From positions 215,399-279,398 of the forward strand of contig CAYPYS010000001.1 of the NCBI GenBank assembly GCA_964415355.1: DNA of 64,000 nucleotides. The letters run 5' to 3'. The translations under genes were made by a program, and so were the position numbers. Every line of letters begins with the position of its first letter. The stretch's first letter is position 1. Below are positions 1 through 64,000 of this stretch, piece after piece. Source of the DNA: an uncultured Planctomycetia bacterium (lineage in GTDB: Bacteria; Omnitrophota; Gorgyraeia; Gorgyraeales; Gorgyraeaceae). The notes beneath the pieces were generated by a model. That model did no database searches and had not been told where the DNA came from. It worked only from the letters and a program-made list of their open reading frames with translations.

Positions 1-819
1 TACTATCTCAAGCGCTGCATCAAGGTCAATGATGTTATTAAAAGAAAGTTCTTTGCCGTGCAATTGCCTTGCGTTGCTGATGCCGACCATATTCGCATTC
101 TTGTCCCTGTAAAAACTCGCCTTCTGGTGCGGATTCTCGCCGTAGCGCAAGCTCTGGACCTTGCCAAAGTTTAAACCTAATGTTTCCGGAAACTCCGCAT
201 CTTTAGCCTTTTGGCCTTTGCCGTTTGAATTTTGACTTTCTAGATACGCATGTATCGCAGCGTCATATTTTGAGGTCTTCTCAAAGACCTCAACGGCAAG
301 CTTAAAATGCAGTTTATTCGATATTGACCCATTATTTTTCTTAAGCTCTTCCAGTACCTCTTTGTAGCTATCAGGGTTACACACGATGACAATATCTTTG
401 AAATTCTTTGCTGCTGAACGCAACATGCTCGGCCCGCCTATATCTATATTTTCAATGGCCTCCTCGAATTTAACATCCTTTTTAGCCACTGTCTTCTCGA
501 AGGGATAAAGATTGACGACCACCATGTCAATCAGCTCAATGTCATGTTTATCAACCTGCTCCATATGACTCTTGTTTTCACGAAGAGACAAAAGAGCACC
601 GTGTATTTTTGGGTGCAATGTCTTGACCCTCCCATCCAGCATCTCTGGAAAACCAGTGTAGTCAGAGACAGACCTGACAGGTATGTTGAGACCTTTTATA
701 AGTTTTGCCGTTCCACCCGTCGACAATATCTCAACGCCAAGCTCGCTCAAACCTTTTGCGAATTCCTCCAGCCCACTCTTGTCTGATACGCTCACAAGCG
801 CCCTTCTTACCTTCCTCAT
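1..819 (-). CDS. purH: Bifunctional purine biosynthesis protein PurH (AICAR transformylase/IMP cyclohydrolase), N-terminal ~273 codons; 3' end outside window
   Basis: Minus-strand translation from ATG at 817-819 gives MRKVRRALVSVSDKSGLEEFAKGLSELGVEILSTGGTAKLIKGLNIPVRSVSDYTGFPEMLDGRVKTLHPKIHGALL..., the PurH MGS-like N-terminal domain. A GGGGGAG Shine-Dalgarno lies 5 nt upstream. The frame stays open to position 1. This ORF is not in the supplied track. Confidence 0.85.
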   Translation of the reverse strand, partial: MRKVRRALVSVSDKSGLEEFAKGLSELGVEILSTGGTAKLIKGLNIPVRSVSDYTGFPEMLDGRVKTLHPKIHGALLSLRENKSHMEQVDKHDIELIDMVVVNLYPFEKTVAKKDVKFEEAIENIDIGGPSMLRSAAKNFKDIVIVCNPDSYKEVLEELKKNNGSISNKLHFKLAVEVFEKTSKYDAAIHAYLESQNSNGKGQKAKDAEFPETLGLNFGKVQSLRYGENPHQKASFYRDKNANMVGISNARQLHGKELSFNNIIDLDAALEIV

Positions 820-836
820 TACTCCCCCCTTCTCTT

Positions 837-873
837 TAACTTTACATTTCAACAACGTTAAAGTGTAAAGTTA
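837..873. repeat. PIE copy 1 (37-bp imperfect palindrome TAACTTTACATTTCAACAACGTTAAAGTGTAAAGTTA)
   Basis: Read directly. It lies between the ychF-like stop (871-873, TAA = rc of the element's terminal TTA) and the purH start (819). The arms TAACTTTACA and TGTAAAGTTA are complementary. Confidence 0.9.
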
Positions 874-1872
874 GATGTTGAACCTGATGTTTATTATGTC
901 TCCGTCTTTTACTATATATTCCTTTCCTTCTACTTTCAGCAAGCCTGCTTCGCGGGCCTTGGGAACAGAGCCGCATTTAATAAAATCTTCGAAATTGAGC
1001 ACCTCTGCCCTTATAAAACCTCGCCTCATATCAGAGTGTACTTTACCTGCTGCCTCTATTGCCGATAATCCAGCTTTTAAATACCAGCCACGCGTTTCCT
1101 TTTCTCCGGTCGTGAAAAAGGTGACAAGATTTAATTTCTTTAAAATCAATTGCGAAAGCCGTTCTCTAAAATTATAGCCAGCGCCTAGTTCTTTTAAAAA
1201 TTTCTCTCTTTCTCCCGGAGCCAGCTCAAGAAGTTCTGATTCTGTCTTTCCAAAAAACCGAATAGACCTGATGTCTTTTAAGCTAGCGTGTTCCTCCAGC
1301 GCCTTTATTTTGGTTTCAGCCTCTTTATCCTCGTCTGAAACATTGATTGCCAAAATCAAGGGTTTTAAACTCAAAAATACCAGGCCGGAAAGCAGCTTTA
1401 TATCTTCGTTGCCTAGCCCGGCCTTTGATAAAAACTTTCCGTCCGAAGCGATCGCCTGACATTTCTCCAATATCTCTAGTTCACGTTCTGAGTCAGATTT
1501 CTTCCCCTCTTTTTCTATCCTCTTGATCCTATTTTGTATAAGGTCAAGGTCTGATATTATGATATCCGTAAGGCAATTTTCGAATTCCTTTTTAGGGTCC
1601 TGGCTAAAAAAAGCGCCTATAACACATATAAAAAGATCCACATCGTGCAGGTCAGACAGATCCTTTTTGCTAAAAGTCGAAGTGGATCCAATATCCACAA
1701 AGGTAAATTCAGGATATGTTGCTTTTTTCGACGAAAAAACTTCACGAATCTTATCTATGCGCGGATCCAATGCCCTAAAAACGCCGATGTTACCCGAGGC
1801 GTCTTTATTTAATAAGATTTTAAATAAAGTAGTCTTTCCGCTCTGAGGAGAGCCGATTATTCCTATCTTCAT
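871..1872 (-). CDS. YchF/Obg-family GTP-binding protein (divergent P-loop GSPQSGKTT; TGS-like C-terminus)
   Basis: 333 aa. MKIGIIGSPQSGKTTLF Walker A motif. C-terminal ...TRGWYLKAGLSAIEAAGKVHSDMRRGFIRAEV... resembles the YchF TGS domain. Its ATG at 1870-1872 nearly overlaps the upstream pseudopilin stop TAG (1874-1876), which suggests translational coupling. Confidence 0.7.
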   Translation of the reverse strand: MKIGIIGSPQSGKTTLFKILLNKDASGNIGVFRALDPRIDKIREVFSSKKATYPEFTFVDIGSTSTFSKKDLSDLHDVDLFICVIGAFFSQDPKKEFENCLTDIIISDLDLIQNRIKRIEKEGKKSDSERELEILEKCQAIASDGKFLSKAGLGNEDIKLLSGLVFLSLKPLILAINVSDEDKEAETKIKALEEHASLKDIRSIRFFGKTESELLELAPGEREKFLKELGAGYNFRERLSQLILKKLNLVTFFTTGEKETRGWYLKAGLSAIEAAGKVHSDMRRGFIRAEVLNFEDFIKCGSVPKAREAGLLKVEGKEYIVKDGDIINIRFNI

Positions 1873-1873
1873 T

Positions 1874-2491
1874 CTACGCAGTCTTAAGGTGGGTTACAAC
1901 CTCAAACATCTCGCTTTCTTTGCCTGCTTTATCTTCTATTTTTATCTTTATTCTGACAGCCTTTGGCAAAATACTTTCGTCTATTCCTTGCTCTTCTTCG
2001 ATCTCCTCTTCTGCATCTTCTTCGATTTCAATCATATTCCACGCCTCGCTCCACGTTGAGCCATTATAATATGAAAATTCCAATAGAGCTATATTTTCCG
2101 CTAAGATGTCACTATTGTCCTGCGTTGAAAAGTCAAAGTCAGGATCGATGTCCTCGTTGCGCATTATAAATCTTCCCTCTTTATCTAGCCAATATTCTAT
2201 CTCGACAAGCTCAAACACCCCTCCGGCGGTCGAGACAAAAGAAACAAAACCCACCTCTTCTTTATTTCCGATAAATTTACTAAGTTTATTTTCACTCACA
2301 ACTGCCTGAGAGATCTCCGCGCTCATCTTGCCAACAGCAACCCTCGCATTATGATAACGCTCGCTTCGCTTTTCGCCTTTTTGCCACGATTTGGAAGAAC
2401 TTCTGAAAATCACAAAGGTAGAAGTAACGATAACAGCAAGGATAGCCATCGCGATCAAGATCTCAACAAGTGTAAAGCCTTTTTCTCTCAT
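1874..2491 (-). CDS. Type II secretion / type IV pilus pseudopilin with prepilin-type N-terminal methylation motif (GspJ/K-like minor pseudopilin)
   Basis: The real start is probably ATG at 2489-2491 (MREKGFTLVEILIAMAILAVIV). The track start at 2521 (MLKCKVKVWS) lies inside a PIE copy. The class III signal shape is KG^FTLVE followed by a hydrophobic helix. A GGAG Shine-Dalgarno sits between the PIE and the ATG. Confidence 0.7.
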   Translation of the reverse strand: MREKGFTLVEILIAMAILAVIVTSTFVIFRSSSKSWQKGEKRSERYHNARVAVGKMSAEISQAVVSENKLSKFIGNKEEVGFVSFVSTAGGVFELVEIEYWLDKEGRFIMRNEDIDPDFDFSTQDNSDILAENIALLEFSYYNGSTWSEAWNMIEIEEDAEEEIEEEQGIDESILPKAVRIKIKIEDKAGKESEMFEVVTHLKTA

Positions 2492-2502
2492 ACTCCAAAC
2501 CT

Positions 2503-2539
2503 TAACTTTACATTTTAACATTGTTGAAATGTAAACTTA
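2503..2539. repeat. PIE copy 2 (TAACTTTACATTTTAACATTGTTGAAATGTAAACTTA)
   Basis: Read directly. The stop of pseudopilin 2537..2917 (TAA, rc of TTA 2537-2539) lies in its right end. The next gene's start (2491) is 12 nt beyond its left end. Confidence 0.9.
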
Positions 2540-2917
2540 GCGAATGACATGCGTCACAAAATCCTTTGACCTTGTCCTGTTACGCTCGACCCAAGACACC
2601 GTCGCCGTGATCTTTCTGATATCGTCTGTAGATTCTACGCCTTCCAGCTCAGCTTCGTCAATAAATATCTCCCACTCAAAATCTCCCTCTGTCCCTGAAA
2701 GCTCTATCTTGGGTGGAAGCTCTGTTATTACATCAAATCCTGCCATCTTCACTTCTTCTAATTTATTCTGCCCCAAAAATGCAGCTTTTGTCATCATGCC
2801 TGCGCGGTATGAAGCACGGAGACCAACAGGAAATATCTGCAGAACGCCCACGAGCCCAATAGCCAGCACCCCTATAGCTATAATCAGTTCTAAAAGCGAA
2901 AATCCTCTTTTATGCAT
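2537..2917 (-). CDS. Pseudopilin (GspG/H-like) with prepilin-type N-terminal cleavage/methylation motif
   Basis: 126 aa. MHKRGFSLLELIIAIGVLAIGLVGVLQIF is a canonical G^FSLLE prepilin signal followed by a hydrophobic helix. Confidence 0.75.
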   Translation of the reverse strand: MHKRGFSLLELIIAIGVLAIGLVGVLQIFPVGLRASYRAGMMTKAAFLGQNKLEEVKMAGFDVITELPPKIELSGTEGDFEWEIFIDEAELEGVESTDDIRKITATVSWVERNRTRSKDFVTHVIR

Positions 2918-2928
2918 ATGTTTTTACT

Positions 2929-2980
2929 ACTTATACACACTGTAGGGGAGCCTTAAGGCTCCCCTACAGTGTGTATAAGT
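2929..2980. repeat. 52-bp perfect palindrome ACTTATACACACTGTAGGGGAGCC-TTAA-GGCTCCCCTACAGTGTGTATAAGT (family D)
   Basis: Read directly. It lies between the pseudopilin start (2917) and the gspF stop (2987-2989). It shares the core GTAGGGGAGnCTTAAGnCTCCCCTAC with 28213-28264. Confidence 0.85.
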
Positions 2981-2986
2981 ATCAAG

Positions 2987-4063
2987 TCAACCGATGAGCT
3001 TAGCCAGCGAGAACAACGGCATGAACATCGATATGACAATAAAACCTACCACAAGGCCCATAAACACTATAAGTATTGGTTCCAATAGGGCGGTGAGCCC
3101 GGTTATCGCAACGTCCACTTCTTCCTCAAAATTATCAGCGATCTGAACAAGCATCTTATCCAGCTGTCCAGTCTCTTCGCCTATATTTATCATCTTTGTG
3201 ACAAGCTGAGGAAAGGCCTTGCTAGCCTCCATCGGCCCTGACACGCTCTCCCCCTCTTTTATGCTGTCACGCAACTGCATCACTGCGCGCCCCATAAATT
3301 CATTACCCACGATATCGCGTACAGTCTGCAGCGCGTTTAATATCGGCACGCCGCTCGAAAGCAATGTCCCGAGCGTCCTCGAAAACCTGGCGACTGCAAC
3401 CTGATGTATAAGATTTCCTATTACAGGAAGCTTTAGTTTAAATTTGTCAACAACTGCTTTCCTGTCGGGACTTCTCAGTAAAAGTTTATACAGCAAAATG
3501 AATGCAACCGGGACAAGCGGAAGCAGATACCAGAATTTCCTGATAATATTGCTTGTAGTTATAAGTATCTTTGTCGGGAGCGGCAACGCGCCACCCAACT
3601 CTGAAAACATATTGGTGAACGTCGGGATCACAAACACCATGAGCATTATAAGTATAAGGACAGCTACCGTGAGCACAAAGGCGGGATACATAAGAGCTGA
3701 CTTTATCTTGTCCTTTAGCTTCTGATTCTTATCCAGAAATTCAGAGAGCCTCCTGAGGATGCCCTCTAACATGCCGCCGACCTCTCCTGCTTTTATCATA
3801 TTTACATAAAATTCTGGAAATACACCTGGAAAATGAGAAAGCGCCTCTGAAAAATTTGTTCCGCTTTCTACTTCTCCGGCTAAATCACTGATTATATCCT
3901 TCAAGGTGCCGGTTTCCAATTGATCATGAAGTGTCCTAAGCGCTTTTACGAGAGGCAGGCCTGCTGCTATGAGAGTGGAAAGCTGTTTCGTGAATACAAC
4001 GAGAGATTTTGTGCTGACGCGTTTCTTAGGATTTAAGAATGAGAGGTATTTGGTGAGATCCAT
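2987..4063 (-). CDS. gspF: Type II secretion system / type IV pilus platform protein GspF/PilC family
   Basis: 358 aa polytopic protein. ...LVVFTKQLSTLIAAGLPLVKALRTL..., ...FSRTLGTLLSSGVPILNALQTV... and the C-terminal ...GLTALLEPILIVFMGLVVG... are the typical duplicated GspF domains. Confidence 0.8.
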   Translation of the reverse strand: MDLTKYLSFLNPKKRVSTKSLVVFTKQLSTLIAAGLPLVKALRTLHDQLETGTLKDIISDLAGEVESGTNFSEALSHFPGVFPEFYVNMIKAGEVGGMLEGILRRLSEFLDKNQKLKDKIKSALMYPAFVLTVAVLILIMLMVFVIPTFTNMFSELGGALPLPTKILITTSNIIRKFWYLLPLVPVAFILLYKLLLRSPDRKAVVDKFKLKLPVIGNLIHQVAVARFSRTLGTLLSSGVPILNALQTVRDIVGNEFMGRAVMQLRDSIKEGESVSGPMEASKAFPQLVTKMINIGEETGQLDKMLVQIADNFEEEVDVAITGLTALLEPILIVFMGLVVGFIVISMFMPLFSLAKLIG

Positions 4064-4071
4064 TACCTGTG

Positions 4072-5223
4072 CTACCGAGCTATTAAATCGTCAACTTCTA
4101 TTTTATAGCCATCCTTCATATGTTTTATATCGCAGGCAGAGATCCTATCTCGGACCTGAATCACTTCTATAGAGCCAACCGCAAGACCACCTTTATGGAC
4201 ATCGAAGTATGTGCCTACGTCAATGCCATCCCGCCTGCCCAGGTCTATAACAACAAAATCATGCTCCCTGTTTATCGTAATTATCCTCCCCTTTAAATAA
4301 GAGGAAGAATTGGTTATCTTCTCGAGAGGCGACGTGCGCGTTCTGGTCGTAGGCCGCGAAGAATATTTCCCTTCTACAAAAATAGGCGGCAGCTCGACTT
4401 CAGCAGGCGCCTGATAAGTCTCAGCCCGGATATCGTCTACGCCCATTTTAGTTTTATGACTAGCGAAAGCTACCTTAAGCCTCTCTATCTGATCCTCTTT
4501 TTCTGCGAGGAGTTTATCAAATTTGCCAATTGCTCCTTCGAATTCTTCCAGCTTTGCTCTTAAAAGGCGATTCTCAGCCTTCACTTCCTCAAACTCCTGT
4601 ATTCCTTCTTCGCCCCTGCTTTTCTCTTCTAATAAATCCATGCTCAATGCCTCTGCGACCTGACCCGAGTCAGCAATCTTCTGTTCTAATATAAAATTTT
4701 CTTTTTCAAGCTTTGAAAGTTTTATGCTAAAATCCATATTTTCTGCCTTTAGCTTCTCCATCTCGGAATTCTTTGGCTCGAGTAAACCCATCAGCCTTTT
4801 CAGTTCCACTTCCAGCGAAACCTTCTCTTTCAAAAGCTTAGCGACAAATCTATCCGATTCCATTTCCTTTAGCCTCTTCTCAACAAAAAACTTACCCTTC
4901 TTGACCCTCACGAGTTCCTTGTCCAGATCATCCTTTTCCTTCAGAAGCTCCTTGTATTCTGACTTAAGATCCTCGTTTCGAGACTCTAAAATACCGAGTT
5001 CCTTCTTTACTGCATCAAGTTTTGCCTCTAATTCAGCATTCTTTCTCCTGGAAACAGTAATCTCCCGATTCTGCCTCTCTAGAGTAGTCTTGAAAAGAGT
5101 CTCTAAATCCACAAAATCACCGTAAAGCTTTTCTTTGGACACGAAAAACCATCCGGCGCTGAAACTACTTAGTATAACAAGCGCCACTAATATCCAAAGT
5201 ATCGAACGCAAAGTTCTATCCAT
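4072..5223 (-). CDS. Membrane-anchored long coiled-coil protein with a C-terminal beta-rich domain (MreC-like/pilus-assembly-like); function unknown
   Basis: 383 aa. The N-terminal TM is ILWILVALVILSSFSAGWFFV. About 250 aa of E/K/L-rich heptad sequence follow. The C-terminus ...FVVIDLGRRDGIDVGTYFDVHKGGLAVGSIEVIQVRDRISACDI... ends the protein. The stop is 8 nt before the gspF start, which suggests the same operon. Confidence 0.45.
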   Translation of the reverse strand: MDRTLRSILWILVALVILSSFSAGWFFVSKEKLYGDFVDLETLFKTTLERQNREITVSRRKNAELEAKLDAVKKELGILESRNEDLKSEYKELLKEKDDLDKELVRVKKGKFFVEKRLKEMESDRFVAKLLKEKVSLEVELKRLMGLLEPKNSEMEKLKAENMDFSIKLSKLEKENFILEQKIADSGQVAEALSMDLLEEKSRGEEGIQEFEEVKAENRLLRAKLEEFEGAIGKFDKLLAEKEDQIERLKVAFASHKTKMGVDDIRAETYQAPAEVELPPIFVEGKYSSRPTTRTRTSPLEKITNSSSYLKGRIITINREHDFVVIDLGRRDGIDVGTYFDVHKGGLAVGSIEVIQVRDRISACDIKHMKDGYKIEVDDLIAR

Positions 5224-5248
5224 ACAGCCCTTTCGGTATAATAAGCAC

Positions 5249-5285
5249 TAACTTTACATTTTAACATTGTTGAAATGTAAAGTTA
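5249..5285. repeat. PIE copy 3 (TAACTTTACATTTTAACATTGTTGAAATGTAAAGTTA)
   Basis: Read directly. The RND gene stop (5283-5285) lies in its right end. The coiled-coil gene start (5223) is 25 nt beyond its left end. Confidence 0.9.
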
Positions 5286-8200
5286 GGCGGGATGGTTCCG
5301 GGATTTCACTTTTATTATACCATAAATCCTGTTTTGAACAAATAATATTAATTGCATTGGATTAAAGCTTCTTCTGAGATCATCGAAGATCAAATAAAGG
5401 CTGGGAATTAAAAATAATGTGAGGACGGTGGAAGAGATAAGCCCCCCTATGACAGTTATCGCCAAAGGAGACCATAGATTAGCTGACTCGCTCCTGTCAA
5501 ATGCCATTGGCAAAAGCCCCAGGATAGTCGTAGAGGTAGTCATTACTATAGGCCTGAAGCGGTCTTCTCCTGCCTCCAGCACTGACTTTAAAATAGTCCC
5601 TCGTTTCCTTTTTTCTCTCGTCTTAAGCCTTTCCATTCTAGGAAGATGGAAAAGCGGGCCCCTTTTCTTTCTCCCTCTTAAAAAATTAATCCTGTCCACC
5701 AGGACAATGGAATTATTCACGACGATACCGGCCAGCATAATCGCACCTATTATAACTCCGCGGCTGATGGGTTTTTTCGTGATCTCAAGCGCCAAAACCA
5801 CCCCGATCACTGCCAGCGGAACCGCGATCATTATAACAAAAGGCTGCACATATGACTCGAAGAGGGACGCCAGCACAAGGTATACCAAAAATATCGTTAT
5901 CCATAAAACACCTGTGGGAAAGGCCCATAATTCCTTCTCGCTCTCCTTCAATCTTTCATAATCTCCGCCTATCCTATAATAATAATCCCTTGGGAATGTC
6001 ATGTCGGATAGATTCGACTTTATCCTCTTCTCCGCATCCACAAGCGTGCCCTTTGTAACAAGAGCCGTAATGTGCACGACCCTCATCTTATTTTTTCTTA
6101 CTATCTCACTCGAGCCTATCTGAGGATTAAACTCTGCCACCTGCTCAAGTATCAGAGGATCTCTGTCTTTCGAAAAAAGTATTAATTTTCTTAGATCATC
6201 GAGGCGCTCCCTGTCTTCTTTTCTTAGACGCGAAATAGTCTCTATCTCTCTCGCTTCCGTATGATATAATGTCGCTCTCAAGCCCCTTATCTCAGTATGA
6301 AGCGTCGTCGCTATGTCTCTGGTCGTCAAACCGAGCATGGCTGCCCTTTCTTTGTCGACTACGACGCCCCATTCCGGCCTGCCGCTGATCCTGGACATCC
6401 TGATATCTTCAAAGCCCTGCATTGCGCCTAGCCGCGTCGCAATCGAGACTGAAAGCTCCCTCAATACGTCATAATCATACCCATAAAGATCTACTACCAT
6501 CTCTTTCAAACCCTTTTCCTCTATTTCAGAAAAATAGATAAAACCCCCTCTGTATTTTTCTTCGACTGAGTGGGCGACATTCCGGATATCCTCTATGATG
6601 ACCTTTGTAGAACGCTGCCTCTGCATAAGAGGCAGAAGTTTTATATATATCTTCCCTGACCACGGCTCCACGCGTGAGGTAAAAGTCTTTATTTCCGGGA
6701 GCTCATCCAGCAACACCTCTATCTCCTTCACCATCTGGTCAGTCACATCGAGCTTTGCGCCAGGCTCCAGCTCGACAAAAATAGTAAATCTTCCCTCCTC
6801 TGTACCTATCATAAATTCCCTGTCCAAGAAAAATCCGCGTAACAAGACCAGCGCGAACAAGAAGAATGCTATCCCTGTAGCTATATATCTAAACCTCAGC
6901 CCGTAACCAAGAAATCTCCGATAATAAATCTTCAATCTCGTGAGCGTGTATTTTTTAAACATTAGTTTTTCGGATTCTTTCAGTCGAGGCATTATCTTCA
7001 TGCGGTCCGACAGCATGGGCACGAGCGTCAATGCTACGAACAGCGAGCTTAGGAGCGAATATGTCACTGTCAATGACAGCCCGCTCCACAGCATTCGCGT
7101 GGCCTTGTTTACAAAGACAAAGGGCAGGAATACGATTATAGTTGTAACAGTAGATGCGAATATCGCGAGGCCCACCTCGGATGTCCCGCCAACAACTGCG
7201 CTGGTGTATTTAGCCTTCCAGTCTTTTTTAGAATAATCGATAGCGCTTTTTTTCTTTTGAATATTATCGAGCACGACTATAGAATTGTCGACTAGCATGC
7301 CTATACCGAGCGCAAGGCCGCTGAGTGTCATAACGTTTATAGTTATCTTGTAAAAATACATCAGCGCAAACGTGAGCATGACTGATATGGGTATAGAAAC
7401 GGCTATGATCGAAGTCACATAGGGATCTCTCAAGAAGAGAAACAGTATCACAATGGCCAGGATCGCGCCGTACAGAAGAGACGTCCTAACAGCGACTATC
7501 GCCTCTTTTATCGCCTCAGATTTATTCAAAGTCGACTTTATAAATATATCCTTGTCCAGCGTCCTTTTTAAGCGGTTAAGCTCTTTCTGTATGCTCGATA
7601 TGACCTGGATTGTATTAGCGGTCGACTCTTTTTGAATATATATAGAGACGACGGGCTCTATGTCTGTCCTCGCGTAACTCGTGGGTTCCAAAAAAGAATC
7701 CCTCACCTTTGCGATTTCTTTAAGCCTGACTATGGAGCCATGAGCAGTGGTGGCGATGCCCAGATTTTTTATATCCTCGACAGACTGGAATTCTCCTATT
7801 ATCCTTACCAGAAATTTATTCTTGCCGTGCTTAATATCTCCTGCGAGCAAATTCAGATTGTTTACGCCAAGAAGATTGACAACCTGCTCAATAGGGACAT
7901 TGTACTGATGCAGTTTGTTCTTATCTATCTCGACGAGAATCTTTCGCTCCCTGCCCCCGTATATATCCACATTCGCAACGCCTTCCACGCGCAGCACTCG
8001 TTCTTTCACCTGTTCGTCTACGACTTTTCGCAACATCTCCGGCGAATAATTCTTTCCGGTGACTGCCAGGACCAGAATAGGCATGTCGGATTCTTTATAC
8101 TGTGCTATTATCGGTTTCTCTATCTCCTGCGGGAGTTTTTCTCTTATCTTTGAAAATTTTTCTCTAACTTCGAGCGCGGCAAAATCCATATTAGTGCCTG

Positions 8201-8492
8201 GCTCAAATTCAAGCCAGATCCTGGACTCTCCTGATTTTGAAGTGGAATAGATATTTTCCAGATGACTTACAGAGCTGACCGCCTCCTCAATGGGCTTAGT
8301 TACCATGACCTCTACTTCCTGCGGAGGCATGCCGCCTCTTATCCCGACGATAATACTTATGTCGCCGTAGGCTATGTTCGGCTTTAGATCAACTGGAAGG
8401 TTTAATAGAGACACGAATCCCACCAGCAATATGCCAATAAAAAGCATAGCTATGGTAACCGGCCTCCTGACTGAAAAACCTGATAGGCTCAT
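5283..8492 (-). CDS. Efflux RND transporter permease subunit (AcrB/MdtC/CzcA superfamily), second of a tandem pair
   Basis: 1069 aa. It starts MSLSGFSVRRPVTIAMLFIGILLVGFVSLLNLPVDLKPNI. It shows the 12-TM RND architecture with two large periplasmic loops, and internal motifs such as ...VLDNIVVVENI-like VVLDNIQKKK and AVPLAVIGVVLALEITKKPIS. Confidence 0.85.
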   Translation of the reverse strand: MSLSGFSVRRPVTIAMLFIGILLVGFVSLLNLPVDLKPNIAYGDISIIVGIRGGMPPQEVEVMVTKPIEEAVSSVSHLENIYSTSKSGESRIWLEFEPGTNMDFAALEVREKFSKIREKLPQEIEKPIIAQYKESDMPILVLAVTGKNYSPEMLRKVVDEQVKERVLRVEGVANVDIYGGRERKILVEIDKNKLHQYNVPIEQVVNLLGVNNLNLLAGDIKHGKNKFLVRIIGEFQSVEDIKNLGIATTAHGSIVRLKEIAKVRDSFLEPTSYARTDIEPVVSIYIQKESTANTIQVISSIQKELNRLKRTLDKDIFIKSTLNKSEAIKEAIVAVRTSLLYGAILAIVILFLFLRDPYVTSIIAVSIPISVMLTFALMYFYKITINVMTLSGLALGIGMLVDNSIVVLDNIQKKKSAIDYSKKDWKAKYTSAVVGGTSEVGLAIFASTVTTIIVFLPFVFVNKATRMLWSGLSLTVTYSLLSSLFVALTLVPMLSDRMKIMPRLKESEKLMFKKYTLTRLKIYYRRFLGYGLRFRYIATGIAFFLFALVLLRGFFLDREFMIGTEEGRFTIFVELEPGAKLDVTDQMVKEIEVLLDELPEIKTFTSRVEPWSGKIYIKLLPLMQRQRSTKVIIEDIRNVAHSVEEKYRGGFIYFSEIEEKGLKEMVVDLYGYDYDVLRELSVSIATRLGAMQGFEDIRMSRISGRPEWGVVVDKERAAMLGLTTRDIATTLHTEIRGLRATLYHTEAREIETISRLRKEDRERLDDLRKLILFSKDRDPLILEQVAEFNPQIGSSEIVRKNKMRVVHITALVTKGTLVDAEKRIKSNLSDMTFPRDYYYRIGGDYERLKESEKELWAFPTGVLWITIFLVYLVLASLFESYVQPFVIMIAVPLAVIGVVLALEITKKPISRGVIIGAIMLAGIVVNNSIVLVDRINFLRGRKKRGPLFHLPRMERLKTREKRKRGTILKSVLEAGEDRFRPIVMTTSTTILGLLPMAFDRSESANLWSPLAITVIGGLISSTVLTLFLIPSLYLIFDDLRRSFNPMQLILFVQNRIYGIIKVKSRNHPA

Positions 8493-8504
8493 AGTAACTC
8501 TTTG

Positions 8505-8550
8505 TCATTCCCGCGAAGCTTGTCCCCGTGAAAACGGGGAGCGGGAATCC
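8505..8550. repeat. Nested hairpin GTCATTCCCGCGAAGCTTG-TCCCCGTGAAAACGGGGA-GCGGGAATCC (family B) in the 5' leader of RND gene 5283..8492
   Basis: Read directly. The outer stem is ATTCCCGC/GCGGGAAT. The inner stem is TCCCCG/CGGGGA with a TGAAAA loop. Confidence 0.8.
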
Positions 8551-8560
8551 ATATCTCGCG

Positions 8561-8597
8561 TAAGTATACATTTTAACGTTGTTGAAATGTATACTTA
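8561..8597. repeat. PIE copy 4a, GTATAC-stem variant (TAAGTATACATTTTAACGTTGTTGAAATGTATACTTA), first of a tandem pair
   Basis: Read directly. Both arms carry GTATAC in place of CTTTAC/GTAAAG, a compensatory double change. Confidence 0.9.
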
Positions 8598-8599
8598 CG

Positions 8600-8636
8600 T
8601 AACTTTACATTTTAACAATGTTAAAGTGTAAAGTTA
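8600..8636. repeat. PIE copy 4b (TAACTTTACATTTTAACAATGTTAAAGTGTAAAGTTA), second of a tandem pair
   Basis: Read directly. The stop of RND gene 8634..12437 (TAA) lies in its right end. Confidence 0.9.
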
Positions 8637-11600
8637 TTTTAATGCGTACCACCTGCCTGGGCCGAGAGGGCCGTGGGCTTCGAGCATACCGCGATCCACA
8701 AGCTCCTTCAGGTCCCTGGCTGCAGTAGGCACAGATATATTGAAACGCTCAGCGTATTCTTTGCGCGTGATTTTCTTTACTTCTTTTAAAAGCTCTAAAA
8801 GCTCTTCTTGTCTCTTTTTGAGAAGCGGCAGTTCTTCTGGCGCTTGAGGAGTGGGCTCAGGTTCTGGCTCGGGAGGCGCGGGTTCTGGCGGAGCAGGTTC
8901 TGACAGAGCAGGTTCAGGTGGTGCAGGTGGCGGCGGTGGAGGCAATTCTATTTTTGGCTCTTTTGGCGGCTTTGGCGTCTCTGGTTCCTTTGGCAACTCT
9001 TTCTTTTCTTGCTCTTGCGCTCTTATCTGAGGTTTGTATTCTTCTGCCTCTTTCAGTGATTCCGGCTCCTTTGGCTCTTCTTTTGGTTTCTCTTTCTTCT
9101 TAATACTAAAAGGTTTTACTTTGACCTTGAACTCCCTCGCCTCATCCGCCGATAATTTAATATCCCGATCCCTTTTAACTACTGGCTTTGCAATTTTTTT
9201 TGCTGCAGTCCTTGGCGGCTCAGCCTTTTTAACCGGCATAAGTTTAAAAACCGGCTTTGGCCCAAAAATACCGGCCACGACCAAATATATGCAAGGTATA
9301 ACAAAAAGTGTCAATATCGTTGAAACCAAAAGTCCGCCCATGACCGTTATCGCCATTGGACTCTGTATCTCCGCCCCTTCTGCAATGCCTGCTGCCAGCG
9401 GCAAAAGCCCCAGCACCGTGGTCATTGTCGTCATGAGAATCGGCCTGAGTCGCATCTTGCCTGACTCTATAACCGCTTCCACGAGCTCGACGCCTTTAGC
9501 GCGCAGCCTGTTTATTGAATCAATCAAAATAATACCGTTATTGACAACGATACCTCCAAGGATTATCACGCCGAGAATCACAACGACGCTGACAGGGGTA
9601 CCTGTAATAAATAACGCGAACAACGCTCCGATCGCAGAAAGCGGCAGCGTAAACATAATAATAAACGGCTGCCACAATGACTCGAATTGCGAAGCCATTA
9701 TCATGTAGACCAAGAGCATCGAGAGAAGCAGCGCAAACCTCAGCGACTTAAAAGATTCGCTCATCTGCTGACTTTCCCCCGAGAGATCAATGGTAAAAAG
9801 CTTCTCTGAGTCTCCCATCTTGTGCGACACCACGATCTTTTCCCGCTCAATATCCTCTATCATGGCCTCTATATCCATGATCACTTTATCCAGCGCCCTG
9901 TCAGCGATGTTGGCAGTCAGAAGAATAACCCTCTGTTGATCCAGCCTCTTTATCTCGCTAGGCCCTACGCCTTGACTGATATAGGCGACCTCTGACAGCG
10001 GCACCTCGATCCCGAGCGGAGAATGCACAAGCACGTTTCTGATTTGCGAGAGGCGCGACCGGCTTTCCTTCCTCAGTCTGACCCTCACATCTATCTCGTC
10101 TCCTTCTTCCTTAAACTTCGTCGCGACCACTCCTTTTATAGCAGTGTGCGCGGCCTGAGCTATGGTTCCCGTCGACAGATTGTAAAGCGATGCCTTGTCC
10201 TTAAGCACATTGACCTTTGTCTCTGGCGAAGGACTGATGAGACTCGTGCGGATACCGTATATACCTTTAACGCTAGCGAGTTTTGCTTTGACATACCTGG
10301 AAAGTTCTTCTATCTTATCAAGGTTTTTTCCTTTTATTTCAATGACAATAGGCGCGCTGCCCTGCAGGGCTGTCTTAAAAATACTCTCCTGTAGAATATA
10401 TTCTACCTGCGCTCCCTGCAGATCCAGTCTGTCTAATTCGCGTTTCAATTTTTCTATTGTCTTAGATGTCGGAGGCTGGCCTTTTCCTTTCTCCAGCGTC
10501 ACTATTATCTGAGATTGGTTGGACCCCAATGTTTCAACGCCTTGAGAATAGTCTTTTCTCGCGCTCGAGCCAATATTAACAGCCACGCCTTCAACGCCCC
10601 CTGTTCCAAAAAGTACTTTTTCTATCTTTGCCACAGCACTGTCCGTGGCCTCCAGCTTTGTGCCGCTAGGCATGTTGACTTTCATGATAAATTCGCGCTG
10701 GTCTATCTTTGGCATAAATTCCTTGTCCAGCAAGGCAAAAAGCCACACGCTCACGGCAAAAATTATAAAAATAAGGATCAGAAAAGCCACTCTGAATCTT
10801 AAAATCGTAGGTATGAGTCTTGAATAAACAGGCTTGAGGCCGAATGTAAATTCGCTCTTTTCTTCTCTGGATGCAGCGTTCGAATTCGAAATAGATCTCT
10901 GGGCGCGAAGACCGCCAACGCCGGTCAGCCGCGGGATCAAAGAAAGTGCCACAACTAAAGACGCGATCAGCGAAAACGTGACAGTAAAGGCGAGCTCTCT
11001 AAACAGCTGTCCCGCGACGCCAACGACAAATATCATCGGCAAAAATACTGCGACAGTAGTGAGCGTCGACGAGAAAATAGCTCCCGACATCTCGCTGGCC
11101 CCGGACTTACTCGCGTCTTTTATATTTACGTCTTTGCCTTTTTGGAGATGGGCGTAGATATTTTCAATTACAACTATTGCGTTGTCCACGAGCATGCCTA
11201 TACCGAGGGCCAGCCCGCCAAGAGAAAGCATGTTCAGCGAAATACCGTTGAAATACATGAGGCAGAACGCGACCATGATGGATATCGGCATTGAAAACGC
11301 GACTATTAAAGAAGCCCTGACCCTTCTTATAAAAATAAAAAGCACTAAAAATGCGAGAGCGCCTCCGATAATCGCAGCCTGCATGACCCCGCGTATTGAT
11401 TTTTTAATCAGGAGCGACTGGTCATATATTATGTCTATTTCCATTCCTTCCGGCAGATCTGCTTCTATTTCCTTCAGCCTCGCTCTTACTTTTTGGGCTA
11501 CAAGCAGGATGTTAACGCCCGCTTGTTTCTGCACAGCCACTGAAACGTTTTCCCTGCCATTGTAACGCGAGATGCTCGTGCGGTCTTTAAATGTGTCCTT

Positions 11601-12437
11601 GAGTTCCGCTATATCCTTAAGGTATATCAGTCTTTCTCTTTCCTTTATATCCTGAGCTTGTCGGGGAAGGATCGCGCGTAGCCCTGAGTCCTCGATCTCC
11701 CTGTCTACAACGGTCTCCTCTATATCCGAAAGCACCTGGAATTCCCCCATTGTCCTTATGAGGTATTCGTAAAAATGCTCCTCTATTGTGCCTGCTGGAT
11801 AATTTATATTAGACGACCGCAGAGCCTCAACGACCTTTGTGATGGAAATATTGGAAGCGCGCAGCCTTCCTTCGTCTATGGAGACAAGTATTTCGCGCTC
11901 CAGTCCGCCGGCAAGGTTACACGACGCCACGCCGTCGACCTTTTCAAGTTCGTCTTTGATAAATTTTCTCGAGAGCCGCAGGAGTTCTGAAGGAGACTTG
12001 TCGCCTCTGACGCTCAACGTAAGGACAGGCAGCTCAAACGGGTTGAATTTCATTACTATCGGGTCTGAAGAACCTATAGGAAGTCGTTCTTTTATGAGGT
12101 CTATTTTTTCGCTCACGCCGAGAGAGGCAAAATCCATGCTCGTGCCCCAGCCGAATTCACCGGTGACGATCGAAACGCCTTCCTTCGAGATAGAGCTTAT
12201 GCGTTTCAGATTACTGACTGTGCCGACCGCTTCTTCGATAATCTTCGTAATCAGTGTCTCGACTTCTTCTGGCGCTGCGTTTTCGTATGTGGTAACTACT
12301 GTGAGTTGCGGATAGGTGATAGAGGGGAAGAGTTCCCTAGGAAGGCGCGTAAGCGAGATCAACCCTAATATCAGCGCCCCCAAAAAGAACATGGAGATCG
12401 TAACAGGCCGATTTACTGAAAATTCTGGAAGTCGCAT
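8634..12437 (-). CDS. Efflux RND transporter permease subunit fused to a C-terminal ~230-aa extension (K/E-rich, then a Pro-rich low-complexity segment, then a winged-helix HTH)
   Basis: 1267 aa. The RND core runs to about aa 1035. Then comes a ...KEKPKEEPKEPESLKEAEEYKPQIRAQEQEKKELPKEPETPKPPKEPKIELPPPPPPAPPEPALSEPAPPEPAPPEPEPEPTPQAPEE linker. The C-terminus is ...ITRKEYAERFNISVPTAARDLKELVDRGMLEAHGPLGPGRWYALK, a DeoR/Fic-C-type wHTH. Confidence 0.8.
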   Translation of the reverse strand: MRLPEFSVNRPVTISMFFLGALILGLISLTRLPRELFPSITYPQLTVVTTYENAAPEEVETLITKIIEEAVGTVSNLKRISSISKEGVSIVTGEFGWGTSMDFASLGVSEKIDLIKERLPIGSSDPIVMKFNPFELPVLTLSVRGDKSPSELLRLSRKFIKDELEKVDGVASCNLAGGLEREILVSIDEGRLRASNISITKVVEALRSSNINYPAGTIEEHFYEYLIRTMGEFQVLSDIEETVVDREIEDSGLRAILPRQAQDIKERERLIYLKDIAELKDTFKDRTSISRYNGRENVSVAVQKQAGVNILLVAQKVRARLKEIEADLPEGMEIDIIYDQSLLIKKSIRGVMQAAIIGGALAFLVLFIFIRRVRASLIVAFSMPISIMVAFCLMYFNGISLNMLSLGGLALGIGMLVDNAIVVIENIYAHLQKGKDVNIKDASKSGASEMSGAIFSSTLTTVAVFLPMIFVVGVAGQLFRELAFTVTFSLIASLVVALSLIPRLTGVGGLRAQRSISNSNAASREEKSEFTFGLKPVYSRLIPTILRFRVAFLILIFIIFAVSVWLFALLDKEFMPKIDQREFIMKVNMPSGTKLEATDSAVAKIEKVLFGTGGVEGVAVNIGSSARKDYSQGVETLGSNQSQIIVTLEKGKGQPPTSKTIEKLKRELDRLDLQGAQVEYILQESIFKTALQGSAPIVIEIKGKNLDKIEELSRYVKAKLASVKGIYGIRTSLISPSPETKVNVLKDKASLYNLSTGTIAQAAHTAIKGVVATKFKEEGDEIDVRVRLRKESRSRLSQIRNVLVHSPLGIEVPLSEVAYISQGVGPSEIKRLDQQRVILLTANIADRALDKVIMDIEAMIEDIEREKIVVSHKMGDSEKLFTIDLSGESQQMSESFKSLRFALLLSMLLVYMIMASQFESLWQPFIIMFTLPLSAIGALFALFITGTPVSVVVILGVIILGGIVVNNGIILIDSINRLRAKGVELVEAVIESGKMRLRPILMTTMTTVLGLLPLAAGIAEGAEIQSPMAITVMGGLLVSTILTLFVIPCIYLVVAGIFGPKPVFKLMPVKKAEPPRTAAKKIAKPVVKRDRDIKLSADEAREFKVKVKPFSIKKKEKPKEEPKEPESLKEAEEYKPQIRAQEQEKKELPKEPETPKPPKEPKIELPPPPPPAPPEPALSEPAPPEPAPPEPEPEPTPQAPEELPLLKKRQEELLELLKEVKKITRKEYAERFNISVPTAARDLKELVDRGMLEAHGPLGPGRWYALK

Positions 12438-12459
12438 TATTCACTTTAAATTAATCTCC

Positions 12460-12496
12460 TAACTTTACATTTCAACAACGTTAAAATGTAAACTTA
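12460..12496. repeat. PIE copy 5 (TAACTTTACATTTCAACAACGTTAAAATGTAAACTTA)
   Basis: Read directly. It lies between the adaptor-gene stop (12504-12506, 8 nt away) and the RND start (12437). GGAG is 10 nt upstream of that ATG. Confidence 0.9.
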
Positions 12497-12503
12497 GGGA
12501 CAC

Positions 12504-13685
12504 TTATTCTTCTAGTATATTTTCCTGAACCTCTATTATATTAACGACCATACCATCTTTTAGTTCCTGGGAATAATCAACGACCACCAAATCGTCCTCG
12601 TATATTCCGAAGGAAATAACCGTATAGTCGCTTGTGATATAGTCCACGTCTACAGAGCGGGAAGAGACAACATTATCTTCGTCAACCGTAAATACACTAT
12701 AACCCTCGTCAGTCCTCTCGAGACTTAGACTCGGCACGACTATTGCATTATTAAATTCAGCGACGGTGATCATAGCCCTGCAAAACATTCCTGGCAAAAG
12801 CATGGCGCCCGGATTCTCTACCCTCACTCTAACAGTGAGCGTCCTGGACTTGCCCTCGATGACAGGAAATACATTGTCTATAACGCCCGTAAACGTTTCG
12901 CCCGGATACGCGTCGACCGTGACGGAAACGCCCTGTCCAAGCGCAATCTTATCAATATCTTTTTCAACTATCCCAAGCTCTATAAACACCTCTTTTATGC
13001 CATAGAGCGTAGCAATCTTGTCATGCGGCGTCACAAACTCCCCTACCTCGACATCGCGAGAACCTAGCACGCCGTCGCGCCACGCGTAGAGATCTGTCTT
13101 TACAAGTTCTGACTCTGCAGACTTTAGTTCGACCTTGGCTGACTCGACCTGAAGCGCCGCGCTCTTTGTCTCGAGTTCTACCTCTTCCAGCTTTGCCTTT
13201 ATAATGCCGCCTATATCGTAAAGATTTTTGTGTATATCCAGTTTCTTTTTTGCTGCCAATGCCTGAAGCTTTATAGACTCTAATTTGCTCTTGGCATAAT
13301 CCACTTTTAGCTGTGAGTCTTTTTTATCCAGGCTAGCTATCAAGTCTCCTTTGTAAATAATATCGCCTTCCCTGAAGCCTATAGTCTCTACCACGCCATT
13401 GATCTCGAATTTAAGCCCGATCTCCAGCGCGCCTTTTACTGTGCCCAGTACTGGCAGTTCATCCTTGAAATCCGTAGGCGCAGCCCTGTAACATCTGACA
13501 TGAGCAGCTTCAACAGCCTGAGCCTGCTGGCTGCTGTCAACGATCTCCATTTCCTGCCCTATGTCTTTTGTTTTCTGGATGCTATCTTTTGTTCTATGCC
13601 TTAACAATGAGAATCCCCACACTGCCAAAAAACCCACTACCCATAAAAGTATAAATCCTATGATTATCGTTTTCGACTTCTTCAT
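12504..13685 (-). CDS. Efflux RND transporter periplasmic adaptor subunit (membrane fusion protein, HlyD/AcrA family)
   Basis: 393 aa. It has an N-terminal TM anchor (IIIGFILLWVVGFLAVWGFSLL). Lipoyl/coiled-coil hairpin segments (...KLESIKLQALAAKKKLDIHKNLYD...) and a beta-barrel/MP domain follow. Confidence 0.8.
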   Translation of the reverse strand: MKKSKTIIIGFILLWVVGFLAVWGFSLLRHRTKDSIQKTKDIGQEMEIVDSSQQAQAVEAAHVRCYRAAPTDFKDELPVLGTVKGALEIGLKFEINGVVETIGFREGDIIYKGDLIASLDKKDSQLKVDYAKSKLESIKLQALAAKKKLDIHKNLYDIGGIIKAKLEEVELETKSAALQVESAKVELKSAESELVKTDLYAWRDGVLGSRDVEVGEFVTPHDKIATLYGIKEVFIELGIVEKDIDKIALGQGVSVTVDAYPGETFTGVIDNVFPVIEGKSRTLTVRVRVENPGAMLLPGMFCRAMITVAEFNNAIVVPSLSLERTDEGYSVFTVDEDNVVSSRSVDVDYITSDYTVISFGIYEDDLVVVDYSQELKDGMVVNIIEVQENILEE

Positions 13686-13698
13686 AACCTTTCCTTAT

Positions 13699-13721
13699 GT
13701 CATTCCCGCGCAAGCGGGAAC
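13699..13721. repeat. Hairpin GTCATTCCCGCG-CAAG-CGGGAAC (family B) in the 5' leader of the adaptor gene
   Basis: Read directly. Stem TCCCGC/GCGGGA with loop GCAA. Confidence 0.8.
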
Positions 13722-13723
13722 CC

Positions 13724-13760
13724 TAAGTATACATTTCAACAATGTTAAAATGTATACTTA
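13724..13760. repeat. PIE copy 6, GTATAC-stem variant (TAAGTATACATTTCAACAATGTTAAAATGTATACTTA)
   Basis: Read directly. The TolC-like gene stop (13758-13760) lies in its right end. Confidence 0.9.
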
Positions 13761-15593
13761 GGGCTTTGGGTGTGAGGCCAATCGGAAACTTCCGTCATCC
13801 AGAAACAAAGTATAGCCCGTAGCCCTGTTCAACTTTGCCAATGCCTGGTACAAGCTGCCGACCGCTTCTATATAAAATGACTTCTCGTCTGTAAGACTGA
13901 TGCGCGCCTGCATAAGCGCTGAATACGGTATTTCATTGAGCCCTGTTCGCGCTTTCGCGACCTTGAGTTCTTCTTCCCGATAATTCACCTTGTCCAGGTT
14001 TGCCCTTGCCTGTATCAAGCCTTTCTCGTATCCATAATAAGCATCTTTTATCTCTCTTATAATCGAGGCCTTTAGTTTCTTCAGCTCTTCCTTTGCCTTC
14101 TTAAATCCTATGCTGGCAGACTTTTTCTCAGAAAAACTCTGGAGGTTATCGAGGATCCCTATTTCAACAGACTGGCTCGCTGACTCTGTCCTGGTGCTTT
14201 CGCCGTGTTTCTCGCTCGTCTTGTCCTCTGTATAACCAGCGGATATTGTGTTGCCGCCAAGAGGCTTTGTCACTTTTAACCCAAGATACCAATCTTGATC
14301 CAATTCCAGCGTCTCTGTTTCAAACGCGCCGCCGGATTTTCCGTAAGAACCAGAGAGATCCACCTTAAACTGATCTTTGCTCTTCGCGATCTTCTGCCCA
14401 TAATCGTTAAAATCCACTATGTGCTTCTTTGCCTTGAAATCAGGCCTGTAACCAAACGCCAGATCCATGCACTGGTTCAATGTAACATCGACCTCTATCG
14501 CCTCAAGATAAGTAAGCTCTCCTAAGATCAAAACTTCACCCATATCGTCAGAGTCTTCGATGTTCATTGCCTGCGCGAGAGTCAATTTTGCCATGTCCAG
14601 CTCATTCTCGCTCGATGAGACCTGGTAGGCGATCTGCTTCATCTGTGAATGGACCTGCAAGAATTCTGTCTTTGTGCTCAAGCCCAGGTCAAACCTTTTC
14701 TTTGCCATCTCAAATATAGCCTCTGCGTCTTTTAATAGCTCACGCTGTTCCTTGAGGTTTATGCTCTTTACAATATATGAATAAAATGCTGTCTCTACGT
14801 CCATCCTCAAATCCTGCAATACCCTGTCATAATTTTCCTTTGAGGCCTTCATATTAGACATTGCCTGATCTACCGCATATTTAAGCCGCCAGCCATAATA
14901 CAGCGGGTGCTCGAACTTTATTTTGTACTCCTTGTCTGTGAAATCCTGGGTCGTGCCAGTAGTCTTACCTGTGGTCTCCATGTAATTCAAGCTCGCGGAC
15001 GGGTACAGCGCGCGGCGCGCCTCTCTGATCTTCAGCTCTGAGAGCTCTATTTCTTCCTTGGCTATGTCAGTGGATAAATTATTCTCAAGCGCGATATCTA
15101 TGGCCTGACCAATGTGCAGTTCCTCGGGCAGCGAGGCAGCAAACTCCGGCTCTGGTTCCCTGCTTTCAGTATAGTCCTCGCCAGGCTCTTTTTTAGGACT
15201 GGTCGCAAAGAATATCACAGGCACATCCAGCCATAGTTCTTCGGCGCCCAACTGGGCTGGAAAAGGCTTGAATCTATCTAATTTAAAAGTTGCCCTGAGA
15301 CAGATCTTGTCTAGATTTTTATTGCCTGAGGACTCAGAAACATAGATATCCCTTAGCTCACCCTTAGGAGAAAGAAGCATCTTAAGTTTCATTTCGCCCC
15401 TGGAATTAGACACAATATACCTCTCAGGCTTTCCTATGGCCTCATTTATATCCTTTGAAAGCCCAATTATATACTGTGTTATTGCTTCAATATTAGACGA
15501 AGATACTTGGTAGGCAAAAGATACAGTGCTGCATTGCGCTATAACTATAATAAATACAATAAGATACAATAATTTTCTATGCCTTGTAATCAT
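13758..15593 (-). CDS. Outer membrane efflux protein (TolC/OprM family) with an extra N-terminal ~130-aa domain
   Basis: 611 aa. It has a signal peptide (LLYLIVFIIVIAQCSTVSFA). Two TolC-like repeats with coiled-coil segments are present (...LYPSASLNYMETTGKT..., ...LTDEKSFYIEAVGSLYQALAKLNRATGY). It is the first gene of the tolC-MFP-RND-RND operon. Confidence 0.7.
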   Translation of the reverse strand: MITRHRKLLYLIVFIIVIAQCSTVSFAYQVSSSNIEAITQYIIGLSKDINEAIGKPERYIVSNSRGEMKLKMLLSPKGELRDIYVSESSGNKNLDKICLRATFKLDRFKPFPAQLGAEELWLDVPVIFFATSPKKEPGEDYTESREPEPEFAASLPEELHIGQAIDIALENNLSTDIAKEEIELSELKIREARRALYPSASLNYMETTGKTTGTTQDFTDKEYKIKFEHPLYYGWRLKYAVDQAMSNMKASKENYDRVLQDLRMDVETAFYSYIVKSINLKEQRELLKDAEAIFEMAKKRFDLGLSTKTEFLQVHSQMKQIAYQVSSSENELDMAKLTLAQAMNIEDSDDMGEVLILGELTYLEAIEVDVTLNQCMDLAFGYRPDFKAKKHIVDFNDYGQKIAKSKDQFKVDLSGSYGKSGGAFETETLELDQDWYLGLKVTKPLGGNTISAGYTEDKTSEKHGESTRTESASQSVEIGILDNLQSFSEKKSASIGFKKAKEELKKLKASIIREIKDAYYGYEKGLIQARANLDKVNYREEELKVAKARTGLNEIPYSALMQARISLTDEKSFYIEAVGSLYQALAKLNRATGYTLFLDDGSFRLASHPKP

Positions 15594-15897
15594 GTCTTAC
15601 CCTCGTGAAAAAGAAGTATACCATATGATTATATAATTGTCAATATTGGGGTTACAAAAATTTTGATACAGTTATGATACGGTTGGTTTGTTGGTGAGTC
15701 CCTTAGCATAATGAAGATATGCTAAGGCATGCTTAGGTCAGTCTTCGGAGGCCTCTTTATTTTTTGCGGACATGGTGCTTAACTTTACACTTTAACGTTG
15801 TTGAAATGTAAAGTTAAGCGAGCAAAAAATAAAAAGGAGAGAAAGCCGCTTCGCTGGGAGCGGCTGAGCGTCCTACGAAGACTGGCCTAAGCATGTC
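15594..15897. promoter_or_regulatory. Structured 304-bp intergenic region upstream of the efflux operon, with long inverted repeats bracketing a PIE copy
   Basis: Small hairpins: CTTAGCATAATGAAGATATGCTAAGG (~15700-15727), CTAAGGCATGCTTAGG (~15722-15738) and CCTAAGCATGTCTTAGG (~15885-15901). The left arm GGCATGCTTAGGTCAGTCTTCGGAGGCC (~15726-15753) is nearly the reverse complement of CGTCCTACGAAGACTGGCCTAAGCATG (~15869-15895). Inner inverted A/T runs are CTCTTTATTTTTTGCGG and GAGCAAAAAATAAAAAGGAG. A PIE sits at the centre. Confidence 0.6.
15780..15816. repeat. PIE copy 7 (TAACTTTACACTTTAACGTTGTTGAAATGTAAAGTTA; centre in flipped orientation)
   Basis: Read directly. The central 17-mer CTTTAACGTTGTTGAAA is the reverse complement of the copy-1 centre. 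Confidence 0.9.
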
Positions 15898-17139
15898 TTA
15901 GGCGTTTACGAAGACATGCCTTATTACAATACTGGCTGCACCAAGGGCAACTGAGTTCGTGCCGAGCTGGGCAGGTATTATCTTTACGATATTGGCTGGT
16001 TCCTCAAAAGCCCACTTCCTGACTGTCCTTCTCAAGGGCTCGAGAAAGAGGCTGCCAGACTTCTCTACGCCGCCTCCTATGATCACTATCTCTGGGTTAA
16101 ATAGGTTCACTAGATAGGCTACTCTAACGCCTAGATTAACAGCCGCGTCTTCCAAGAGGTCGATCGCAAGCGTGTCACCTGACTTTGCTGCCTCTATTAT
16201 ATTATCAATGCTCAACTTGTTCAAACTGCTGGCTGACTTGTCAGAAATAGTGGACTTTACACCCTTTTCTTCTATTAGCTTCCTGGCTTGGCTCACAAGA
16301 CCCAGGTCCAATCCCAACGGGAGCAAAAACGACAGATTCTTAGATAGTTTCAGGTAATCACCGTTTCTAGGATAATTTATGCGCAGCTCACCCGCGCTGC
16401 CGCTTGCTCCAGAGTATACGCCTCCTTTAATAATAATCCCACTCCCAACATCAGAATACATATAGATAACATCCTCTATATCTATCGGAAGCGCGTACAT
16501 CTTTTCTCCAAAAGCAGCGTAAGTAGCATCATTGCCAAGAAAACACGGCACGCCATACCTTTGTGAAATAAGGTCTTTTATTGTAATATAACTTGTGCGT
16601 ATGCCATGCTTGGTCGAGTCTCTTACAGTGCCCAGGGCATCGTCTATAACACCGCCTATTCCTATGCCGACTCCCTTGATCTTGTCTTTCTTAACATCCT
16701 TTTTGTTAATCAATGTCTCTATCAGATCCATGGACTTCTCTATAATCCTGTCCATGCTTTCTTTTTCCCTGTTAGTCTCGACCCTGGCTATTACCTTACC
16801 AGAAAGATCCGTGACAATGCCCGCCATGCTCGCGCCGCTTGCACCCATATGGCCGAGGTCAATGCCTATCGCATAACCGTTTCCGCTATTTAACTTTACC
16901 AGAGTCGGCTTCCTGCCGCCAGAAGAAGCCTCCATGCCGCTCTCTATAACAAGCCCATCCTTAATATGAGTATTTATGTAATTCGATACTGTCACTATAT
17001 TCAGGTCTGTTATCTTAGACACCTCTGCCCTGGTAATAGGCCCATTGCGACGGATCAGATCCAGTATGGAAAAATTTTTCTTCTCATGGTCCGACAATAA
17101 ATACGTTTCAAAAAGCCTGTTCTTATTAGCAGTTGGCAT
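15898..17139 (-). CDS. ROK-family transcriptional regulator (NagC/Mlc/XylR-like; N-terminal HTH plus sugar-kinase fold)
   Basis: 413 aa. HTH: ...FSILDLIRRNGPITRAEVSKITDLNIVTVSNYINTHIKDGLV. ROK/glucokinase motifs: ...GIGIGGVIDDALGTV..., ...GGVYSGASGSAGELRI... and a C-terminal ...IIGGGVEKSG. Confidence 0.75.
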   Translation of the reverse strand: MPTANKNRLFETYLLSDHEKKNFSILDLIRRNGPITRAEVSKITDLNIVTVSNYINTHIKDGLVIESGMEASSGGRKPTLVKLNSGNGYAIGIDLGHMGASGASMAGIVTDLSGKVIARVETNREKESMDRIIEKSMDLIETLINKKDVKKDKIKGVGIGIGGVIDDALGTVRDSTKHGIRTSYITIKDLISQRYGVPCFLGNDATYAAFGEKMYALPIDIEDVIYMYSDVGSGIIIKGGVYSGASGSAGELRINYPRNGDYLKLSKNLSFLLPLGLDLGLVSQARKLIEEKGVKSTISDKSASSLNKLSIDNIIEAAKSGDTLAIDLLEDAAVNLGVRVAYLVNLFNPEIVIIGGGVEKSGSLFLEPLRRTVRKWAFEEPANIVKIIPAQLGTNSVALGAASIVIRHVFVNA

Positions 17140-17168
17140 GGCTCCCTCCTTTTTTAATTGCGCCCTTC

Positions 17169-17205
17169 TAACTTTACACTTTAACGTTGTTGAAATGTAA
17201 AGTTA
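17169..17205. repeat. PIE copy 8 (TAACTTTACACTTTAACGTTGTTGAAATGTAAAGTTA)
   Basis: Read directly. The stop of ORF 17203.. (TAA) lies in its right end. Confidence 0.9.
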
Positions 17206-19974
17206 GAAGACACCGTGATAATAGATACGCAGTATATGCTGCGTATCCAGCGTTGGGTAAAAATCTCCAAAAGGACTCATAACTATACCTGGTATAGAAG
17301 TAGAATCGATGCTGCCCTCTCCAAACTGTATTACCAGCGCCCCATATTCGGTAACATTGTAATCCAGCTCCATAAATACATTGTGATGTTTCTCGTATTT
17401 CAAGTCTCCGCTTGTATTTAATCTATATAAGTTGTACGCCCTTGAAAAGGTATATTTCAGAAACCCTTTCAGCCTGGGATTAAATTTGTATTTAAAGGTC
17501 GTGCTAAATTGGTTCATGTTGTTATCCATGCTTTGCGCAAATTTAAAGTCGTTCTTGGTATAATCAAGATCTATGCCAAGATTTTCTAATGGCTTAAGCG
17601 AAACGCCGAGCCTGTAAATATTAAAACGCTCATATGGCGGAAGGTCAAAAAATCCCTGCGAATACAGAAAAGGTACTTCGCTTCTTATCTGCTGGCCATT
17701 TTCAGCCGCAGTGGAAAAACTGATATTATTCAAAAGCCACCTGGGATAATTATTTGTCGCGAATGTGGAATCATTTGTATTTTCGTATATGCCAAAAACG
17801 CTTATCCAGTCCCATTCCGACGGAGAATATTCTACGCCTAAAGAATATGTGGATACAGACGGGTCTTTCCCGTCCTCGATGGCGGCATTTGACTTGAATT
17901 CCCCTGTATCTGCGTCGTAGATGATAGGATCTATGCCTCCTTTGGTCTTTGGGAGGTCGTGATATATAAATAAAAACTTGGAAGTCCACTCAGGGTTGAT
18001 CTCAAGGGTATTTTCCTCTCTAAAAACGCCCTCGACATATTTATGATCAGAATCCCTCACGTATCTATAGTCGATTAAATTCTTCATCCTGCCATCCAGC
18101 GCATCTTCTTTCTCTAATCTGAAATTAACTGCATCCCTGCCCACATCCACTCCATCGCCTATTCTAAATGGCTCAATATCTTCATATCTTAAAGGATCAG
18201 AACCCCACCTGCTATATTCTATCGGTTCTTTAAAATGAATGTGCCTGCCCCAGTATTGATCGTTCCTTGTCTGCCTATAACTTGCCAGCCCCGGATCAAA
18301 ACCTTTATCCATATGCGTAAAGGCTAATCTCGCGTCGCCCCACGTCGTTCCTCTCTTAACTGCGAGATGGGCCGCGGTTCCGTTTCTCTCTGTCTCGTAA
18401 GTGCTGTCTGATCTATCATCTTCGCTCTTACTCACTGCGATCTCACCGACTATATTAGTGGTTGGATTTAAATCATAACTGGCATCTACGCCAAATACAT
18501 TATTATACGAATCAGCCTTATCGTCTTCGTAACCTATCCTGAACGTGTCTATAAAGCCTAACGTCAACCTATCATTTATAGGTGTCTTTATCCTTATCGC
18601 GCCAGGCACTGCGTTGACACTGTCATATTCCTGCCACAATCCTTTAGGCGTCGCAAAGGTCGTCTGCAGCTCGCTGCCCCCAGCAAACTCAGACGCAAAG
18701 GAAAAGCCTCTCAGGGCTGTAAGCCTTTTTAGTTCCTCGCTCTCTCTTGTAAAAGTTGACAGGTCGCTTGACCATTGTCCTCGAGTAAAAGAAGCTGCGC
18801 TTGAATTTAAATTTCCGGTCTTCCATTCATCAAGCCACGGACTCGGCTCCCAGTAGATGTGATGGTTCGAAAGCCCCAATGGGTCGTCTGAAGAAAGAGC
18901 CTGGTCTTCCAAGCCAAACAGAAACGCCCTGGCTTTATAACTATCGGTATTATAATCAAACCATAGCTCCCTCATTGGCTGAAAACTTGTATCTATATCC
19001 AGCTCGGGTATGCTAAAACTCTCTCCCCATGTATCATTGACCGAAGTAGAAACCACCCTTCCGTCAACAACCTTTAATTCAGGTATATCTATATCATCTC
19101 CATCACTCAATGTTGGTATGGTTTCGTTTATTGTGCTTCTGTTGCCTGACCAGTACTTTAACTCTATCTCGGTCGTGTCTCCAGCGCTGCCGGTTATTGT
19201 AGTCTTTTCTGTTTTTCCTACGAAACTCCAAGGGTCCACTGTGATGTCGGAATGGAAATTCAAACCTTCCTCACTTTTATTTGTATCAAACACGACCTTA
19301 AATCTGTCATACACTCTTTTATCGAATGTATTTGCCTTTGGAAATTGGTGGTCTATTACTCTGAAGTTGCGCTCGACATGGTCTGCATTTGTATCCTTCC
19401 AGATCAAATCATCGCCTGTAACGCCAAAGGCCATCTTGTATTCACCCTTTATCTCGCCGGGCGCGATATTGTCATTGAGCGCGTCGGCTATGGCTTTTAT
19501 TTTATCTTCAGAATAACCTGGCGGATACTGGTATCGCGGCTCTGTCTGTGGTTTTATCTGTGGCTGGTGGGAATATTCATATTCTTCTACAGGCTCATAT
19601 CTTTCCTCTATATGCACCGGTCTGTCAAATTCTGGATTATCGCTATACTCTCCTCTATATATAGGTTGCGGCAACGCCTCTGACTCCCTGCGCAGCTCAT
19701 CGCTTCTCTGGTAAGTATCCAGCATCCCGCGCGCGCGCAGCCTGAGCTCCGCGTTCACAAGATCCAGATACGTCTGCGCGTCAGCGTTCCGCGAGTCGAG
19801 CTCGATCGCGCGCTCGAGGATCACCTTGGCCTCGTGCAGCTTGCCGGCGCGATAGTAGTCCACGCCCCTGCTGGACAAGCCGAAGCTCACGGCAATATCC
19901 TGCTCTTGCGCAAAGCAGGGCGCTGCCGCCACTAATACCAACACTGTCACTATCGCCGCAAATTTCCTCATCAT
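17203..19974 (-). CDS. Large (~923 aa) secreted protein, putative outer-membrane beta-barrel / oligosaccharide channel; N-terminal TPR-like helix pair
   Basis: The likely start is MMRKFAAIVTVLVLVAAAPCFA (ATG 19972-19974). The track start (MLKCKLTRV) lies inside the PIE. It is beta-rich and Asp/Gly/Tyr-rich throughout. It ends in ...YYHGVF (aromatic C-terminal residue, typical of OMPs). It is adjacent to the glycoside-hydrolase genes. Confidence 0.5.
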   Translation of the reverse strand: MMRKFAAIVTVLVLVAAAPCFAQEQDIAVSFGLSSRGVDYYRAGKLHEAKVILERAIELDSRNADAQTYLDLVNAELRLRARGMLDTYQRSDELRRESEALPQPIYRGEYSDNPEFDRPVHIEERYEPVEEYEYSHQPQIKPQTEPRYQYPPGYSEDKIKAIADALNDNIAPGEIKGEYKMAFGVTGDDLIWKDTNADHVERNFRVIDHQFPKANTFDKRVYDRFKVVFDTNKSEEGLNFHSDITVDPWSFVGKTEKTTITGSAGDTTEIELKYWSGNRSTINETIPTLSDGDDIDIPELKVVDGRVVSTSVNDTWGESFSIPELDIDTSFQPMRELWFDYNTDSYKARAFLFGLEDQALSSDDPLGLSNHHIYWEPSPWLDEWKTGNLNSSAASFTRGQWSSDLSTFTRESEELKRLTALRGFSFASEFAGGSELQTTFATPKGLWQEYDSVNAVPGAIRIKTPINDRLTLGFIDTFRIGYEDDKADSYNNVFGVDASYDLNPTTNIVGEIAVSKSEDDRSDSTYETERNGTAAHLAVKRGTTWGDARLAFTHMDKGFDPGLASYRQTRNDQYWGRHIHFKEPIEYSRWGSDPLRYEDIEPFRIGDGVDVGRDAVNFRLEKEDALDGRMKNLIDYRYVRDSDHKYVEGVFREENTLEINPEWTSKFLFIYHDLPKTKGGIDPIIYDADTGEFKSNAAIEDGKDPSVSTYSLGVEYSPSEWDWISVFGIYENTNDSTFATNNYPRWLLNNISFSTAAENGQQIRSEVPFLYSQGFFDLPPYERFNIYRLGVSLKPLENLGIDLDYTKNDFKFAQSMDNNMNQFSTTFKYKFNPRLKGFLKYTFSRAYNLYRLNTSGDLKYEKHHNVFMELDYNVTEYGALVIQFGEGSIDSTSIPGIVMSPFGDFYPTLDTQHILRIYYHGVF

Positions 19975-19982
19975 CACCCTTG

Positions 19983-20019
19983 TAAGTTTACATTTCAACA
20001 TTGTTGAAATGTAAACTTA
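19983..20019. repeat. PIE copy 9 (TAAGTTTACATTTCAACATTGTTGAAATGTAAACTTA; G..C paired stem variant)
   Basis: Read directly. It is followed by a GC-rich segment CGTCGCCCGCCGCGCTACCTGCGCAGCCGCGCC (20021-20053). Confidence 0.9.
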
Positions 20020-20060
20020 GCGTCGCCCGCCGCGCTACCTGCGCAGCCGCGCCAAACCTT

Positions 20061-21269
20061 TTATCTCCATAATTCCTTAAGCTTAAAGAACGCCTTCGTG
20101 GGCCTGCGCTCGTCAAACCCTCTCTTACCGCCCCGTTTCACCGCGCACACGCCCCACCACTCTTCATTTATATTAAGATTCTGAGGCGCTTTTATGTCAA
20201 AATAATACGCGCCATTGGACCAGCTAGCAGAAGTATTATGCACGCCCCACATGGCATCGTCTTCTTCATTGAACTTCCACCACTCATCTGTCCATTCGAA
20301 CACAAAACCTCCGAGACAATTTCCAGCCCCGCCCCCGCCATACACATTCTTCTCTATCTCGTTCCACTCCGCCTCTATAAACTCTGCCTGGATCCCCTCG
20401 TCTTCTTCCCTTAAAAATGCGTTATATCTATCGCATCCAAATTCTGTTATGACCACCGGACGACCAAATTTCATTGCCGCCTCTCGGAAAAAATTACCAA
20501 ACGATTTACCTCTATATACAGAGCAACCGAGGATGTCAATGTCAGGAGTCACCTCGCCCGCCACATCTATATCGTTCAGCTCCGCGTTCGCCAGCACCAC
20601 AGGATGCAGGGGATCGATCTTGTGGATCTCAGCCGCCACTTCATTTACAAATGAATAATAGATGCGCGCCCGCGCCTGCCGCTTCAGATATGGATCTTCC
20701 AGGGCCTCTATCTCGTCCGTGGTCCAAAGATTCATTGTTTGCGGGCCATAGGAAAAAGAAAAATTGTTTTCATTCCCGAGGATCCACGCCAAGATACCGC
20801 TCTCATTCTTGTACGTCTCCACCATCGCGAGCGCATCCTTTTTAACCTTTTCCCGGAAGGCTGCATCCGCATAATTCGGGTCATCCCAAAAACCAAGCCA
20901 ATGCCCCATTACGACGCGTATGCCAAATTTATCATGTAGGGTTCTCAGGACCATTTTTGTGTTCTCGACATTCTTGCTAGGCTGATACACCCTGATAGTG
21001 TTCACGCCAATGGATTTCATCATCCTCGCATCGTGAATATACGGCTTTGTCGTATCGCTCCAGAAATCATACAAGTGATTCTCTCCTATCGGCACAGGAT
21101 TATACACCATACCTTTAATAACGTAGGGCCTGTTGCCAACCATCAACTGAAAGCGCTTTCCTTCCAAAGTTTTTACATATACCTTCTCTGGCCCAGTCCT
21201 ACTAAAGATAAAAAATCCCAAAACTGATACTAGAATCAGAAAACTAGCTATAATAATTATTTTTTTCAT
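20061..21269 (-). CDS. Glycoside hydrolase, clan GH-A TIM-barrel (GH5/GH2-like catalytic motifs), membrane-anchored or secreted
   Basis: The likely start is MKKIIIIASFLILVSVLGFFIFS (ATG 21267-21269). The track start at 21278 is a GTG. It carries an acid/base-like ILGNENNF and a nucleophile-like VVITEFGCD. These are paralogous to the motifs in 22171..24486. Confidence 0.6.
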   Translation of the reverse strand: MKKIIIIASFLILVSVLGFFIFSRTGPEKVYVKTLEGKRFQLMVGNRPYVIKGMVYNPVPIGENHLYDFWSDTTKPYIHDARMMKSIGVNTIRVYQPSKNVENTKMVLRTLHDKFGIRVVMGHWLGFWDDPNYADAAFREKVKKDALAMVETYKNESGILAWILGNENNFSFSYGPQTMNLWTTDEIEALEDPYLKRQARARIYYSFVNEVAAEIHKIDPLHPVVLANAELNDIDVAGEVTPDIDILGCSVYRGKSFGNFFREAAMKFGRPVVITEFGCDRYNAFLREEDEGIQAEFIEAEWNEIEKNVYGGGGAGNCLGGFVFEWTDEWWKFNEEDDAMWGVHNTSASWSNGAYYFDIKAPQNLNINEEWWGVCAVKRGGKRGFDERRPTKAFFKLKELWR

Positions 21270-21282
21270 CTCTCTCACCCCT

Positions 21283-21319
21283 TAACTTTACACTTCAACA
21301 TTGTTGAAATGTAAAGTTA
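21283..21319. repeat. PIE copy 10 (TAACTTTACACTTCAACATTGTTGAAATGTAAAGTTA), flanked by CCCC/GGG extending the palindrome
   Basis: Read directly. A second hairpin GGTCTGGG...TGCCGACAGGCA...CCCAGACC follows immediately (21321-21356). Confidence 0.9.
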
Positions 21320-21367
21320 AGGGTCTGGGTCTCTGCCGACAGGCAAAGGCCCAGACCAAAAAATATA

Positions 21368-22087
21368 TTACTCGTACCTTATATCATCCAGATAAAAGGT
21401 AACGCCGTTCGGATTAACATCCAAGTTCGTGGACCAAGCAAATCCTCCGCTTATATAGCTCAGGTCTTTGCCTCTTAAATCGATTTCATACTGCTTCCAT
21501 TCCTGCGTGAGCATCACAGGCCCAATGCCTGCAATATCAGAATCAGGGTAGAGTCCGGTCAGGCCTCCGACCTTAAACTCCTCTATCCTCTCGCCCCCAT
21601 TCTCGCCCCTTGCCCAGAATACAAGCTTCGTGGCGCCTGTGAGGTCATAGCCGCCTTCTCTATCTCCCCAATTGTTGGCTGGATTCTGCCAATACATGCC
21701 GACCCACCTTGCGCCCTGACTTGCCAGGTTGCTATAGACTATCTTGATACAAGTCGTGCCGCCATGCGGATCTTCAAAAGAAGACCGCTCAACAGCGATG
21801 TCAGAATGATCCCCCATATATCCTGATGGCACATAATGATTGTCAGGAGACCTGCCATCCGTATAAATAGGGAACGGTTTAAATACGCTCACAACCTCTT
21901 GAACATCTTCATAAACATCCTCATAAGCGTAATAATCATCTTCGTATTCATAAGGATTATCCACTGCTGACTCATAATCCTCTGTTGCAGTATCTGCATA
22001 CTCTCTTTCACTGGAACCACAGCTCGCCAAGCTAAAGAGCATAAGCCCTGCGATCACCAGCAATGTTAAAGTTAAACTTTTTTTCAT
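21368..22087 (-). CDS. Lipoprotein with acidic Tyr/Asp/Glu-rich linker and C-terminal beta domain (putative carbohydrate-binding)
   Basis: The likely start is MKKSLTLTLLVIAGLMLFSLASCGSS (lipobox LASC). A perfect Shine-Dalgarno GGAGGAG lies 5-11 nt upstream of ATG 22085-22087. The track start at 22120 is further upstream. Confidence 0.55.
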   Translation of the reverse strand: MKKSLTLTLLVIAGLMLFSLASCGSSEREYADTATEDYESAVDNPYEYEDDYYAYEDVYEDVQEVVSVFKPFPIYTDGRSPDNHYVPSGYMGDHSDIAVERSSFEDPHGGTTCIKIVYSNLASQGARWVGMYWQNPANNWGDREGGYDLTGATKLVFWARGENGGERIEEFKVGGLTGLYPDSDIAGIGPVMLTQEWKQYEIDLRGKDLSYISGGFAWSTNLDVNPNGVTFYLDDIRYE

Positions 22088-22170
22088 TTTCTCCTCCTTG
22101 TGCATTTTTAAATTTTGCATTTTTAAATGTTAATTTTGCAATGTTAACCTCTTTACTGCACCTCCTTCCT

Positions 22171-24486
22171 CTACTCCGTCCATAATTCTTGATACATAAA
22201 ATATGATTTTTTCAACTGCCTCAAGAACGGACTGTGACTGCCGTCCCCTTGTCCAGCTATGCCAAGCCACTCTTCATAATTCCATCCGTCTGGAAAAGGA
22301 CCTGCCCAGTTTTTGGTTGCATCGTGCAGTAAAGGCTCGTACGCCTTCCACCACTCATCCAACCATTCAAAGTGAATACCGCCTATAGAATTGCCTATGC
22401 CCCTATGCCCTCCTGAATTATACACTATATCCTTCCAGCTCTCCTTTAGATATTCAGCCTGTCTCTCTTCTGCAACCTCTTTTGACTTACCTGACATGTA
22501 ACTCGGGCACCCATATTCAGTAATAATAACGGGCTTATCGCACGCCTTTTTCGCGTTGTTCCAAAAACTCCTCCCGAAACCATAGCTTCCTCTATATGCA
22601 TTAGCCCCATAGATATCGATGTCCGGAGCAAGCTCGCTAAACTTGTCCAGAAACAATAAATCGCCGCTACAGATCGCAACAGGATGATCCCTGTCAATAG
22701 ACTTTATCATCCTTGCGACTTCATTTGCAAATTTATAATACGCCTCGGGTTTTTTCTTCGCATTGTTCGCGACACCATAATTATTTTCATTTCCAAGCAT
22801 CCAGAACAACACATACGGCTCGTCTTTAAATTGCTCTACCATTGATCTCACGCTCTCTATCATGTTCTTTTTATGTTCCGGGTTTTCATAATCCGTGCCT
22901 TCATACCAATCCGCGCCAGACCCGACAGTGTATGCGCCCAACAGATCTCCCATTATGACCATCATGCCATACCTGTTATACAAGTCTTCCAGGAGTTCCT
23001 TATCCGAAGCATGGTGATATAGCCGCATCGCATTACAGCCCATATCTGCCATCAATTGAAAATCCCCCACTGCTTCCTCGTCCGCGTCCTGCACATTATT
23101 AAAATTCTTATCCACCCAGCTGTCGTAAGGCCCGTCGCTCCTTCCGTTGCCATTGCTATCTGCCTGCATCCAATCCTCTAAAGTGCCTTCGTCCGGGCTC
23201 TGTCCGATTTTACCTGGAGAATAAGCAATGCCTTTTACGATAAATGGTTTTCCTTCCAGCCTTAAGTGCCAGTGCCCGTTATTGTATTGCACGAGATCCA
23301 CCCTGCCGTCGCCAAGCTGCCTCACGACCCTGCCTGTCCTGACCGGTCTATTCTTAAACAAAGCCTTCTTTATATTATCGAAAAAACCCAGCTTCACAAG
23401 GCGGCCGGGGTCTACAAAAAATATATCATTGGAAAGGTCATTGTCAAACCCATTTTCAACAAATATCTCTGCGTCGCGCAACTCCATCTTTAACTCCGGG
23501 TGTTTTTCCAATAAAAAGTCGATCTTGTCTATAGCTACCTGCGCAATATACCAGGGCGTATGAAAATATGTCCAGCCAACTGATTTCGGGAAGTGCACAG
23601 CTATTGCGTAATATGCCTTTATTGCGTGCTCTGTGAGACCTGAACGTTCAAGCGCCATAGCTGCGTAAAAAAGCCTGACTCCCATTGGCTCTGCTGCCTG
23701 CGTCCATTTGTAAAAATTGGACTCAAGATCATCAGTATTCACAAAATCCCAATGATTACCTTCTAACCTGCCTTCCTTGCTCAGCTCTCTATAGCGCGGG
23801 TCCCACACCACCCCGGATGTATTCGGATAAATACCTTCACCTGCGGCCAGCGCCAAGCCTTCCGGGTCCTTTGCCACATACCTATATTTATCAGTGCCTC
23901 TTCCTTTAAAATATCCATATTTATTGTAGTTAACGGGAAACTCTTTGCCTGCATCATAAAGCGTGATCTTTGTCGCAGGCCTGATTATTGCAGGCGGCTT
24001 TTCTGCTTCTTTCTCGTCGCCAGCCTCGGCCTCTGTCTCTATCTTCTCGAGACTCTCCTGGCTCTTTTCCTTTACACTCCAGAACCAGCCGCGCGGATCC
24101 CAGTTCTGCGCGTATCCATACTCTTCTATCGCTGCCACAAACGCCTCTTTCGCCTCCTCTGTCTTCCCCTGCGAGAGAAAGAGCTCGCCTTGAATAAAAT
24201 AACTCGTCCCCACTGCGTTGAGCACTGCGTATTTCTCTATAGCGCCTGTCATCGGCAAGCCAGTCAGGCTCGCCTGCTCTTCTCTTGCCTCACCCGCGTA
24301 GAGCTCGATACATCTACTCGTGTAGTGAAAGGTTTTTTCAAGATCCTTTGCGCCCCAGGCCTCCCACGCGCGCATAAGCAGCTCTTTTGCAGAAAGCGGT
24401 GCAGTCTCTACAACTTCTTCAGCAGCCTGCACTGGAACCGCCATCACCATCACCAAAAATATCACAACTAAATTTATTTTTCTCAT
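22171..24486 (-). CDS. Secreted glycoside hydrolase, clan GH-A catalytic domain with N-terminal TPR-like region
   Basis: The likely start is MRKINLVVIFLVMVMAVPVQA (ATG 24484-24486, abutting the PIE). The track start is TTG inside the PIE. It has GNENNYG and VIITEYGCPS motifs. The N-terminal ~330 aa is helical and TPR-like. Confidence 0.6.
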   Translation of the reverse strand: MRKINLVVIFLVMVMAVPVQAAEEVVETAPLSAKELLMRAWEAWGAKDLEKTFHYTSRCIELYAGEAREEQASLTGLPMTGAIEKYAVLNAVGTSYFIQGELFLSQGKTEEAKEAFVAAIEEYGYAQNWDPRGWFWSVKEKSQESLEKIETEAEAGDEKEAEKPPAIIRPATKITLYDAGKEFPVNYNKYGYFKGRGTDKYRYVAKDPEGLALAAGEGIYPNTSGVVWDPRYRELSKEGRLEGNHWDFVNTDDLESNFYKWTQAAEPMGVRLFYAAMALERSGLTEHAIKAYYAIAVHFPKSVGWTYFHTPWYIAQVAIDKIDFLLEKHPELKMELRDAEIFVENGFDNDLSNDIFFVDPGRLVKLGFFDNIKKALFKNRPVRTGRVVRQLGDGRVDLVQYNNGHWHLRLEGKPFIVKGIAYSPGKIGQSPDEGTLEDWMQADSNGNGRSDGPYDSWVDKNFNNVQDADEEAVGDFQLMADMGCNAMRLYHHASDKELLEDLYNRYGMMVIMGDLLGAYTVGSGADWYEGTDYENPEHKKNMIESVRSMVEQFKDEPYVLFWMLGNENNYGVANNAKKKPEAYYKFANEVARMIKSIDRDHPVAICSGDLLFLDKFSELAPDIDIYGANAYRGSYGFGRSFWNNAKKACDKPVIITEYGCPSYMSGKSKEVAEERQAEYLKESWKDIVYNSGGHRGIGNSIGGIHFEWLDEWWKAYEPLLHDATKNWAGPFPDGWNYEEWLGIAGQGDGSHSPFLRQLKKSYFMYQELWTE

Positions 24487-24522
24487 AACTTTACATTTCA
24501 ACAACGTTAAAGTGTAAACTTA
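24486..24522. repeat. PIE copy 11 (TAACTTTACATTTCAACAACGTTAAAGTGTAAACTTA)
   Basis: Read directly. It directly abuts the GH start codon. The ABC permease start (25375) is on the other side, so this is not a stop-overlapping copy. Confidence 0.9.
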
Positions 24523-24526
24523 GCAC

Positions 24527-25375
24527 CTATCCTACAATCGCCCTTGCAGTTATACCTTTAATAATATGCTTCTGCATAAAAAGATATACCAGGATTATCG
24601 GCAACACTGTTATTGTTATGCCTGCCATAAGCAGTGGATACTCTGTTATATGCGTGCCCTGGAATATCATAAGACCTCTCTGTAGCGGCATTAAAGACTT
24701 GGAAGAAAAAATCAATGTCGCTAATATATATTCATTCCACACATTCAGGGAATTAAATATCACTATGACTGCGATCGCTGGCCGCGCGAGAGGCAGCGCC
24801 ACGTTCCACCATATGCCAAGCTTTGAGCATCCGTCGATGCGCGCCGCATCTTCAAGCGCCGCAGGCATCCTATCGAAAAACGTCTTTAAAATATATATAC
24901 TAAAGGAAAGCCCTACATTTATCATGCACAGGATATAACCTATGCGCGTATTCACCAGGTGCAGTTTTGTCATCAACACATACAAAGGCACAAAACTCCC
25001 TGGAAGCGGTATCATCATTGCCCCAAGAAACATGTAAAACAAAACATTTTTCCCGGGAAACTGCAGCCGCGAAAACGCGAACGCGGCCAGCGAAGAAATA
25101 ATCACTATGCCGAAAACAACTGTCACCGTATAGATAACGCTGTTTAAAAAATACATGCCAAAGCCGCCCTTGGTCCATGCATAATAAAAATTACTCCACA
25201 CAGGATTGCGCGGAATTATACTCATGTCTGAAAATATCGACTGCTGAGTCTTGAGCGCAGACCCTACCATCCACAAAAGCGGAAATACGCAGGTCACTGC
25301 CACGCTGATAAGAAATATGTGTATTAGCAGCGTCTTAACGCCTCTCTGCATTTTATATCCCATTGCCTCAGTCAT
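24527..25375 (-). CDS. Carbohydrate ABC transporter permease (CUT1 family, MalG/UgpE-like)
   Basis: 282 aa with 6 TM segments and the EAA loop ...LEDAARIDGCSKLGIWWNVALPLARPAIAV.... Confidence 0.8.
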   Translation of the reverse strand: MTEAMGYKMQRGVKTLLIHIFLISVAVTCVFPLLWMVGSALKTQQSIFSDMSIIPRNPVWSNFYYAWTKGGFGMYFLNSVIYTVTVVFGIVIISSLAAFAFSRLQFPGKNVLFYMFLGAMMIPLPGSFVPLYVLMTKLHLVNTRIGYILCMINVGLSFSIYILKTFFDRMPAALEDAARIDGCSKLGIWWNVALPLARPAIAVIVIFNSLNVWNEYILATLIFSSKSLMPLQRGLMIFQGTHITEYPLLMAGITITVLPIILVYLFMQKHIIKGITARAIVG

Positions 25376-25384
25376 AAAGTTTTT

Positions 25385-25408
25385 GTCATTCCCGCGAAAG
25401 CGGGAATC
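25385..25408. repeat. Hairpin GTCATTCCCGCG-AAA-GCGGGAATCC (family B; 8-bp stem, GAAA loop) in the 5' leader of the permease gene
   Basis: Read directly. Confidence 0.8.
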
Positions 25409-25409
25409 C

Positions 25410-25446
25410 TAACTTTACATTTCAACAACGTTAAAGTGTAAACTTA
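25410..25446. repeat. PIE copy 12 (TAACTTTACATTTCAACAACGTTAAAGTGTAAACTTA; identical to copy 11)
   Basis: Read directly. The stop of permease 25444..26331 lies in its right end. Confidence 0.9.
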
Positions 25447-26331
25447 GGCCTTGTTCATATGCTTCGATATACGGATCTGGATAAATGACACTGCCAAAAG
25501 TATCGCGCCGAAGATAATGCCCTGGCTGCACGCATATCCAAATCTCGACGAACCCACCATCGAAGACAAAATCCTGGTCACAGGGACCTCTGTATGGTAC
25601 CCTGGCCCTCCTCCTGTCATTGAAAGTATCAATACAAAAACCTGCATCGTGCCGAGCACCGTAAGGATCGACACCAGGACAAACACAGGCACCATAAGAG
25701 GCGCAGTAACCTTTTTAAATATCTGCCATGAGTTTGCTCCGTCCACGCGCGCGGCCTCGTACAGCTGCCTCGGTATAGTCTGAAGTCCTGCCAAAAATAT
25801 AATAAAACCCCAGCCAAATCCTTTCCAGCAATGGATCATTGCCACGCACGTCAGCGCGGTCTTTGGATCCGAAAGCCAGTCCCGCACCAAATGCGACAAT
25901 CCCATCGCATGCAGCCAATGATTCAAAAGTCCGAAATTCCCGTCGTAAATCCAGCGCCACACAAGCCCGACGACCACCGCAGAAAGAACAGGTGGCAGAT
26001 AAAATATCACTCTGTAAACATTCCCGCCTTTTATGTCTCTGTCGCACGCCCACGCCAGCGTCAGCGCCAAGGCGTTCTGAAAAGTAAGCGCGATCAGGGT
26101 AATATACCCTGCCTGGCCCATGGCCTGCCACCAGATTTTATCGTAAAAGAAAAGCTCTTTAAAATTCCTGAAGCCTATGAAATTTTTCGCAAAATCAAAA
26201 CCCATTATCCCGTCCCACTCACAAAGAGAAAGCATGAAGACCTTGTAGAAAGGATAAATATAAAATACTGAGAACATCAATACTGCCGGCAACACAAAAA
26301 AGTAATTTTCAACTGTAGATTTTATCCGCAT
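25444..26331 (-). CDS. Carbohydrate ABC transporter permease (CUT1 family, MalF/UgpA-like)
   Basis: 295 aa with an EAA loop ...LYEAARVDGANSWQIFKKVTAPLMVPV.... Confidence 0.8.
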   Translation of the reverse strand: MRIKSTVENYFFVLPAVLMFSVFYIYPFYKVFMLSLCEWDGIMGFDFAKNFIGFRNFKELFFYDKIWWQAMGQAGYITLIALTFQNALALTLAWACDRDIKGGNVYRVIFYLPPVLSAVVVGLVWRWIYDGNFGLLNHWLHAMGLSHLVRDWLSDPKTALTCVAMIHCWKGFGWGFIIFLAGLQTIPRQLYEAARVDGANSWQIFKKVTAPLMVPVFVLVSILTVLGTMQVFVLILSMTGGGPGYHTEVPVTRILSSMVGSSRFGYACSQGIIFGAILLAVSFIQIRISKHMNKA

Positions 26332-26344
26332 AATTATATCCGCC

Positions 26345-26381
26345 TAAGTTTACACTTTAACGTTGTTGAAATGTAAACTTA
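26345..26381. repeat. PIE copy 13 (TAAGTTTACACTTTAACGTTGTTGAAATGTAAACTTA)
   Basis: Read directly. A family-C element follows immediately. Confidence 0.9.
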
Positions 26382-26383
26382 CG

Positions 26384-26420
26384 TGTCATTGCAAGGCACG
26401 AAGCGCCAAAGCAATCTCAC
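26384..26420. repeat. Family-C element GTCATTGCAAGGCACGAAGCGCCAAAGCAATCTCAC (only intergenic copy)
   Basis: Read directly. It shares the GTCATTGC.AG...GAAGCAATCTC layout with the in-ORF copies at 34697, 49777 and 62722. Confidence 0.7.
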
Positions 26421-27751
26421 TACGTTTTCAGAAGCTCGCGTTCTTTTATGGCCTGAACCTCGGCTCCCAGTTCTTCCGGTGTCTTCTCGCCGATGATAAT
26501 AGACTGTATACCCTTGTCAAACCTCTCTATGACCACTGGAAATTCTGCCACGCCCCACACGTTTGGATGCGTAACAACATCCATATCGTCCGCAAACTGC
26601 GCCAGAATCTCTGGTATATCGCTTAAACTGTATCCATTGGAAGGTAAATTCCTCGTTTCTCTCGCCAGGAAAACCTGCTGCTCTGTATCGGTAAGCCATT
26701 CTAAAAACTCAACTGCCTTCTCGATATGAGACGAATTATTGTTGACTATAAAACTCGAACCAGCCCCGCCCCAGATCTTCATTGGAAATCTATCGCCTGC
26801 GGCCGGCGGTAACATTACCCCATAATTTAGATCAGGATTCATACCCTCGTACACATTCACGCACCACGATCCATTAAAAGCAAAGGCTGCGCGACCATTC
26901 GCGAAAAGCTGCTCCGCAGTCTTATTTACCATCGTAACAATCCCGCTCGCCAGAAGTTCCTCGTCGCGCATCTGGCGGAACAGATCAAACACCTTTATCC
27001 AATCAGGATCTGTATAAGGCACCCTCCCGCGGATCGTATCTAAAACCTTATTCTCACCCATAATATTAAAAGCATAATTAGACGCGATGCAATCAATTAT
27101 CCATTTCTCGCCCCAGCCGCTCACAAGCCCTTGGATACCATTTGCTTTTAAAAGCCTGTTAACTTCTAAAAAATCATCCCATGTCGCAGGAGGATTAGAA
27201 GCATCCCAACCAACCTGCGCTAATAAATCTTTATTGTAGAGCATCTGGATATTTGTAACATCGAGAGGCACACCGTAAATCCCGGGCACCACGCTAAAGG
27301 CATTGCCTTTGCCAAACTCATTCACAGCGAGCGCTTTTTCAAAAAACCTTTTCCTCCACTCGCCATCATTCGCATTTATCGCTTCTGTAAGATTATAGAT
27401 ATGGCCGGCTTTGATAAAACTCGCAAAATCTCTTTTTTCTCCGAGGATTCCAAATATATCGGGCAGGGTATTTGTCTGTGCAGCTGCTCTTACCTTTTGA
27501 GTGTAGGCATCAGAAGGCGCATAAAGTTCGAAATTTATCTTTACGCCTGTTTTGATTTTATATTTCTCAGCCAGCTCGAGTAAGACCTCTTCTTTGTCGC
27601 TCATCCAATGCCATACTGTAATGGTTTCGACGCCTTGGCCTTGTGAAGCGCAGCTAGCTAAAAAAATACTTAAGAAAACTACAAAGGAAGAGTATATAAA
27701 AAAAAGATAAATCTTCCTGTAGAGACAATTCATCTTTCCCCCGATTTCCAT
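26420..27751 (-). CDS. ABC transporter extracellular solute-binding protein (CUT1 family), lipoprotein
   Basis: 443 aa. Signal with lipobox ...SIFLASCASQG. Typical SBP_bac_1 features include ...TVWHWMSDKEEV... and ...GSWCVNVYEG.... Confidence 0.75.
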   Translation of the reverse strand: MEIGGKMNCLYRKIYLFFIYSSFVVFLSIFLASCASQGQGVETITVWHWMSDKEEVLLELAEKYKIKTGVKINFELYAPSDAYTQKVRAAAQTNTLPDIFGILGEKRDFASFIKAGHIYNLTEAINANDGEWRKRFFEKALAVNEFGKGNAFSVVPGIYGVPLDVTNIQMLYNKDLLAQVGWDASNPPATWDDFLEVNRLLKANGIQGLVSGWGEKWIIDCIASNYAFNIMGENKVLDTIRGRVPYTDPDWIKVFDLFRQMRDEELLASGIVTMVNKTAEQLFANGRAAFAFNGSWCVNVYEGMNPDLNYGVMLPPAAGDRFPMKIWGGAGSSFIVNNNSSHIEKAVEFLEWLTDTEQQVFLARETRNLPSNGYSLSDIPEILAQFADDMDVVTHPNVWGVAEFPVVIERFDKGIQSIIIGEKTPEELGAEVQAIKERELLKT

Positions 27752-27770
27752 ATTTTAAATCACGACTCGA

Positions 27771-28112
27771 TCAATTGGCTGCAAAAAGCCTTGACATGCC
27801 TTCGCCAAACTTAAGGCCAACGCCATCCTTCTCAACCCTTACAACCTCAGCCTCTCCTGTGAGTCGTGAAAAAGGAAAATCTCTTCTGTCGTCCTTAGGC
27901 ACTGATAAGTATATATTGAGCTTATCCTGGGGCTTGATATTCTTAATATCTATATTTATTACATATGCACCATGATAACTTAGGTTCAGAGTAAGCCCCT
28001 CTTGTGCCTCTCGCTTCTTATCGGCTGCGCCACGGTTAACGTTTACGGGAAGAGATAAATCTATCCTTTTAGACTGCCTCTTCTCCATAAAATCTCCAGC
28101 CCTCATCAACAC
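27771..28112 (-). CDS. PilZ domain protein (c-di-GMP binding)
   Basis: 113 aa. RQSKRIDLSLPVNV is an RxxxR-like motif. The ...TLNLSYHGAYV... beta-barrel and a downstream D.SxxG-like ...ISEGGV region follow. It is only 19 nt upstream of the SBP gene with no PIE between them. Confidence 0.6.
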   Translation of the reverse strand: MLMRAGDFMEKRQSKRIDLSLPVNVNRGAADKKREAQEGLTLNLSYHGAYVINIDIKNIKPQDKLNIYLSVPKDDRRDFPFSRLTGEAEVVRVEKDGVGLKFGEGMSRLFAAN

Positions 28113-28212
28113 CTCCTTTTTGAAAACGCTTTCTTGCTATGACTATACCACAACCCTTAAGATTTTAAAAGCTTTTTTTTATTTTTTTTCACCTTAACCT
28201 CACATTTTGTCG

Positions 28213-28264
28213 TTTCCCTCTCTTCGTAGGGGAGACTTAAGTCTCCCCTACGAAGAGAGGGAAA
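28213..28264. repeat. 52-bp perfect palindrome TTTCCCTCTCTTCGTAGGGGAGAC-TTAA-GTCTCCCCTACGAAGAGAGGGAAA (family D)
   Basis: Read directly. It is preceded by a T-run (TTTTTTTTATTTTTTTT at 28172-28190) and lies just 3' of the giant ORF. Confidence 0.85.
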
Positions 28265-28266
28265 GC

Positions 28267-28305
28267 TTAAGCATACACTTCAACATTGTTGAAGTGTATA
28301 CTTAA
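28267..28305. repeat. PIE copy 14, GCATAC/GTATAC variant (TTAAGCATACACTTCAACATTGTTGAAGTGTATACTTAA)
   Basis: Read directly. The giant-ORF stop TAA (28302-28304) lies in its right end. Confidence 0.9.
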
Positions 28306-31300
28306 GGGCACCAAGAAGCAGCTACAGGTGCTACCTCAGGATCTTCTGGGGGATTGATATTATTTCGCTCAGATTTAAAGAATTTAATAGTATGAATACC
28401 AGCGTATATTAAGAGAGCGATCAGAAAAATGATTAAAAGGGCAGTAATTGCTTCTGTGCCTGACGTTAGCGACGGTGAATGATTCTCGACATAACGGTGT
28501 AAGATTTGGTGAATATCAAAAAACGACATAAAGAACATGCTAAATCCGGATAGATAATCAAGCGTTTCTCTCTGCCCCAGAGAGCAAATTTCTAAAAACT
28601 CCTGTACATCATGAGTAGTATATTCATAACCATTATTCCCTACAGCATCTATTATCTCATCAATCCTAGGCTTTCTATCTAGCGCGAACTCTAATCTTTC
28701 AATCTCGTATTCAATTACAAGGCACAAATCAGCTGTATCAAACATTGGATCAAAAGCCCCATCTCTTTTACTATTTAACAAAACAAGCCTATCTCCATCT
28801 TTCGGAAACGGGCCATACTCCTGCCTTAGAGCTATAGCCTCGACAATAAAATAACGAATAGAAGACTTTAAATATGCCCTGAAAGAAGCTACTCGCACCT
28901 GATCTTTGAGTAAAAAGTAGAATAAATTAAAGTGACGACTTGCAAATATCAATTTATCCTCAGCCACTAAGCGTCTCATATCAGACCTAAATTTATGCAC
29001 GAATGGAAGATGAGCTTTGATCAATTCCTTGCTGACCTTACTTCTAATTGAACGACTTAGAGACAACAGTAAAATGCCAGATTCCATGCAATTTTTTTCT
29101 GTCCATTCTATATATGATCTGTCGCCTATCTGCTCCAAGAAAGATTCCAATCTTTCTTCATCTTCTGTAATCCTATCTGAAATATGCCTCTGTAGAGTTT
29201 TTGCTTCAGGTCTATCAAGAAAGATCTCACTCAATGCATAAAGAGAATTTTTATTAAGGCCTCTTAAAATAAGTCGCAATTTAATATGCAACTTGTCAGC
29301 TTCTGTGAGTAGCTGTGATAAATCTAATATTGGCAACGCGGCACTGCCGGCTAGCATATTTTGAAAACCAACCGTCACTTCTTCAGGATTTATTATAACC
29401 TTAGCAATCCAAGAATCAGATATCTCAAAATCAAAATCACTATTTTTAAATATTTCTACAGCTTTTGCATAATGTACAATTTCTTTTTCAGGACGACCGC
29501 TTCTTATGATTTTGGCAAGACAACTATCTTCTTCAATTCCCCTATTTCTTAACATGTTAATTAGCCTTAGAATCTCGACTTCGGAACGGCTGCTTTTTAT
29601 GATTTGAGCAATATGCACAGACCCTGTAACTCCTTTGTTTCCTTTTAGCTGTTCAATTAACCTTAAAATCTTATCTTCGGCACGACTAGAACCTATTATA
29701 TAAGCAATATGCGCACACTCTGCGATTTCTTTTGCCCGTAATGCGGTAATCAATCTTAAAATCTCATCCTCGGAACGCTTAGTGCTTATAATTTTAGCAA
29801 TATGCGCACCTTCTATAATACCTTTGTCTTCTAACTTGTCAATTAGGCTTAAGATCTCAGTTTCGGAACGCCTGCTTCTCATGATTTGAGCAATATGGGT
29901 AGTCTCTGTAATTCCATTCTCTTTTAGTACATTAATTACAGTCCAAATCTCATCTTCAGAACGACTACTACATATAATTAAAGCAACATGCGCACTCTCT
30001 GTAATCTCTTCTACTTTTAACTTGTCAATTAGGTTTAAGATTTTATCTCGAGAACGTTCGGTGTTTATAATTTTAGCAATATGCGTAAGTCCTGTGATTT
30101 CCTTTGCCCTCAGTGCAACAATTAGACTTAAAATATCATTTTCAGAACGACCACTTCTTATAATTTGAGCAATATGAGTACCTTCTATAATACCTTTGTC
30201 TTCTAGCTTGTCAATTAGTCTTGATATCTCATCTTTTGAACGCCTACTAGCTATGATCTGAGCAATATAAGCATTGTTTACAATTCCTTTTCTCCGAAGC
30301 ATCTCTATTACATCCAAAATCTTCTCTTCAGAACGACTGCTTCTCGCAATCATGGCAATATGCGCTCCTTTTGCAACCTTTCTTTCTTGCAATACATCAA
30401 CCAGGCTTAAAACATCCTCTTTAGAGCGCTTGTTACTTATTATTGTAAAAATTTGATAACTATTAAATAGGTAGCTATGATGTTGCGTTTCTCTTTTTCT
30501 CATAGTAATTAAAGCTTGCAAAGTGTCGAGCTTTATTTCAAGTCTTTGAAACCGTGAAATGCGCATAGCCCTCTCATTGTCAAACAGAAGCTTCCCGTCT
30601 CTTTTAATTCTACTAATAAATACCTGAATCTGAGGATTTATTTCGTTTCTTTCTTTCTCTGAATCAAACAGGAGTCTAATATTATTTATATTTTCCTCTA
30701 TCTGTGCTATCTCTCGAGACATCACAGATGAATGCGCCCTCTTAGGCGTCCCTGCAAAGGATGTCGTTGTCATGACAAAAAATACAAATCCATACACACC
30801 TGACATCACGAACATCTTAGAGATCGCTTCGTCTACTTGTAATAAATTGATAATAGCTCCTAAGCCTAAATATATAAGTACAGCAACTCCCAGGGCAATG
30901 AGAAGGTATCGTCGTTGGCGGGTTTCTTTGGCTGATTCCTTAGAAAGAAAGTCTAGTATCTCTTTAATATCTGCTTTGACTCCCTCAGGAACATTTGGTC
31001 CCGTATGCCAGCTTTTAACGATCATACCGGCTATCTCTCTATTTCTTTCTGCTTGTTCTCTGTTCTCTTCGGCGTGATTACGTAAAGATTCTGCTTGTCT
31101 GCGTCTCAGATCTGCCATTGAATAATCATTTTTCCTATCATATTCAAAAGCTTGTCTCTCTAATCTCTCAACTTCCTCATCTTGTTCTTTTGCCCTTTCC
31201 TCTAATTCTGCGGCCTTAGCTAAAAACTTTTCTACTTTTATAGAATTTCTCATGCGATACGCCGCACCTAACTCTCTTATTGCATCTTCAGTAGGCATTC

Positions 31301-34300
31301 TACGAGACAACCACCAGCTACGCAAACTAAAAACTATAAGCCAAACAAAAATTATAACTGCAACAATGGCAGAGACCATCTGCAATATCGAAAGCCACTG
31401 AATTATATCCGAAACTTCATAGCTGGAGAAATCTACAAACGGGGCAAAGGGTATAACTAGAGGAATATACTTAGTAATGTTTTCTCTTAAAGCCTCTATA
31501 ACATGTTCTTTATATCTCTCATAAGCATATTTAGGGGATATAGCTAAGTGCACCATTCTAACGCTGATGCCTTTTTTATCAAGAACACTAAAAATATGAT
31601 CAATTTCTCTTGCGATATTCTTAGAAGACGGTTTCTTCTTTTCTCTCTTTTTCCTCTTGTCCCTTCTTCCTTTAGGCCATTTTCTATTCGTAAAATAATC
31701 AAGGCAAAATGTTAACACTACTTGTCTTCTAATATTAGGCAACTCATTGACACTAGAGAAAATGCCTTCGAAATCCCTAAGGCCGAGCAAGCCATAATCC
31801 ATAATATCTAATCTGCTCCAAGACGGTCTAACCCACCAGATATTACAACCCTTGCGCCTAGCCCATACCACCCAGTTGGATTCATCTACCCTTGAAACCA
31901 AATTATGATCCGGATCATCTGAGTCATAATCAAATGCAATAACTGAATCACCGCCCCATAATAAATCCAATACTTTATCATGCGTATAAGTAACTTTTAA
32001 GTATTTCTCTTTTATTAAATAGCCACGTTTTCTTTTAAATATTATCCAATATAAAACAACTACAACAATAATCCAAAACACAATAGACCGAATATTTGAT
32101 AAACTCCCTCCACCAGAAGGCGAGCCAAACTGCAAGATCTCTGCGCTACTAAAACCCAAACCAAGCGTCGTTGCGCAAACATATGTAGCATCCTTTGTCT
32201 TGCGCCTCAGCCACTTTGCTACGTTGACTAAAGCTGCGCTTCCTATGATAATCGCCAAGGGGCTAAATTTTACCCGCCACATCAATCTACGACCAGCTCT
32301 TCTTTGCTCCTCTTCAAAATCCTCTATACCTAATTCCTCTTTATACCTCTCACCCTCTTGCTTCAGCTCTTCCATATGCTCTAATGCATTATATGCAGTC
32401 ACTGCATAGCCAAGATCTTCAGCATCGCAAAATCCCAGCTCTTCCATAACAATCCTCATGAAAACTCTCTTCATCGCATCCATCTTCAAATCCTCGTGCG
32501 TAATATCTCCTTTGATCCGAACTACCCGAATGCCTTCTAGAAATCCCCTGGCCTCTTCGTTTTCCGGAAGTCTTTCGAAAGCATCCGGATTTACCATGCC
32601 GTCTCCGAGCCCCCCGCTTCTCCCGCAGCCCAGGATACGCAAATCTTCAAAATCCAGAAACGGGAAGTCCTTATTTAACCAGTTGAATATCGCTGAATTA
32701 GATGAAGCTGCACATATAAGTGTGATATGAGGCAGGCCAGGATTATCTCTCTTTGCCTTATACATCCCCTCCTGCACCTCTTTTAAGAATTCGCTATCAT
32801 CGAGCGACTGCAGTAAGATTGTAAGATCTTCTTCAGGCGCCTCGCCTTCAAACCAGAACCATTTCTTTGATAGGCCCATAAGCCTCCAGAAAAGCGCCTG
32901 GCCCAAACCCTTCATCCATGTCGTGCCTAAAGTCGAAAGCCCATTTAAGGCAGGCGCGCCAAGCATAACCTCTGAAATCCTCTCGGCTATATGAGGATAC
33001 TGAGGCAGATCCTTGTACAGCGACCCTACGACAAGGCTCCCTATGCTTATGCCGAAAAGGACTATATCTCTATTTAACAAAAACGGGAAATCTAAAATCT
33101 CTTCTAAAAGTGGTATGATTTTTTCAATTTGGTTTTGTCCATACGTATACCTGCCTGCGTCAATATATCTATCCTTGTAGCAACCTATTGTTATGACTAT
33201 TGTTTCTTCCGCAAGTTCTCTCGCCCCTGAATGCGGATGCCATAAAACAAAATCTCCTTTTAGAGAAGGGTCCATGATTTCTTTTACCTTGACATTGCCC
33301 CAGGCAAAAAATTCAAGCGCACCATAGCCCGGGATATGTATGATGACTTTTTTATTACTATGCCCGCCGTTCATTTGTCCGACCGGGCCTCCTATGTGGA
33401 CCTCAAAAGAGCCGACATCCAACTGAATGATCTCTTGCCTAAACACCTTATCTCCCCTCACTCGCTCACCACTGCCTTCTATGCCATGAAACGGCATCTT
33501 CCATATCGCCAATTCTTCTTTAATAGAACTAAGGAGTTTTTTATTTCTTCTTTGGAGTTTCTTCTTTAGCTCCTCCAGCGCTTCTGCAGATTCTTTTGTG
33601 TATATATCTCCAAGGGCCTTTACAGCATCCATACGCTCTTCTGATCCCAGATCTCCCCGCAACACAATCTCTTTTAATTCATCTATGCGAGACGGCTCCC
33701 TGGCTTTGTGTGCTTTGTGCGTAAAAAAGTCTCTAAAGGTTTTCCAAATAACCAATAAAACCAATAGAGTTAAAAGATGTCTTGTCTCGCCGGGATTTTT
33801 TACGCGTAGACACGTGCAAGCTTCTTCTGCCTTTACATCATTACCAGCCTTGCCAAAACCATCGCCAAAATGACAAGCCTCCTCGACAAATCCATCTTCT
33901 CCGACCCTAACATCTAAATACTGCGCCAATAACCTGATCCCAATTGCTTTATTGCCAATATCTACGAATACGTCATGACTGCTACTAAAGGCAACAAAAG
34001 GCAAGGCGTGTTTTTTTCTTGCAGAATGTTTATTGACCCGTTCTGTAACTTCCAAAGCTATATATTCCAACAATGAACCAGCAACGCGTCCTTTCGGCAC
34101 CATGCCAACCGCCAGTTCTTTTCGAATTATTGTTGCCCCTACGCTTAATCTCTTTACGCTTTCTTCCAGCGCCTCTTGAGCAATATCCAATATCCTGCGA
34201 ACACTTCTTTTATCCCATCGCGTCTTGCCGCTCGGGTCCCATTCTTCTTTCGGAATCTCTTCTATGCGCCCTTCTCTATCTATCCTATACAAATAATTGC

Positions 34301-37300
34301 ACTGGCCTCCCATGATGTAAAACTTACCTATATCTTTTCTCTCAGGATAGTCAGGGAACACTTTCATCATCATGTCAATGATCCCCTGGAATTTTTGTCT
34401 ATATTTATGTGGCTCGTCAGGATGACTCAGCGCAGTCACAACAGCCACATTTATGCGAAACATCAATAGTATAACTATTAATGCCGCTAATAGGCCCTTT
34501 TTCAAAACACTGCCGCCCTGTTTATATAATGTGCCATCGCCGTCAAGAGTAACTAATTTTGGTCCTCTGGCAACAATTTTTCTCAATAGGAATTTCACTG
34601 TTGCCGCAAGAGGAGGCGAATGGAACATGCGGGCCAGGTATTTTAATATGCCGGATTTGTAGATAAGGTATGCGATTAGTAATAAAACAACGACTGTCAT
34701 TGCGAGAAGCAACAACGGCGAAGCAATCTCTAACTTTACATTCCAACGTTGTTGAAGTGTGAAGTTAAAGAGTAAAAACATAGGCATGGACATGGAGCTG
34801 CCTGGCCCATGAGTGTCTCTTTTTGTTCTCTCAGAAACCTTAAGCCTTTCGATAATATTTTTGCGTACCGAGTCAATGTCAAAACCACTCCCCGGGCCTT
34901 CTCCTATGAATCTTTCCACAAAATCGCCGCCCATCTCTTCAGTAGAAGGAGATTTCTTACCAAAACCCCCAGCCAACTCTGGCCCTATATGCGCCAATGC
35001 CTTCTTTTGATATGATGCAGCTTCTATCTTATCTGCATCTGGTACCAGACCTTTCATTGTCACATTATCTCTAGAATAGAAATAGAAATTGAATCCACCA
35101 GCCCATGGAGCGAGATAATATAAAACAATAATCTCCACATCCTTAAGACCCTCTGATTCACTTGACAAGTCTGTTAATACACTAAGTATCATGTCTGTAA
35201 CTACATTATGAGTGGGATGACCGTCTTCTCTATGCGGCATTATTACTACAAACTGCCCTTCTTCTCTAATAGCATCTTGATAGGCTTTTATAAATTCCTG
35301 AAACCTAATCTTCAATTTTCCAGCTGCTTCTATAAGTTCCTCACGGGATGGCATTACATCTGGGCTAGGTATATCAGGAATAATATTAAGATTCTCGACT
35401 ATTACAGCGCCTTCTCTCTCGCCAGATAAAACCACGCCGGCATTTCGCGCCTCCTCCCCTCTTATCTTTATTTTAAGGCTCTTTTCATCTACATGAGGCC
35501 TTGCCCTGTCTACATCATTCAAGATTATCCCTGCTTCGCCAGCGCTGAATACCATATTAATCATTATCACCTCATTCTCTGCGCCTGCTATAGCCATGCC
35601 ACCAGCTGCAATTTCCATGTCATCAGGGTGAGGCGAAGTAAAGATAAGCGGTATTCTTCTGGTTATTCTTATAGGGATAAATCCTTCGGGGGCCTTCTCT
35701 CCTTCAAATACAATAGCATGAGGCTGTTGTGAATCTGCGAGCACGCGTTCCCCATTTTTTATCCTGCCCACAACAAATGAATGAGCATATTCATAATCCA
35801 CTGCATCTCTTTCAGGAATCAATCCGTATCTTTTACCTAGCGTAGCAGCATGCTTCATGACCCAGTGAGTAATTTTTACATATTCGGTTCGGCGCGTCTG
35901 GCTTTTATGCTTACCGACAGCCTTTTTAACTCTATCTGCGATTTTTTTGCCAAAAGTGAAAACTAGGTTTACATATGAAGGATACTCAAAAGATTCATAA
36001 TAAAAGGTATATACATCCGGATAAACCTCGGCTCTATACTCTGTGACAAGCTCTCTGTTTTCTGGCGAATATGGCATCATAATAAAATCTGGCCTATAGT
36101 CGCCTAAAATATCTCCCAAGGCCTTTGCACTGTTTAATCTATACACCCTTATTTCGTTTCCATTAAGCCTTAATGCCTCAACAACATTACCGGCAAATAC
36201 CATATAATCATTTTCTACGACTTCAAACACTGCTACTTTCTTTCGTGCAGGCAATGGACATTTATTTATAGCCTCTGGTAAGTCAGGTTTATCGCTAAGA
36301 ATCACATTGCCGGATAGAGGAGACCAGTTTGACTCAGTATACCGAAGACAATTTAGATTTGCATTAATGTCATCTCTAAGACTCCTGACTTTCAAGACAA
36401 GAGATTCATCCTCTATGTTCCTCGCCATTGCCCCTAGAGTATCAAGTAGCGTTTTCTCTAAAGCAGGGAGCTCAGCAGGAATCCTCCCTGCATGGATAAA
36501 CGCAAAGAGTCTCTGAACACTTGAGGAGGGATAGGTTTTATTACGTTTCCGCAGGTCTTCTTCTAGAGACTGCCAGATTTGTTCGCAGTCCTGTTCCTTA
36601 AATACTCCTATAGCTTTTCCAGTCTCAAAAGTCAGCTGAACCGCTTCAAGGGCTTTGGGGTATAATGGACTCTCGGGATCAAGTACCATCCCTACCCAAA
36701 GTTCTTCAATCCTACGCAACAAACCATCTTCTTTAAAAAGATTGGCAAGCGGCACGACATTGACTGCCATAGTAACCATGGCCTTCACCCACTCATGCCA
36801 AATTGAATCAGCATTCTTGCCTGCATCCTCTGGAATGATTGCAGGATAATCTCTTTCTTCAAGGATTTCTTTAACGCGCCTTCGCTGAGCAATGTTATTA
36901 ATGCCCAGTCCTGCTGCTGCCAGAATAACCTTACCCTTCTTGCCTGGTATATAGACCATTGTCGGAACACCGTCTATTTCTCGCTCTTCTCTCCTGCCAG
37001 ATTGTCCTACAATTCCCCGAATCACGCATCCAGCAATGGATGTTTTGGTCTCATCAGACAATGTCTTTAACTGCTTTGAAGCACAGATTCTTTTAAATAA
37101 AGTATCAATAAACTCCTTATAATAAATCCCATTGCTCAAAAGAATAAACTTTGGTACCAATAGTTGAACGTCACCTTCGATCGCAAAATATCCCTGCCCT
37201 GCCATCACTTCTAAGAGCTCTACTAGTTCGTCCATGAAGCTCGTTAGTATCTTATCTGTATGCGGCGCAACAAAGACAACATCAGGGAGATGTCTGCTGC

Positions 37301-40300
37301 TAGAGGCCTCAGTGAGAGAAATTGATGCTCTATCCACAGTAATTTTCTGAATTTCGCCATCAACTTCAAGATATAATCCGCGTACTGGCCCGTTTAGTTG
37401 CTCAGCGCTCCTGCTTCCCTCCTGAACAATGATTACATCTGCCTTAGCATGATAAAACATAGCTATGTTCAGAGCACCGATTGGGTAAACACCTATAATA
37501 GTCCCGGTGCTACTATTTCCGGCCTGCTGTTTCTGCTCAGTAAAATAACCGAACAACTCATTGCTACTAAGCATAACCCCAGTAATAAAGCCTTGGCCGA
37601 GCCCAAAGAAATCCCCACCAGCCACGGATGAGGTGATTCCCAGCGAAGCCCACCCGGGCCATATTGCTATTCTTAAAACCTGCATAAGTGCAAAAATTAC
37701 AAAAGCTATCCAAAGAATATGCTCAATGATCTTTAAAGCACTGTTAATCTTCTGAAGACGAATTATCCTTTGAGACCTCGGTAGAACTATAGCTCCTCCG
37801 TCTGGCATTTCAATCAATCTGGACTGCACTTCATTCCAAAATTCCTTATACACATAAGCCCCGAACCTGATTCTTGCAATGCTAAATACAAAGAAACACA
37901 ACCCCAACCCTTGTCCTAATTCGGATGAAAGACCAAAAAACCCTCCTGCTTCTCGCCCTAACAGCCTTAGAAAAACAAATTTTCCTATGATTATAAATAA
38001 GTCCGCTATATTCGTCCAACCTCCAAAACCAAAGGGGATATAGTCACGATTATATTTATATACAATTTCTTCCCAGAAATTTGAAAACCAACTGCCTAAC
38101 ATTAAACCAAATAAAGCTAGATAAAAATTTGAAAATAATCCAAAGATTTGACTCTGGATAGCAATTTTCCATATAAATACGCCTAAGGTTATAAATACTA
38201 GTGCTGCGCTTAAAAAAGTCCTTAAAGGATTTTCTAAACGTGGGGTTTTAATTCCCCAGTCTTTCTTATCTGCTATGTAGCCAGCTACCCTCGCTATCAG
38301 AAACCCGACCAAAACAGACATGCCAATAACAATAAGCGGTGGTGCAGTCTCCCATAAAAAGTAGTGTAACTTTTCAAGCATATCAAATCCTGTCCTTGAA
38401 GACAGGTTTAATCTTGAAATCAAGGACAGGTTGCCAGCTGAAATAGCAAATGGTACAAGCAACAAGGCGTTGTTTTTCTGTTTTAAACTAAAAAAGATAT
38501 AATAAAAAAGCGAGACTAACATACTGGTGGCCAAGATTAAACCCCATATCAGCAACGTAGAATCAGATTGTATGGCTACCCATGTAACAGCCCATCGATA
38601 ATATAACCAATACGTCACTAGCATAGGCCCGACTGTAAGTATTAGTGCTCGCGCCATAGTTTTGCCTCGATCAGGGAAGAAAGAATTCTCAGACCAAAAA
38701 GCTCGTCTAAGCGACTTCGCTGCTATGGCCGTAGGTATAAAAACTGCTATGATGAGCCAACCAGCCATGGGAAGAGACAATAAACCTCTATAAATTGCTA
38801 AGGTAAAAGCCGTCAAACTAAACACGACCAAGGTATGTTTCTTACGCTGCGTATTATTAAACCACGCTTCATCATGTTCGCACCATCCGCTATAAGCTTG
38901 AATTTTTTGTCCCGAAATTTGTAACCATCTCCATGAAATTGTCAACATAAGGACAATTATTGGCAAGACAAGGATAACTAGTAGGTCAAATTCTGACAAG
39001 CCATATACCGCGCCATACAAAATCGTACCGGTCCCGAGCATCAAGATAACCAGGATAAAGATCAATACAAAAGATCTCCAGCCTAAAGATATCCAGCGCG
39101 GGACCTTTGATGCGTATTGTTCGTAATCACTTCCAAACTTATCTTTTAAATAACTCTCTTCTTTTATCGACTCTTTTTTAACAGACGAGCTAGTTTGAAG
39201 CGCCACGAATAATCCTGATATTAACGCGATTATCCAGGTAAGGGTCTTAGCATCCATTGGATAGAATAGCGTTGCAATAATAGAGGTTATAAAGCTAGAG
39301 AAAATTATAACATAACTAATGTATATGGGATTTCTGGTCCATCTGTAAGGGCCTTTGGCAACAAGGGCATCGGGGTAAATTTCACAACGAGTAATGATAA
39401 GATGTGGATCTATATATAGGTGTGCGTAATTGAGGAAAATACAGCTGGCAACTAAAATGCTTGCCGGCCAAAGCAAGATAGGATCGATAAGACCTAGAAT
39501 AAAGGCAAAAATTACAGAAACAAGCAACTGTCTTTGTTCGCACTTAAGATACCGCCATAGACGTATAAGGGCATAAGCAGAAATACCTAAAATGACAGCA
39601 ATCAGTTTTATGTTCACCTCTGGCGGTGGCTGATTCTCGACAAAGTGCCGTAAATTTTCAAGGATATTGAGCTGACTAAATCTGTCATTGCGAGCAATGA
39701 CAGATGGAGACACCTTAGCAAACAAGGAAACGCCTAACATGAAGCTTGAATTATCCTGATCGGATATGAGGGTGATTGCCGCAAGATTTGCCAGAGGGTG
39801 AGAGGCAATAAGGCTATGCTGTATGCGCAATGGTTCAGGATCAGCTTTAATAAGTCCCAGCTTTATAGCTAGTTCTACAGTCTCAAGACGTTTTTGAAGT
39901 CTGATAGTAGGTTTCACAGCCCGTCCCAAATGAGATAGTCCTAGATGTTCTCTTGCATTACTAAAGGTTATGCTAACATTGGACTGCGGGATAGATATCC
40001 TCTTGGAAATCTCTTTATTTGTCAGCCCTTGAGCCATAAGGGTTAATATTTCTTTTTCCCTATCAGTAAGCTGAGACATCTTTACAAGCTTTTTAAGTGG
40101 CTCAGGATCAGCTTTAATAAGTCCCAGCTTTATAGCTTCTTCAACAGTCTCAAGACGTTTTTTAAGTCGTGCAAGCAAGTTTCCCCATCCCAAAGGAGAT
40201 AGCCCTAGATGTTCCCTAGCACTTCGATAGAGTGCATTAATATTTGGCACTGTAGTAGAAAGCTTCTCAGCGATCTCTTCAATTGTCAATCCTTGAGCCA

Positions 40301-43300
40301 TAAGAATCAATATCTCTTTTTCTCTATCAGTAAGCTGAGACATCTTTACAAGCTTTTTAAGTGGCTCTGGGTCAGCTTTAATAAGTCCCAGCTTTATAGC
40401 CCGATTAACAGTCTCAAGACGTTTTTTAAGTCGCGTAGCCAAACTCTTACCATGTCCCAAAAGAGGTAGTCCTAGATGTCCTCTGGCGCCTCGATAGCGT
40501 GCATTAATATTTGGCACTGTAGTAGAAAGTTTCTCAGCGATATCTTCGATTGTCAATCCTTGAGCCATAAGGATCAATACCTCTTTTTGCCTCTCACTTA
40601 GACGAGGTGTATTGATAAGCTCTCTAAGTGATTTAGGATCAGCTTCAATAAGTCCCAGTTTTATAGCCCGCTCTACAGTCTCAAGATATTTTCTAAGCTG
40701 CATAACCAAGGTCTTGCCACGTCCCAAAGGAGGCAATCCTAAATGTTTTCTGGCATTACTAAAGGTTATGCTAACATTGGACTGAGAAATAGAAAATTTC
40801 TCAGCGATCTCTTCGATTATCAGTCCTTGAGCCATAAGAATCAATATCTCTTTTTCTCTATCAGTAAGCTGAGACATCTTTGCAAGCTTTCTAAGTGGCT
40901 CAGGATCAGCTTTAATAAGTCCCAGCTTTATAGCCCGCTCCACAGTCTCAAGACGTTTTTTAAGCCTGATAACATGGCTCACGCTTTTTCCTAAATGAGA
41001 TAGCCCTAGATGTTCTCTGGCGCGTTGATAGTGTTCATGAATAGTGTCTATATTAATAGCGATTTCTTCAGCGATCCTTTTATTCGTCAGTCCTTGAGCC
41101 ATAAAAGTTAATACCTCTTTTTCCCTCTTACTTAGACGAGGTGTATTGATAAGCTCTCTAAGTGATTTAGGATCAGCTTCAATAAGTCCCAGTTTTATAG
41201 CCCGCTCTACAGTCTCAAGATATTTTCTAAGCTGCATAACCAAGGTCTTGCCACGTCCCAAAGGAGGCAATCCTAAATGTTTTCTGGCATTACTAAAGGT
41301 TATGCTAACATTGGACTGAGAAATAGAAAGTTTCTCAGCAATTTCTTTATTCCTCAGCCCTTGAGCCATAAGGGCTAATACCTCTTTTTCCCTGTCAGTA
41401 AGCTGAGACATCTTTACAAGCTTTCTAAGTGGTTCAGGGTCAGCTTTAATAAGTCCCAGCTTTATAGCTAGTTCTACAGTCTCAAGACGTTTTTTAAGCC
41501 TGGTAGCAGGTCTAACAGCTGGTCCCAAATGATCTAGCCCCAGATGTTTTCTGGCGTTTCCATAGATTACATGAATATTGGAAGAGGAAACAAGAGAGAA
41601 AGTCTTAGCAATCTCTTTATCTGTTAACCCTTGAGCCATAAGGATCAATACCTCTTTCTCTCTATCAGTAAGCTGAGACATCTTTACAAGCTTTCTAAGT
41701 GGTTCAGGGTCAGCTTCAATAAGTCCCAGCTTTATAGCCCGCTCTACAGTCTCAAGACGTTTTTTAAGTTGTACAAGCAAGTTCCCGCGTCCAAAATGAG
41801 TCCGCCCTAAAAGATGTTTGTGGGTATTCCGGAAGATTTGACCAACATTACCCTTGGTAATAGAAAGCTCTTTAGCGATCTCTTCATCCCTCAGCCCTTG
41901 AGCCATAAGGGTCAAGATCTCTTTTCTTCTTGGAGACAAGTAAGGTGGATTTATAATTTGCCTCAATAGCCTGACATCAGCATCAATCAATCCGCGCTCT
42001 ATGGCTTGGTTTAATCCATAATCAGTTGAATAGGCTCTGTCCAGGGCCTGCCTAAACGCGATATCTATATCCTGGGTATGTTCAAGGCCTGATCGCTGTA
42101 AGGCCTTTACCCATATGAGAAATGCGTACAAAAACTCTCCGCCTTTTAGTTCTTCAAATGCATCCGTAACATCCCCATAGCTTTGTCCTATAAGTCTGCC
42201 CTTCCACGCCTTCATCAAGTTAACTACATCTTCTTCCATCTCCTCTGTTTTTATTGAAAATATAATCGCATTCCTCAGCTTATTAATTAACTGATCACTC
42301 AATGCTTTCCAGCGCTGGCGCTTCATGTGCCAGAAATCATCCGAACAATCAAGAATCTCATCCCAGCCGTCAAACCTAACAAATGCCCTACAAAATAGCC
42401 TGAGAAGCGATTCTGTTTCAGTATCGGCGGAAAGAATTCCCTCAGGCACAGAACTTGAACTAACAACAAGATCCGCATATTGGTCGTGTCCGTCCATTGG
42501 CAGATCTTTAACTATCTGTTCCGGAAAGGCTACGGCCACCTTAAAGGCCTCCGGCATCTCTTCAAGAAGCCTGTCATAATATCCGCCTCCTCTTCCAAGG
42601 CGCTTCCCCTCCCTTGTGAACAGAAGCCCTGGGACAAGGATCAGGTCAGGGGCCCCACAAAACAACTCGCACGATTCTTTGGGCTGCAAAATGTCATACG
42701 GACCGGTCTCCAGATTTTCTCCAAGATTCTGTATTATACGAAATAGGAGAGCATGCGTTTCATCTTCTTTATCTACGCAGGGAAGGGCTACGGTTTTACC
42801 CTGTTCGAGAGCTTCTTCAATTAAGGGGACAATTTGTGGTTCAAGAGGCATAGGATAATACAGAAATACCACTTTTGTTTTCTCCCAGCGCTGCTGAAAC
42901 AACTGGTGTTCTTCCAAGGCTTTAAAAAGAGATTCGTTTCTTTGAATTGCTGCTCTTTTATCGAGCTTTCTTAAGCGCTTCTTCGCCATCGCCCTCAGCT
43001 GCTCTTTTTGCTCGTGAATATTAAGTTTCTTTCCTTTTTTAATAGCTATTACTACCGCTATGATTGCAAATGAAGAAACTGCCTGCGAGTGTAAGACGAA
43101 CTGCTTTAAAAAACGCAATGATATAAAGTCATAGAATTTCAGCAAAATAAATACAAAAATAATCCCCAATATTATACGAAAGATAAGATTCCTAATAGTA
43201 TTTCCTTGAGCAACCACTATATCGTCTTCCTGGTAACCTGCTTTCTTAAGATTTTCAACCGCTCGACCTTTTATCCTCTTCATTTCTCTTAAACCCAATG

Positions 43301-46300
43301 CGCTTTTGATGATAAGAGCCGCGCTCAAAATTAGAAATATTGAAAAAGCTATCGATATAAATAGAAATCTTCTATATATATCCTGAATAAAAACGGCCCG
43401 GGCAAGCCCAAAGAAATCCCCACCAGCCACGCCCCGTACGAAATCTCCGATTTGCGTACGGGGCACGGTTGAAGCGATCCCCAAAGTAGCCCACCCGGGC
43501 ACAAATACCTTTGTCATTGCGAGGCCAAAGAGCGCAGTGACTCTTGTAGAAGTTTTCTTATCCGCAATGAGGCCACCTTTAATATCTTTATAAGAGAAAG
43601 CAGCGGCAGCCGCCGCTACAACTCTATTTCCCACCTCAAGTTTCCTTAAAATAGATGACACATTATTCATGGCAGGCGCTCTTCCTTCTCCAATGCCTAA
43701 TACTTCTGTTATCTCCCTATTGCTTAGGCCTTTCATTACTAATTGCAAGACTTCTTTTTCTCTGCCGCTGAGTTCATCAAAACCTTTCTCGCGATAAAAA
43801 GCATCATCTAACCTTATCAGCCCTTTTCTAATGGCTATTACCACTGCTTCTATTTTATTTGCTGCTTGTAGTTTTTTAAGAATAGGCTTTCTGTGTTTTA
43901 ACCCAAATGACTTATATCCTAGAGCAAGCGCCATTTCCTTATCAGAAAGGCCTTGCGCAAGAAGCAAAAGAATTATTCCTTGAAACACTGTCAACCTTGT
44001 TTTAAAAATCTCTTCGGTCGCAATCGAAAGGTTCCCGACAGATATCGTCTCAGCTTGACTACTAGCTCTCCCATCTGAATCCACATGCCTGCTAACATCA
44101 GGGAGAAATAAAACCTCGGCTACGCTGCAAGAAATGCGGCATAAGAAACCAATGCCCAAAGGAGTCCTGATGTATTTCCATATATAAGAAAGAAGTTGCG
44201 TTAGTTCATCTATAGCCTCTTGACATGGATTTAAATAAAGCTCCTCAACCGAAATCGAACTGAGCCCATAGGCCTTTGTAGCGGCATTTTTAAACCGTTT
44301 TATGTTATCCAGAACTTTTTGCAATAATGAGCTTATGCACGCTAATTGCAGCGGCGACTCTTTTATCTCTGTTTCTATAAATAATAAACAATCTAATAAA
44401 CTATTTAAAAGTTCCTTTGTTTCCCATAGGGTTTTCTTTTTTAATGTCCTCCTTCCGCGCCCGGATCCATTCTCATCCACGAATTCAAATAAGGCATTGA
44501 TTTTTATTCTTGCGATTGAAAAAGCAGTAATGATCTTGGTAAAATGAGGCCCCGCGCTCCCAGGAATTCCCGAAATATCATATGCTTTTACCCAACCAGG
44601 CGCAGGAGACCTTAAAAACTCCTCTGTTGCGTCGATCCATTTTCTATAGTAATCAAAAGCAGCATCCTTCACCAGGTCTATAGAGCGTGACGATAGAGGA
44701 AAATCTTTTTCTGTCAATACATTGCCTCTTTTAAAGTATCTTATGCGGATCGCATCTTCGCCCCAATATAAATCAACCACCTTCTCCGAAGTAGGCAGCC
44801 AGACTAAGACAGCATATTTTGTCACCCCGCCTATAAATAAACGACGCAGAGCCAAACCTTCCCTTAAAATAACCTGGGCAGATCTGGCTTCTGAATCTTT
44901 CACCGTAGCCTTTGTGCTCAAGAAACGAATTTTAGCCCCATTAATCCATATGCTTCTATGTGTTTCGCCGATAAAAGTCTCTTCCAAAACTGCAGGATAT
45001 GCCCTATCTAAATCCATATCAAGAATCAGGCCAACAAGATAATCTTGCAGTTTCATGCTATATTTATACACAGGCACCTCTTCCTTAATACCAATAATGC
45101 CCATATCGCGGCCATCTACGATAACATGCCTTTTCCCATTTTTAAAAGGGAACTCTAGACTACAAACCAGCTCGCAAACATCTTCCTTATACGCAACAAT
45201 CTCAGCCGATACTAGCTGCTTTGCTCCTGCCTTTTTATATACAAGTTTCCAAATTACCTTAAACCTTTCCATTCCCGGAAGAGAAAGCATATTGGAAGGC
45301 GCGACCCTTAAACACAAGCCCTCTAAGCCCGCACGTCCTCTTGCATCAAGGTCAGCTTCCTGATAGCCGATTAACCCCTCTTCCAAAAGCGATGGCACGC
45401 TTGCGATAGCCGGAGCAAATGCCATTGAAGCCAAAAATGGAACTACATTTCCTCTTATAGCCTCCCAGAATACAATACACCCATAGACTAACAAAGACGT
45501 CATGAGTAAGAAAAGCACAAGAAATAGCCAGCCTCTATACTTAAGCTTGCTAATATAGGCCTTATAGGCCTTGCCTTCTGGTGTTTTATGCGCTCCTAAA
45601 AATAAAATAGCTATAAATTCCGGGTATAGCCTGCCCAATAACGACAATAAACCAAGCATGCTAAACCAGGCCACAGCTATTCCAGCTACCCCCCATGCTG
45701 CCTGAAGCGCCAGGGTATATGGTAAAATAAATATTGATATTAAAAACGTAAGGAAATAGCTTCCAACCCCCCAATATAAAACAGCAAATGCAAAATGTTC
45801 CAATCTCCCATGCCTAAACATACGAATTCCAAACGATATAATATAAAAAATTAAAATTGCAAGCAAAATCATAGTAAACCAAATTCCCGGTTTGTCAAAA
45901 AGCGCGATCAATTTATCTATATCCGGATCCGGCGGGCCGTTTTCCCATAGAGAATAACGCAGGATTTCCTGGATGCTGGAGAATGAAACCCACAATGCCG
46001 CCAGAGAAAAATTTAAATTCGAACCTGATGAGTCTTGCTTGCCAATGCGGTCGTCAACTGACGTAGTCAGTATTTCCAAACATTCATCTTTAAGCATAAG
46101 TTTGGTTAAAGATGGTATTATTTTCTCAAAATCGCTTATAATGCGATTTGCCGTATCTACCTGTTCATCTGTAGCTACTCTCTCTCCATCAAACTCCCAA
46201 TGCTCTACTCCCCATGACCAATATCTTAAGAATACCCAGAAGTATATAATGACAAAAATCGGCTGGATAGCAACACTGGGTTCATAGTCTGAAAATATAG

Positions 46301-49300
46301 GTATCCATATACCGTTAAAATGTGATTTCAATCTAAAATAATCTAAAGAACAAAAACTGCTTATTGTGCTGTGACTTCTGCTCCCACCCCTAACCCATTG
46401 CTCAAGAAGCCAATCAGCCCCGTCTTCCTGCGCTTCGACTGACAGATACACTCGTATTGGCTCATCCTTCCTATTTCTAAACTCTAACCCACATGCCATA
46501 TCTTTTTCTGCTTCTCTACTAAGATAGTTTTCGATTTGCTTTAAAGCTACATCGGAATCGCCAACAATACCAAGCTTTTCCTTTAGTGCGCGCATCAGAC
46601 CTCTTGCAACTATGGGTTCATATGAGTAAAAGAAAAGTTTTGCTACATGCGCCATGAACTCTGATTCTAAAGTTTCCTCAAAAATATCAAAAGGATAAAT
46701 TTGTAAACCTATCTCATCAAATACACGCGTCAATATGCCATTCTTGACTTCAGCAAAGCCTCTTTCGATCCTTATTTCTTTTCTACCCTGCCATAGTATT
46801 TGACCGGCTAAGAAAAAGCCACCATTTGGACCTGTTGCAGCATTCTCAATGACGCCGTCAGGATGTTCCTCTAATACTCGCCCGGGCATTACAAATGGAT
46901 ACGCTTTCACAAACCTGCCTTCTACGCGCCTTGCCAACCCATCCACTATCTCTATCTTCGCGCCTGACCATAAAGCATTCCTAGAATCAGGACCATTATG
47001 ATAAAGATGAGTGCCAACTGCGCCATATATATCGGTACACCTATAATCCTCGAATACTATAATGCCATTATTTACTTTTATATTATGGGCCCACGCCAGG
47101 GCGCCTACGCCCCCTCTTCCAGTTTTAACCTCATTATTCGAATCTGAAGAGATCCCTGTTATCACGCAATAGCCTTTTTTGCCATACCTATCGAGAAAAT
47201 CTCCTGGTACCATGCCTGGAAAGGCATTTATAAAAGTACCCTCTACCAGCTTCCCATCCTCTATTACCGCATCCACAAATAGCGCATTTTTTCCTTCTGG
47301 GCCAATATCGCGGATCAATTCTCCTGTTGCATTATAGACCTTTGTTACACGCCCTTCTTTATCATCTGAGTTTACCTTTTCTACTCGCAGCATTAGTCCT
47401 TCCTCATTCTCATGTCCTTTCCACTTATCCCACCATGGCTTTACTAAATAAAGGCCTCCTCTATTATTCAACTTTGCATCGAGCACCACACAATCAGGGT
47501 AACGTTCAAATAAATCTCCTGGCACACGAGGAGGAAACGTCCCTACAAAAGTACCTCCGACTAACTGACCGTCTACTATAGTGCCTCCATCATATATAGC
47601 ATTTATTCCTTCACCTCTGCGATAACTGCGGATATCTCCTTCGTCTCCTTCTAGCATTACCATCGATATAAACATTAAACAAAATTCCTGACTAGGCAAC
47701 AATCCTTGCGTCATTGTGAGTGCCGTAAAAATAATGCCCAAGAGCAAGGTGAGATTATTTTGGTCGAATTCAGGAGGTTTATTAAATAACGCCATGATTA
47801 CTATGGCGACAGAGGCTATTAGCAGAAATACATCTGCCAGGTTCGCCACATCAAAACCTAGAATAACTATCCAATTTACAACATAGCCTGTAGTTAATTT
47901 TTCTGTAATGTTACCCAAAGTGCCTCCTGCTAAGATACCGAGCATAGCTAGCATAAAAGGCCAGGCTTTTGTATTTTTCCAGTGCAAGAGAAACCATAGG
48001 ATAAGAGAGAACATTAGAGTAGTTAGAATAATAGTAAAAAATACATTCTCATTATCTTTTATAACTTGTATATGCGTAAGCTGAATAACTTGTCCAAATA
48101 ATGGTGTCTTAAGAAGGCTTTTAATGATATCTACATAAGAAAGCCCCTGCTCTGATAGCACATCAAGCTGTGCAGCCGTAAGTGCAACGGGAATATTCAA
48201 CTTAACCCACAGCTTAGTGCCAATATCTATCGCAAAGGCAAGGCATGCTGCAATAAACGCCATCAACCTGCGTCTATGCTGTTTAAGCCATGACCATAGA
48301 AATGGAAAGATAATAATAGGAGCTTGAGAAGCAAACCTTACGCTGGACCTGAACATCGCGATAGGGTTAAAATTTATACGTGAACTATGCAAGAAAACTA
48401 TTTCTCCTCCCACAGATTGATATAATATAAAACATCCTTTAAAGAATAAGGAAAACATGAGACTCAAAATCCCGCACCAAAAAATAAACTTCCATTGAAG
48501 CCCAGTATTTTCCATTCCTGATATATCCAAAGAATATGCCTGTCTGTCCAGTGCATCTGTAAACTGTGCCAGCATTCTAGAGCACTCTGAATATGACGCA
48601 GCCATACCAAACCAGCCCAATACAATTATGTAGATACCCTGCGCTGCCTGAATAGCTAAATTTTGCGGCAATATAAGGCTCGATACAAAATATACCGCTA
48701 AATAACTCAAAGCGCTTTCTAATAAAGTCACGATCAAGAATCGCCGGAGTGACCAGCCTTGCTTTGCCCCGCGAATCCCAGAGAATACAATATAAGTAAT
48801 TAAAGTTGCAAGTAAACCCATAGTAAACCAAACTTCTATGTTGTCAAAAAGTCTGAATTCATGCGCAACCGACAAACATTTTTCTAAGCTCCCACTTTGA
48901 CATTGTTGAAGCGCAAGCTTAATGTTATCAGATAAAAGCGCAACTGGTGCAAGAAATAGGCCATATAATGGAGCTTTCTCTTGTTTTCTTGCTGAAGCAC
49001 ACGAAAAAATTGGTCTGTCAAAGTATAATAAATACACCAGAAAAACAAAAAACCCTACTATTTCCCCGGATATCATGCCGATGAAATCCAAAGGATCTTT
49101 TACCCTGCCAGCTATCCCTCCTAGAAAGTCTTTTGACCTATAGAATTCTAACCATAAGAAAATAAAAATAAACACAACAAACAAACCTGCTAATTTTATA
49201 ACAAGCTGTAATAGCGGCCTGTTATTTTGTGAAGGCCTGTCAAAAAACAAATAACCCATTATAAAAACAATTCCAGTCAGGCCAATAGAAATCCCATAAT

Positions 49301-52300
49301 GACTCAGCCAGCCATATATTGGGTAATAATTAACGATCAATTTTAGCTCTTCTGAACCCTGGTGTCGGATAAAATTACCTATAAAGCCAATTGCCAACGA
49401 TATACAGAGGGCTATGGATAAATAAAATATGACACGCTTTTCTTCTGCATAGTTACTCTTTTGATAAAGCTTTCCGCGGATATAGATAACGAATCCTATG
49501 AACATTGCTAATCCTAACAACATCCAACCAACCGGAATCAACCCAGGATCACCGAATCTAGACTGCCAGAAGGCAAGACATGCAAAACCAGCTATAAGAA
49601 GCGCATCGACTATGCCGACTATGATCGTTACAATGCGGGATTTTTTTGAGAGGTGCAATAAGAGGAAACCAATGCCTACTACTGCGACTATTAAGAAGAA
49701 GAATCCAAGTAAAAGCGCCCAATCAGGCGGGCCATGTTGCCAGATAGAGTGATAGAAGATTTTGTGGATGCTGAATATGTCATTGCGAGTAAAGTGACGC
49801 AATCCCGTTGAGATTGCTTCGTCGCCCATAGCTCCTTGCAATGACATGCTTGTATCAACAATAGGTGCAGAGATAATAAGCAAGCCTTTGCCAGAAAAGC
49901 CACTAGGTTTGCCTGCATCCAAGGAATATACCGACATAATCCAGCACGCAAAGGCAACAAATACACCTCCGAGCATTGCTACTACATCCAATACATCATT
50001 ACTAAATACACCTTTTAGAAAAGGACCTACATCATATAGCTCATTAAGGGTGAATAAATAAATTACTCCCACAACACCTAAGCAACGCACTAACCACACA
50101 GCCCAATTATATAGTTTCAACTTCAACAAAAATCTACACAATACTTCAATAATTATAAAAAATAATATGGCGATAAAAATCGCTGAACCAAAATTAGGAA
50201 ACCAACCGTATATGGGTTTATAATGATCGATAATACCGATACAACCTAAGCCTTGAATCACGTCGCCTGCTAAGGTAATTATTAATCCTAGCATAATACC
50301 AAAAAGACTAAGCGTAATAGCATTGGCCATAATATATTTTTTATTTTTATACGAATCCTTGATAAACTCGTCGACGTAGACTATAAATTTAAACGATAAG
50401 GCCACACAAATTACGCCCATCGTTCCAACAAGAAAAAGTCCTGCATCAACTTTTATGCCTTGTACAAATATAAACGCGAACCCAATAACTAAAAGAGCTA
50501 CGTTTGTTATCCCGACTATCTTGGCCAAAGGGCTAAAGGTCTTCATAATAACGGGTAATTTTTCTTTGTCTCTTGATAGCACTTCATTAGAAATCCATAA
50601 TGCCGTCATAAAAAATAAAAGCATCAGGCCAAAATATATAAAAGTAGCTGTGTCCCTCTCCGCACAGCTAGAAACCAAAGCCACATTATCTGTATCCAAA
50701 TAAAACAAGCTTCCGGTGATCCATCCTGGCTGCGTCGCCATTGCAAACATCTTAAAGATTTCTGAAAATCCATATATCGAACCATACAAAAGCGTACCAG
50801 TCAGAATAGTCAAGCCAATAAAGATAGAGATCAATGCAAAAGACCGCCAGTGCAAAGATATCCAGGCTGGGACTTTAGAGTTATACTGGTCATAATCACT
50901 TCCAAATTCACCTTTTAAATAGTTTTCTTCTTTCGCTCCTTCTTTTTTAAATAACGAGCTTGCTTCAAGCATTCCGCATAACCCTGATATTAATGCTATT
51001 GTCCAGGCAAGAATCTTGTTAGCATCTATCAGATAGAATGCCCCTGCGGAAATAGATACTATATAGACAGAAAAGATTATAATGTAACTAATATATTTAG
51101 GATTTCTAGTCCATCTATAAGGACCTTTGGTGGCAAGTTTATTAGAGTAAATTTTATAATCAGTAAAGACAAAATGTTTATCTATATGCAGGCATGCCCA
51201 GTTGAGTAATATATAGCTAGTAATCAAAACGGCTGCTGGCAAAAGTAAAATAGGGTCAATAAAACCTACTGCAAAGGCAAAGGCTATGGAGATAATCAAC
51301 TGCCTCTGTTCGCACTTCAGATGCCGCCATAGCCGCATCAGTGCGTAAATAGAAAGAACTAAAAGTACAGCGATCAGTTTTGTGTTCGCCTCTGGCGGCG
51401 CCTGAGGCTGGACAAAGTTCCGCAAATTTTCAACGGATGGAGACACTTTGCCAAATAGACTCGTAATTGGTATAAGCATAAGCACATCGTCCCAGACATC
51501 ATCATCTGGATTCCGGCTATTATGTCCTCCGCTTGTCTCTAATTTTTTCAGGTACGCAAATGCGCTGCGCATCTGTTTTGGGGTAAATTTTATTGTGACA
51601 TCTAGATCTAATCCCCATACAGTCCGTCCCCTGCTCCAATCTTCTAAGTCGCGAAGTTCCCCATGAAGCTCTTTTCTTCGTAGTTCTGATATATATTTAA
51701 CAGCCTCTCTTATATCAGGAGAAAATATATTACGAAACATAGCAAGGCCCACAATAAAGAAAATAACGGGCCATAGATTTAAATTTGGCAGCCTTGTACC
51801 GTTTTGGAATCCGTGCGCAACCTGTCCCAAGCCCCCAACCGAAGCGAGCAAGGAAACGCCTAACATGAAGCCTGAATTATTCTGGCCGGATTTGTGATAT
51901 TGAATCAAAAGCCTGATCAAAGGAATGCTTAATAAAATAACGCTCAAAAGAAATATATCTGCCATATTTGTAGGATAAGGATCATTAATGATAGACCACA
52001 GCCACCAGTCTGTGACTGAGCCCTGAACGACAATTTCCGTTATATTGCCAAGAGCACCACCTATAGCTAATCCACCTATGATATGCCAAAACGCCTTATT
52101 TGTTATTTTTAAACTTATCCATATAGCTAAGATGCCGATCAACAAACCTCCGAATGCAGTAGAGATTTCTGAATTAGTTGCAACATGCAGATAATGCGTA
52201 ACTTGAATAGCGCCTTCAAGCAGTGATGTCTTTGGAAGGTTTTGTATAATATCTACCCTTGAAAGTCCGCTACTTACTAATTCATCTACCTGAATAGACG

Positions 52301-55300
52301 TCAATGCAACAGGAATATTCAGCTTCACCCACAGCTTAGTGCCTATATCTATTGCAAAGGCAAGGCATACTGAAATAAACATTATTAGCTTATGGTTTGG
52401 TTTTTTCAGTCGCGGCAATAGACGGACAAGGAGGAGTGCAAGAACTATCAAGGAAATAACAAAAAGAATAGTGACTGTCGTTATATGTAAGTCTAGAGGC
52501 GGTGCGTTAGGCTCGACAAATGCAATGACAGATGGAGATACCTTCAGGCCGGGTAAAGGCGCTCCATAATAAGGGGTCGTGGTCATTTTCAGGATACCCT
52601 CATAAGGCATAGATTCGTATTGTTCCATAAGGGAAAAAACTTCTTTTCTGAAGAGAGTGGAAAAATGATTCCTATAGAAACAAAAGCTCATGAAAGCGAT
52701 GCTTAAAACCATGATGAGTATATACTGCCACCCTGCCTTTTTAAGTTTCTGGGCAAAAAGCTTCAAAGAGGAAAATACCTTTCGTAGAGTGTTTTCACGG
52801 GAATAAAATGTCTCTGATTCCAATACTACGAGTAAATCTCTTTCTTTCATCCAATTAAAAATAGCATCGACCATTTCTTCGCCCTGACCGTACTCCCAAC
52901 TAATATTACATACTTCTATTATTGCTTTAAGAGTACGATAGAGCTTGCTCTCCGTAATATTGTTTAACTTACAACGTATATAAGCCCAACTAAACTCCTG
53001 GTCAAAATAAGATGATGCTATGATCTTCAATGTTTCTATCTCTATCGGCAGCAATCCCTCTAACAGCTCATGAGGGTAAAGTGATATCTCTAAATCCGGA
53101 TCCGAAATGTATGTACTAGCAGCCTTTAATATTATAAAACGTCTTTTTATCTCCTCTCTCTTCCCGCCGCCTTGATAAGCAGGTATCTCATGTCCCAGAT
53201 TTTTAAGGATATTCACGATCTCAGGAATATAATAAGTTCTTAACCCCGCCAACATTTTATCCACATCTTCGGTTACATCTTCCCCTCGTGATTTTCTCCA
53301 GTCGATAAAAACTTGCGCAACTTCTTTTCTGTCTATAAACTTTCCTAATTGCCGTAACAAGAATATCAGCTTCTCACTAAATACTTCCGGCAATACTTCC
53401 GGTAATACTTCCGGCTCCTCAGGCTCTCTAATCTCAGAATATGCTATGAAGCTTGCAGGATCCAATGATAAAGGAATTTTTTGCCCATTTTTTATTGTAA
53501 CTAAACCTCGCGCTATAATGACCAGTTGTTGATATTGCTCTCTGGGCCTGGGATATTCTTTTGCTTTTGAAAAATGAGGATTTCTAAGCAAACGCTCGAT
53601 TATCAGTTCTATTTTTCTATTCGAGATTTTTCCAATGCAAGTGCTGTTAGAGCCGTCCAGTGCATTTATAATCTGATGAAATTCAAGGATCCCACTCGCC
53701 ATGACTTTTAAAACATCCAATTGTTTAAAATCTATATTATGTTCCATCATTATTCTTAACTGAGGCGATATCTCCAGATATGGCATATAAAGCATTCTGA
53801 CGATCTCCAATATAGCAAGGCGCATATCAAGGCCGCGGCGGCTATCTCTAAGTCTGAAGATCTCGCCTTCCATCTGTCCTGATTCCTTTAGTTGTTCTAG
53901 CAAAGATCCTTTTAATTGGCTAATAGAATTTCTAATGGCACTTATTGTGCTAATAATTAAGAGGCGATCGATTTCTTCTGGTTTTTGTACTCTTATGCCA
54001 TCTGACCTCTGCTGCCATCGAATATATGAAATTGCAATTTCTGCTAAATTCTTTTGTTCTGCAAATTCTCTAATTAGAAATATCAGGCTATCTGAAAAAG
54101 GAATGCTTTCGCGCTCTAGCAGCATAGCAGAGTCTACGCCTTCTATCTTTCCGGCTTCTATAGCTGCTAGAACAGTTTCTTTGTGCACTCTACGAACTTC
54201 TGATGCCTCTAACGACCGCGGAGGAGGCACTTCCATCTTACGCCTTGCAGAATTATAGCAAACACGTACATTATTTTCACTTGTGCCCAATTTATGGGCA
54301 ATCTCCTTAGGCGACAATGCTTTAGCCAAAAGCTCTAATACTTCTTTTTCCCTAGGAGTCAGCCAATGAGTTTCTTTGCTTCTAGTATACTTAAAGAAAA
54401 AACCAAAACCTGATTTAAAAACGCGAATTCCAAATAATATAATAGAAAAAATTAAAATTGCAAGCAAACCCATAGTAAACCAAACTTCCGCGTTGTCAAA
54501 AAGTGCGAATTTAAAACTGCCTGATAATGCTGCAACCGGCGTAAGGACTAAACCATTTATATAACCTCTTCCATTATTGCTTCGTCTTGAGCTTCTGCTC
54601 TTCTCTTTTTCTGAAAGAGCCGAAAAGCCTTCTTTTTTCAGACGTGGCAAATATGCCAGAATATCAAAGAGAGCTATCATCTGTCCACACACCATGCCAA
54701 TAAAATCTAACGGATCCCTGATTGTTCCGAAAAACTGTGTCAGAAAATCCTCTGGCCTAAGAAATTCTACCCAGTAGAAAAACGCCATAAACCCAAAGAA
54801 TAAAGTGATGAATCCTAAGGAAGCTAACCATGGCAAACGCCAGCGTAGCGAAAGGCTACGTAAAACTAAATATCCTATCAAAAAAGAAGGACCAGTCCTG
54901 GCAATAGCAAGTCCATAGTGATTCAGCCAACCATATATTGGATAATAATGGATGATCGACCTTTCTTTACCCAAAACTTGTATAAAATCACCAAGATGGC
55001 CGATTGCAAATCCTAGAAAAAGGCATATAAACGAATAATATAAAACAGACATATTGTTGCTGAATTTATTCACTGTGTATCTAGCTGTCTTTGCGTATAT
55101 ATAAGTAGTAAATCCAGCACCTGATGCTGTGCCTGCCAATATCCATGCAATCTGTTCTAATCCTGGGTTGCCGAGTTGTACCTGCCAAAAAGCAAGGCCA
55201 GCAAAACCAGCTATAAGAAGCGCATCGACTATGCCGACTATGATCGTTACAAGGCGGGATTTCTTTGAGAGGTGTAACAAAAGAAGGCCAAGGCCTACTA

Positions 55301-58300
55301 CTGCGGCTATTAAGAAGAAGAATCCGAGTAATATGACTATATCCGGCGGGCCATGCTGCCATAGAGAATAACGCAATATCTTCTGGATGCTGGATATGTC
55401 ATTGCGAGCAATGACAGGCTGGGATAAGAAACCTGTAGCTGGAGCAAGAAAGAGAGGCGCGACATTGGAAAACATATTCTTATTTCTTTCTTTTTTAAAT
55501 CTCCTTCTATCTCGACGCAGAGATATTTCTAAAAATATTCTGTAACCGATGATTACAGGTATGAACAAAAACAATATGTCGAATATGTTAAAGAAAAAAT
55601 ACGGCGTGCCGCCGTTGTTCATGTATACAAAATAAACAAATTGTGCAAATATCTGGCCGGAGGGCAAAAATACCATAACCTGACTATAGATAATGCCTAT
55701 TGCGAACGGCAGTGCTATTTTATAGAGCATGAATAGTCTATTTATCCTTCGATCTCTTTCGATTGTATCTTTATATATATGCATTTTAGTGACTTTTACT
55801 ATAATATATAATGCGATGCAAAATTTTAATGGCATAAAATCATTTTTGTTATAGAAATGAACTAAATGCAGGCCTTTTATATTTAACGGAAACGGAATAG
55901 ATCCACTCATAAAATACCGGTCTATGCCTATAAGAACAAGCGTCATAATAACGATCTTTGCAAGGGTCAGCATAGATGATCTATTGGTTATATAATCCTT
56001 TATTTTTTCCCAAGATGTGGATCTACTAAATGCACTTTCAGCTTCAGCAAGGATTGAAGGATCAAGGCGCCTGGTCCCGGGCACAGGCCATTCGTATTTC
56101 TGATGATAGATCAACCTGTCATTTCCATCGCGTCTCTCTATCACTAAACATCCTGGCTCGCCACGCACGTCGATTCTATTTCCTCTCGCAGTTACTAAAG
56201 TAACTCCATCGACTATGCTGCCTATTACTCTCTTTTCTGCTACTTCCAGGCCTTCGGCATTTATTGTCTGGTTTGCGCCTATGAATAGATCCTTTTCCAT
56301 GCTAACAATTTCTTCTTTCGGGAGAATTTCTATAAATAAATCGTAAAAACGCGGCCTTAATAAAAATCCTTCTCTTGAGCGCTCAGTAGCGATATCAAAG
56401 ATCTTTATGCGGCTATTCTTGCCTTCGGGTATATAGATCGGGGCTTCGCAAGTCTCAAACCTTGCTCTATTATCATATTTCATCCTGTATTGAGCTGTCA
56501 TTTGTAATTCCTCTGCTTCAGCATGATTTTTCATTCTGCTATAACGATCGAGTCGCACGATCAAAAACTCTTGTTTTTCTGACTCAAAAACTACTGTACC
56601 GAATCCCTCCGGTAAAACGCAATAACCTAACGGAATATTCCCTGAATTATTCGGTAACCTGGGTTTCCATCCAGGCATAATAAGCTTTAAGATCCTCCGC
56701 GCCTCTAAAGCGGCCTGAAAAGTTTCCTCTCTCGTAAGTGCAGCTTTAAGCCTATTCCTTACTTCATCAATTGCCTCCCGGTCATTACCTAGCCATTTGC
56801 TTGCTGCATAAAGGATATCCCGGTCAAGCGCGCCTATTAATTTAAATGAAACATTGCTATCAAAAGTATACGCTATTAGATCTTGAAGAGCCGGGCTGTC
56901 TAACAATAGCTCCACTGCTGAGATTTCTCCTGGCTCATTTGCTGGATGCCACTCGTCGCCTATATAATAACCATCTGGCTTGCCCTCAATAACCAGGCTT
57001 TGTCCGTTGGAATAAAGCGTAACGTTAATAATGCCGCGGCCTATACGCACTCGCTCGCCTATCGCAAAAGGAAGCCCATTGCGCGCCAATCTCCATCCAT
57101 TACCAAAAGATAAGCTCTTAGGAGTCTCATATAAATGTACCTCTTTATCAGCAAAGAATTCACTAAGAACAGGGAAATCACCTGAGCAGGCCATTTTGAA
57201 CAAAGGAATGCATCTGGTCCCGGCGTTAGGATGCAATATCCCATCTGTCATGTGGGCAAAACCTTGCTCTGTAAAAGTCAATTCATAAGACTGCTGCGTA
57301 TCTGTACGGTAAAAGATTAAATCCCTGCCTGTCCAGCTTTTGAATATGCGTATATGATACCTATGGTAACTGCCTAAATAAATATCTGCATCTTTTAAGG
57401 TAATTTCCCCTGAAGAATGGTAACTTTGCTCGATCCACCAATCAGCCAAAGGAGTATCTACCGCCCAAGAAACCGGCTTTAACCTGTCCTCTGATTCATA
57501 TCCTGACAAATTATAGCCAACCGAAAAAACGCCTGCCTCTATTGACCAGCGGTTTATCATTAATATATCAACATTCTTCCTGCCACTGTTAATTATAATA
57601 ATATCCAGCATATTAGGCGTAACTGCTATATTTACATTTGTTATGTCACTAGGTGTCCTTAGGCTTACAGATCTACCGCCCAAAGAGGTATCCAAGTTAA
57701 TATCTTTCCCTCTTTCTAACCTTAAGATATAAGGACCTTTGTTTCCTCTCAAGTTTTTATCCGTAACCTCCAGTTCATTTAAAATCGATTGGCTCATTAC
57801 ATCTTCATCGAAACAACCATCTTCGATTATCAGAGAGGCAATCCCGCCCGTGTCTCTATCAAGGATGATTATAAGTTCTTTGTTATTCTGCCTTCCTCTA
57901 AGAATCTGAAGATTACGGCCCTCTAAGCATATTTTTCTGTCAGGTTGCTCCCAGATAATCTCTTCACCTAAAAGCTGATGGGCTAATATGGGATATTCCG
58001 CCTCCACACTAGTTGCTAGACATGCATTCGAGGCCATCAGGAGCTCAGGCGTCTCTTCAATGGCGCGACTAAAATCTATAGCAAACGGGATATACTGAGA
58101 ATAAGCAAGGCTTGCTTCTAATAAACGCTCTATGATTTCCTCGCTCGCATATGTAGCTGTCATATCCATAGCGATATGATCCGTCCAGCCAGCCATCATC
58201 AAAAGTTTCATGCGTCTGGCCAAAGCATATACTATTTCTTTTAATCGATCCTCACTTACTACAAGCCCTCGAAGCGCATTAGGTAGGCATCTTGAAACAG

Positions 58301-61300
58301 CCATATGCAACCGATCATCTTCTATCAAATCCCTGCCATCGCCGTTCCAGAATGCAAGCACCAGCTGGAATTTATCGCGCACTGCTTTTATCTCTTCTAA
58401 AGATATTTTGTCTCTATTTCTAGCGTGTATTCTTCTATCTATTGCTTCTACATCGCTTCTTCTATGATCCTCACCTAACATATAAATAAATATTCTCATT
58501 TCATGTGGAGTCAAAAGCTCTTCGAGACATTGTACGAATAGTTCGCCATCTTGTTTAGCAATAAGAATTTCTTCTGTGGGTCGATGACGAGGCGCGCCAA
58601 GCCATTCATGCGAATCTCCATCGCTCTCGTATACAGAAGGCGCATCAAGAGAAAAATACTGCCCCAGACTTATCACAGCTAGGGCCTGTTTCCAATCTTC
58701 TGCCTGCAACGTAAGGCTTTCCAGTTCTTGTAGTATTTCTTCATAAGCAGCATCAGGGCCTAATCTAAAAATAGCGTCTCTTAATATACCTAATACATGT
58801 CTGCCTCTTTCCCTGAAAGGGCAACGTTGAGGCTCGATAAACATACCTTCTCGGAACAAAACATAACCCACGATCGGCAATAAGCCGCCTTCTCTCCCTG
58901 CCAATATCTGCACGCCTCTTATCCCCCCGGAAAATTCTATAGGTTCTATTATTACTTCGTTACCAGCCAATTCAGTACTCACATGAACTTTTATAGCTCT
59001 GCCGTTTATCTTATATAGGTATATCGTTCCATCCGCGCCAACCCTTTTGGTTTTTCTGGTAGGGGCTTTATCGCCATTGATCTGAAACAGCACAAATTCA
59101 GACTGCCATTTGCTTTTTACCTGGATATTAAGGCCTTTATGTTCAATATAAGTTACGAAAGGTGTATTTCTATGCTCTTCTCTTTCATAAATACGAACGC
59201 TTTGTCTTATCTTATTTGCATCTATTTCCTCATTCATCAGAGTATCTTTATCATAAAAGCAAAAATCCTTGAGAGGAAAAACTGGCTCATCATGCTCATC
59301 TACTACCCAGTAACGCAAGAAATGCTGCATTTTACCTCCGACTCGCAGGACAAATGGCTCTTCATATGCCCTTTCAAGCCCATTATGTACGTGGAGATTA
59401 AGACGTCTGCCTTTAAAACCAGGCAACTCTCTTTCACCTGCAATTAAATCTACAGGCTGACTTTTCGGCATGGCCTTTCCTGTTAAGAACCAATATATCA
59501 ATTGATAATCTCTCATTGCCAATGGCCCTTTGAGCCCATCAGCCACAAATGGAATCTTTTCATTCCTCATATTAAATCGCCTGCGGCTCGCTCTCGCTTC
59601 TCCAGCAGTTAAAAACCTATCATTAGAATAAAGGACATAGCTGACAAAAGGAAATTCAGTCTCTGTGCCTTCTTCTCTGACCCAGTATATTACCCCTCGC
59701 TCGCCGTTTCCAAAGTCTGCTGCCTGACGATATGTATCTGGTAAAGACGGGTGGATAGGACACTGCACGCGAGTTCCGCTTAAAGTATATAAATACTCTT
59801 CACCGTCTCTATAAAATTTGGTTACTTCCTGTTTTCCAATAGGCCTATCTTCTCCTGTTTCAACAAAATATGATAATTCTGCTATATCCTTTCGGCTGCT
59901 ACTAAACCGCGGCCTTGCCTCAGCAACTGATTCTCCGGTCCCATCCATCACGATGCATGCGAACCAGGCTGCCTGCAAGGCAAACTGGCTCAAAAAACGC
60001 AATGATACATAGTTATAAACTTTCAGTAAAATAATCACAAAAATAATACCTAATATTATACGAATGACGAGATCTCTGGTGGTATTTGCGTGGGCTATCA
60101 GTATATCTTCTGCTTCGTAACCTGCTTTTTTAAGTTTATCTGCCGCTCTATCTTTTATCTGCTTCATCTCTATTAAGCCAGATATGCTTTTGACTATAAG
60201 ACGCACAGCTAAAATTAGAAATATTGCAGAAGCTATAGATATAAGCAGGAAGAATCCGAGCAAGACTACTATATCCGGCGGGCCATTCTGCCAGATAGAG
60301 TGATGGAGGAAGTCCTGGATATTAAGCTGAGCAAAGATGTCATTGCGAACAAGCGCATCCTTTGTCATTGCGAAACCAAAAGCAGAAGCAATACCAGCTC
60401 TCATCACAGTGCTCTTTGGAAATTCCAAAGCCTGCCTGAGTTCACTAAACTTATCACCTATAGCAACAACTATATGGTCACCTGCTTTGATATGATTCAG
60501 ACGCCTCTTTAAGCATGCTCTTACTCCGGTCTCTCTTATAAAACCCCAATCTCGTGCTAACTCTTCTAGGGTTCTATCTCTTTTCTGCGCGGCATGCGCT
60601 TCTTCTATTGCCCAGTCTAATATTGCCAGTGGCACAGCATGCATCCACTCATCCAAAAGGCCGCAGACTCCTTCAGGAAGTTCGTCAGAATCCTCAAGCG
60701 CTTCTCTTTCTTTTATGAATTCTTCTCTTATAAGTTCATACCAGTCCAGCCATTCACAAAATAATACTGTGTCTTCTTTGATTTCAGAAAGCATTTGAAC
60801 TTTATAGGGATCTTCCATTTGGTCAACCACTCTAAATAAAACCCGCAATATAAGACGCGTTCTTGTATCAACTTCTATGAGTCCCCATTCTACGGCTCGA
60901 TTCACAGTCCTGAGGCGTTCTACGAGAGCTTTAATGCGATCCAAGCGCTTGGTTATACGAGATAGACCTAAAGCTTCTCTAATATCGTTGTATGCTTGGC
61001 TAACAAATTTATGAGAAGAATAAGAAAGCCCCTCAGCTATTTCGTTATTCGTCAATCCTAGAATTATAAAAGTCAATATCTTATCTTGTGCACAAGTAAT
61101 ACGCGGAGTCTCTATAAGTTCTACAAGCGGCGTAGTGTCAACTTTTGGAATACGTTTTAGCTTTATAGCTATATTCACGGCCTTAAGGCGTTCTTCTAGA
61201 TCGGTAATGTAATCTGGGCGTTCTGTTATACGAGACAGACCTAATCGCTCTCTGGCATCGTTGTAGAATTCACTGACAGTTTTTTCAGAAATACCAAATC

Positions 61301-64000: not shown

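Follow-up and report, generated by a model that had tools for sequence, protein, structure and literature searches.

Why would a polytopic membrane protein carry a long series of DNA-binding-type helix-turn-helix (HTH) domains? The question is raised by a giant open reading frame (ORF) at 28302-64000 of the window, the whole 64,000-nucleotide stretch of DNA analyzed here; the ORF and all coding features described below lie on the minus strand. The ORF encodes at least 11,871 amino acids (28302-63917), and its frame is open through to the window end, so the listed GTG at 63917 is not the real start. A sequence-only reading had called the product a polytopic membrane protein, and we indeed found about 65 hydrophobic segments (Kyte-Doolittle (KD) score ≥ 1.8), together with several signal-peptidase-II-like domains and PEMT/ICMT-type membrane-enzyme domains. 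Pfam searches revealed further enzyme modules tiled along the protein (a GNAT fragment, several copies of Peptidase_A8, two PEMT/ICMT domains, 5-FTHF cyclo-ligase, PIG-L and ISN1), and recurring junction motifs set the modules apart. The giant protein is encoded by an uncultured marine Omnitrophota bacterium. All named matches of the neighboring YchF at 56-70% identity are Candidatus Omnitrophica/Omnitrophota, and matches named for other phyla are at most 40% identical.

Giant proteins of Omnitrophota are a recent and poorly understood finding, and the published surveys center on enzymes and on modules for secretion and adhesion, with no mention of DNA-binding domains. The protein described here resembles the "multi-enzyme metabolic cluster" and TM-only inner-membrane-anchored classes (bioRxiv 10.1101/2023.11.21.568195; 10.64898/2026.06.07.730766) in its Omnitrophota origin, its length of more than 10,000 amino acids, its dozens of transmembrane (TM) helices, its succession of mutually unrelated enzyme domains (among them signal peptidase II, GNAT and a HAD-type domain), and its internal repeats and fuzzy nucleotide tandems. 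Unlike the Archaeovorin/dockerin-type giants, it has no SecA-DEAD, dockerin or TSP3 domain detectable with Pfam in the 11,871 amino acids within the window; its N-terminus lies outside. Neither the text of these two preprints nor one supplement mentions LuxR, GerE or HTH. A strongly basic array of eight HTH domains that probably lies on the cytoplasmic side offers a concrete, testable handle on what a giant protein does inside the cell, where it may retain or read DNA at the membrane.

The array spans 39804-41939 (aa 7327-8038), as defined by Tandem Repeats Finder, Pfam and a unit HMM. Tandem Repeats Finder reported 39831-41768 with a period of 267, 7.3 copies, 76% matches and a score of 1786, and each unit scored 136-148 bits with the unit HMM. 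Together with our delimitation of the units, these searches give eight tandem units of 88-90 amino acids, matching the eight ~90-residue units proposed earlier. In protein order they are U1 (41673-41939, aa 7327-7415; recognition helix TKGNVGQIFRNTHKH), U2 (41403-41672, aa 7416-7505; SSSNIHVIYGNARKH), U3 (41136-41402, aa 7506-7594; SQSNVSITFSNARKH), U4 (40869-41135, aa 7595-7683; NIDTIHEHYQRAREH), U5 (40602-40868, aa 7684-7772), which is a near-copy of U3, U6 (40335-40601, aa 7773-7861; TVPNINARYRGARGH), U7 (40071-40334, aa 7862-7949) and U8 (39804-40070, aa 7950-8038), whose recognition helix is of the U3/U5 type. Five distinct recognition-helix types are present. Just before U1 lies a degenerate helix-4-plus-tail remnant, LNQAIERGLIDADVRLLRQII (41949-42014, aa 7302-7323), which gives a weak HMM match.

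The Pfam search confirmed the proposed GerE/LuxR-type assignment, recovering GerE (PF00196) on the array in eight stretches (E = 2.1e-75; 248.7 bits; cut-off 23.5). Sigma70_r4_2 reached 193.9 bits and Sigma70 region 4 also matched, both below GerE. We rejected the sigma-70 family as an assignment: in Pfam, region 2 is absent and region 3 gives weak partial matches, none of which passes alone. By sequence, the nearest solved relatives are GerE (1fse) and NarL (1je8), at E ~1e-6. An AlphaFold model of U3-U4 has a pLDDT of 86.8 and a pTM of 0.56, so that no fixed inter-unit arrangement is predicted. One modeled unit aligned with GerE 1fse in Foldseek over 77 columns (TM(target) 0.89, rmsd 1.3 Å) and also matched the DNA-binding domains of DegU, LiaR and VraR. 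As modeled, each array unit is a complete GerE/LuxR-type four-helix HTH domain.

The units have the four-helix fold of the GerE/NarL C-terminal domain, in which helices 2-3 make up the HTH and helix 4 packs on the core, and its signature LTxRExEVL...GLxxKEIA...S..TV......KLG. What had been taken for a conserved helical linker is in fact GerE helix 4, in which ETVERAIKLGLI matches the canonical xAVxxAxxxGLI. In the model this helix is N-terminally extended, with a longer loop before it and a short fifth helix after it. The array differs from the GerE/NarL domain in this fifth helix, in about 11 additional residues that separate helix 3 from canonical helix 4, in its eight copies in series, and in varied residues at the NarL base-contact positions. 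The additional residues make up a loop rich in Gly and Pro and lengthen the helix by two turns. Beside the HTH units, Pfam detected no receiver, autoinducer-binding or other sensor domain; the units adjoin other HTH units, an MTHFS domain and TM modules. In this the array is unlike full LuxR/FixJ/NarL-type regulators, which pair the HTH with a receiver or ligand-binding domain.

How regular is the repeat? The sequence-only reading had described near-identical alternate units in a two-unit (~535 nt) higher-order repeat. Near-identity holds for U3 and U5 only, which are 93% identical in amino acids and 94% in nucleotides and have an exact run of 194 nt in common; the other pairs at this spacing are 66-78% identical in nucleotides. 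Along the array, lag-2 nucleotide identities (74, 76, 94, 78, 76 and 66%) are not consistently above lag-1 identities (72, 71, 70, 69, 75, 86 and 70%), in which the 86% belongs to the adjacent U6 and U7. Most unit pairs are 51-70% identical in amino acids and 66-78% in nucleotides, and a 55-nt exact run is common to U2 (in helix 4) and U8. Rather than a regular higher-order repeat, we find a single two-unit block that occurs twice (U3U4 and U5U6, within 40264-41502) at a 534-nt offset, with 87.8% identity over 705 nt. Identity between the two copies (40264-40968 versus 40798-41502) is patchy, the 194-nt exact run lying between stretches of 63-78%. The proposed recent duplication or gene conversion is thus borne out for U3 and U5, with the patchiness in favor of gene conversion. 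The antisense shadow ORFs at 40209 and 40743, described as ~95% identical, are 80% identical over 261 nt; we consider them non-coding because they run antisense to a Pfam-supported ORF.

The copy number had been flagged as assembly-sensitive, and other assemblies bear this out. An independent contig from a sister sample, L167, contains the same gene with two units only, joined in the 55-nt U2/U8 run, and another contig, L004, ends inside U7 with a hybrid end. U1 also has a loop between helices 3 and 4 that is unlike the one in strain L167. Should the two-unit variant be genuine, the protein can do without six of the units and three of the recognition-helix types. The eight-unit structure could be largely an assembly artifact, or a neutral recent expansion without function, with fewer units, for example two, in the true gene. 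Short-read de Bruijn assemblers commonly misjoin at exact repeats of ~55 nt, and the L167 junction, the broken L004 end and the 194 exact nucleotides common to U3 and U5 would all fit such an origin. We nevertheless think it very improbable, since an assembler cannot invent units that are mostly 66-78% identical in nucleotides and carry five recognition-helix types. The frame is also unbroken across the 2.1 kb, dN/dS stays under 1, and the U7 tail and U8 receive independent confirmation from L004, with 1 mismatch across 14.8 kb. L167 itself has uneven identity (96.1% before the junction and 99.35% after), a pattern that fits a join that is chimeric or collapsed, or else another strain. A coding repeat that appears as eight units, two units or a broken contig depending on the assembly calls for caution in cataloguing giant genes from short-read metagenomes.

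Pooled dN/dS values show that the scaffold helices are conserved and the recognition helices variable. The ratio is 0.19 in helix 1, 0.29 in helix 2 and 0.38 in helix 4, against 0.62 in the loop and 0.76 in the recognition helix, the least constrained part. The equivalents of NarL Lys188 and Lys192, which contact bases in the NarL-DNA complex, vary among units (S/S, H/G, H/Q, N/R or G/R). The array carries a net charge of +46 over 712 residues, placing it at the 99.7th percentile of same-size windows as the most basic stretch. The net charge of the whole protein is also +46.

Six more HTH units elsewhere in the giant ORF, as the sequence-only reading had noted, lie at aa 753, 850, 944, 3186, 6642 and 6716. 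The first three form an older tandem of the array's 89-residue type (60861-61661, aa 753-1019) and share 37-42% identity with the units of the array. A single unit of the array type (54141-54362, aa 3186-3259) directly follows a TM segment and KYTRSK, and the last two (43593-43994, aa 6642-6775) are canonical GerE units with a normal short helix 4. Units of the array subtype adjoin TM modules at three other sites in the ORF, and the other HTH clusters carry charges of +3.6 to +5.4 per 89 residues, compared to a mean of 0.35.

On which side of the membrane does the array lie? We detected no hydrophobic segment in aa 6960-8056 (maximum KD 1.49). Besides the array, this stretch holds an ATP-dependent folate enzyme domain, 5-formyltetrahydrofolate cyclo-ligase (42462-43007, aa 6971-7152; E = 4.4e-36). 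Upstream lie three TM segments (43041-43364, aa 6852-6959), with KKGKK after the last one. Under the positive-inside rule, basic residues after a TM segment mark the cytoplasmic side, and we therefore read the array segment as cytoplasmic. The array is thus probably on the cytoplasmic face, as judged from hydropathy and the positive-inside rule only. The downstream junction (39471-39749, aa 8057-8149) contains a weakly hydrophobic segment, an RNDxF...PPP motif and two TM segments, and fits this topology only if the first of these (KD 1.36) crosses the membrane. A PEMT/ICMT-like membrane module (38961-39731, aa 8063-8319), 60% identical to aa 4152-4397, comes after the array.

Our leading interpretation, to which we give a probability of roughly 0.4, is that the array acts as a multivalent module that binds DNA while tethered to the membrane, on the cytoplasmic side of an inner-membrane-anchored multi-enzyme protein. 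In its favor we count the GerE identity, the fold, the charge, the pattern of selection, the TM-free compartment and the recurrence of such units beside TM modules and of GerE arrays in other giant proteins (P0016 and P0009). The sequence-only reading had suggested repurposing for protein-protein or nucleic-acid tethering; of these, strong positive charge with an intact fold favors nucleic-acid binding. Against it we count the varied NarL contact positions, the relaxed recognition helix, the two-unit L167 contig, the basis of the topology assignment, the KD 1.36 junction segment and the pTM of 0.56. On this view, the HTH of every basic domain would make contact with DNA, and neighboring domains, held ~13 residues apart, might pair via helix 4 like GerE-family dimers. 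The array would then hold chromosomal DNA against the membrane-bound protein, which may serve to localize DNA, possibly including the very long gene of the protein itself, where the protein is inserted into the membrane, or else to control transcription from there. In this interpretation, unit number and the set of recognition helices change quickly, by unequal recombination and gene conversion. Serial HTH modules in AraC/MarA two-HTH domains and Myb repeats contact successive stretches of DNA, raising affinity and site length; these functional analogs differ in belonging to other HTH families, in having two or three modules and in being soluble. A further functional analogy is with the transcription regulators ToxR and CadC, which anchor a cytoplasmic DNA-binding domain in the inner membrane; each of them, however, combines just one OmpR-type winged helix with one TM helix and a periplasmic sensor, compared with eight LuxR-type domains and about 65 TM segments here. 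At ~700 residues, with 89 per unit, an array fragment is small enough to be expressed and assayed without culturing the organism.

Alternatively, the domains may no longer bind DNA and may form a structural or protein-protein module within a giant protein rich in scaffolds, either a flexible beads-on-a-string spacer or a docking array. Docking might, for example, involve RNA polymerase or other partners, contacted in the manner of sigma region 4. Such a role would agree with the varied base-contact positions, the relaxed recognition helix, the high Sigma70_r4_2 score (193.9 bits), an apparent tolerance of copy-number change (8 versus 2), the pTM of 0.56, and the prevalence of HEAT, TPR and WD repeat scaffolds in Omnitrophota giants (bioRxiv 10.64898/2026.06.07.730766). 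We regard it as unlikely, given that extreme positive charge exactly in the HTH clusters is unexpected for a neutral spacer, that the whole GerE fold is kept, including the HTH geometry (TM 0.89), and that sigma region 2 is absent nearby and region 3 just weakly and partially matched. Far less plausible is a polyprotein from which the array or single units are cut out to act as ordinary soluble LuxR-type transcription factors. The recurring junction motifs and several signal-peptidase-II-like domains would suit it, and a proposal that giant proteins of Omnitrophota are processed has been published (bioRxiv 10.1101/2023.11.21.568195). Yet no cleavage sites are known, and the units have no attached partner sensor domain. 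Moreover, signal peptidase II cuts at the membrane, in the signal peptides of lipoproteins, rather than in cytoplasmic linkers.

Is this arrangement unique? It had been described as highly unusual, which is fair, but it is not unique, as other proteins contain up to 11 tandem GerE units. In a search of 1.84 billion proteins, at least 51 of the best 150 cluster representatives carry three or more GerE units in tandem, including further giant proteins with 11 (P0009) and 4 (P0016) units. Tandem GerE arrays of 3-11 units recur in unrelated giant proteins, and this seems to be undescribed. It is conceivable, if quite improbable, that such arrays are a general, copy-number-tunable multivalent anchor of giant bacterial proteins, tying chromosomal DNA to wherever such a protein is located or being synthesized. 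If so, the tied DNA could include the giant protein's own very long gene, swappable recognition helices would make the array a modular DNA reader, and the nucleoid of the Omnitrophota cell would be coupled to a membrane-embedded multi-enzyme assembly. Like the array described here, those in P0009, P0003, P0002, P0011, P0007, P0013 and P0016 have 3-11 GerE units in series at 70-90-residue spacing; several belong to proteins 2,800-7,700 residues long, and some show A/B unit alternation. They are, however, just 30-37% identical to it, and none of the tandem-GerE proteins checked is as rich in membrane segments as the giant ORF. The high-GC giants with GerE arrays differ further in having canonical short-helix-4 units and 0-2 hydrophobic segments. 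Among the database arrays, the extended-helix-4 unit type occurs only in P0016, P0019, P0111 and P0145.

The tandem HTH array is real and its domain assignment is correct. With Tandem Repeats Finder we found a single array spanning 39831-41768 (period 267 nt, 7.3 copies, 76% matches, score 1786), and by reading the encoded protein we delimited eight units (U1-U8) of 88-90 aa across aa 7327-8038 (window 39804-41939), with a degenerate helix-4-plus-tail remnant just upstream. The Pfam GerE model matches eight separate stretches in the array (E=2.1e-75, 248.7 bits), and Sigma70_r4_2 and other HTH models score below it. These analyses together confirm the eight tandem HTH units claimed in a sequence-only reading of this DNA, and the LuxR/GerE-type identity also holds, since the GerE HMM recovers all eight stretches and the failure of that model, which the reading had named as refuting, did not occur. 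A sigma-factor identity was rejected, with regions 2 and 3 absent.

To describe a single unit we predicted the structure of U3-U4 with AlphaFold, using an alignment of the units found in the window (mean pLDDT 86.8, pTM 0.56). Each unit consists of helix 1 (LTDREKEVLxLMA), helix 2 (xKEIAExL), the recognition helix (helix 3), a Gly/Pro-rich loop (HLGLPPLGRGK), a 17-residue helix 4, a turn (KLGLIxADP) and a short helix 5 connecting to the unit that follows. One modelled unit superposes on B. subtilis GerE (1fse) with a TM score of 0.89 and an rmsd of 1.3 Å, and also on the DNA-binding domains of DegU, LiaR and VraR; the closest solved chains by sequence are GerE and NarL (E ~1e-6). Given this match in both fold and sequence, the element earlier described as a conserved helical linker is instead the GerE domain's own fourth helix, in which ETVERAIKLGLI corresponds to the canonical xAVxxAxxxGLI motif. 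The protein also has two canonical GerE units, at aa 6642 and 6716, in which the motif takes its ordinary form (e.g. KIEAVVIAIRKGLI, aa 6642-6700), whereas the array units have ~11 residues added between helix 3 and the motif. The extended-helix-4 type recurs as three tandem units at aa 753-1019 and a single unit at aa 3186-3259, 33-42% identical to the array units, and with the two canonical units these make up the six further HTH units that had been noticed elsewhere in the protein.

The giant ORF (28302-63917, minus strand, 11,871 aa) contains the whole flagged interval. The GTG listed as its start (63917) is not genuine: the reading frame continues uninterrupted to the final base of the window (63917-64000) and the window edge interrupts a GNAT domain, which means that the full protein has more than 11,871 aa. 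A hydropathy scan (19-residue mean KD >=1.8) finds ~65 hydrophobic segments, in agreement with the membrane-protein setting first proposed. Besides the GNAT fragment, Pfam identifies several Peptidase_A8 (signal-peptidase-II) domains, two PEMT/ICMT-type modules, a 5-formyltetrahydrofolate cyclo-ligase domain (E=4.4e-36), a PIG-L domain and an ISN1 domain (E=4.8e-50). The protein is composed of internally duplicated modules with 30-66% identity, including several signal-peptidase-II-like and two ICMT/PEMT-like ones. Paralogous pairs lie at aa 1140-1316/6757-6944, 2837-3173/4710-5057, 3837-3900/5211-5274 and 4152-4397/8063-8319 (60% identity, with 8063-8319 directly after the array), and aa 5436-5737 hold a threefold repeat of ~105 aa each. 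Module boundaries are marked by a recurrent junction motif, xRNDxFxxLxIxxxL...W/V..(G/Q)PP, at aa 1191, 2838, 4711 and 8076 (window ~60345, 55404, 49785 and 39690), which comes after a weakly hydrophobic 'FG(F/L)AMT'-like stretch and before a strong TM helix with a basic cluster. Near the C-terminus lies a second coding tandem array (29550-30268, aa ~11130-11490) with a 93-nt (31-aa) period, 7.7 copies and a 186-nt higher order; its consensus is HIAQIIRSxRSExEILxLIxxLxxKGI and its sole Pfam match is a weak one to MarR_2.

Likeness between the GerE-type units is uneven. Protein identity is 51-70% except for U3/U5 (93% aa, 94% nt) and the adjacent U6/U7 (82% aa, 86% nt), so the statement that alternate units are near-identical applies to U3/U5 and not to the others. 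Similarly, a two-unit block exists only in U3-U4 and U5-U6, with tails alternating NTPR and MSQ; the proposed 2-unit higher-order repeat describes this pair of blocks but was overstated, as there is no regular periodicity. At the 534-nt offset we found one 705-nt segment that is 87.8% identical overall, in which a 194-nt exact run sits beside stretches of 63-78% identity. By our own arithmetic, a mismatch-free 194-nt run at 12.2% mean divergence has a probability of ~1e-11 per position. The exact run and uneven identity indicate a recent gene-conversion tract or partial re-duplication, as judged from these sequences, rather than the uniform decay of a duplication, which bears out for U3/U5 the earlier suggestion of recent duplication or gene conversion. 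Synonymous divergence is halved in helix 4 (pS 0.21 versus ~0.45 elsewhere), a pattern that fits homogenisation of this helix. The two plus-strand shadow ORFs, put at ~95% identity in the sequence-only reading, measure 80%, and we considered and rejected a coding status for them.

We compared the window with two independent contigs of the same population. L004 (ENA, SAMN10231904, 14.9 kb), from an oxygen-deficient marine water column sample (PMC12220078), has 1 mismatch in 14.8 kb but ends inside U7; in its last 100 nt a U6 loop match (93%) is joined to a U7 tail, with an in-frame stop present. L167 (ENA, SAMN10231903, 20.5 kb), likewise from oxygen-deficient marine water, codes for the same protein, but its array has just two units, U1 and a U2/U8 hybrid. 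Its join falls exactly within a 55-nt exact run common to helix 4 of U2 and U8, and 1,599 nt (six units) are gone in frame. Identity to the window is 96.1% before the join and 99.35% after it, and this unevenness suggests either a real deletion in a different strain or an assembly that is collapsed or chimeric. The 194-nt U3/U5 core lies on either side of U4 and so creates a loop in a short-read graph, and we infer that eight units represent the shortest path through this loop. With two units in L167 and a break inside U7 in L004, the caution that copy number is assembly-sensitive was justified.

We favour, with a probability of roughly 0.4, a model in which the array would serve as a membrane-tethered multivalent DNA-binding module. 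The intact GerE fold and HTH geometry favour binding of nucleic acid, and so does charge: the array is the giant protein's most basic stretch of 712 aa (net +46, 99.7th percentile), its net charge is the same as that of the 11,871 residues taken together, and the other HTH clusters are likewise basic. Purifying selection acts on the scaffold helices (dN/dS 0.19, 0.29, 0.38) and the recognition helix (0.76) and loop (0.62) vary, with five recognition-helix types, a combination that we counted in favour of the same role. The array lies within a 1,090-aa segment free of any hydrophobic stretch that also holds an ATP-dependent enzyme domain. Because this segment begins after a TM helix followed by KKGKK, the positive-inside rule would place it in the cytoplasm, which we again counted towards nucleic-acid binding.

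Other observations count against such a role. The equivalents of NarL Lys188 and Lys192, which contact bases in the NarL-DNA structure, are not conserved among the array units; we found no target DNA for the array; and the two-unit variant, if real, would make most units dispensable. At the C-terminal end of the TM-free segment, the topology requires a weakly hydrophobic stretch (KD 1.36) to span the membrane, a need that weighs against the cytoplasmic, nucleic-acid-binding reading. A docking or spacer array that functions independently of DNA is a possible but doubtful alternative. The xRNDxF junction motif could represent either a TM hairpin or a site of processing; release of the array units by processing seems unlikely. 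An artefactual or neutral expansion is equally improbable despite the discordant contigs: the units mostly share only 66-78% DNA identity, have five distinct recognition helices and keep an intact frame with dN/dS of 0.25-0.83, features that no assembler could have made up. A DNA-tethering role for the array is a plausible hypothesis.

An exhaustive HMMER search with the array over 1.84 billion cluster representatives returned 548 proteins at E<=1e-3, 30 at <=1e-10 and 4 at <=1e-30, the best match being a fragment of the same giant protein. Among the best 150 of the 548, a unit HMM identifies at least 51 with three or more GerE units in tandem, and many of these multi-GerE matches are giant proteins (2,800-7,700 aa) whose units are canonical and whose amino-acid composition is of the high-GC kind. 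Database matches P0002-P0010 are high-GC giants of this kind, with up to 11 canonical GerE domains in several clusters beside repeated enzyme/toxin-like modules; P0009 has 11 Pfam GerE stretches. These giants have 0-2 hydrophobic segments, compared with ~65 in the array's host. The extended-helix-4 type appears among relatives only in P0016, P0019, P0111 and P0145. P0016 (4,631 aa, ~5 hydrophobic segments) has four GerE stretches beside subtilase, HEAT, transglutaminase and ARMT1 domains; the gene adjoining it is also very long. Contig scans with a two-unit alignment covered one genome per species and JGI metagenomes, and HMM scanning of all ORFs in the at least 160 loci listed found ordinary single-HTH LuxR proteins only and no second array of the extended-helix-4 type. 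Word-indexed searches, run with the array and with the unique region before it plus U1-U2, gave no homologue; as they also missed known fragments of this protein, they do not bear on orthologues. The searchable literature yielded no description of tandem LuxR/GerE domains within one protein; as far as it goes, tandem GerE arrays are rare but recurrent and undescribed. The label "highly unusual" is fair, though "unique" would not be: an eight-unit array in a protein with ~65 membrane segments has no counterpart among the relatives inspected, but tandem GerE arrays as such recur. The host fits the 'multi-enzyme, TM-only, inner-membrane-anchored' class of Omnitrophota giants, with which it shares signal-peptidase-II content (bioRxiv 10.64898/2026.06.07.730766); neither that study nor bioRxiv 10.1101/2023.11.21.568195 mentions LuxR, GerE or HTH domains. 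The array brings together the GerE/LuxR HTH domain and the Omnitrophota giant membrane protein, each of them a kind already known.

The genes downstream of the giant ORF all lie on the same strand and encode a sugar ABC transporter, a GH2-like enzyme, a ROK regulator, TolC, an RND adaptor with two pumps, GspF, a pseudopilin and YchF, a set that indicates a diderm bacterium. All named YchF matches at 56-70% identity are Candidatus Omnitrophica/Omnitrophota, and other named phyla reach at most 40%. JGI and ENA marine metagenomes contain identical copies of neighbouring genes. Directly after the giant gene, before the sugar-binding protein gene, is a 111-aa PilZ-domain gene (c-di-GMP-binding family, ~27770-28106) whose position is kept on four other contigs.

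Nearly every gap between co-directional genes contains a 39-bp palindrome, TTAACTTTACAYTTYAAC-N3-GTTRAARTGTAAAGTTAA, with copies at 836-874, 2502-2540, 5248-5286, 8560-8637 (two copies), 12459-12497, 13723-13761, 15779-15817, 17168-17206, 19982-20020, 21282-21320, 24485-24523, 25409-25447, 26344-26382 and 28267-28305. It frequently overlaps the stop codon of the gene upstream, as it does at the giant ORF, and its half-sites have 32 matches versus 0.32 expected. Rfam has no match anywhere in the window, this palindrome included; the element could be an intercistronic RNA hairpin or REP-like. Two copies lie in frame inside the giant ORF, at 34730-34768 (aa ~9717, FNFTLQQRWNVKLE; L004 agrees) and, in degenerate form, at 48884-48922 (aa ~4999, IKLALQQCQSGSLE). 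We dropped the idea that the former is a gene-fusion scar, since the latter is an in-frame insertion relative to the paralogous module (aa ~3120-3150). This insertion suggests a small mobile palindrome that seems able to enter coding sequence, reminiscent of Rickettsia palindromic elements. The palindromes were also considered as targets of the HTH array, without support. Other long perfect or near-perfect palindromes with a GTAGGGGAG core adjoin the 39-bp elements (2928-2981, 28213-28264 and 15722-15756/15867-15901) and may be terminator-like hairpins.

Follow-up and report, generated by a model that had tools for sequence, protein, structure and literature searches.

A segment at positions 47790-52400 of the window (the whole 64,000-nucleotide stretch that was analysed) is a small part of the gene for a giant membrane protein from an uncultured marine bacterium. 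The C-terminal part of its open reading frame occupies 28302..64000 on the minus strand and spans at least 11,871 codons, its upstream end lying beyond the window edge. No stop codon interrupts the 35.6 kb of this frame, nor does an in-frame one occur in the window's final 83 nt. A gene call on a near-identical 173-kb JGI metagenome contig, Ga0118727_1000073, gives a full length of 28,837 aa. The modules that an earlier note had placed in "one protein" do lie on a single chain, but the visible piece is the C-terminal part of this much longer frame. Sequence L001 and the window differ at 3 of 21,332 bases, and window positions 16420-37751, which hold 9.4 kb of the giant gene downstream of all modules together with its flank, are present in four independent assemblies with at most three mismatches.

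The C-terminal 11.9k residues contain 78 transmembrane (TM)-like segments by hydropathy, and the Pfam content of the visible part comprises GerE arrays, a 5-FTHF cyclo-ligase, PIG-L, ISN1, and a GNAT fragment. The LspA-like and ICMT/PEMT-like modules described below are interspersed with unrelated cytoplasmic enzyme domains and LuxR-type HTH arrays. Around the gene lie a carbohydrate ABC importer, GH2-like genes, and T2SS-like genes; carbohydrate-import and T2SS-like genes have also been reported around Omnitrophota giant genes (10.1101/2023.11.21.568195). At about 28,800 residues, the host is a multi-enzyme giant of the inner membrane and belongs to the class reported for Omnitrophota.

Module inventory and family assignment

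Three LspA-like modules are encoded on the minus strand. Module 1 (aa 3837-4009; 51891..52409) carries AIDIGTK, GGALGNITE followed by Ile, VTDW, and TNMAD; module 2 (aa 5210-5385; 47763..48290) carries AIDIGTK, GGTLGNITE followed by Lys, VVNW, and ANLAD; and the partial module 3 (aa 8492-8659; 37941..38444) carries GSWFSNFWE followed by Glu, NRDY, and TNIAD. Their Pfam Peptidase_A8 (PF01252) scores of 33.1, 37.1, and 29.0 bits, respectively, all exceed the gathering cut-off of 25 bits, with the alignment of module 3 limited to the C-terminal half of the LspA fold (HMM positions 57-136). Against the NCBIfam equivalog TIGR00077 the modules reach 23-27 bits, compared with a cut-off of 74 bits. 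The earlier note had counted two such modules, both of which lie in the segment that it flagged, but it overlooked the third at 37941-38444.

Family membership is supported from several directions. A profile of the modules searched against 5.8 billion sequences matched standalone signal peptidase II exclusively (best E 4.6e-6), and profiles built from canonical LspA members alone also score the modules. Module 1 aligns to the LspA structures 5dir, 6ryo, and 9emz, and module 2 to 6ryo (E 0.001). When an AF2 model of module 1 was submitted to Foldseek, LspA structures were the sole matches with a probability above 0.25 (0.80-0.93). The LspA-like modules are genuine, diverged copies of the signal-peptidase fold, with matches well beyond chance.

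ICMT/PEMT-like module 1 (aa 4152-4397, family core aa 4207-4386; 50727..51464, minus strand) carries KGPYRWTRNPKY and EENYLKGEFGSDYDQYNSKVPAWI, and an AF2 model of it was also built. Module 2 (aa 8063-8319; 38961..39731, minus strand) is about 59% identical to module 1 by self-BLAST and lies some 8 kb outside the flagged segment; two modules of this type exist, as had been claimed, but just one sits where both had been placed. Module 1 falls just under the Pfam thresholds (PEMT 24.6, ICMT 20.7 bits), as does module 2 with lower scores (PEMT 18.1, ICMT 17.2 bits), while a profile of 36 standalone family members scores them at 56.2 and 66.5 bits, respectively. Reciprocal searches from the modules recovered PF04140/PF04191 proteins exclusively. 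The quoted LspA-like and ICMT-like motifs were all found, on the minus strand, and are not coincidental, given the three Peptidase_A8 matches above cut-off and the family-exclusive reciprocal searches.

Between LspA-like module 1 and ICMT/PEMT-like module 1 runs a linker (aa 4010-4151; 51465..51890, minus strand) with a single TM segment and about 115 aa of charged, soluble sequence that match no family. An unclassified polytopic module with the motifs YPIYGW, DPLDFIGM, and EVWFTM follows in two copies (aa 4400-4700 and aa 4710-5060; 48738..50720, minus strand), delineated by self-BLAST and a motif census; a third copy lies at window positions 54393-55409. It has no Pfam or NCBIfam match and is unrelated to LspA by hhalign.

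Residue conservation and duplication history

The catalytic dyad of LspA is D118/D136 in Staphylococcus aureus (PMC6952399) and D111/D129 in Bacillus subtilis (PMC8767453), corresponding to the Asp residues of the VxD and NxAD motifs. Both are kept in LspA-like modules 1 and 3, whereas in module 2 the first position is Asn, a change that the earlier note had overlooked. The note correctly saw Glu in place of the GNxxD Asp, which is common to all three modules against GNxxDR in 119 of 120 canonical LspA matches; this Asp is conserved but stands outside the catalytic dyad. It missed two further departures: the neighbouring Arg, which contacts the substrate, is lost in every copy (Ile, Lys, or Glu instead), and the NxG beta-cradle motif is absent from modules 1 and 2, the fold region itself being missing in module 3. 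In S. aureus numbering, module 1 has thus exchanged D109 for Glu and R110 for Ile. Of 14 conserved residues, mapped against the S. aureus list and dyad (PMC6952399), modules 1, 2, and 3 keep 9, 8, and 5. Lacking the Arg and the NxG motif, and with Glu for Asp, the modules are not orthodox prolipoprotein signal peptidases.

The ICMT/PEMT-like modules, in contrast to the picture drawn in the earlier note, show no module-specific change at their signature. RWTRNPxY had been taken for a substituted RHPxY; a common bacterial subfamily of standalone proteins has this sequence as its consensus, RNP rather than RHP being found in 47 of 61 word-indexed family matches, in 5 of 26 motif-bearing matches from an unbiased search, and in standalone ORFs of a Rhizobiales and an Acidobacteriota genome. 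In the alignment, both modules retain every invariant residue of this bacterial "RNP" subfamily.

With dS of 0.7-1.3 and dN/dS of 0.35-0.41, the paralogous modules are old and under purifying selection rather than in free decay, in agreement with the earlier suggestion that they are diverged but selected. The LspA-like paralogues share 25-43% identity with one another. The two families did not duplicate as a unit: self-BLAST gives no sign of en-bloc duplication, the order is reversed between the pairs (LspA-like 1 then ICMT-like 1; ICMT-like 2 then LspA-like 3), and LspA-like module 2 has no ICMT-like partner.

Membrane topology and functional interpretation

From charge distribution (positive-inside), the dyad loops of the LspA-type modules are predicted outside and the motif loops of the ICMT type inside, by a heuristic combining hydropathy and charge that has been reported unreliable for giant proteins of this class and that leaves LspA-like module 3 ambiguous and internally inconsistent. 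The peptidase-type sites would then occupy the outer face and the methyltransferase motifs the cytoplasmic face, contrary to the same-side arrangement that the earlier note had proposed to look for. Opposite faces disfavour a coupled pathway, and the modules are best understood as tethered activities that work independently of each other.

We consider it likely that the two module families of this giant multi-enzyme membrane protein act independently. Ancient internal duplications yielded three peptidase-A8 (LspA-fold) and two ICMT/PEMT-superfamily modules. The latter are most likely active SAM-dependent membrane methyltransferases with a predicted cytoplasmic cofactor site, judging from residue conservation and charge distribution. 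The LspA-like modules appear to be re-tooled. On the same grounds, modules 1 and 3 probably still hydrolyse a peptide bond at the outer membrane surface; both keep the GN and NxAD motifs beside the dyad, and module 1 also the TM1 DxxxK. Module 2 is most likely a non-catalytic copy, substrate-binding or structural, because its dyad Asp is Asn.

The loss of Arg, the Asp-to-Glu exchange, and the missing NxG are equally compatible with inactivity of every LspA-like copy. A less likely but serious alternative holds that these modules, and possibly the ICMT-like ones, are pseudo-enzymes that have lost catalysis and persist as bundles of four or five helices, which organise the giant protein in the membrane by anchoring it or by binding helices. 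The Asn of module 2, the reduced set of conserved residues, the half fold of module 3, scores far under the NCBIfam equivalog cut-offs, and the lack of an evident lipobox substrate in the giant protein all suit such scaffolds. Yet the intramembrane DxxxK, GN, VxD, and NxAD are kept across the divergent paralogues at dN/dS of about 0.37, and charged or polar intramembrane residues under purifying selection are unexpected for a mere anchor; the intact invariant residues of the ICMT-like modules also speak against it. Rather doubtful is the proposal that the LspA-like modules cleave the giant polypeptide in cis or between copies, as built-in peptidases of polyprotein maturation. Candidate sites are outer-face juxtamembrane junctions with a conserved cassette (...VSPSV / ARNDxF ... 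W..GPPD, then a TM helix) at nine or more places, its conserved part predicted on the dyad side. Two copies have an intact dyad and changed substrate-contact residues, and it has been proposed that giant proteins are cut by peptidase domains of their own, with no cleavage sites known (10.1101/2023.11.21.568195). The cassette, however, has neither Cys nor lipobox and could be a plain conserved stop-transfer or insertion element; no related giant protein was found with which to compare junction conservation.

The built-in lipid or lipoprotein tailoring pathway envisaged in the earlier note, in which a protease of the LspA type and a methyltransferase of the ICMT/PEMT type would successively process the same lipid-modified Cys substrate, appears highly improbable. 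Each ICMT-like module does have an LspA-like module no more than about 250 residues away, and eukaryotic CaaX processing pairs a membrane protease (Rce1 or Ste24) with ICMT, a textbook precedent. That protease, however, differs in fold from LspA, and both CaaX enzymes act on a C-terminal prenyl-Cys from the cytosolic side, whereas here the predicted faces are opposite. The textbook chemistry is also mismatched: the new N-terminus that LspA creates bears the lipid-Cys, whereas ICMT requires one at a C-terminus. Adjacency is, by our estimate, unsurprising given clustered TM-rich zones; the reversed and incomplete pairing, the normality of the RNP motif, and the failure to find a lipobox in signal-peptide context in the visible giant protein count further against it. 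A tailoring pathway for lipoproteins or prenyl-Cys is not indicated. Chance similarity among hydrophobic helices, or an assembly-chimera frame, has a negligible probability: individual ICMT/PEMT Pfam scores are under threshold and fold searches weak, but the Peptidase_A8 scores, the exclusive reciprocal searches, the 56-66 bits from the independent ICMT-subfamily profile, the independent assemblies, and the stop-free 35.6 kb refute this reading.

Relation to known systems

As in LspA (MEROPS A8; 5DIR, 6RYO, 6RYP), the modules have the TM1 DxxxK and the GGxxGN helix, the VxD and NxAD loops bearing the Asp dyad (modules 1 and 3), and a four-helix arrangement with predicted inside termini and outside dyad loops. 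Unlike that standalone enzyme of 140-190 aa, they are embedded three times in one chain, have lost the Phe preceding NxAD, and lack the NxGxAFG beta-cradle motif in a region whose remodelling includes some 25 inserted aa. ICMT/PEMT family substrates include prenyl-Cys, phospholipids, and small thiols. The ICMT-like modules share with bacterial "methyltransferase family protein / Ste14" members (PF04140/PF04191; 4A2N, 5V7P; AtTam46 8XKU) the GPYRWTRNPxY and EExYLxxxFGxxYxxYxxxVPRW motifs with predicted cytoplasmic loops, at 27-34% identity to standalone proteins of 150-190 aa. They differ in being embedded in a giant protein with extra flanking helices, in having 12-aa and 5-aa insertions that lie after the RNPxY helix and before the EE motif, and in scoring under the curated cut-offs of Pfam and NCBIfam. 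The searched literature contains no earlier description of the residue-level state of either module family.

The host shares with Omnitrophota giants ("Archaeovorin"-type, 10.1101/2023.11.21.568195; "multi-enzyme metabolic cluster", 10.64898/2026.06.07.730766) a length above 20 kaa, dozens of TM helices, unrelated enzyme Pfams tiled with internal repeats, and a lack of close sequence relatives; a search of 1.84 billion representative proteins yielded no orthologue. Signal-peptidase-II content is listed for a 147,155-aa Omnitrophota protein (10.64898/2026.06.07.730766). Unlike these giants, the visible 11.9k residues hold no SecA-DEAD, HEAT, GT, or C39 domains and are unusually rich in LuxR-type HTH repeats.

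Two membrane-enzyme families in one protein

The interval 47790-52400, in which the earlier note had placed two LspA-like and two ICMT/PEMT-like modules, lies wholly within a single minus-strand ORF (window 28302-63917, 11,871 codons). Self-comparison and profile scans of the visible part of its product delimited three modules resembling lipoprotein signal peptidase (LspA) and two resembling the ICMT/PEMT membrane methyltransferases, all on the minus strand. LspA-like modules M1 (residues 3837-4009 of the in-window ORF, window 51891-52409) and M2 (residues 5210-5385, window 47763-48290) are both inside the interval, together with ICMT-like module 1 (residues 4152-4397, window 50727-51464). The other ICMT-like copy, however, is found outside it (module 2, residues 8063-8319, window 38961-39731), as is a third and partial LspA-like module, M3 (residues 8492-8659, window 37941-38444).

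The Peptidase_A8 and ICMT/PEMT assignments rest on sequence profiles. Against Pfam PF01252 (Peptidase_A8; gathering score 25), M1, M2 and the partial M3 score 33.1, 37.1 and 29.0 bits, and a profile built from the three, run against 5.8 billion sequences, brings back nothing other than standalone PF01252 members 139-187 residues long (best E 4.6e-6). With a profile made from 18 canonical LspA proteins only, the scores are 15.5, 26.2 and 10.8 bits, respectively. The ICMT-like modules narrowly miss the Pfam gathering scores for PEMT (25 bits) and ICMT (24 bits), at 24.6/20.7 for module 1 and 18.1/17.2 for module 2; their profile retrieves only PF04140/PF04191 proteins from 5.8e9 sequences (best E 3.7e-7), and a profile of 36 standalone family members scores them at 56.2 and 66.5 bits. 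The set of 36 itself matches the ICMT structures 4A2N and 5V7P at 1e-15 to 1e-12 (4A2N at 1e-15). Given these Pfam scores and family-exclusive reciprocal searches, the quoted motifs are real, the modules are genuine, and the original observation stands. Functional equivalence, in turn, is rejected by the NCBIfam equivalogs, as TIGR00077 (cut-off 73.95 bits) gives 23.3 bits for M1, 27.1 bits for M2 and no match for M3, and the isoprenylcysteine O-methyltransferase model NF040696 (cut-off 160 bits) gives 20.6 and 20.2 bits. Judged by their sequences, the modules are members of their respective superfamilies, but not orthodox ones.

Signature residues and fold

Fourteen residues are highly conserved in LspA, and those of the catalytic dyad in the Staphylococcus aureus enzyme are D118, in the VxD motif, and D136, in NxAD (PMC6952399); the Bacillus subtilis dyad is D111/D129 (PMC8767453). 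The Asp of GNxxDR, which is D109 in S. aureus and, in our own numbering, D102 in B. subtilis, is conserved and lies outside the dyad. The residue map of the modules was drawn from three sets of alignments that agree, made against PDB chains, 18 canonical LspA proteins and an HMM built from canonical members only. At D109-R110 the modules read GNITE-I (M1), GNITE-K (M2) and SNFWE-E (M3). Since Glu occupies this position in all three copies and in 0 of 120 canonical LspA matches, it is a real, shared derived state; 119 of these matches carry D-R, and 119 the Asp of VxD. The Glu-for-Asp replacement that the earlier note had seen in two copies is thus confirmed and extended to M3, but it does not touch the catalytic dyad. 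The actual dyad change had escaped notice, and with it the catalytic reading of the substitutions falls: D118 is kept in M1 (VTD) and M3 (NRD) and is replaced by Asn in M2 (VVN, within VVNW), and D136 is kept in all three (NMAD, NLAD and NIAD).

Counting the dyad, M1 retains nine, M2 eight and M3 five of the 14 conserved residues, and the complement of the other 12 (D21, K25, N52, G54, G102, N106, D109, R110, V116, F132, N133 and A135 in S. aureus) is incomplete in the modules. The DxxxK motif of the first transmembrane helix (TM1) is kept in M1 and M2, the NxGxAFG motif of the beta-cradle (N52, G54) is absent from both, and the F132 position holds Thr or Ala. In M3 only the C-terminal half of the LspA fold can be aligned, and neither the DxxxK nor the cradle motif can be placed there. 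A candidate DxxxK in M3 (FDMLEK in one alignment) is probably spurious and sits inside a copy of a recurrent junction cassette, described below.

An AlphaFold2 model of M1, computed from a 21-sequence alignment (pLDDT 68.6, pTM 0.60), consists of four long helices plus a cradle region that is ill-defined (pLDDT 42-45) and in part helical. In a Foldseek search with this model, only the LspA structures 6RYO, 5DIR and 6RYP exceed a probability of 0.25 (0.80-0.93), the matches themselves being weak (E 0.19-0.39, TM-score 0.35-0.41). As a prediction, the model is supportive of an LspA-like fold for M1.

The ICMT-like modules carry the signature G-x-Y-x-x-x-R-[HN]-P-x-Y plus EE-x-x-L-x-x-x-F-G-x-x-Y, with the invariant G, Y, R, P, EE and Y all present and a C-terminal tail that equals the family consensus. 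Their RWTRNPxY motif had been read as a substitution of the RHPxY signature, a reading that the family contradicts: Asn replaces His in 47 of 61 word-indexed matches and in 5 of 26 motif-bearing matches from an unbiased search, and is near-invariant in the alignment of the 36 standalone relatives. A scan of a genome collection with the ICMT pair returned only four distant standalone ORFs, two of these four, from reference genomes, having KGPYRWTRNP[ML]Y. Peculiar to the modules are two insertions, of 12 and 5 residues, and additional helices on the flanks. The AlphaFold2 model of ICMT-like module 1 has a pLDDT of 75.1 and a pTM of 0.58, and a Foldseek search with it found nothing specific.

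A transmembrane helix follows directly after each ICMT-like module (residues 4357-4385 and 8280-8308, window about 50763-50849 and 38994-39080, minus strand), and this helix is weakly similar to the outer helix, termed M1, of NaK-type potassium channels (E about 0.2, PDB). As no selectivity-filter motif follows it, the resemblance is probably due to chance.

The giant protein and its surroundings

The ORF extends beyond the window at its upstream end, since no in-frame stop interrupts the 83 bases that separate its first in-window start codon from the edge. Its full extent comes from a JGI metagenome contig, 3300009128|Ga0118727_1000073 (173 kb), on which the adjoining solute-binding-protein gene was located and which differs from the window by 3 mismatches in 21,332 compared bases; there the product of the giant ORF is called at 28,837 residues, such that the portion visible in the window (28302-64000, minus strand) is its C-terminal 41%. 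Three other assemblies match the window sequence to within 1-3 mismatches, and part of it is carried by SAMN10231904, whose source is a marine oxygen-deficient water column (PMC12220078). The ORF contains none of the three stop codons, so recoding of a stop cannot account for its length.

The visible 11.9 thousand residues contain 78 hydrophobic, transmembrane-like segments along with assorted Pfam domains from unrelated families, including a GNAT fragment. Three ordinary cytoplasmic enzymes are set inside this membrane protein, all on the minus strand: a 5-formyl-THF cyclo-ligase domain (window 42462-43007, 127 bits), a PIG-L-type deacetylase domain (35181-35642, 46 bits) and an ISN1-type IMP 5'-nucleotidase domain (33771-34565, 173 bits). 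On the same strand lies an eight-unit array of GerE/LuxR-type HTH domains with a period of 88-90 residues (residues 7300-8050, window 39768-42020), with at least four more copies elsewhere, including residues 750-990, 3185-3232 and 6715-6770; repeated DNA-binding domains within a giant protein of many membrane segments are odd and unexplained. Near the C-terminus are about ten tandem 31-residue repeats (HIAQII.S.RSE.EIL.LI..L...GI.E) that match no family (residues about 11186-11496, window 29430-30419, minus strand).

Two further elements recur in the visible part. A polytopic module of about 300-350 residues is present in three minus-strand copies (window 54393-55409, 48738-49790 and 49818-50720), bears the motifs YPIYGW, DPLDFIGM and (F)DNxEVWFTMG, and matches no family in Pfam or NCBIfam. 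The canonical LspA profile scores 2.5 bits on it, at FDNAEVWFTMG; that it might be a degenerate LspA was rejected at an hhalign probability of 0.2%. The junction cassette occurs at residues 395, 1190-1213, 2837-2857, 3793-3806, 4158-4174, 4710-4730, 5991, 8069-8097 and 8522 (window about 38300-62700, minus strand) and runs in the order (FMLGVSLFA / AISTGL), (KVSPSV), ARNDxF, an amphipathic stretch, and W..GPPD or PPPE. In five instances, checked by eye, a transmembrane helix and then a Lys/Arg-rich loop follow. This arrangement suggests that the cassette either is a processing site or serves as a conserved element of outside-to-inside re-entry.

All genes downstream of the ORF (window 871-28106) are on the same, minus strand. 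They comprise a PilZ gene (27771-28106), a carbohydrate ABC importer (solute-binding protein and two permeases), GH2-like genes, a ROK gene, a TolC/HlyD/two-RND efflux set, T2SS-F with a pseudopilin, and YchF; scans for tRNAs and Rfam RNAs found nothing in the whole 64-kb window. We thus see a single ORF beyond the range of 10-20 thousand residues, with many transmembrane segments and many unrelated enzyme domains, next to the T2SS-like and carbohydrate-import genes that neighbour Omnitrophota giants. In architecture and gene neighbourhood it matches both the 'Archaeovorin'-type giant proteins (10.1101/2023.11.21.568195) and the 'multi-enzyme metabolic cluster' class (10.64898/2026.06.07.730766). 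The divergent SecA DEAD-like domain found in most Omnitrophota-type giants was not detected in the visible C-terminal 11.9 thousand residues. Signal-peptidase-II content has been listed in one protein of 147,155 residues (10.64898/2026.06.07.730766). Given this precedent, and because giants routinely fuse ordinary enzymes, the present finding refines the picture of such proteins and does not change it. What it describes are two familiar membrane-enzyme folds in genuine but diverged form, set within a giant protein of a known kind. Canonical LspA, by contrast, has a very rigid signature and about 120 retrieved members that are all small and standalone; here the fold is triplicated within a giant.

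Topology, possible roles and history of the modules

Topology was assessed from Lys/Arg counts in the loops (positive-inside rule), a heuristic only and one that leaves M3 ambiguous. For M1 and M2 the counts fit the canonical topology, N-in/C-in with an outer-surface active site, as their VxD and NxAD loops are without Lys/Arg and would thus be outside; the GPYRWTRNP and EE...FG...Y loops of the ICMT-like modules are rich in Lys/Arg and would be inside. The two topologies are compatible with one another because a single transmembrane helix separates M1 from ICMT-like module 1. The predicted active sites would accordingly fall on opposite faces of the membrane, and not on the same side.

LspA cuts diacylglyceryl-prolipoproteins at the lipobox, a reaction inhibited by globomycin, and exposes a lipid-Cys at the new N-terminus. 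ICMT methylates the carboxyl group of a C-terminal lipid-Cys. As one chemistry concerns an N-terminal and the other a C-terminal lipid-Cys, the two do not fit one pathway. Furthermore, internal lipobox cleavage sites were rejected: five lipobox tetrapeptides are present in the visible protein where composition predicts 1.8, and none of the five stands in a signal-peptide context. The earlier note's proposal of a built-in lipid or lipoprotein tailoring pathway is therefore not sustained; its reading of the motifs was accurate, its catalytic and pathway inferences largely not. Both ICMT-like modules do have an LspA-like neighbour no more than about 250 residues away, an adjacency that by our own estimate is not significant because the order is reversed, the pairs are not en-bloc duplicates, and zones rich in transmembrane segments cluster.

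Judging from their residues and loop charges, the ICMT-like modules are probably active membrane methyltransferases facing the cytoplasm. M1 and M3 have probably remained aspartyl peptidases, acting at the outer surface of the membrane on a different substrate, and M2 is probably non-catalytic. The chief rival explanation makes every LspA-like copy a scaffold; to be weighed here are, on one side, the dyad kept in two copies and, on the other, its loss in M2 and the disappearance of the substrate-contact Arg and the beta-cradle motif. This combination constitutes a natural experiment in the re-tooling of a fold whose standard form, LspA, is essential and a target of antibiotics (globomycin, myxovirescin). 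If M1 and M3 are indeed peptidases, a far bolder step, to which we give little credence, would be that the LspA fold has been repurposed for built-in maturation peptidases that cut the giant polypeptide at the outer-face cassettes (...VSPSV / ARNDxF ... W..GPPD, then a transmembrane helix). The ORF of 28.8 thousand residues would then be a membrane polyprotein, and M2 a non-cutting, helix-binding partner. The placement of dyad-bearing peptidase modules beside a conserved cassette offers a concrete, testable hypothesis for the possible cleavage, and its sites, of the giant proteins of ultra-small, putatively predatory bacteria.

A phmmer search with residues 3825-4400 (M1 plus ICMT-like module 1) against 1.84 billion representatives gave 36 matches at E <= 1e-3. 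The only strong one (P0237, 3,925 residues) is identical to the C-terminal part of the giant protein; being a fragment of that protein, it reports an internal paralogue. Among the 35 others, 34 align to the ICMT-like part (115-414 residues, of standalone size) and one, P0245 (154 residues), to the LspA-like part. No close relative of the giant protein is thus found among the 1.84 billion representatives except its own fragment. A word-indexed search with the segment of M1 and ICMT-like module 1 gave nothing at E <= 1e-3, and repeating such searches with profiles at E <= 10 proved informative. Two metagenome-contig scans with LspA-like alignments were both empty, in a collection that evidently lacks the source contig. 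From the phmmer result and these empty scans, the modules are without detectable orthologues, in agreement with the published observation that the great majority of long Omnitrophota proteins are sequence singletons (10.64898/2026.06.07.730766).

Within the protein, identity between M1 and M2 is 43-48%, varying with the region compared, and that between the two ICMT-like modules about 60%. Nei-Gojobori estimates give dS 1.34 and dN/dS 0.37 for M1/M2, dS 0.74 and dN/dS 0.35 for the ICMT-like pair, and dN/dS 0.41 for the neighbouring polytopic module. The paralogous modules are old duplicates under purifying selection, and the view that they are selected and not decaying holds. The TM1 'head' of M1 (residues 3849-3876, window 52241-52352) and that of M2 (residues 5223-5250, window 48119-48230), both on the minus strand, are 86% identical with a dS of 0.43, against 1.34 for the whole of M1/M2 at 48% identity, which suggests local gene conversion or a much stronger constraint.

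Follow-up and report, generated by a model that had tools for sequence, protein, structure and literature searches.

Old, diverged internal paralogues and in-frame junction hairpins in a giant gene of a probably Omnitrophota-like bacterium

The repeated modules of the giant gene carried by the 64,000-nt stretch of DNA analyzed here (the window) are real internal paralogues, which are old, diverged and under purifying selection. They are an ordinary case of the known pattern of giant Omnitrophota genes, the only unusual extra being a set of hairpins at the module junctions. Their history probably involved the old intragenic segmental duplication of a collinear block, followed by divergence under purifying selection and indels, and a short island of higher identity would have arisen by short gene conversion.

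The giant ORF extends over positions 28302..64000 of the minus strand and is open at the window edge. The window contains its C-terminal 11,871 codons, only 41% of a gene of at least 28,837 codons whose N-terminal ~17,000 aa lie outside. The JGI gene call on contig Ga0118727_1000073 (28,837 aa) is cut by the contig end and thus gives a lower bound; stretch L001 and the window are identical over 9,450 nt. Since the reading frame remains open to 63998, the start formerly placed at 63917 is an artefact of the window edge, and the ORF is larger than had been assumed. Giant proteins are delimited at >10,000 codons (class definition) or at >30,000, the former value being exceeded within the window. 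This portion encodes 79 hydrophobic 19-residue segments in 11.9 kaa (a crude Kyte-Doolittle count, not DeepTMHMM) and many unrelated enzyme-like domains, signal-peptidase-II content among them; neither SecA DEAD-like nor N-terminal C39/S8 peptidase domains, which are hallmarks of giant Omnitrophota proteins, were found in the C-terminal 11,871 aa inside the window. Downstream lie genes for SBP_bac_1 and two BPD_transp_1 proteins, glycoside-hydrolase-like genes, ROK, T2SS F and a T2SS J pseudopilin. The best full-length match of YchF (88% aa) belongs to the closest GTDB genome, a MAG labelled 'uncultured Planctomycetia', and further matches (87%, partial; 70%; 69%) come from genomes labelled Candidatus Omnitrophota. 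The host is probably an Omnitrophota-like bacterium.

All modules described below are encoded by the minus strand. Module B, a membrane module of ~7-8 helices with no known family, is present twice on this coding strand, as the preliminary description had it: copy B1 at 54543..55409 (aa 2837-3125) and copy B2 at 48948..49790 (aa 4710-4990). They share 71.5% identity over 558 nt by blastn (E 3e-71), and their products are 52% identical over ~330 aa. A third, weak and distant copy, B' (49905..50519, aa 4467-4671), lies in tandem with B2, to which it is 27-33% identical at the aa level. The recurrence of module A, of the LspA-like and ICMT-like domains and of the FDNxEVWFTMGLLAILIF helix was likewise borne out, the helix occurring three times (45815-45907, 48764-48856 and 54416-54508; 72-86% nt identity). 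A helix copy 1 spans 54399..54506 (aa 3138-3173, FDNAEVWFTMGLLAILIF...), and module A copy 2, A helix included, spans 48384..48857 (aa 5021-5178). In a third copy at 45426..45986, which is without the B core, the B-start motif SLWENGPPD (aa 5978-5997) runs straight into module A copy 3 (aa 6004-6164). Compared as a pair, module A copies 2 and 3 match over aa 5023-5178 and aa 6006-6164. A further pair, TMx, is found at 59970..60251 (aa 1223-1316) and 43086..43367 (aa 6851-6944). With relaxed thresholds, Pfam gave nothing but sub-threshold noise for modules B, A and TMx.

The two LspA-like domains, at 51843..52409 (aa 3837-4025) and 47721..48287 (aa 5211-5399), match Pfam Peptidase_A8 (PF01252) with 31.3 and 39.5 bits, respectively, and both pass its gathering cut-off of 25 bits. 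In alignments to 5DIR and 6RYO, both copies read GNITE at the GNxxD-R site, where Glu replaces the first Asp, and both keep the second Asp (NMAD / NLAD). Taking the catalytic Asp dyad of LspA to be that of the GNxxD-R and FNxAD motifs, as we assume from these structures, the complete dyad appears to be absent from both copies. The ICMT/PEMT-like modules, at 50760..51461 (aa 4153-4386) and 38991..39728 (aa 8064-8309), score 24.9 and 20.6 bits with Pfam PEMT (cut-off 25), and 21.0 and 15.5 bits with Pfam ICMT (cut-off 24). The second copy carries a ~39-nt hairpin-containing insertion (about 39660-39698) missing from the first.

Paralogy of the modules is supported by self-blastn and self-blastp E-values of 1e-30 to 1e-86. 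The preliminary description called the duplications near-identical, a term that does not suit whole-module pairs with 55-76% nt and 39-64% aa identity; a recent segmental duplication is taken here as >95% nt identity across the whole segment together with low dS, and the flagged modules lie well outside that range. Synonymous divergence, proposed as a means of dating, reaches dS 0.91 (dN 0.37) for the module B pair, 1.31 (0.54) for the LspA-like pair, 0.70 (0.24) for the ICMT-like pair, 0.66 (0.21) for TMx and 1.34 (0.57) for module A, with dN/dS of 0.32-0.42 between copies. These values of 0.66-1.34 are comparable to the dS of 0.88 measured, as a yardstick, between YchF and its counterpart in the closest GTDB genome, and do not describe recent events; the module duplications are of roughly the same age as the divergence from the nearest sequenced relative. 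The suggestion that the gene grew by internal duplication therefore stands as regards internal paralogy and module duplication, but not as regards 'recent'. Moreover, self-comparison of 48.9-55.4 kb by blastn shows old, low-identity repeats, save one ~135-nt island, which is the outcome that the preliminary description itself had named as speaking against it. The block comprising junction hairpin, module B, A helix and LspA-like domain occurs twice in the same order, with copy-to-copy offsets of 5619 nt for B, 5652 nt for A and 4122 nt for LspA, and the module copies differ by large indels. The risk of assembly collapse attributed to these modules is negligible, because the longest exact repeat is 52 nt.

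The ~135-nt island encodes the TM1-TM2 hairpin (...SKKSRLVTIIVGIVDALLIAGFA) and lies at 55201..55335 in B1 and 49582..49716 in B2. A similar stretch thus exists (87.5% identity at the coordinates first given), but 'almost identical' overstates it: the best 135-nt window is 90% identical, the best 60 nt are 98% identical and no exact run exceeds 52 nt (49582-49633). The register first proposed for the pair was 9 nt off, with 36% identity at that pairing, the true offset being 5619. dS is 0.27 in the island, 0.11 in its core and 1.12 in the remaining module B, corresponding to synonymous differences at 8/35, 2/20 and 109/187 sites. Conserved residues are specified by identical codons in 34/42 cases inside the island vs 70/118 outside (Fisher p = 0.014), and the longest run of identical codons is 19 (permutation p = 0.008); being post hoc, these tests carry only moderate weight (p about 0.01). 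No segment of the protein is better conserved than the one encoded by the island (93-100% aa), so part of the island's nucleotide identity reflects ordinary purifying selection. Judging from B1 and B2 of this genome, the island most likely arose when a short tract was converted from one paralogous module to the other, and it does not mark the whole duplication as recent. The plus-strand shadow ORFs 49498..49752 and 55129..55371 do exist; as candidate genes they were rejected, being an antisense reading of duplicated DNA with low-complexity translation.

Outside the flagged region lies an array of eight LuxR/GerE HTH units of about 267 nt (39831..41925, minus strand), which harbours the sole truly near-identical repeat of the gene: 40596-40795 equals 41130-41329, 200 nt exact, 534 nt apart. 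Identity between the units at aa 7506 and aa 7684 is 94%, with dS 0.15. It is in this array that a real assembly-collapse risk sits, and recent homogenization is restricted to it. Concerted evolution or gene conversion is known between modules of modular polyketide synthases and in repeat-containing surface proteins. The situation here is similar, with a tract of low synonymous divergence inside old paralogous modules and HTH units that are 94% identical, with a 200-nt exact stretch. In mycolactone-type PKS genes whole modules are >97% identical, whereas homogenization here is very limited, affecting about 135 nt in a module of ~1 kb.

The boundaries between genes in this genome are almost all marked by a 37-nt palindrome, which in its canonical, intergenic form has stops in all six frames; the copy at 28268..28304 (minus strand) supplies the TAA stop of the giant gene. 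Fifteen intact copies occur in 28.3 kb of ordinary genes, its core is matched 18 times vs 0.18 expected, it was shown to fold into a hairpin, and 63 further stretches bearing it in metagenome contigs are intergenic too. Multi-copy, mostly intergenic and forming a stable hairpin, it fits a repeat of the REP / MITE / RPE type. Within the giant ORF, on the minus strand, an in-frame composite at 34696..34767 resembles an intergenic spacer: a full-length palindrome (E 6e-9), whose frame-1 stop TGA is changed to TGG, is followed by a GAGATTGCTTCG...CTCGCAATGAC element, the whole being translated as FNFTLQQRWNVKLEIASPLLLLAMT. A decayed in-frame copy (48885..48921, minus strand, E 0.03) falls within a 20-codon segment (about 48858-48917) that is in B2 and missing from B1. 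At the start of B2, a nested ~70-nt hairpin (49777..49847, minus strand; GTCATTGCAAG...GAAGCAATCTC...GGATTGC...CTCGCAATGAC, translated ...SLQGAMGDEAISTGLRHFTRND) folds with -26.8 kcal/mol (z -4.4), and at the start of B1 stands a minimal 18-nt hairpin, GTCATTGCTCGCAATGAC (55398..55415, minus strand, translated VIARND). In all, eight REP-like TCGCAATGAC hairpins are found in-frame at module starts in the giant ORF. The presence/absence differences of palindromic elements were seen between paralogous modules only. Such in-frame REP-like hairpins at module junctions, together with two stop-less in-frame palindromes, are a new observation; Rfam at gathering thresholds gave no match over the whole window, and a literature search on the hairpin sequence returned unrelated PCR primers only. 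These features hint that the gene may have grown through fusion with other genes and through indels associated with palindromes.

Several explanations of the flagged repeats have to be weighed. Recent copying of modules B, A, LspA-like and ICMT-like, in an actively expanding and collapse-prone gene, could draw on the 52-nt exact run and the 60 nt at 98% common to B1 and B2, and on the two HTH units of the same gene that are 94% identical with 200 nt exact. It is nonetheless highly improbable and already refuted by self-comparison: the whole modules stand at 55-76% nt and 39-64% aa identity with dS 0.66-1.34, the flanks of the island at dS 1.12, large indels separate the copies, and no exact repeat in 48.9-55.4 kb exceeds 52 nt. 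Selection at the nucleotide level, acting on mRNA structure, on codon choice for co-translational insertion of TM1-TM2 or on an antisense ORF, seems unlikely to have kept the island alike. The island doubling as the most conserved protein segment is compatible with it, as are the A helix, alike in three copies with dS 0.35-0.40 vs 1.3 in the rest of module A, and the clear nucleotide conservation of the TCGCAATGAC junction hairpins elsewhere in the gene. However, the antisense ORFs are of low complexity and reach well past the island, Rfam yields no match, and in sliding windows identity drops from 98% to about 55% within a few codons, as is typical of the edge of a conversion tract.

It is also conceivable, if rather unlikely, that the modules were once separate paralogous genes with upstream intergenic hairpins, swallowed serially by loss of stop codons. 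The two in-frame palindromes are both in frame 1 and each has exactly that frame's stop mutated, and the junction hairpins ending AATGAC resemble the spacer hairpins that precede start codons. Yet only two palindrome relics occur in 35.7 kb, no stand-alone homologue of module B exists among 1.84 billion representative proteins, and the order B, A, LspA, seen twice, favours block duplication. In the reading that we hold to be probable, an ancestral unit, whose block order we infer to be junction hairpin, module B, A helix plus module A and LspA-like domain, would have undergone an old intragenic segmental duplication giving rise to paralogous segments. The copies would then have diverged under purifying selection and been reshaped by indels: copy 1 would have received ~660 aa between A and LspA, the third copy would have lost the B core, and short palindromic elements would have come or gone at the junctions.

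Homologues of module B were detected neither by a word-indexed search of 5.8 billion clusters, nor by a HMMER profile search of 1.84 billion representatives, nor by scans of metagenome and genome contigs. The libraries searched missed the giant protein itself too and may therefore lack very long proteins. Searched by tblastn against the 63 palindrome-bearing metagenome stretches, the giant protein found no match, and no orthologous giant gene was recovered. An AlphaFold2 model of module B from a three-sequence alignment (pLDDT 50.6) was too poor for a fold search. Homologues of an ISN1-like module are stand-alone proteins of 590-650 aa with 33-34% identity; in the one context examined, the neighbours (WW, Torus and Ubiq_cyt_C_chap) suggest a eukaryote, and it therefore has no bearing on the fusion idea.

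Giant multi-domain membrane proteins of Omnitrophota have been described previously (West-Roberts et al., 2023, bioRxiv 10.1101/2023.11.21.568195; Nielsen and Lui, 2026, bioRxiv 10.64898/2026.06.07.730766). In 65% of Omnitrophota long proteins a Pfam domain is repeated at least twice, and the repeats are reported to be products of old duplication that then diverged, not of recent tandem expansion (bioRxiv 10.64898/2026.06.07.730766). Genes for T2SS and for carbohydrate ABC import are described as adjoining the giant genes (bioRxiv 10.1101/2023.11.21.568195). The gene studied here resembles these 'multi-enzyme' proteins in its size (at least 28.8 kaa) and its dozens of TM helices, in its many unrelated enzyme-like domains with signal-peptidase-II content among them, in its old and diverged repeats with Pfam domains repeated per polypeptide, in adjoining genes for T2SS and carbohydrate ABC import, and in YchF relatives labelled Candidatus Omnitrophota. 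It differs in that module B is an orphan, that the best full-length YchF match is labelled 'uncultured Planctomycetia', and that intergenic palindromes occur in-frame at module joints, a trait unmentioned in both reports. Like Rickettsia palindromic elements (RPEs) and other intragenic MITE/REP insertions (reviewed in PMC10969869), the elements are short, genome-abundant palindromes that are translated in-frame and whose presence differs between paralogous copies. Unlike RPEs of about 150 nt (PMC10969869), they measure 18-70 nt, and the six-frame stops of the canonical 37-nt element call for stop loss before read-through; a gene-fusion relic explains the data equally well.

Being old paralogues on which purifying selection acts, the flagged modules present no assembly hazard and no evidence of ongoing gene expansion, which corrects an over-reading and agrees with a recent report on 916 Omnitrophota long proteins. 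The stop-less boundary palindromes and junction hairpins could offer a concrete way to tell from sequence how genes of 30-150 kaa come about, through fusion or through duplication, and, if general across giant genes, could show where the proteins might be processed or the mRNA structured. As a tentative possibility, giant genes of Omnitrophota may owe part of their growth to the capture of neighbouring genes, the stop-less palindromes and the eight TCGCAATGAC hairpins being fossil intergenic spacers that later served as substrates for module duplication, indels and short conversion tracts. Were this true, the module joints would be readable footprints of giant-gene construction.

The recurring modules lie in a giant ORF listed at 28302-63917 on the minus strand (11,871 aa), whose listed GTG start at 63917 is not genuine but created by the window edge, the frame being open to base 63998 (63918-64000). 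The gene for a solute-binding protein next to it is present on four JGI metagenome contigs. Contig Ga0118727_1000073 (173 kb) is identical to the window across all 9,450 nt comparable, and there the gene upstream of the solute-binding protein has a called length of 28,837 aa and in turn runs off the end of the contig. The full gene must therefore measure 86.5 kb or more, of which the window covers just the C-terminal 41%. A Pfam scan of the 11,871 aa revealed LuxR/GerE HTH units (three near aa 750-1000, one at aa 3186 and an array at aa 7327-8038), two Peptidase_A8 (LspA) domains, weak PEMT/ICMT matches, and 5-formyl-THF cyclo-ligase, PIG-L and ISN1 domains, while a hydropathy scan counted 79 TM-like segments, most densely packed at aa 2600-5400. 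Genes located 3' of the giant gene code for PilZ, a sugar-type ABC importer, glycoside-hydrolase-like proteins, a porin-like protein, ROK, TolC/HlyD/AcrB, T2SS F, a pseudopilin and YchF. In its size, its content of TM segments, its mixture of domains and its neighbours, the gene matches published giant Omnitrophota genes. YchF itself is 88% identical to that of a MAG labelled 'uncultured Planctomycetia', and 69-87% identical to those of genomes labelled Candidatus Omnitrophota.

Two further features were observed toward the C-terminus of the giant protein. The ISN1 (IMP-specific 5'-nucleotidase) domain (33768-34565; aa 9785-10049; Pfam E 2e-50) belongs to a family known mainly from eukaryotes; its nearest stand-alone homologues share 33-34% identity with it, and the single contig examined looks eukaryotic. 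At 29550-30268, about 7.7 tandem units of 93 nt (31 aa; RS..E.IL.LI..L..KGI.E..HIA.II), 64-70% identical, gave no Pfam match.

Self-blastn of 28-64 kb, self-blastp in 250-aa chunks and a repeat search recovered every recurrence listed in the preliminary description. Module B occurs at aa 2837-3125 (B1, 54543-55409) and aa 4710-4990 (B2, 48948-49790), with a weak third copy at aa 4467-4671, and the A helix at 54416-54508, 48764-48856 and 45815-45907. Two copies and no further one were found for module A (aa 5023-5178 and 6006-6164), the LspA-like module (aa 3837-4025 and 5211-5399), the ICMT-like module (aa 4153-4386, ICMT1, and 8064-8309, ICMT2) and module TMx (aa 1223-1316 and 6851-6944). The collinear order B, A, LspA is seen twice; the third A copy is fused straight to the B-start motif, without the B core. 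For module B, the Pfam scan yielded nothing above noise, no homologue was found in any library searched (the same libraries did not return the giant protein itself either), and the AlphaFold model, an all-helical bundle with a pLDDT of 50, was not usable. Both LspA-like copies (47721-48287 and 51843-52409) carry Glu (GNITE) in place of the first catalytic Asp and keep the second (NLAD or NMAD). These signal peptidase II modules may have diverged or lost activity. The protein around them has recurring linker motifs, GLxLxPVAxLS..K and KVSPSV. Assignment of the ICMT-like module to ICMT/PEMT is borderline.

The module copies had been described as near-identical, a claim at odds with all five pairs, which reach only 39-64% aa and 55-76% nt identity. 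Amino acid identity, nucleotide identity and dS amount to 52%, 65% and 0.91 for module B, 44%, 56% and 1.31 for LspA-like, 64%, 74% and 0.70 for ICMT-like, 63%, 76% and 0.66 for TMx, and 39%, 55% and 1.34 for module A, with a dN/dS of 0.32-0.42 throughout. Dating by synonymous divergence, which the preliminary description had proposed, gives a dS of 0.66-1.34. Given that YchF, used as a yardstick against the closest available genome, has a dS of 0.88, the duplications date back roughly as far as a split between species or genera: growth of the gene by internal duplication stands, its recency does not.

Nor do the flagged modules carry the suspected risk of assembly collapse, the longest exact repeat there being 52 nt. 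Across the whole gene the maximum is 200 nt (40596-40795 = 41130-41329), followed by repeats of 58, 55 and 52 nt. It lies in the LuxR-HTH array (39831-41925), which has a period of 267 nt, and joins units two periods apart. The HTH units at aa 7506 and 7684 are 94% identical (dS 0.15) and those at aa 7773 and 7862 86% identical, the remaining pairs reaching 66-78%. Apart from the 200-nt repeat, no duplication in the gene is truly near-identical, and it is in this array, where short-read assembly could mis-count units, rather than at 48.9-55.4 kb, that any collapse or copy-number error could be found.

Within module B, a stretch of about 135 nt common to B1 and B2, hereafter the island, does exist, although its reported register was 9 nt off (the true B1-B2 offset is 5619 nt) and 'almost identical' overstated an identity of 90% in the best 135-nt window (49582-49716 versus 55201-55335). 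Identity peaks at 98% in the best 60-nt window, and exact matching extends over at most 52 nt. The shadow ORFs on the opposite strand, reported as twins, are present but are merely the antisense reading of duplicated DNA. Synonymous divergence falls to 0.27 in the island (44 codons) and 0.11 in its 25-codon core, versus 1.12 in the remainder of the module. Codons at conserved residues are identical in 34 of 42 cases inside the island versus 70 of 118 outside (p = 0.014), and at one place identical codons follow each other for 19 positions (permutation p = 0.008). Constraint at the nucleotide level, the main rival explanation, could hold the two copies alike in this way, but we consider it less likely. 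Because identity in sliding windows drops sharply at the island edge, from ~98% to ~55% over a few codons, we read the island as a putative short gene-conversion tract.

Several joints between modules are marked by palindromic DNA. The 10-mer TCGCAATGAC has eight exact occurrences, all on the minus strand, the strand that encodes the giant ORF (34696, 39684, 43513, 49779, 55398, 60339, 60364 and 62724), and with one mismatch allowed the window contains 14 matches versus 3.5 expected by chance. The copies are placed at or shortly before the starts of repeated modules. Translation gives RND for five of them and AMT for the other three. Wherever RND occurs in the giant protein (five times), it is coded CGC-AAT-GAC, with CGC and GAC rare here; codon usage alone would produce this shared choice with a probability of about 5e-9. 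Four RND copies form hairpins by pairing with an upstream GTCATTGC arm: one nested hairpin of ~65-70 nt opens B2 and another lies at aa 378-398, and B1 and ICMT2 each begin with a stem of 8-11 bp. The hairpin at the module B start is long in B2 and minimal in B1, and ICMT2 has an insertion of ~39 nt containing a hairpin, absent from ICMT1.

A second palindrome, TAAsTTTACAyTTyAACrwyGTTrAArTGTAAAsTTA (37 nt, perfect or near-perfect), recurs in nearly all spacers between genes of the window, with 15 intact copies in 28.3 kb (837-28304; for example 5249-5285, 17169-17205, 26345-26381 and 28268-28304) and 18 matches to the core motif versus 0.18 expected. In many cases the TAA that terminates the preceding gene is part of this palindrome, as it is for the giant gene (28268-28304). 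Stops occur in all six frames in 12 of the 15 copies, and in frame 1 in all 15. The palindrome is also present at the locus of the relative with 88% YchF identity and, again between ORFs, in 63 metagenome stretches; it was not found in the more distant Omnitrophota loci examined. Other hairpins were noted in the spacers. One with a perfect 24-bp stem (GGGGAGACTTAAGTCTCCCC core) lies at 28213-28264, just 3' of the giant gene, and a similar GGGGAGCCTTAAGGCTCCCC hairpin at 2937-2978 (spacer 2522-2986); the two resemble terminators and seem to form a third palindrome family. GGrTTCCCGC...GCGGGAATGAC hairpins stand in three spacers, 10-15 nt ahead of start codons (8504, 13699 and 25385).

A profile built from the 15 intact palindromes detected two copies inside the giant ORF, one full-length (34731-34767; E 6e-9) and one decayed (48885-48921, profile match 48893-48921; E 0.03). 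Only in these two, each read in frame 1, is the frame-1 stop mutated (TGA to TGG and TGA to CAA). The first adjoins a GAGATTGCTTCG...CTCGCAATGAC element in a composite spanning 34696-34767, and the same two elements stand side by side, in reversed order, in the spacer at 26345-26418. Such joint elements are compatible with fossil gene boundaries, left by growth of the giant gene through stop-loss fusion. They are also compatible with RPE-like in-frame insertions or deletions (PMC10969869); the decayed palindrome sits in a 20-codon segment of B2 that has no counterpart in B1, exactly at the joint of modules B and A.

Neither of two papers on long Omnitrophota proteins (bioRxiv 10.1101/2023.11.21.568195; bioRxiv 10.64898/2026.06.07.730766) mentions palindromes, fusion or intergenic elements. 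The latter describes old, diverged intragenic repeats as the rule in these proteins, a known pattern that the old repeats reported here match. Only the observation of palindromes at junctions has some novelty.
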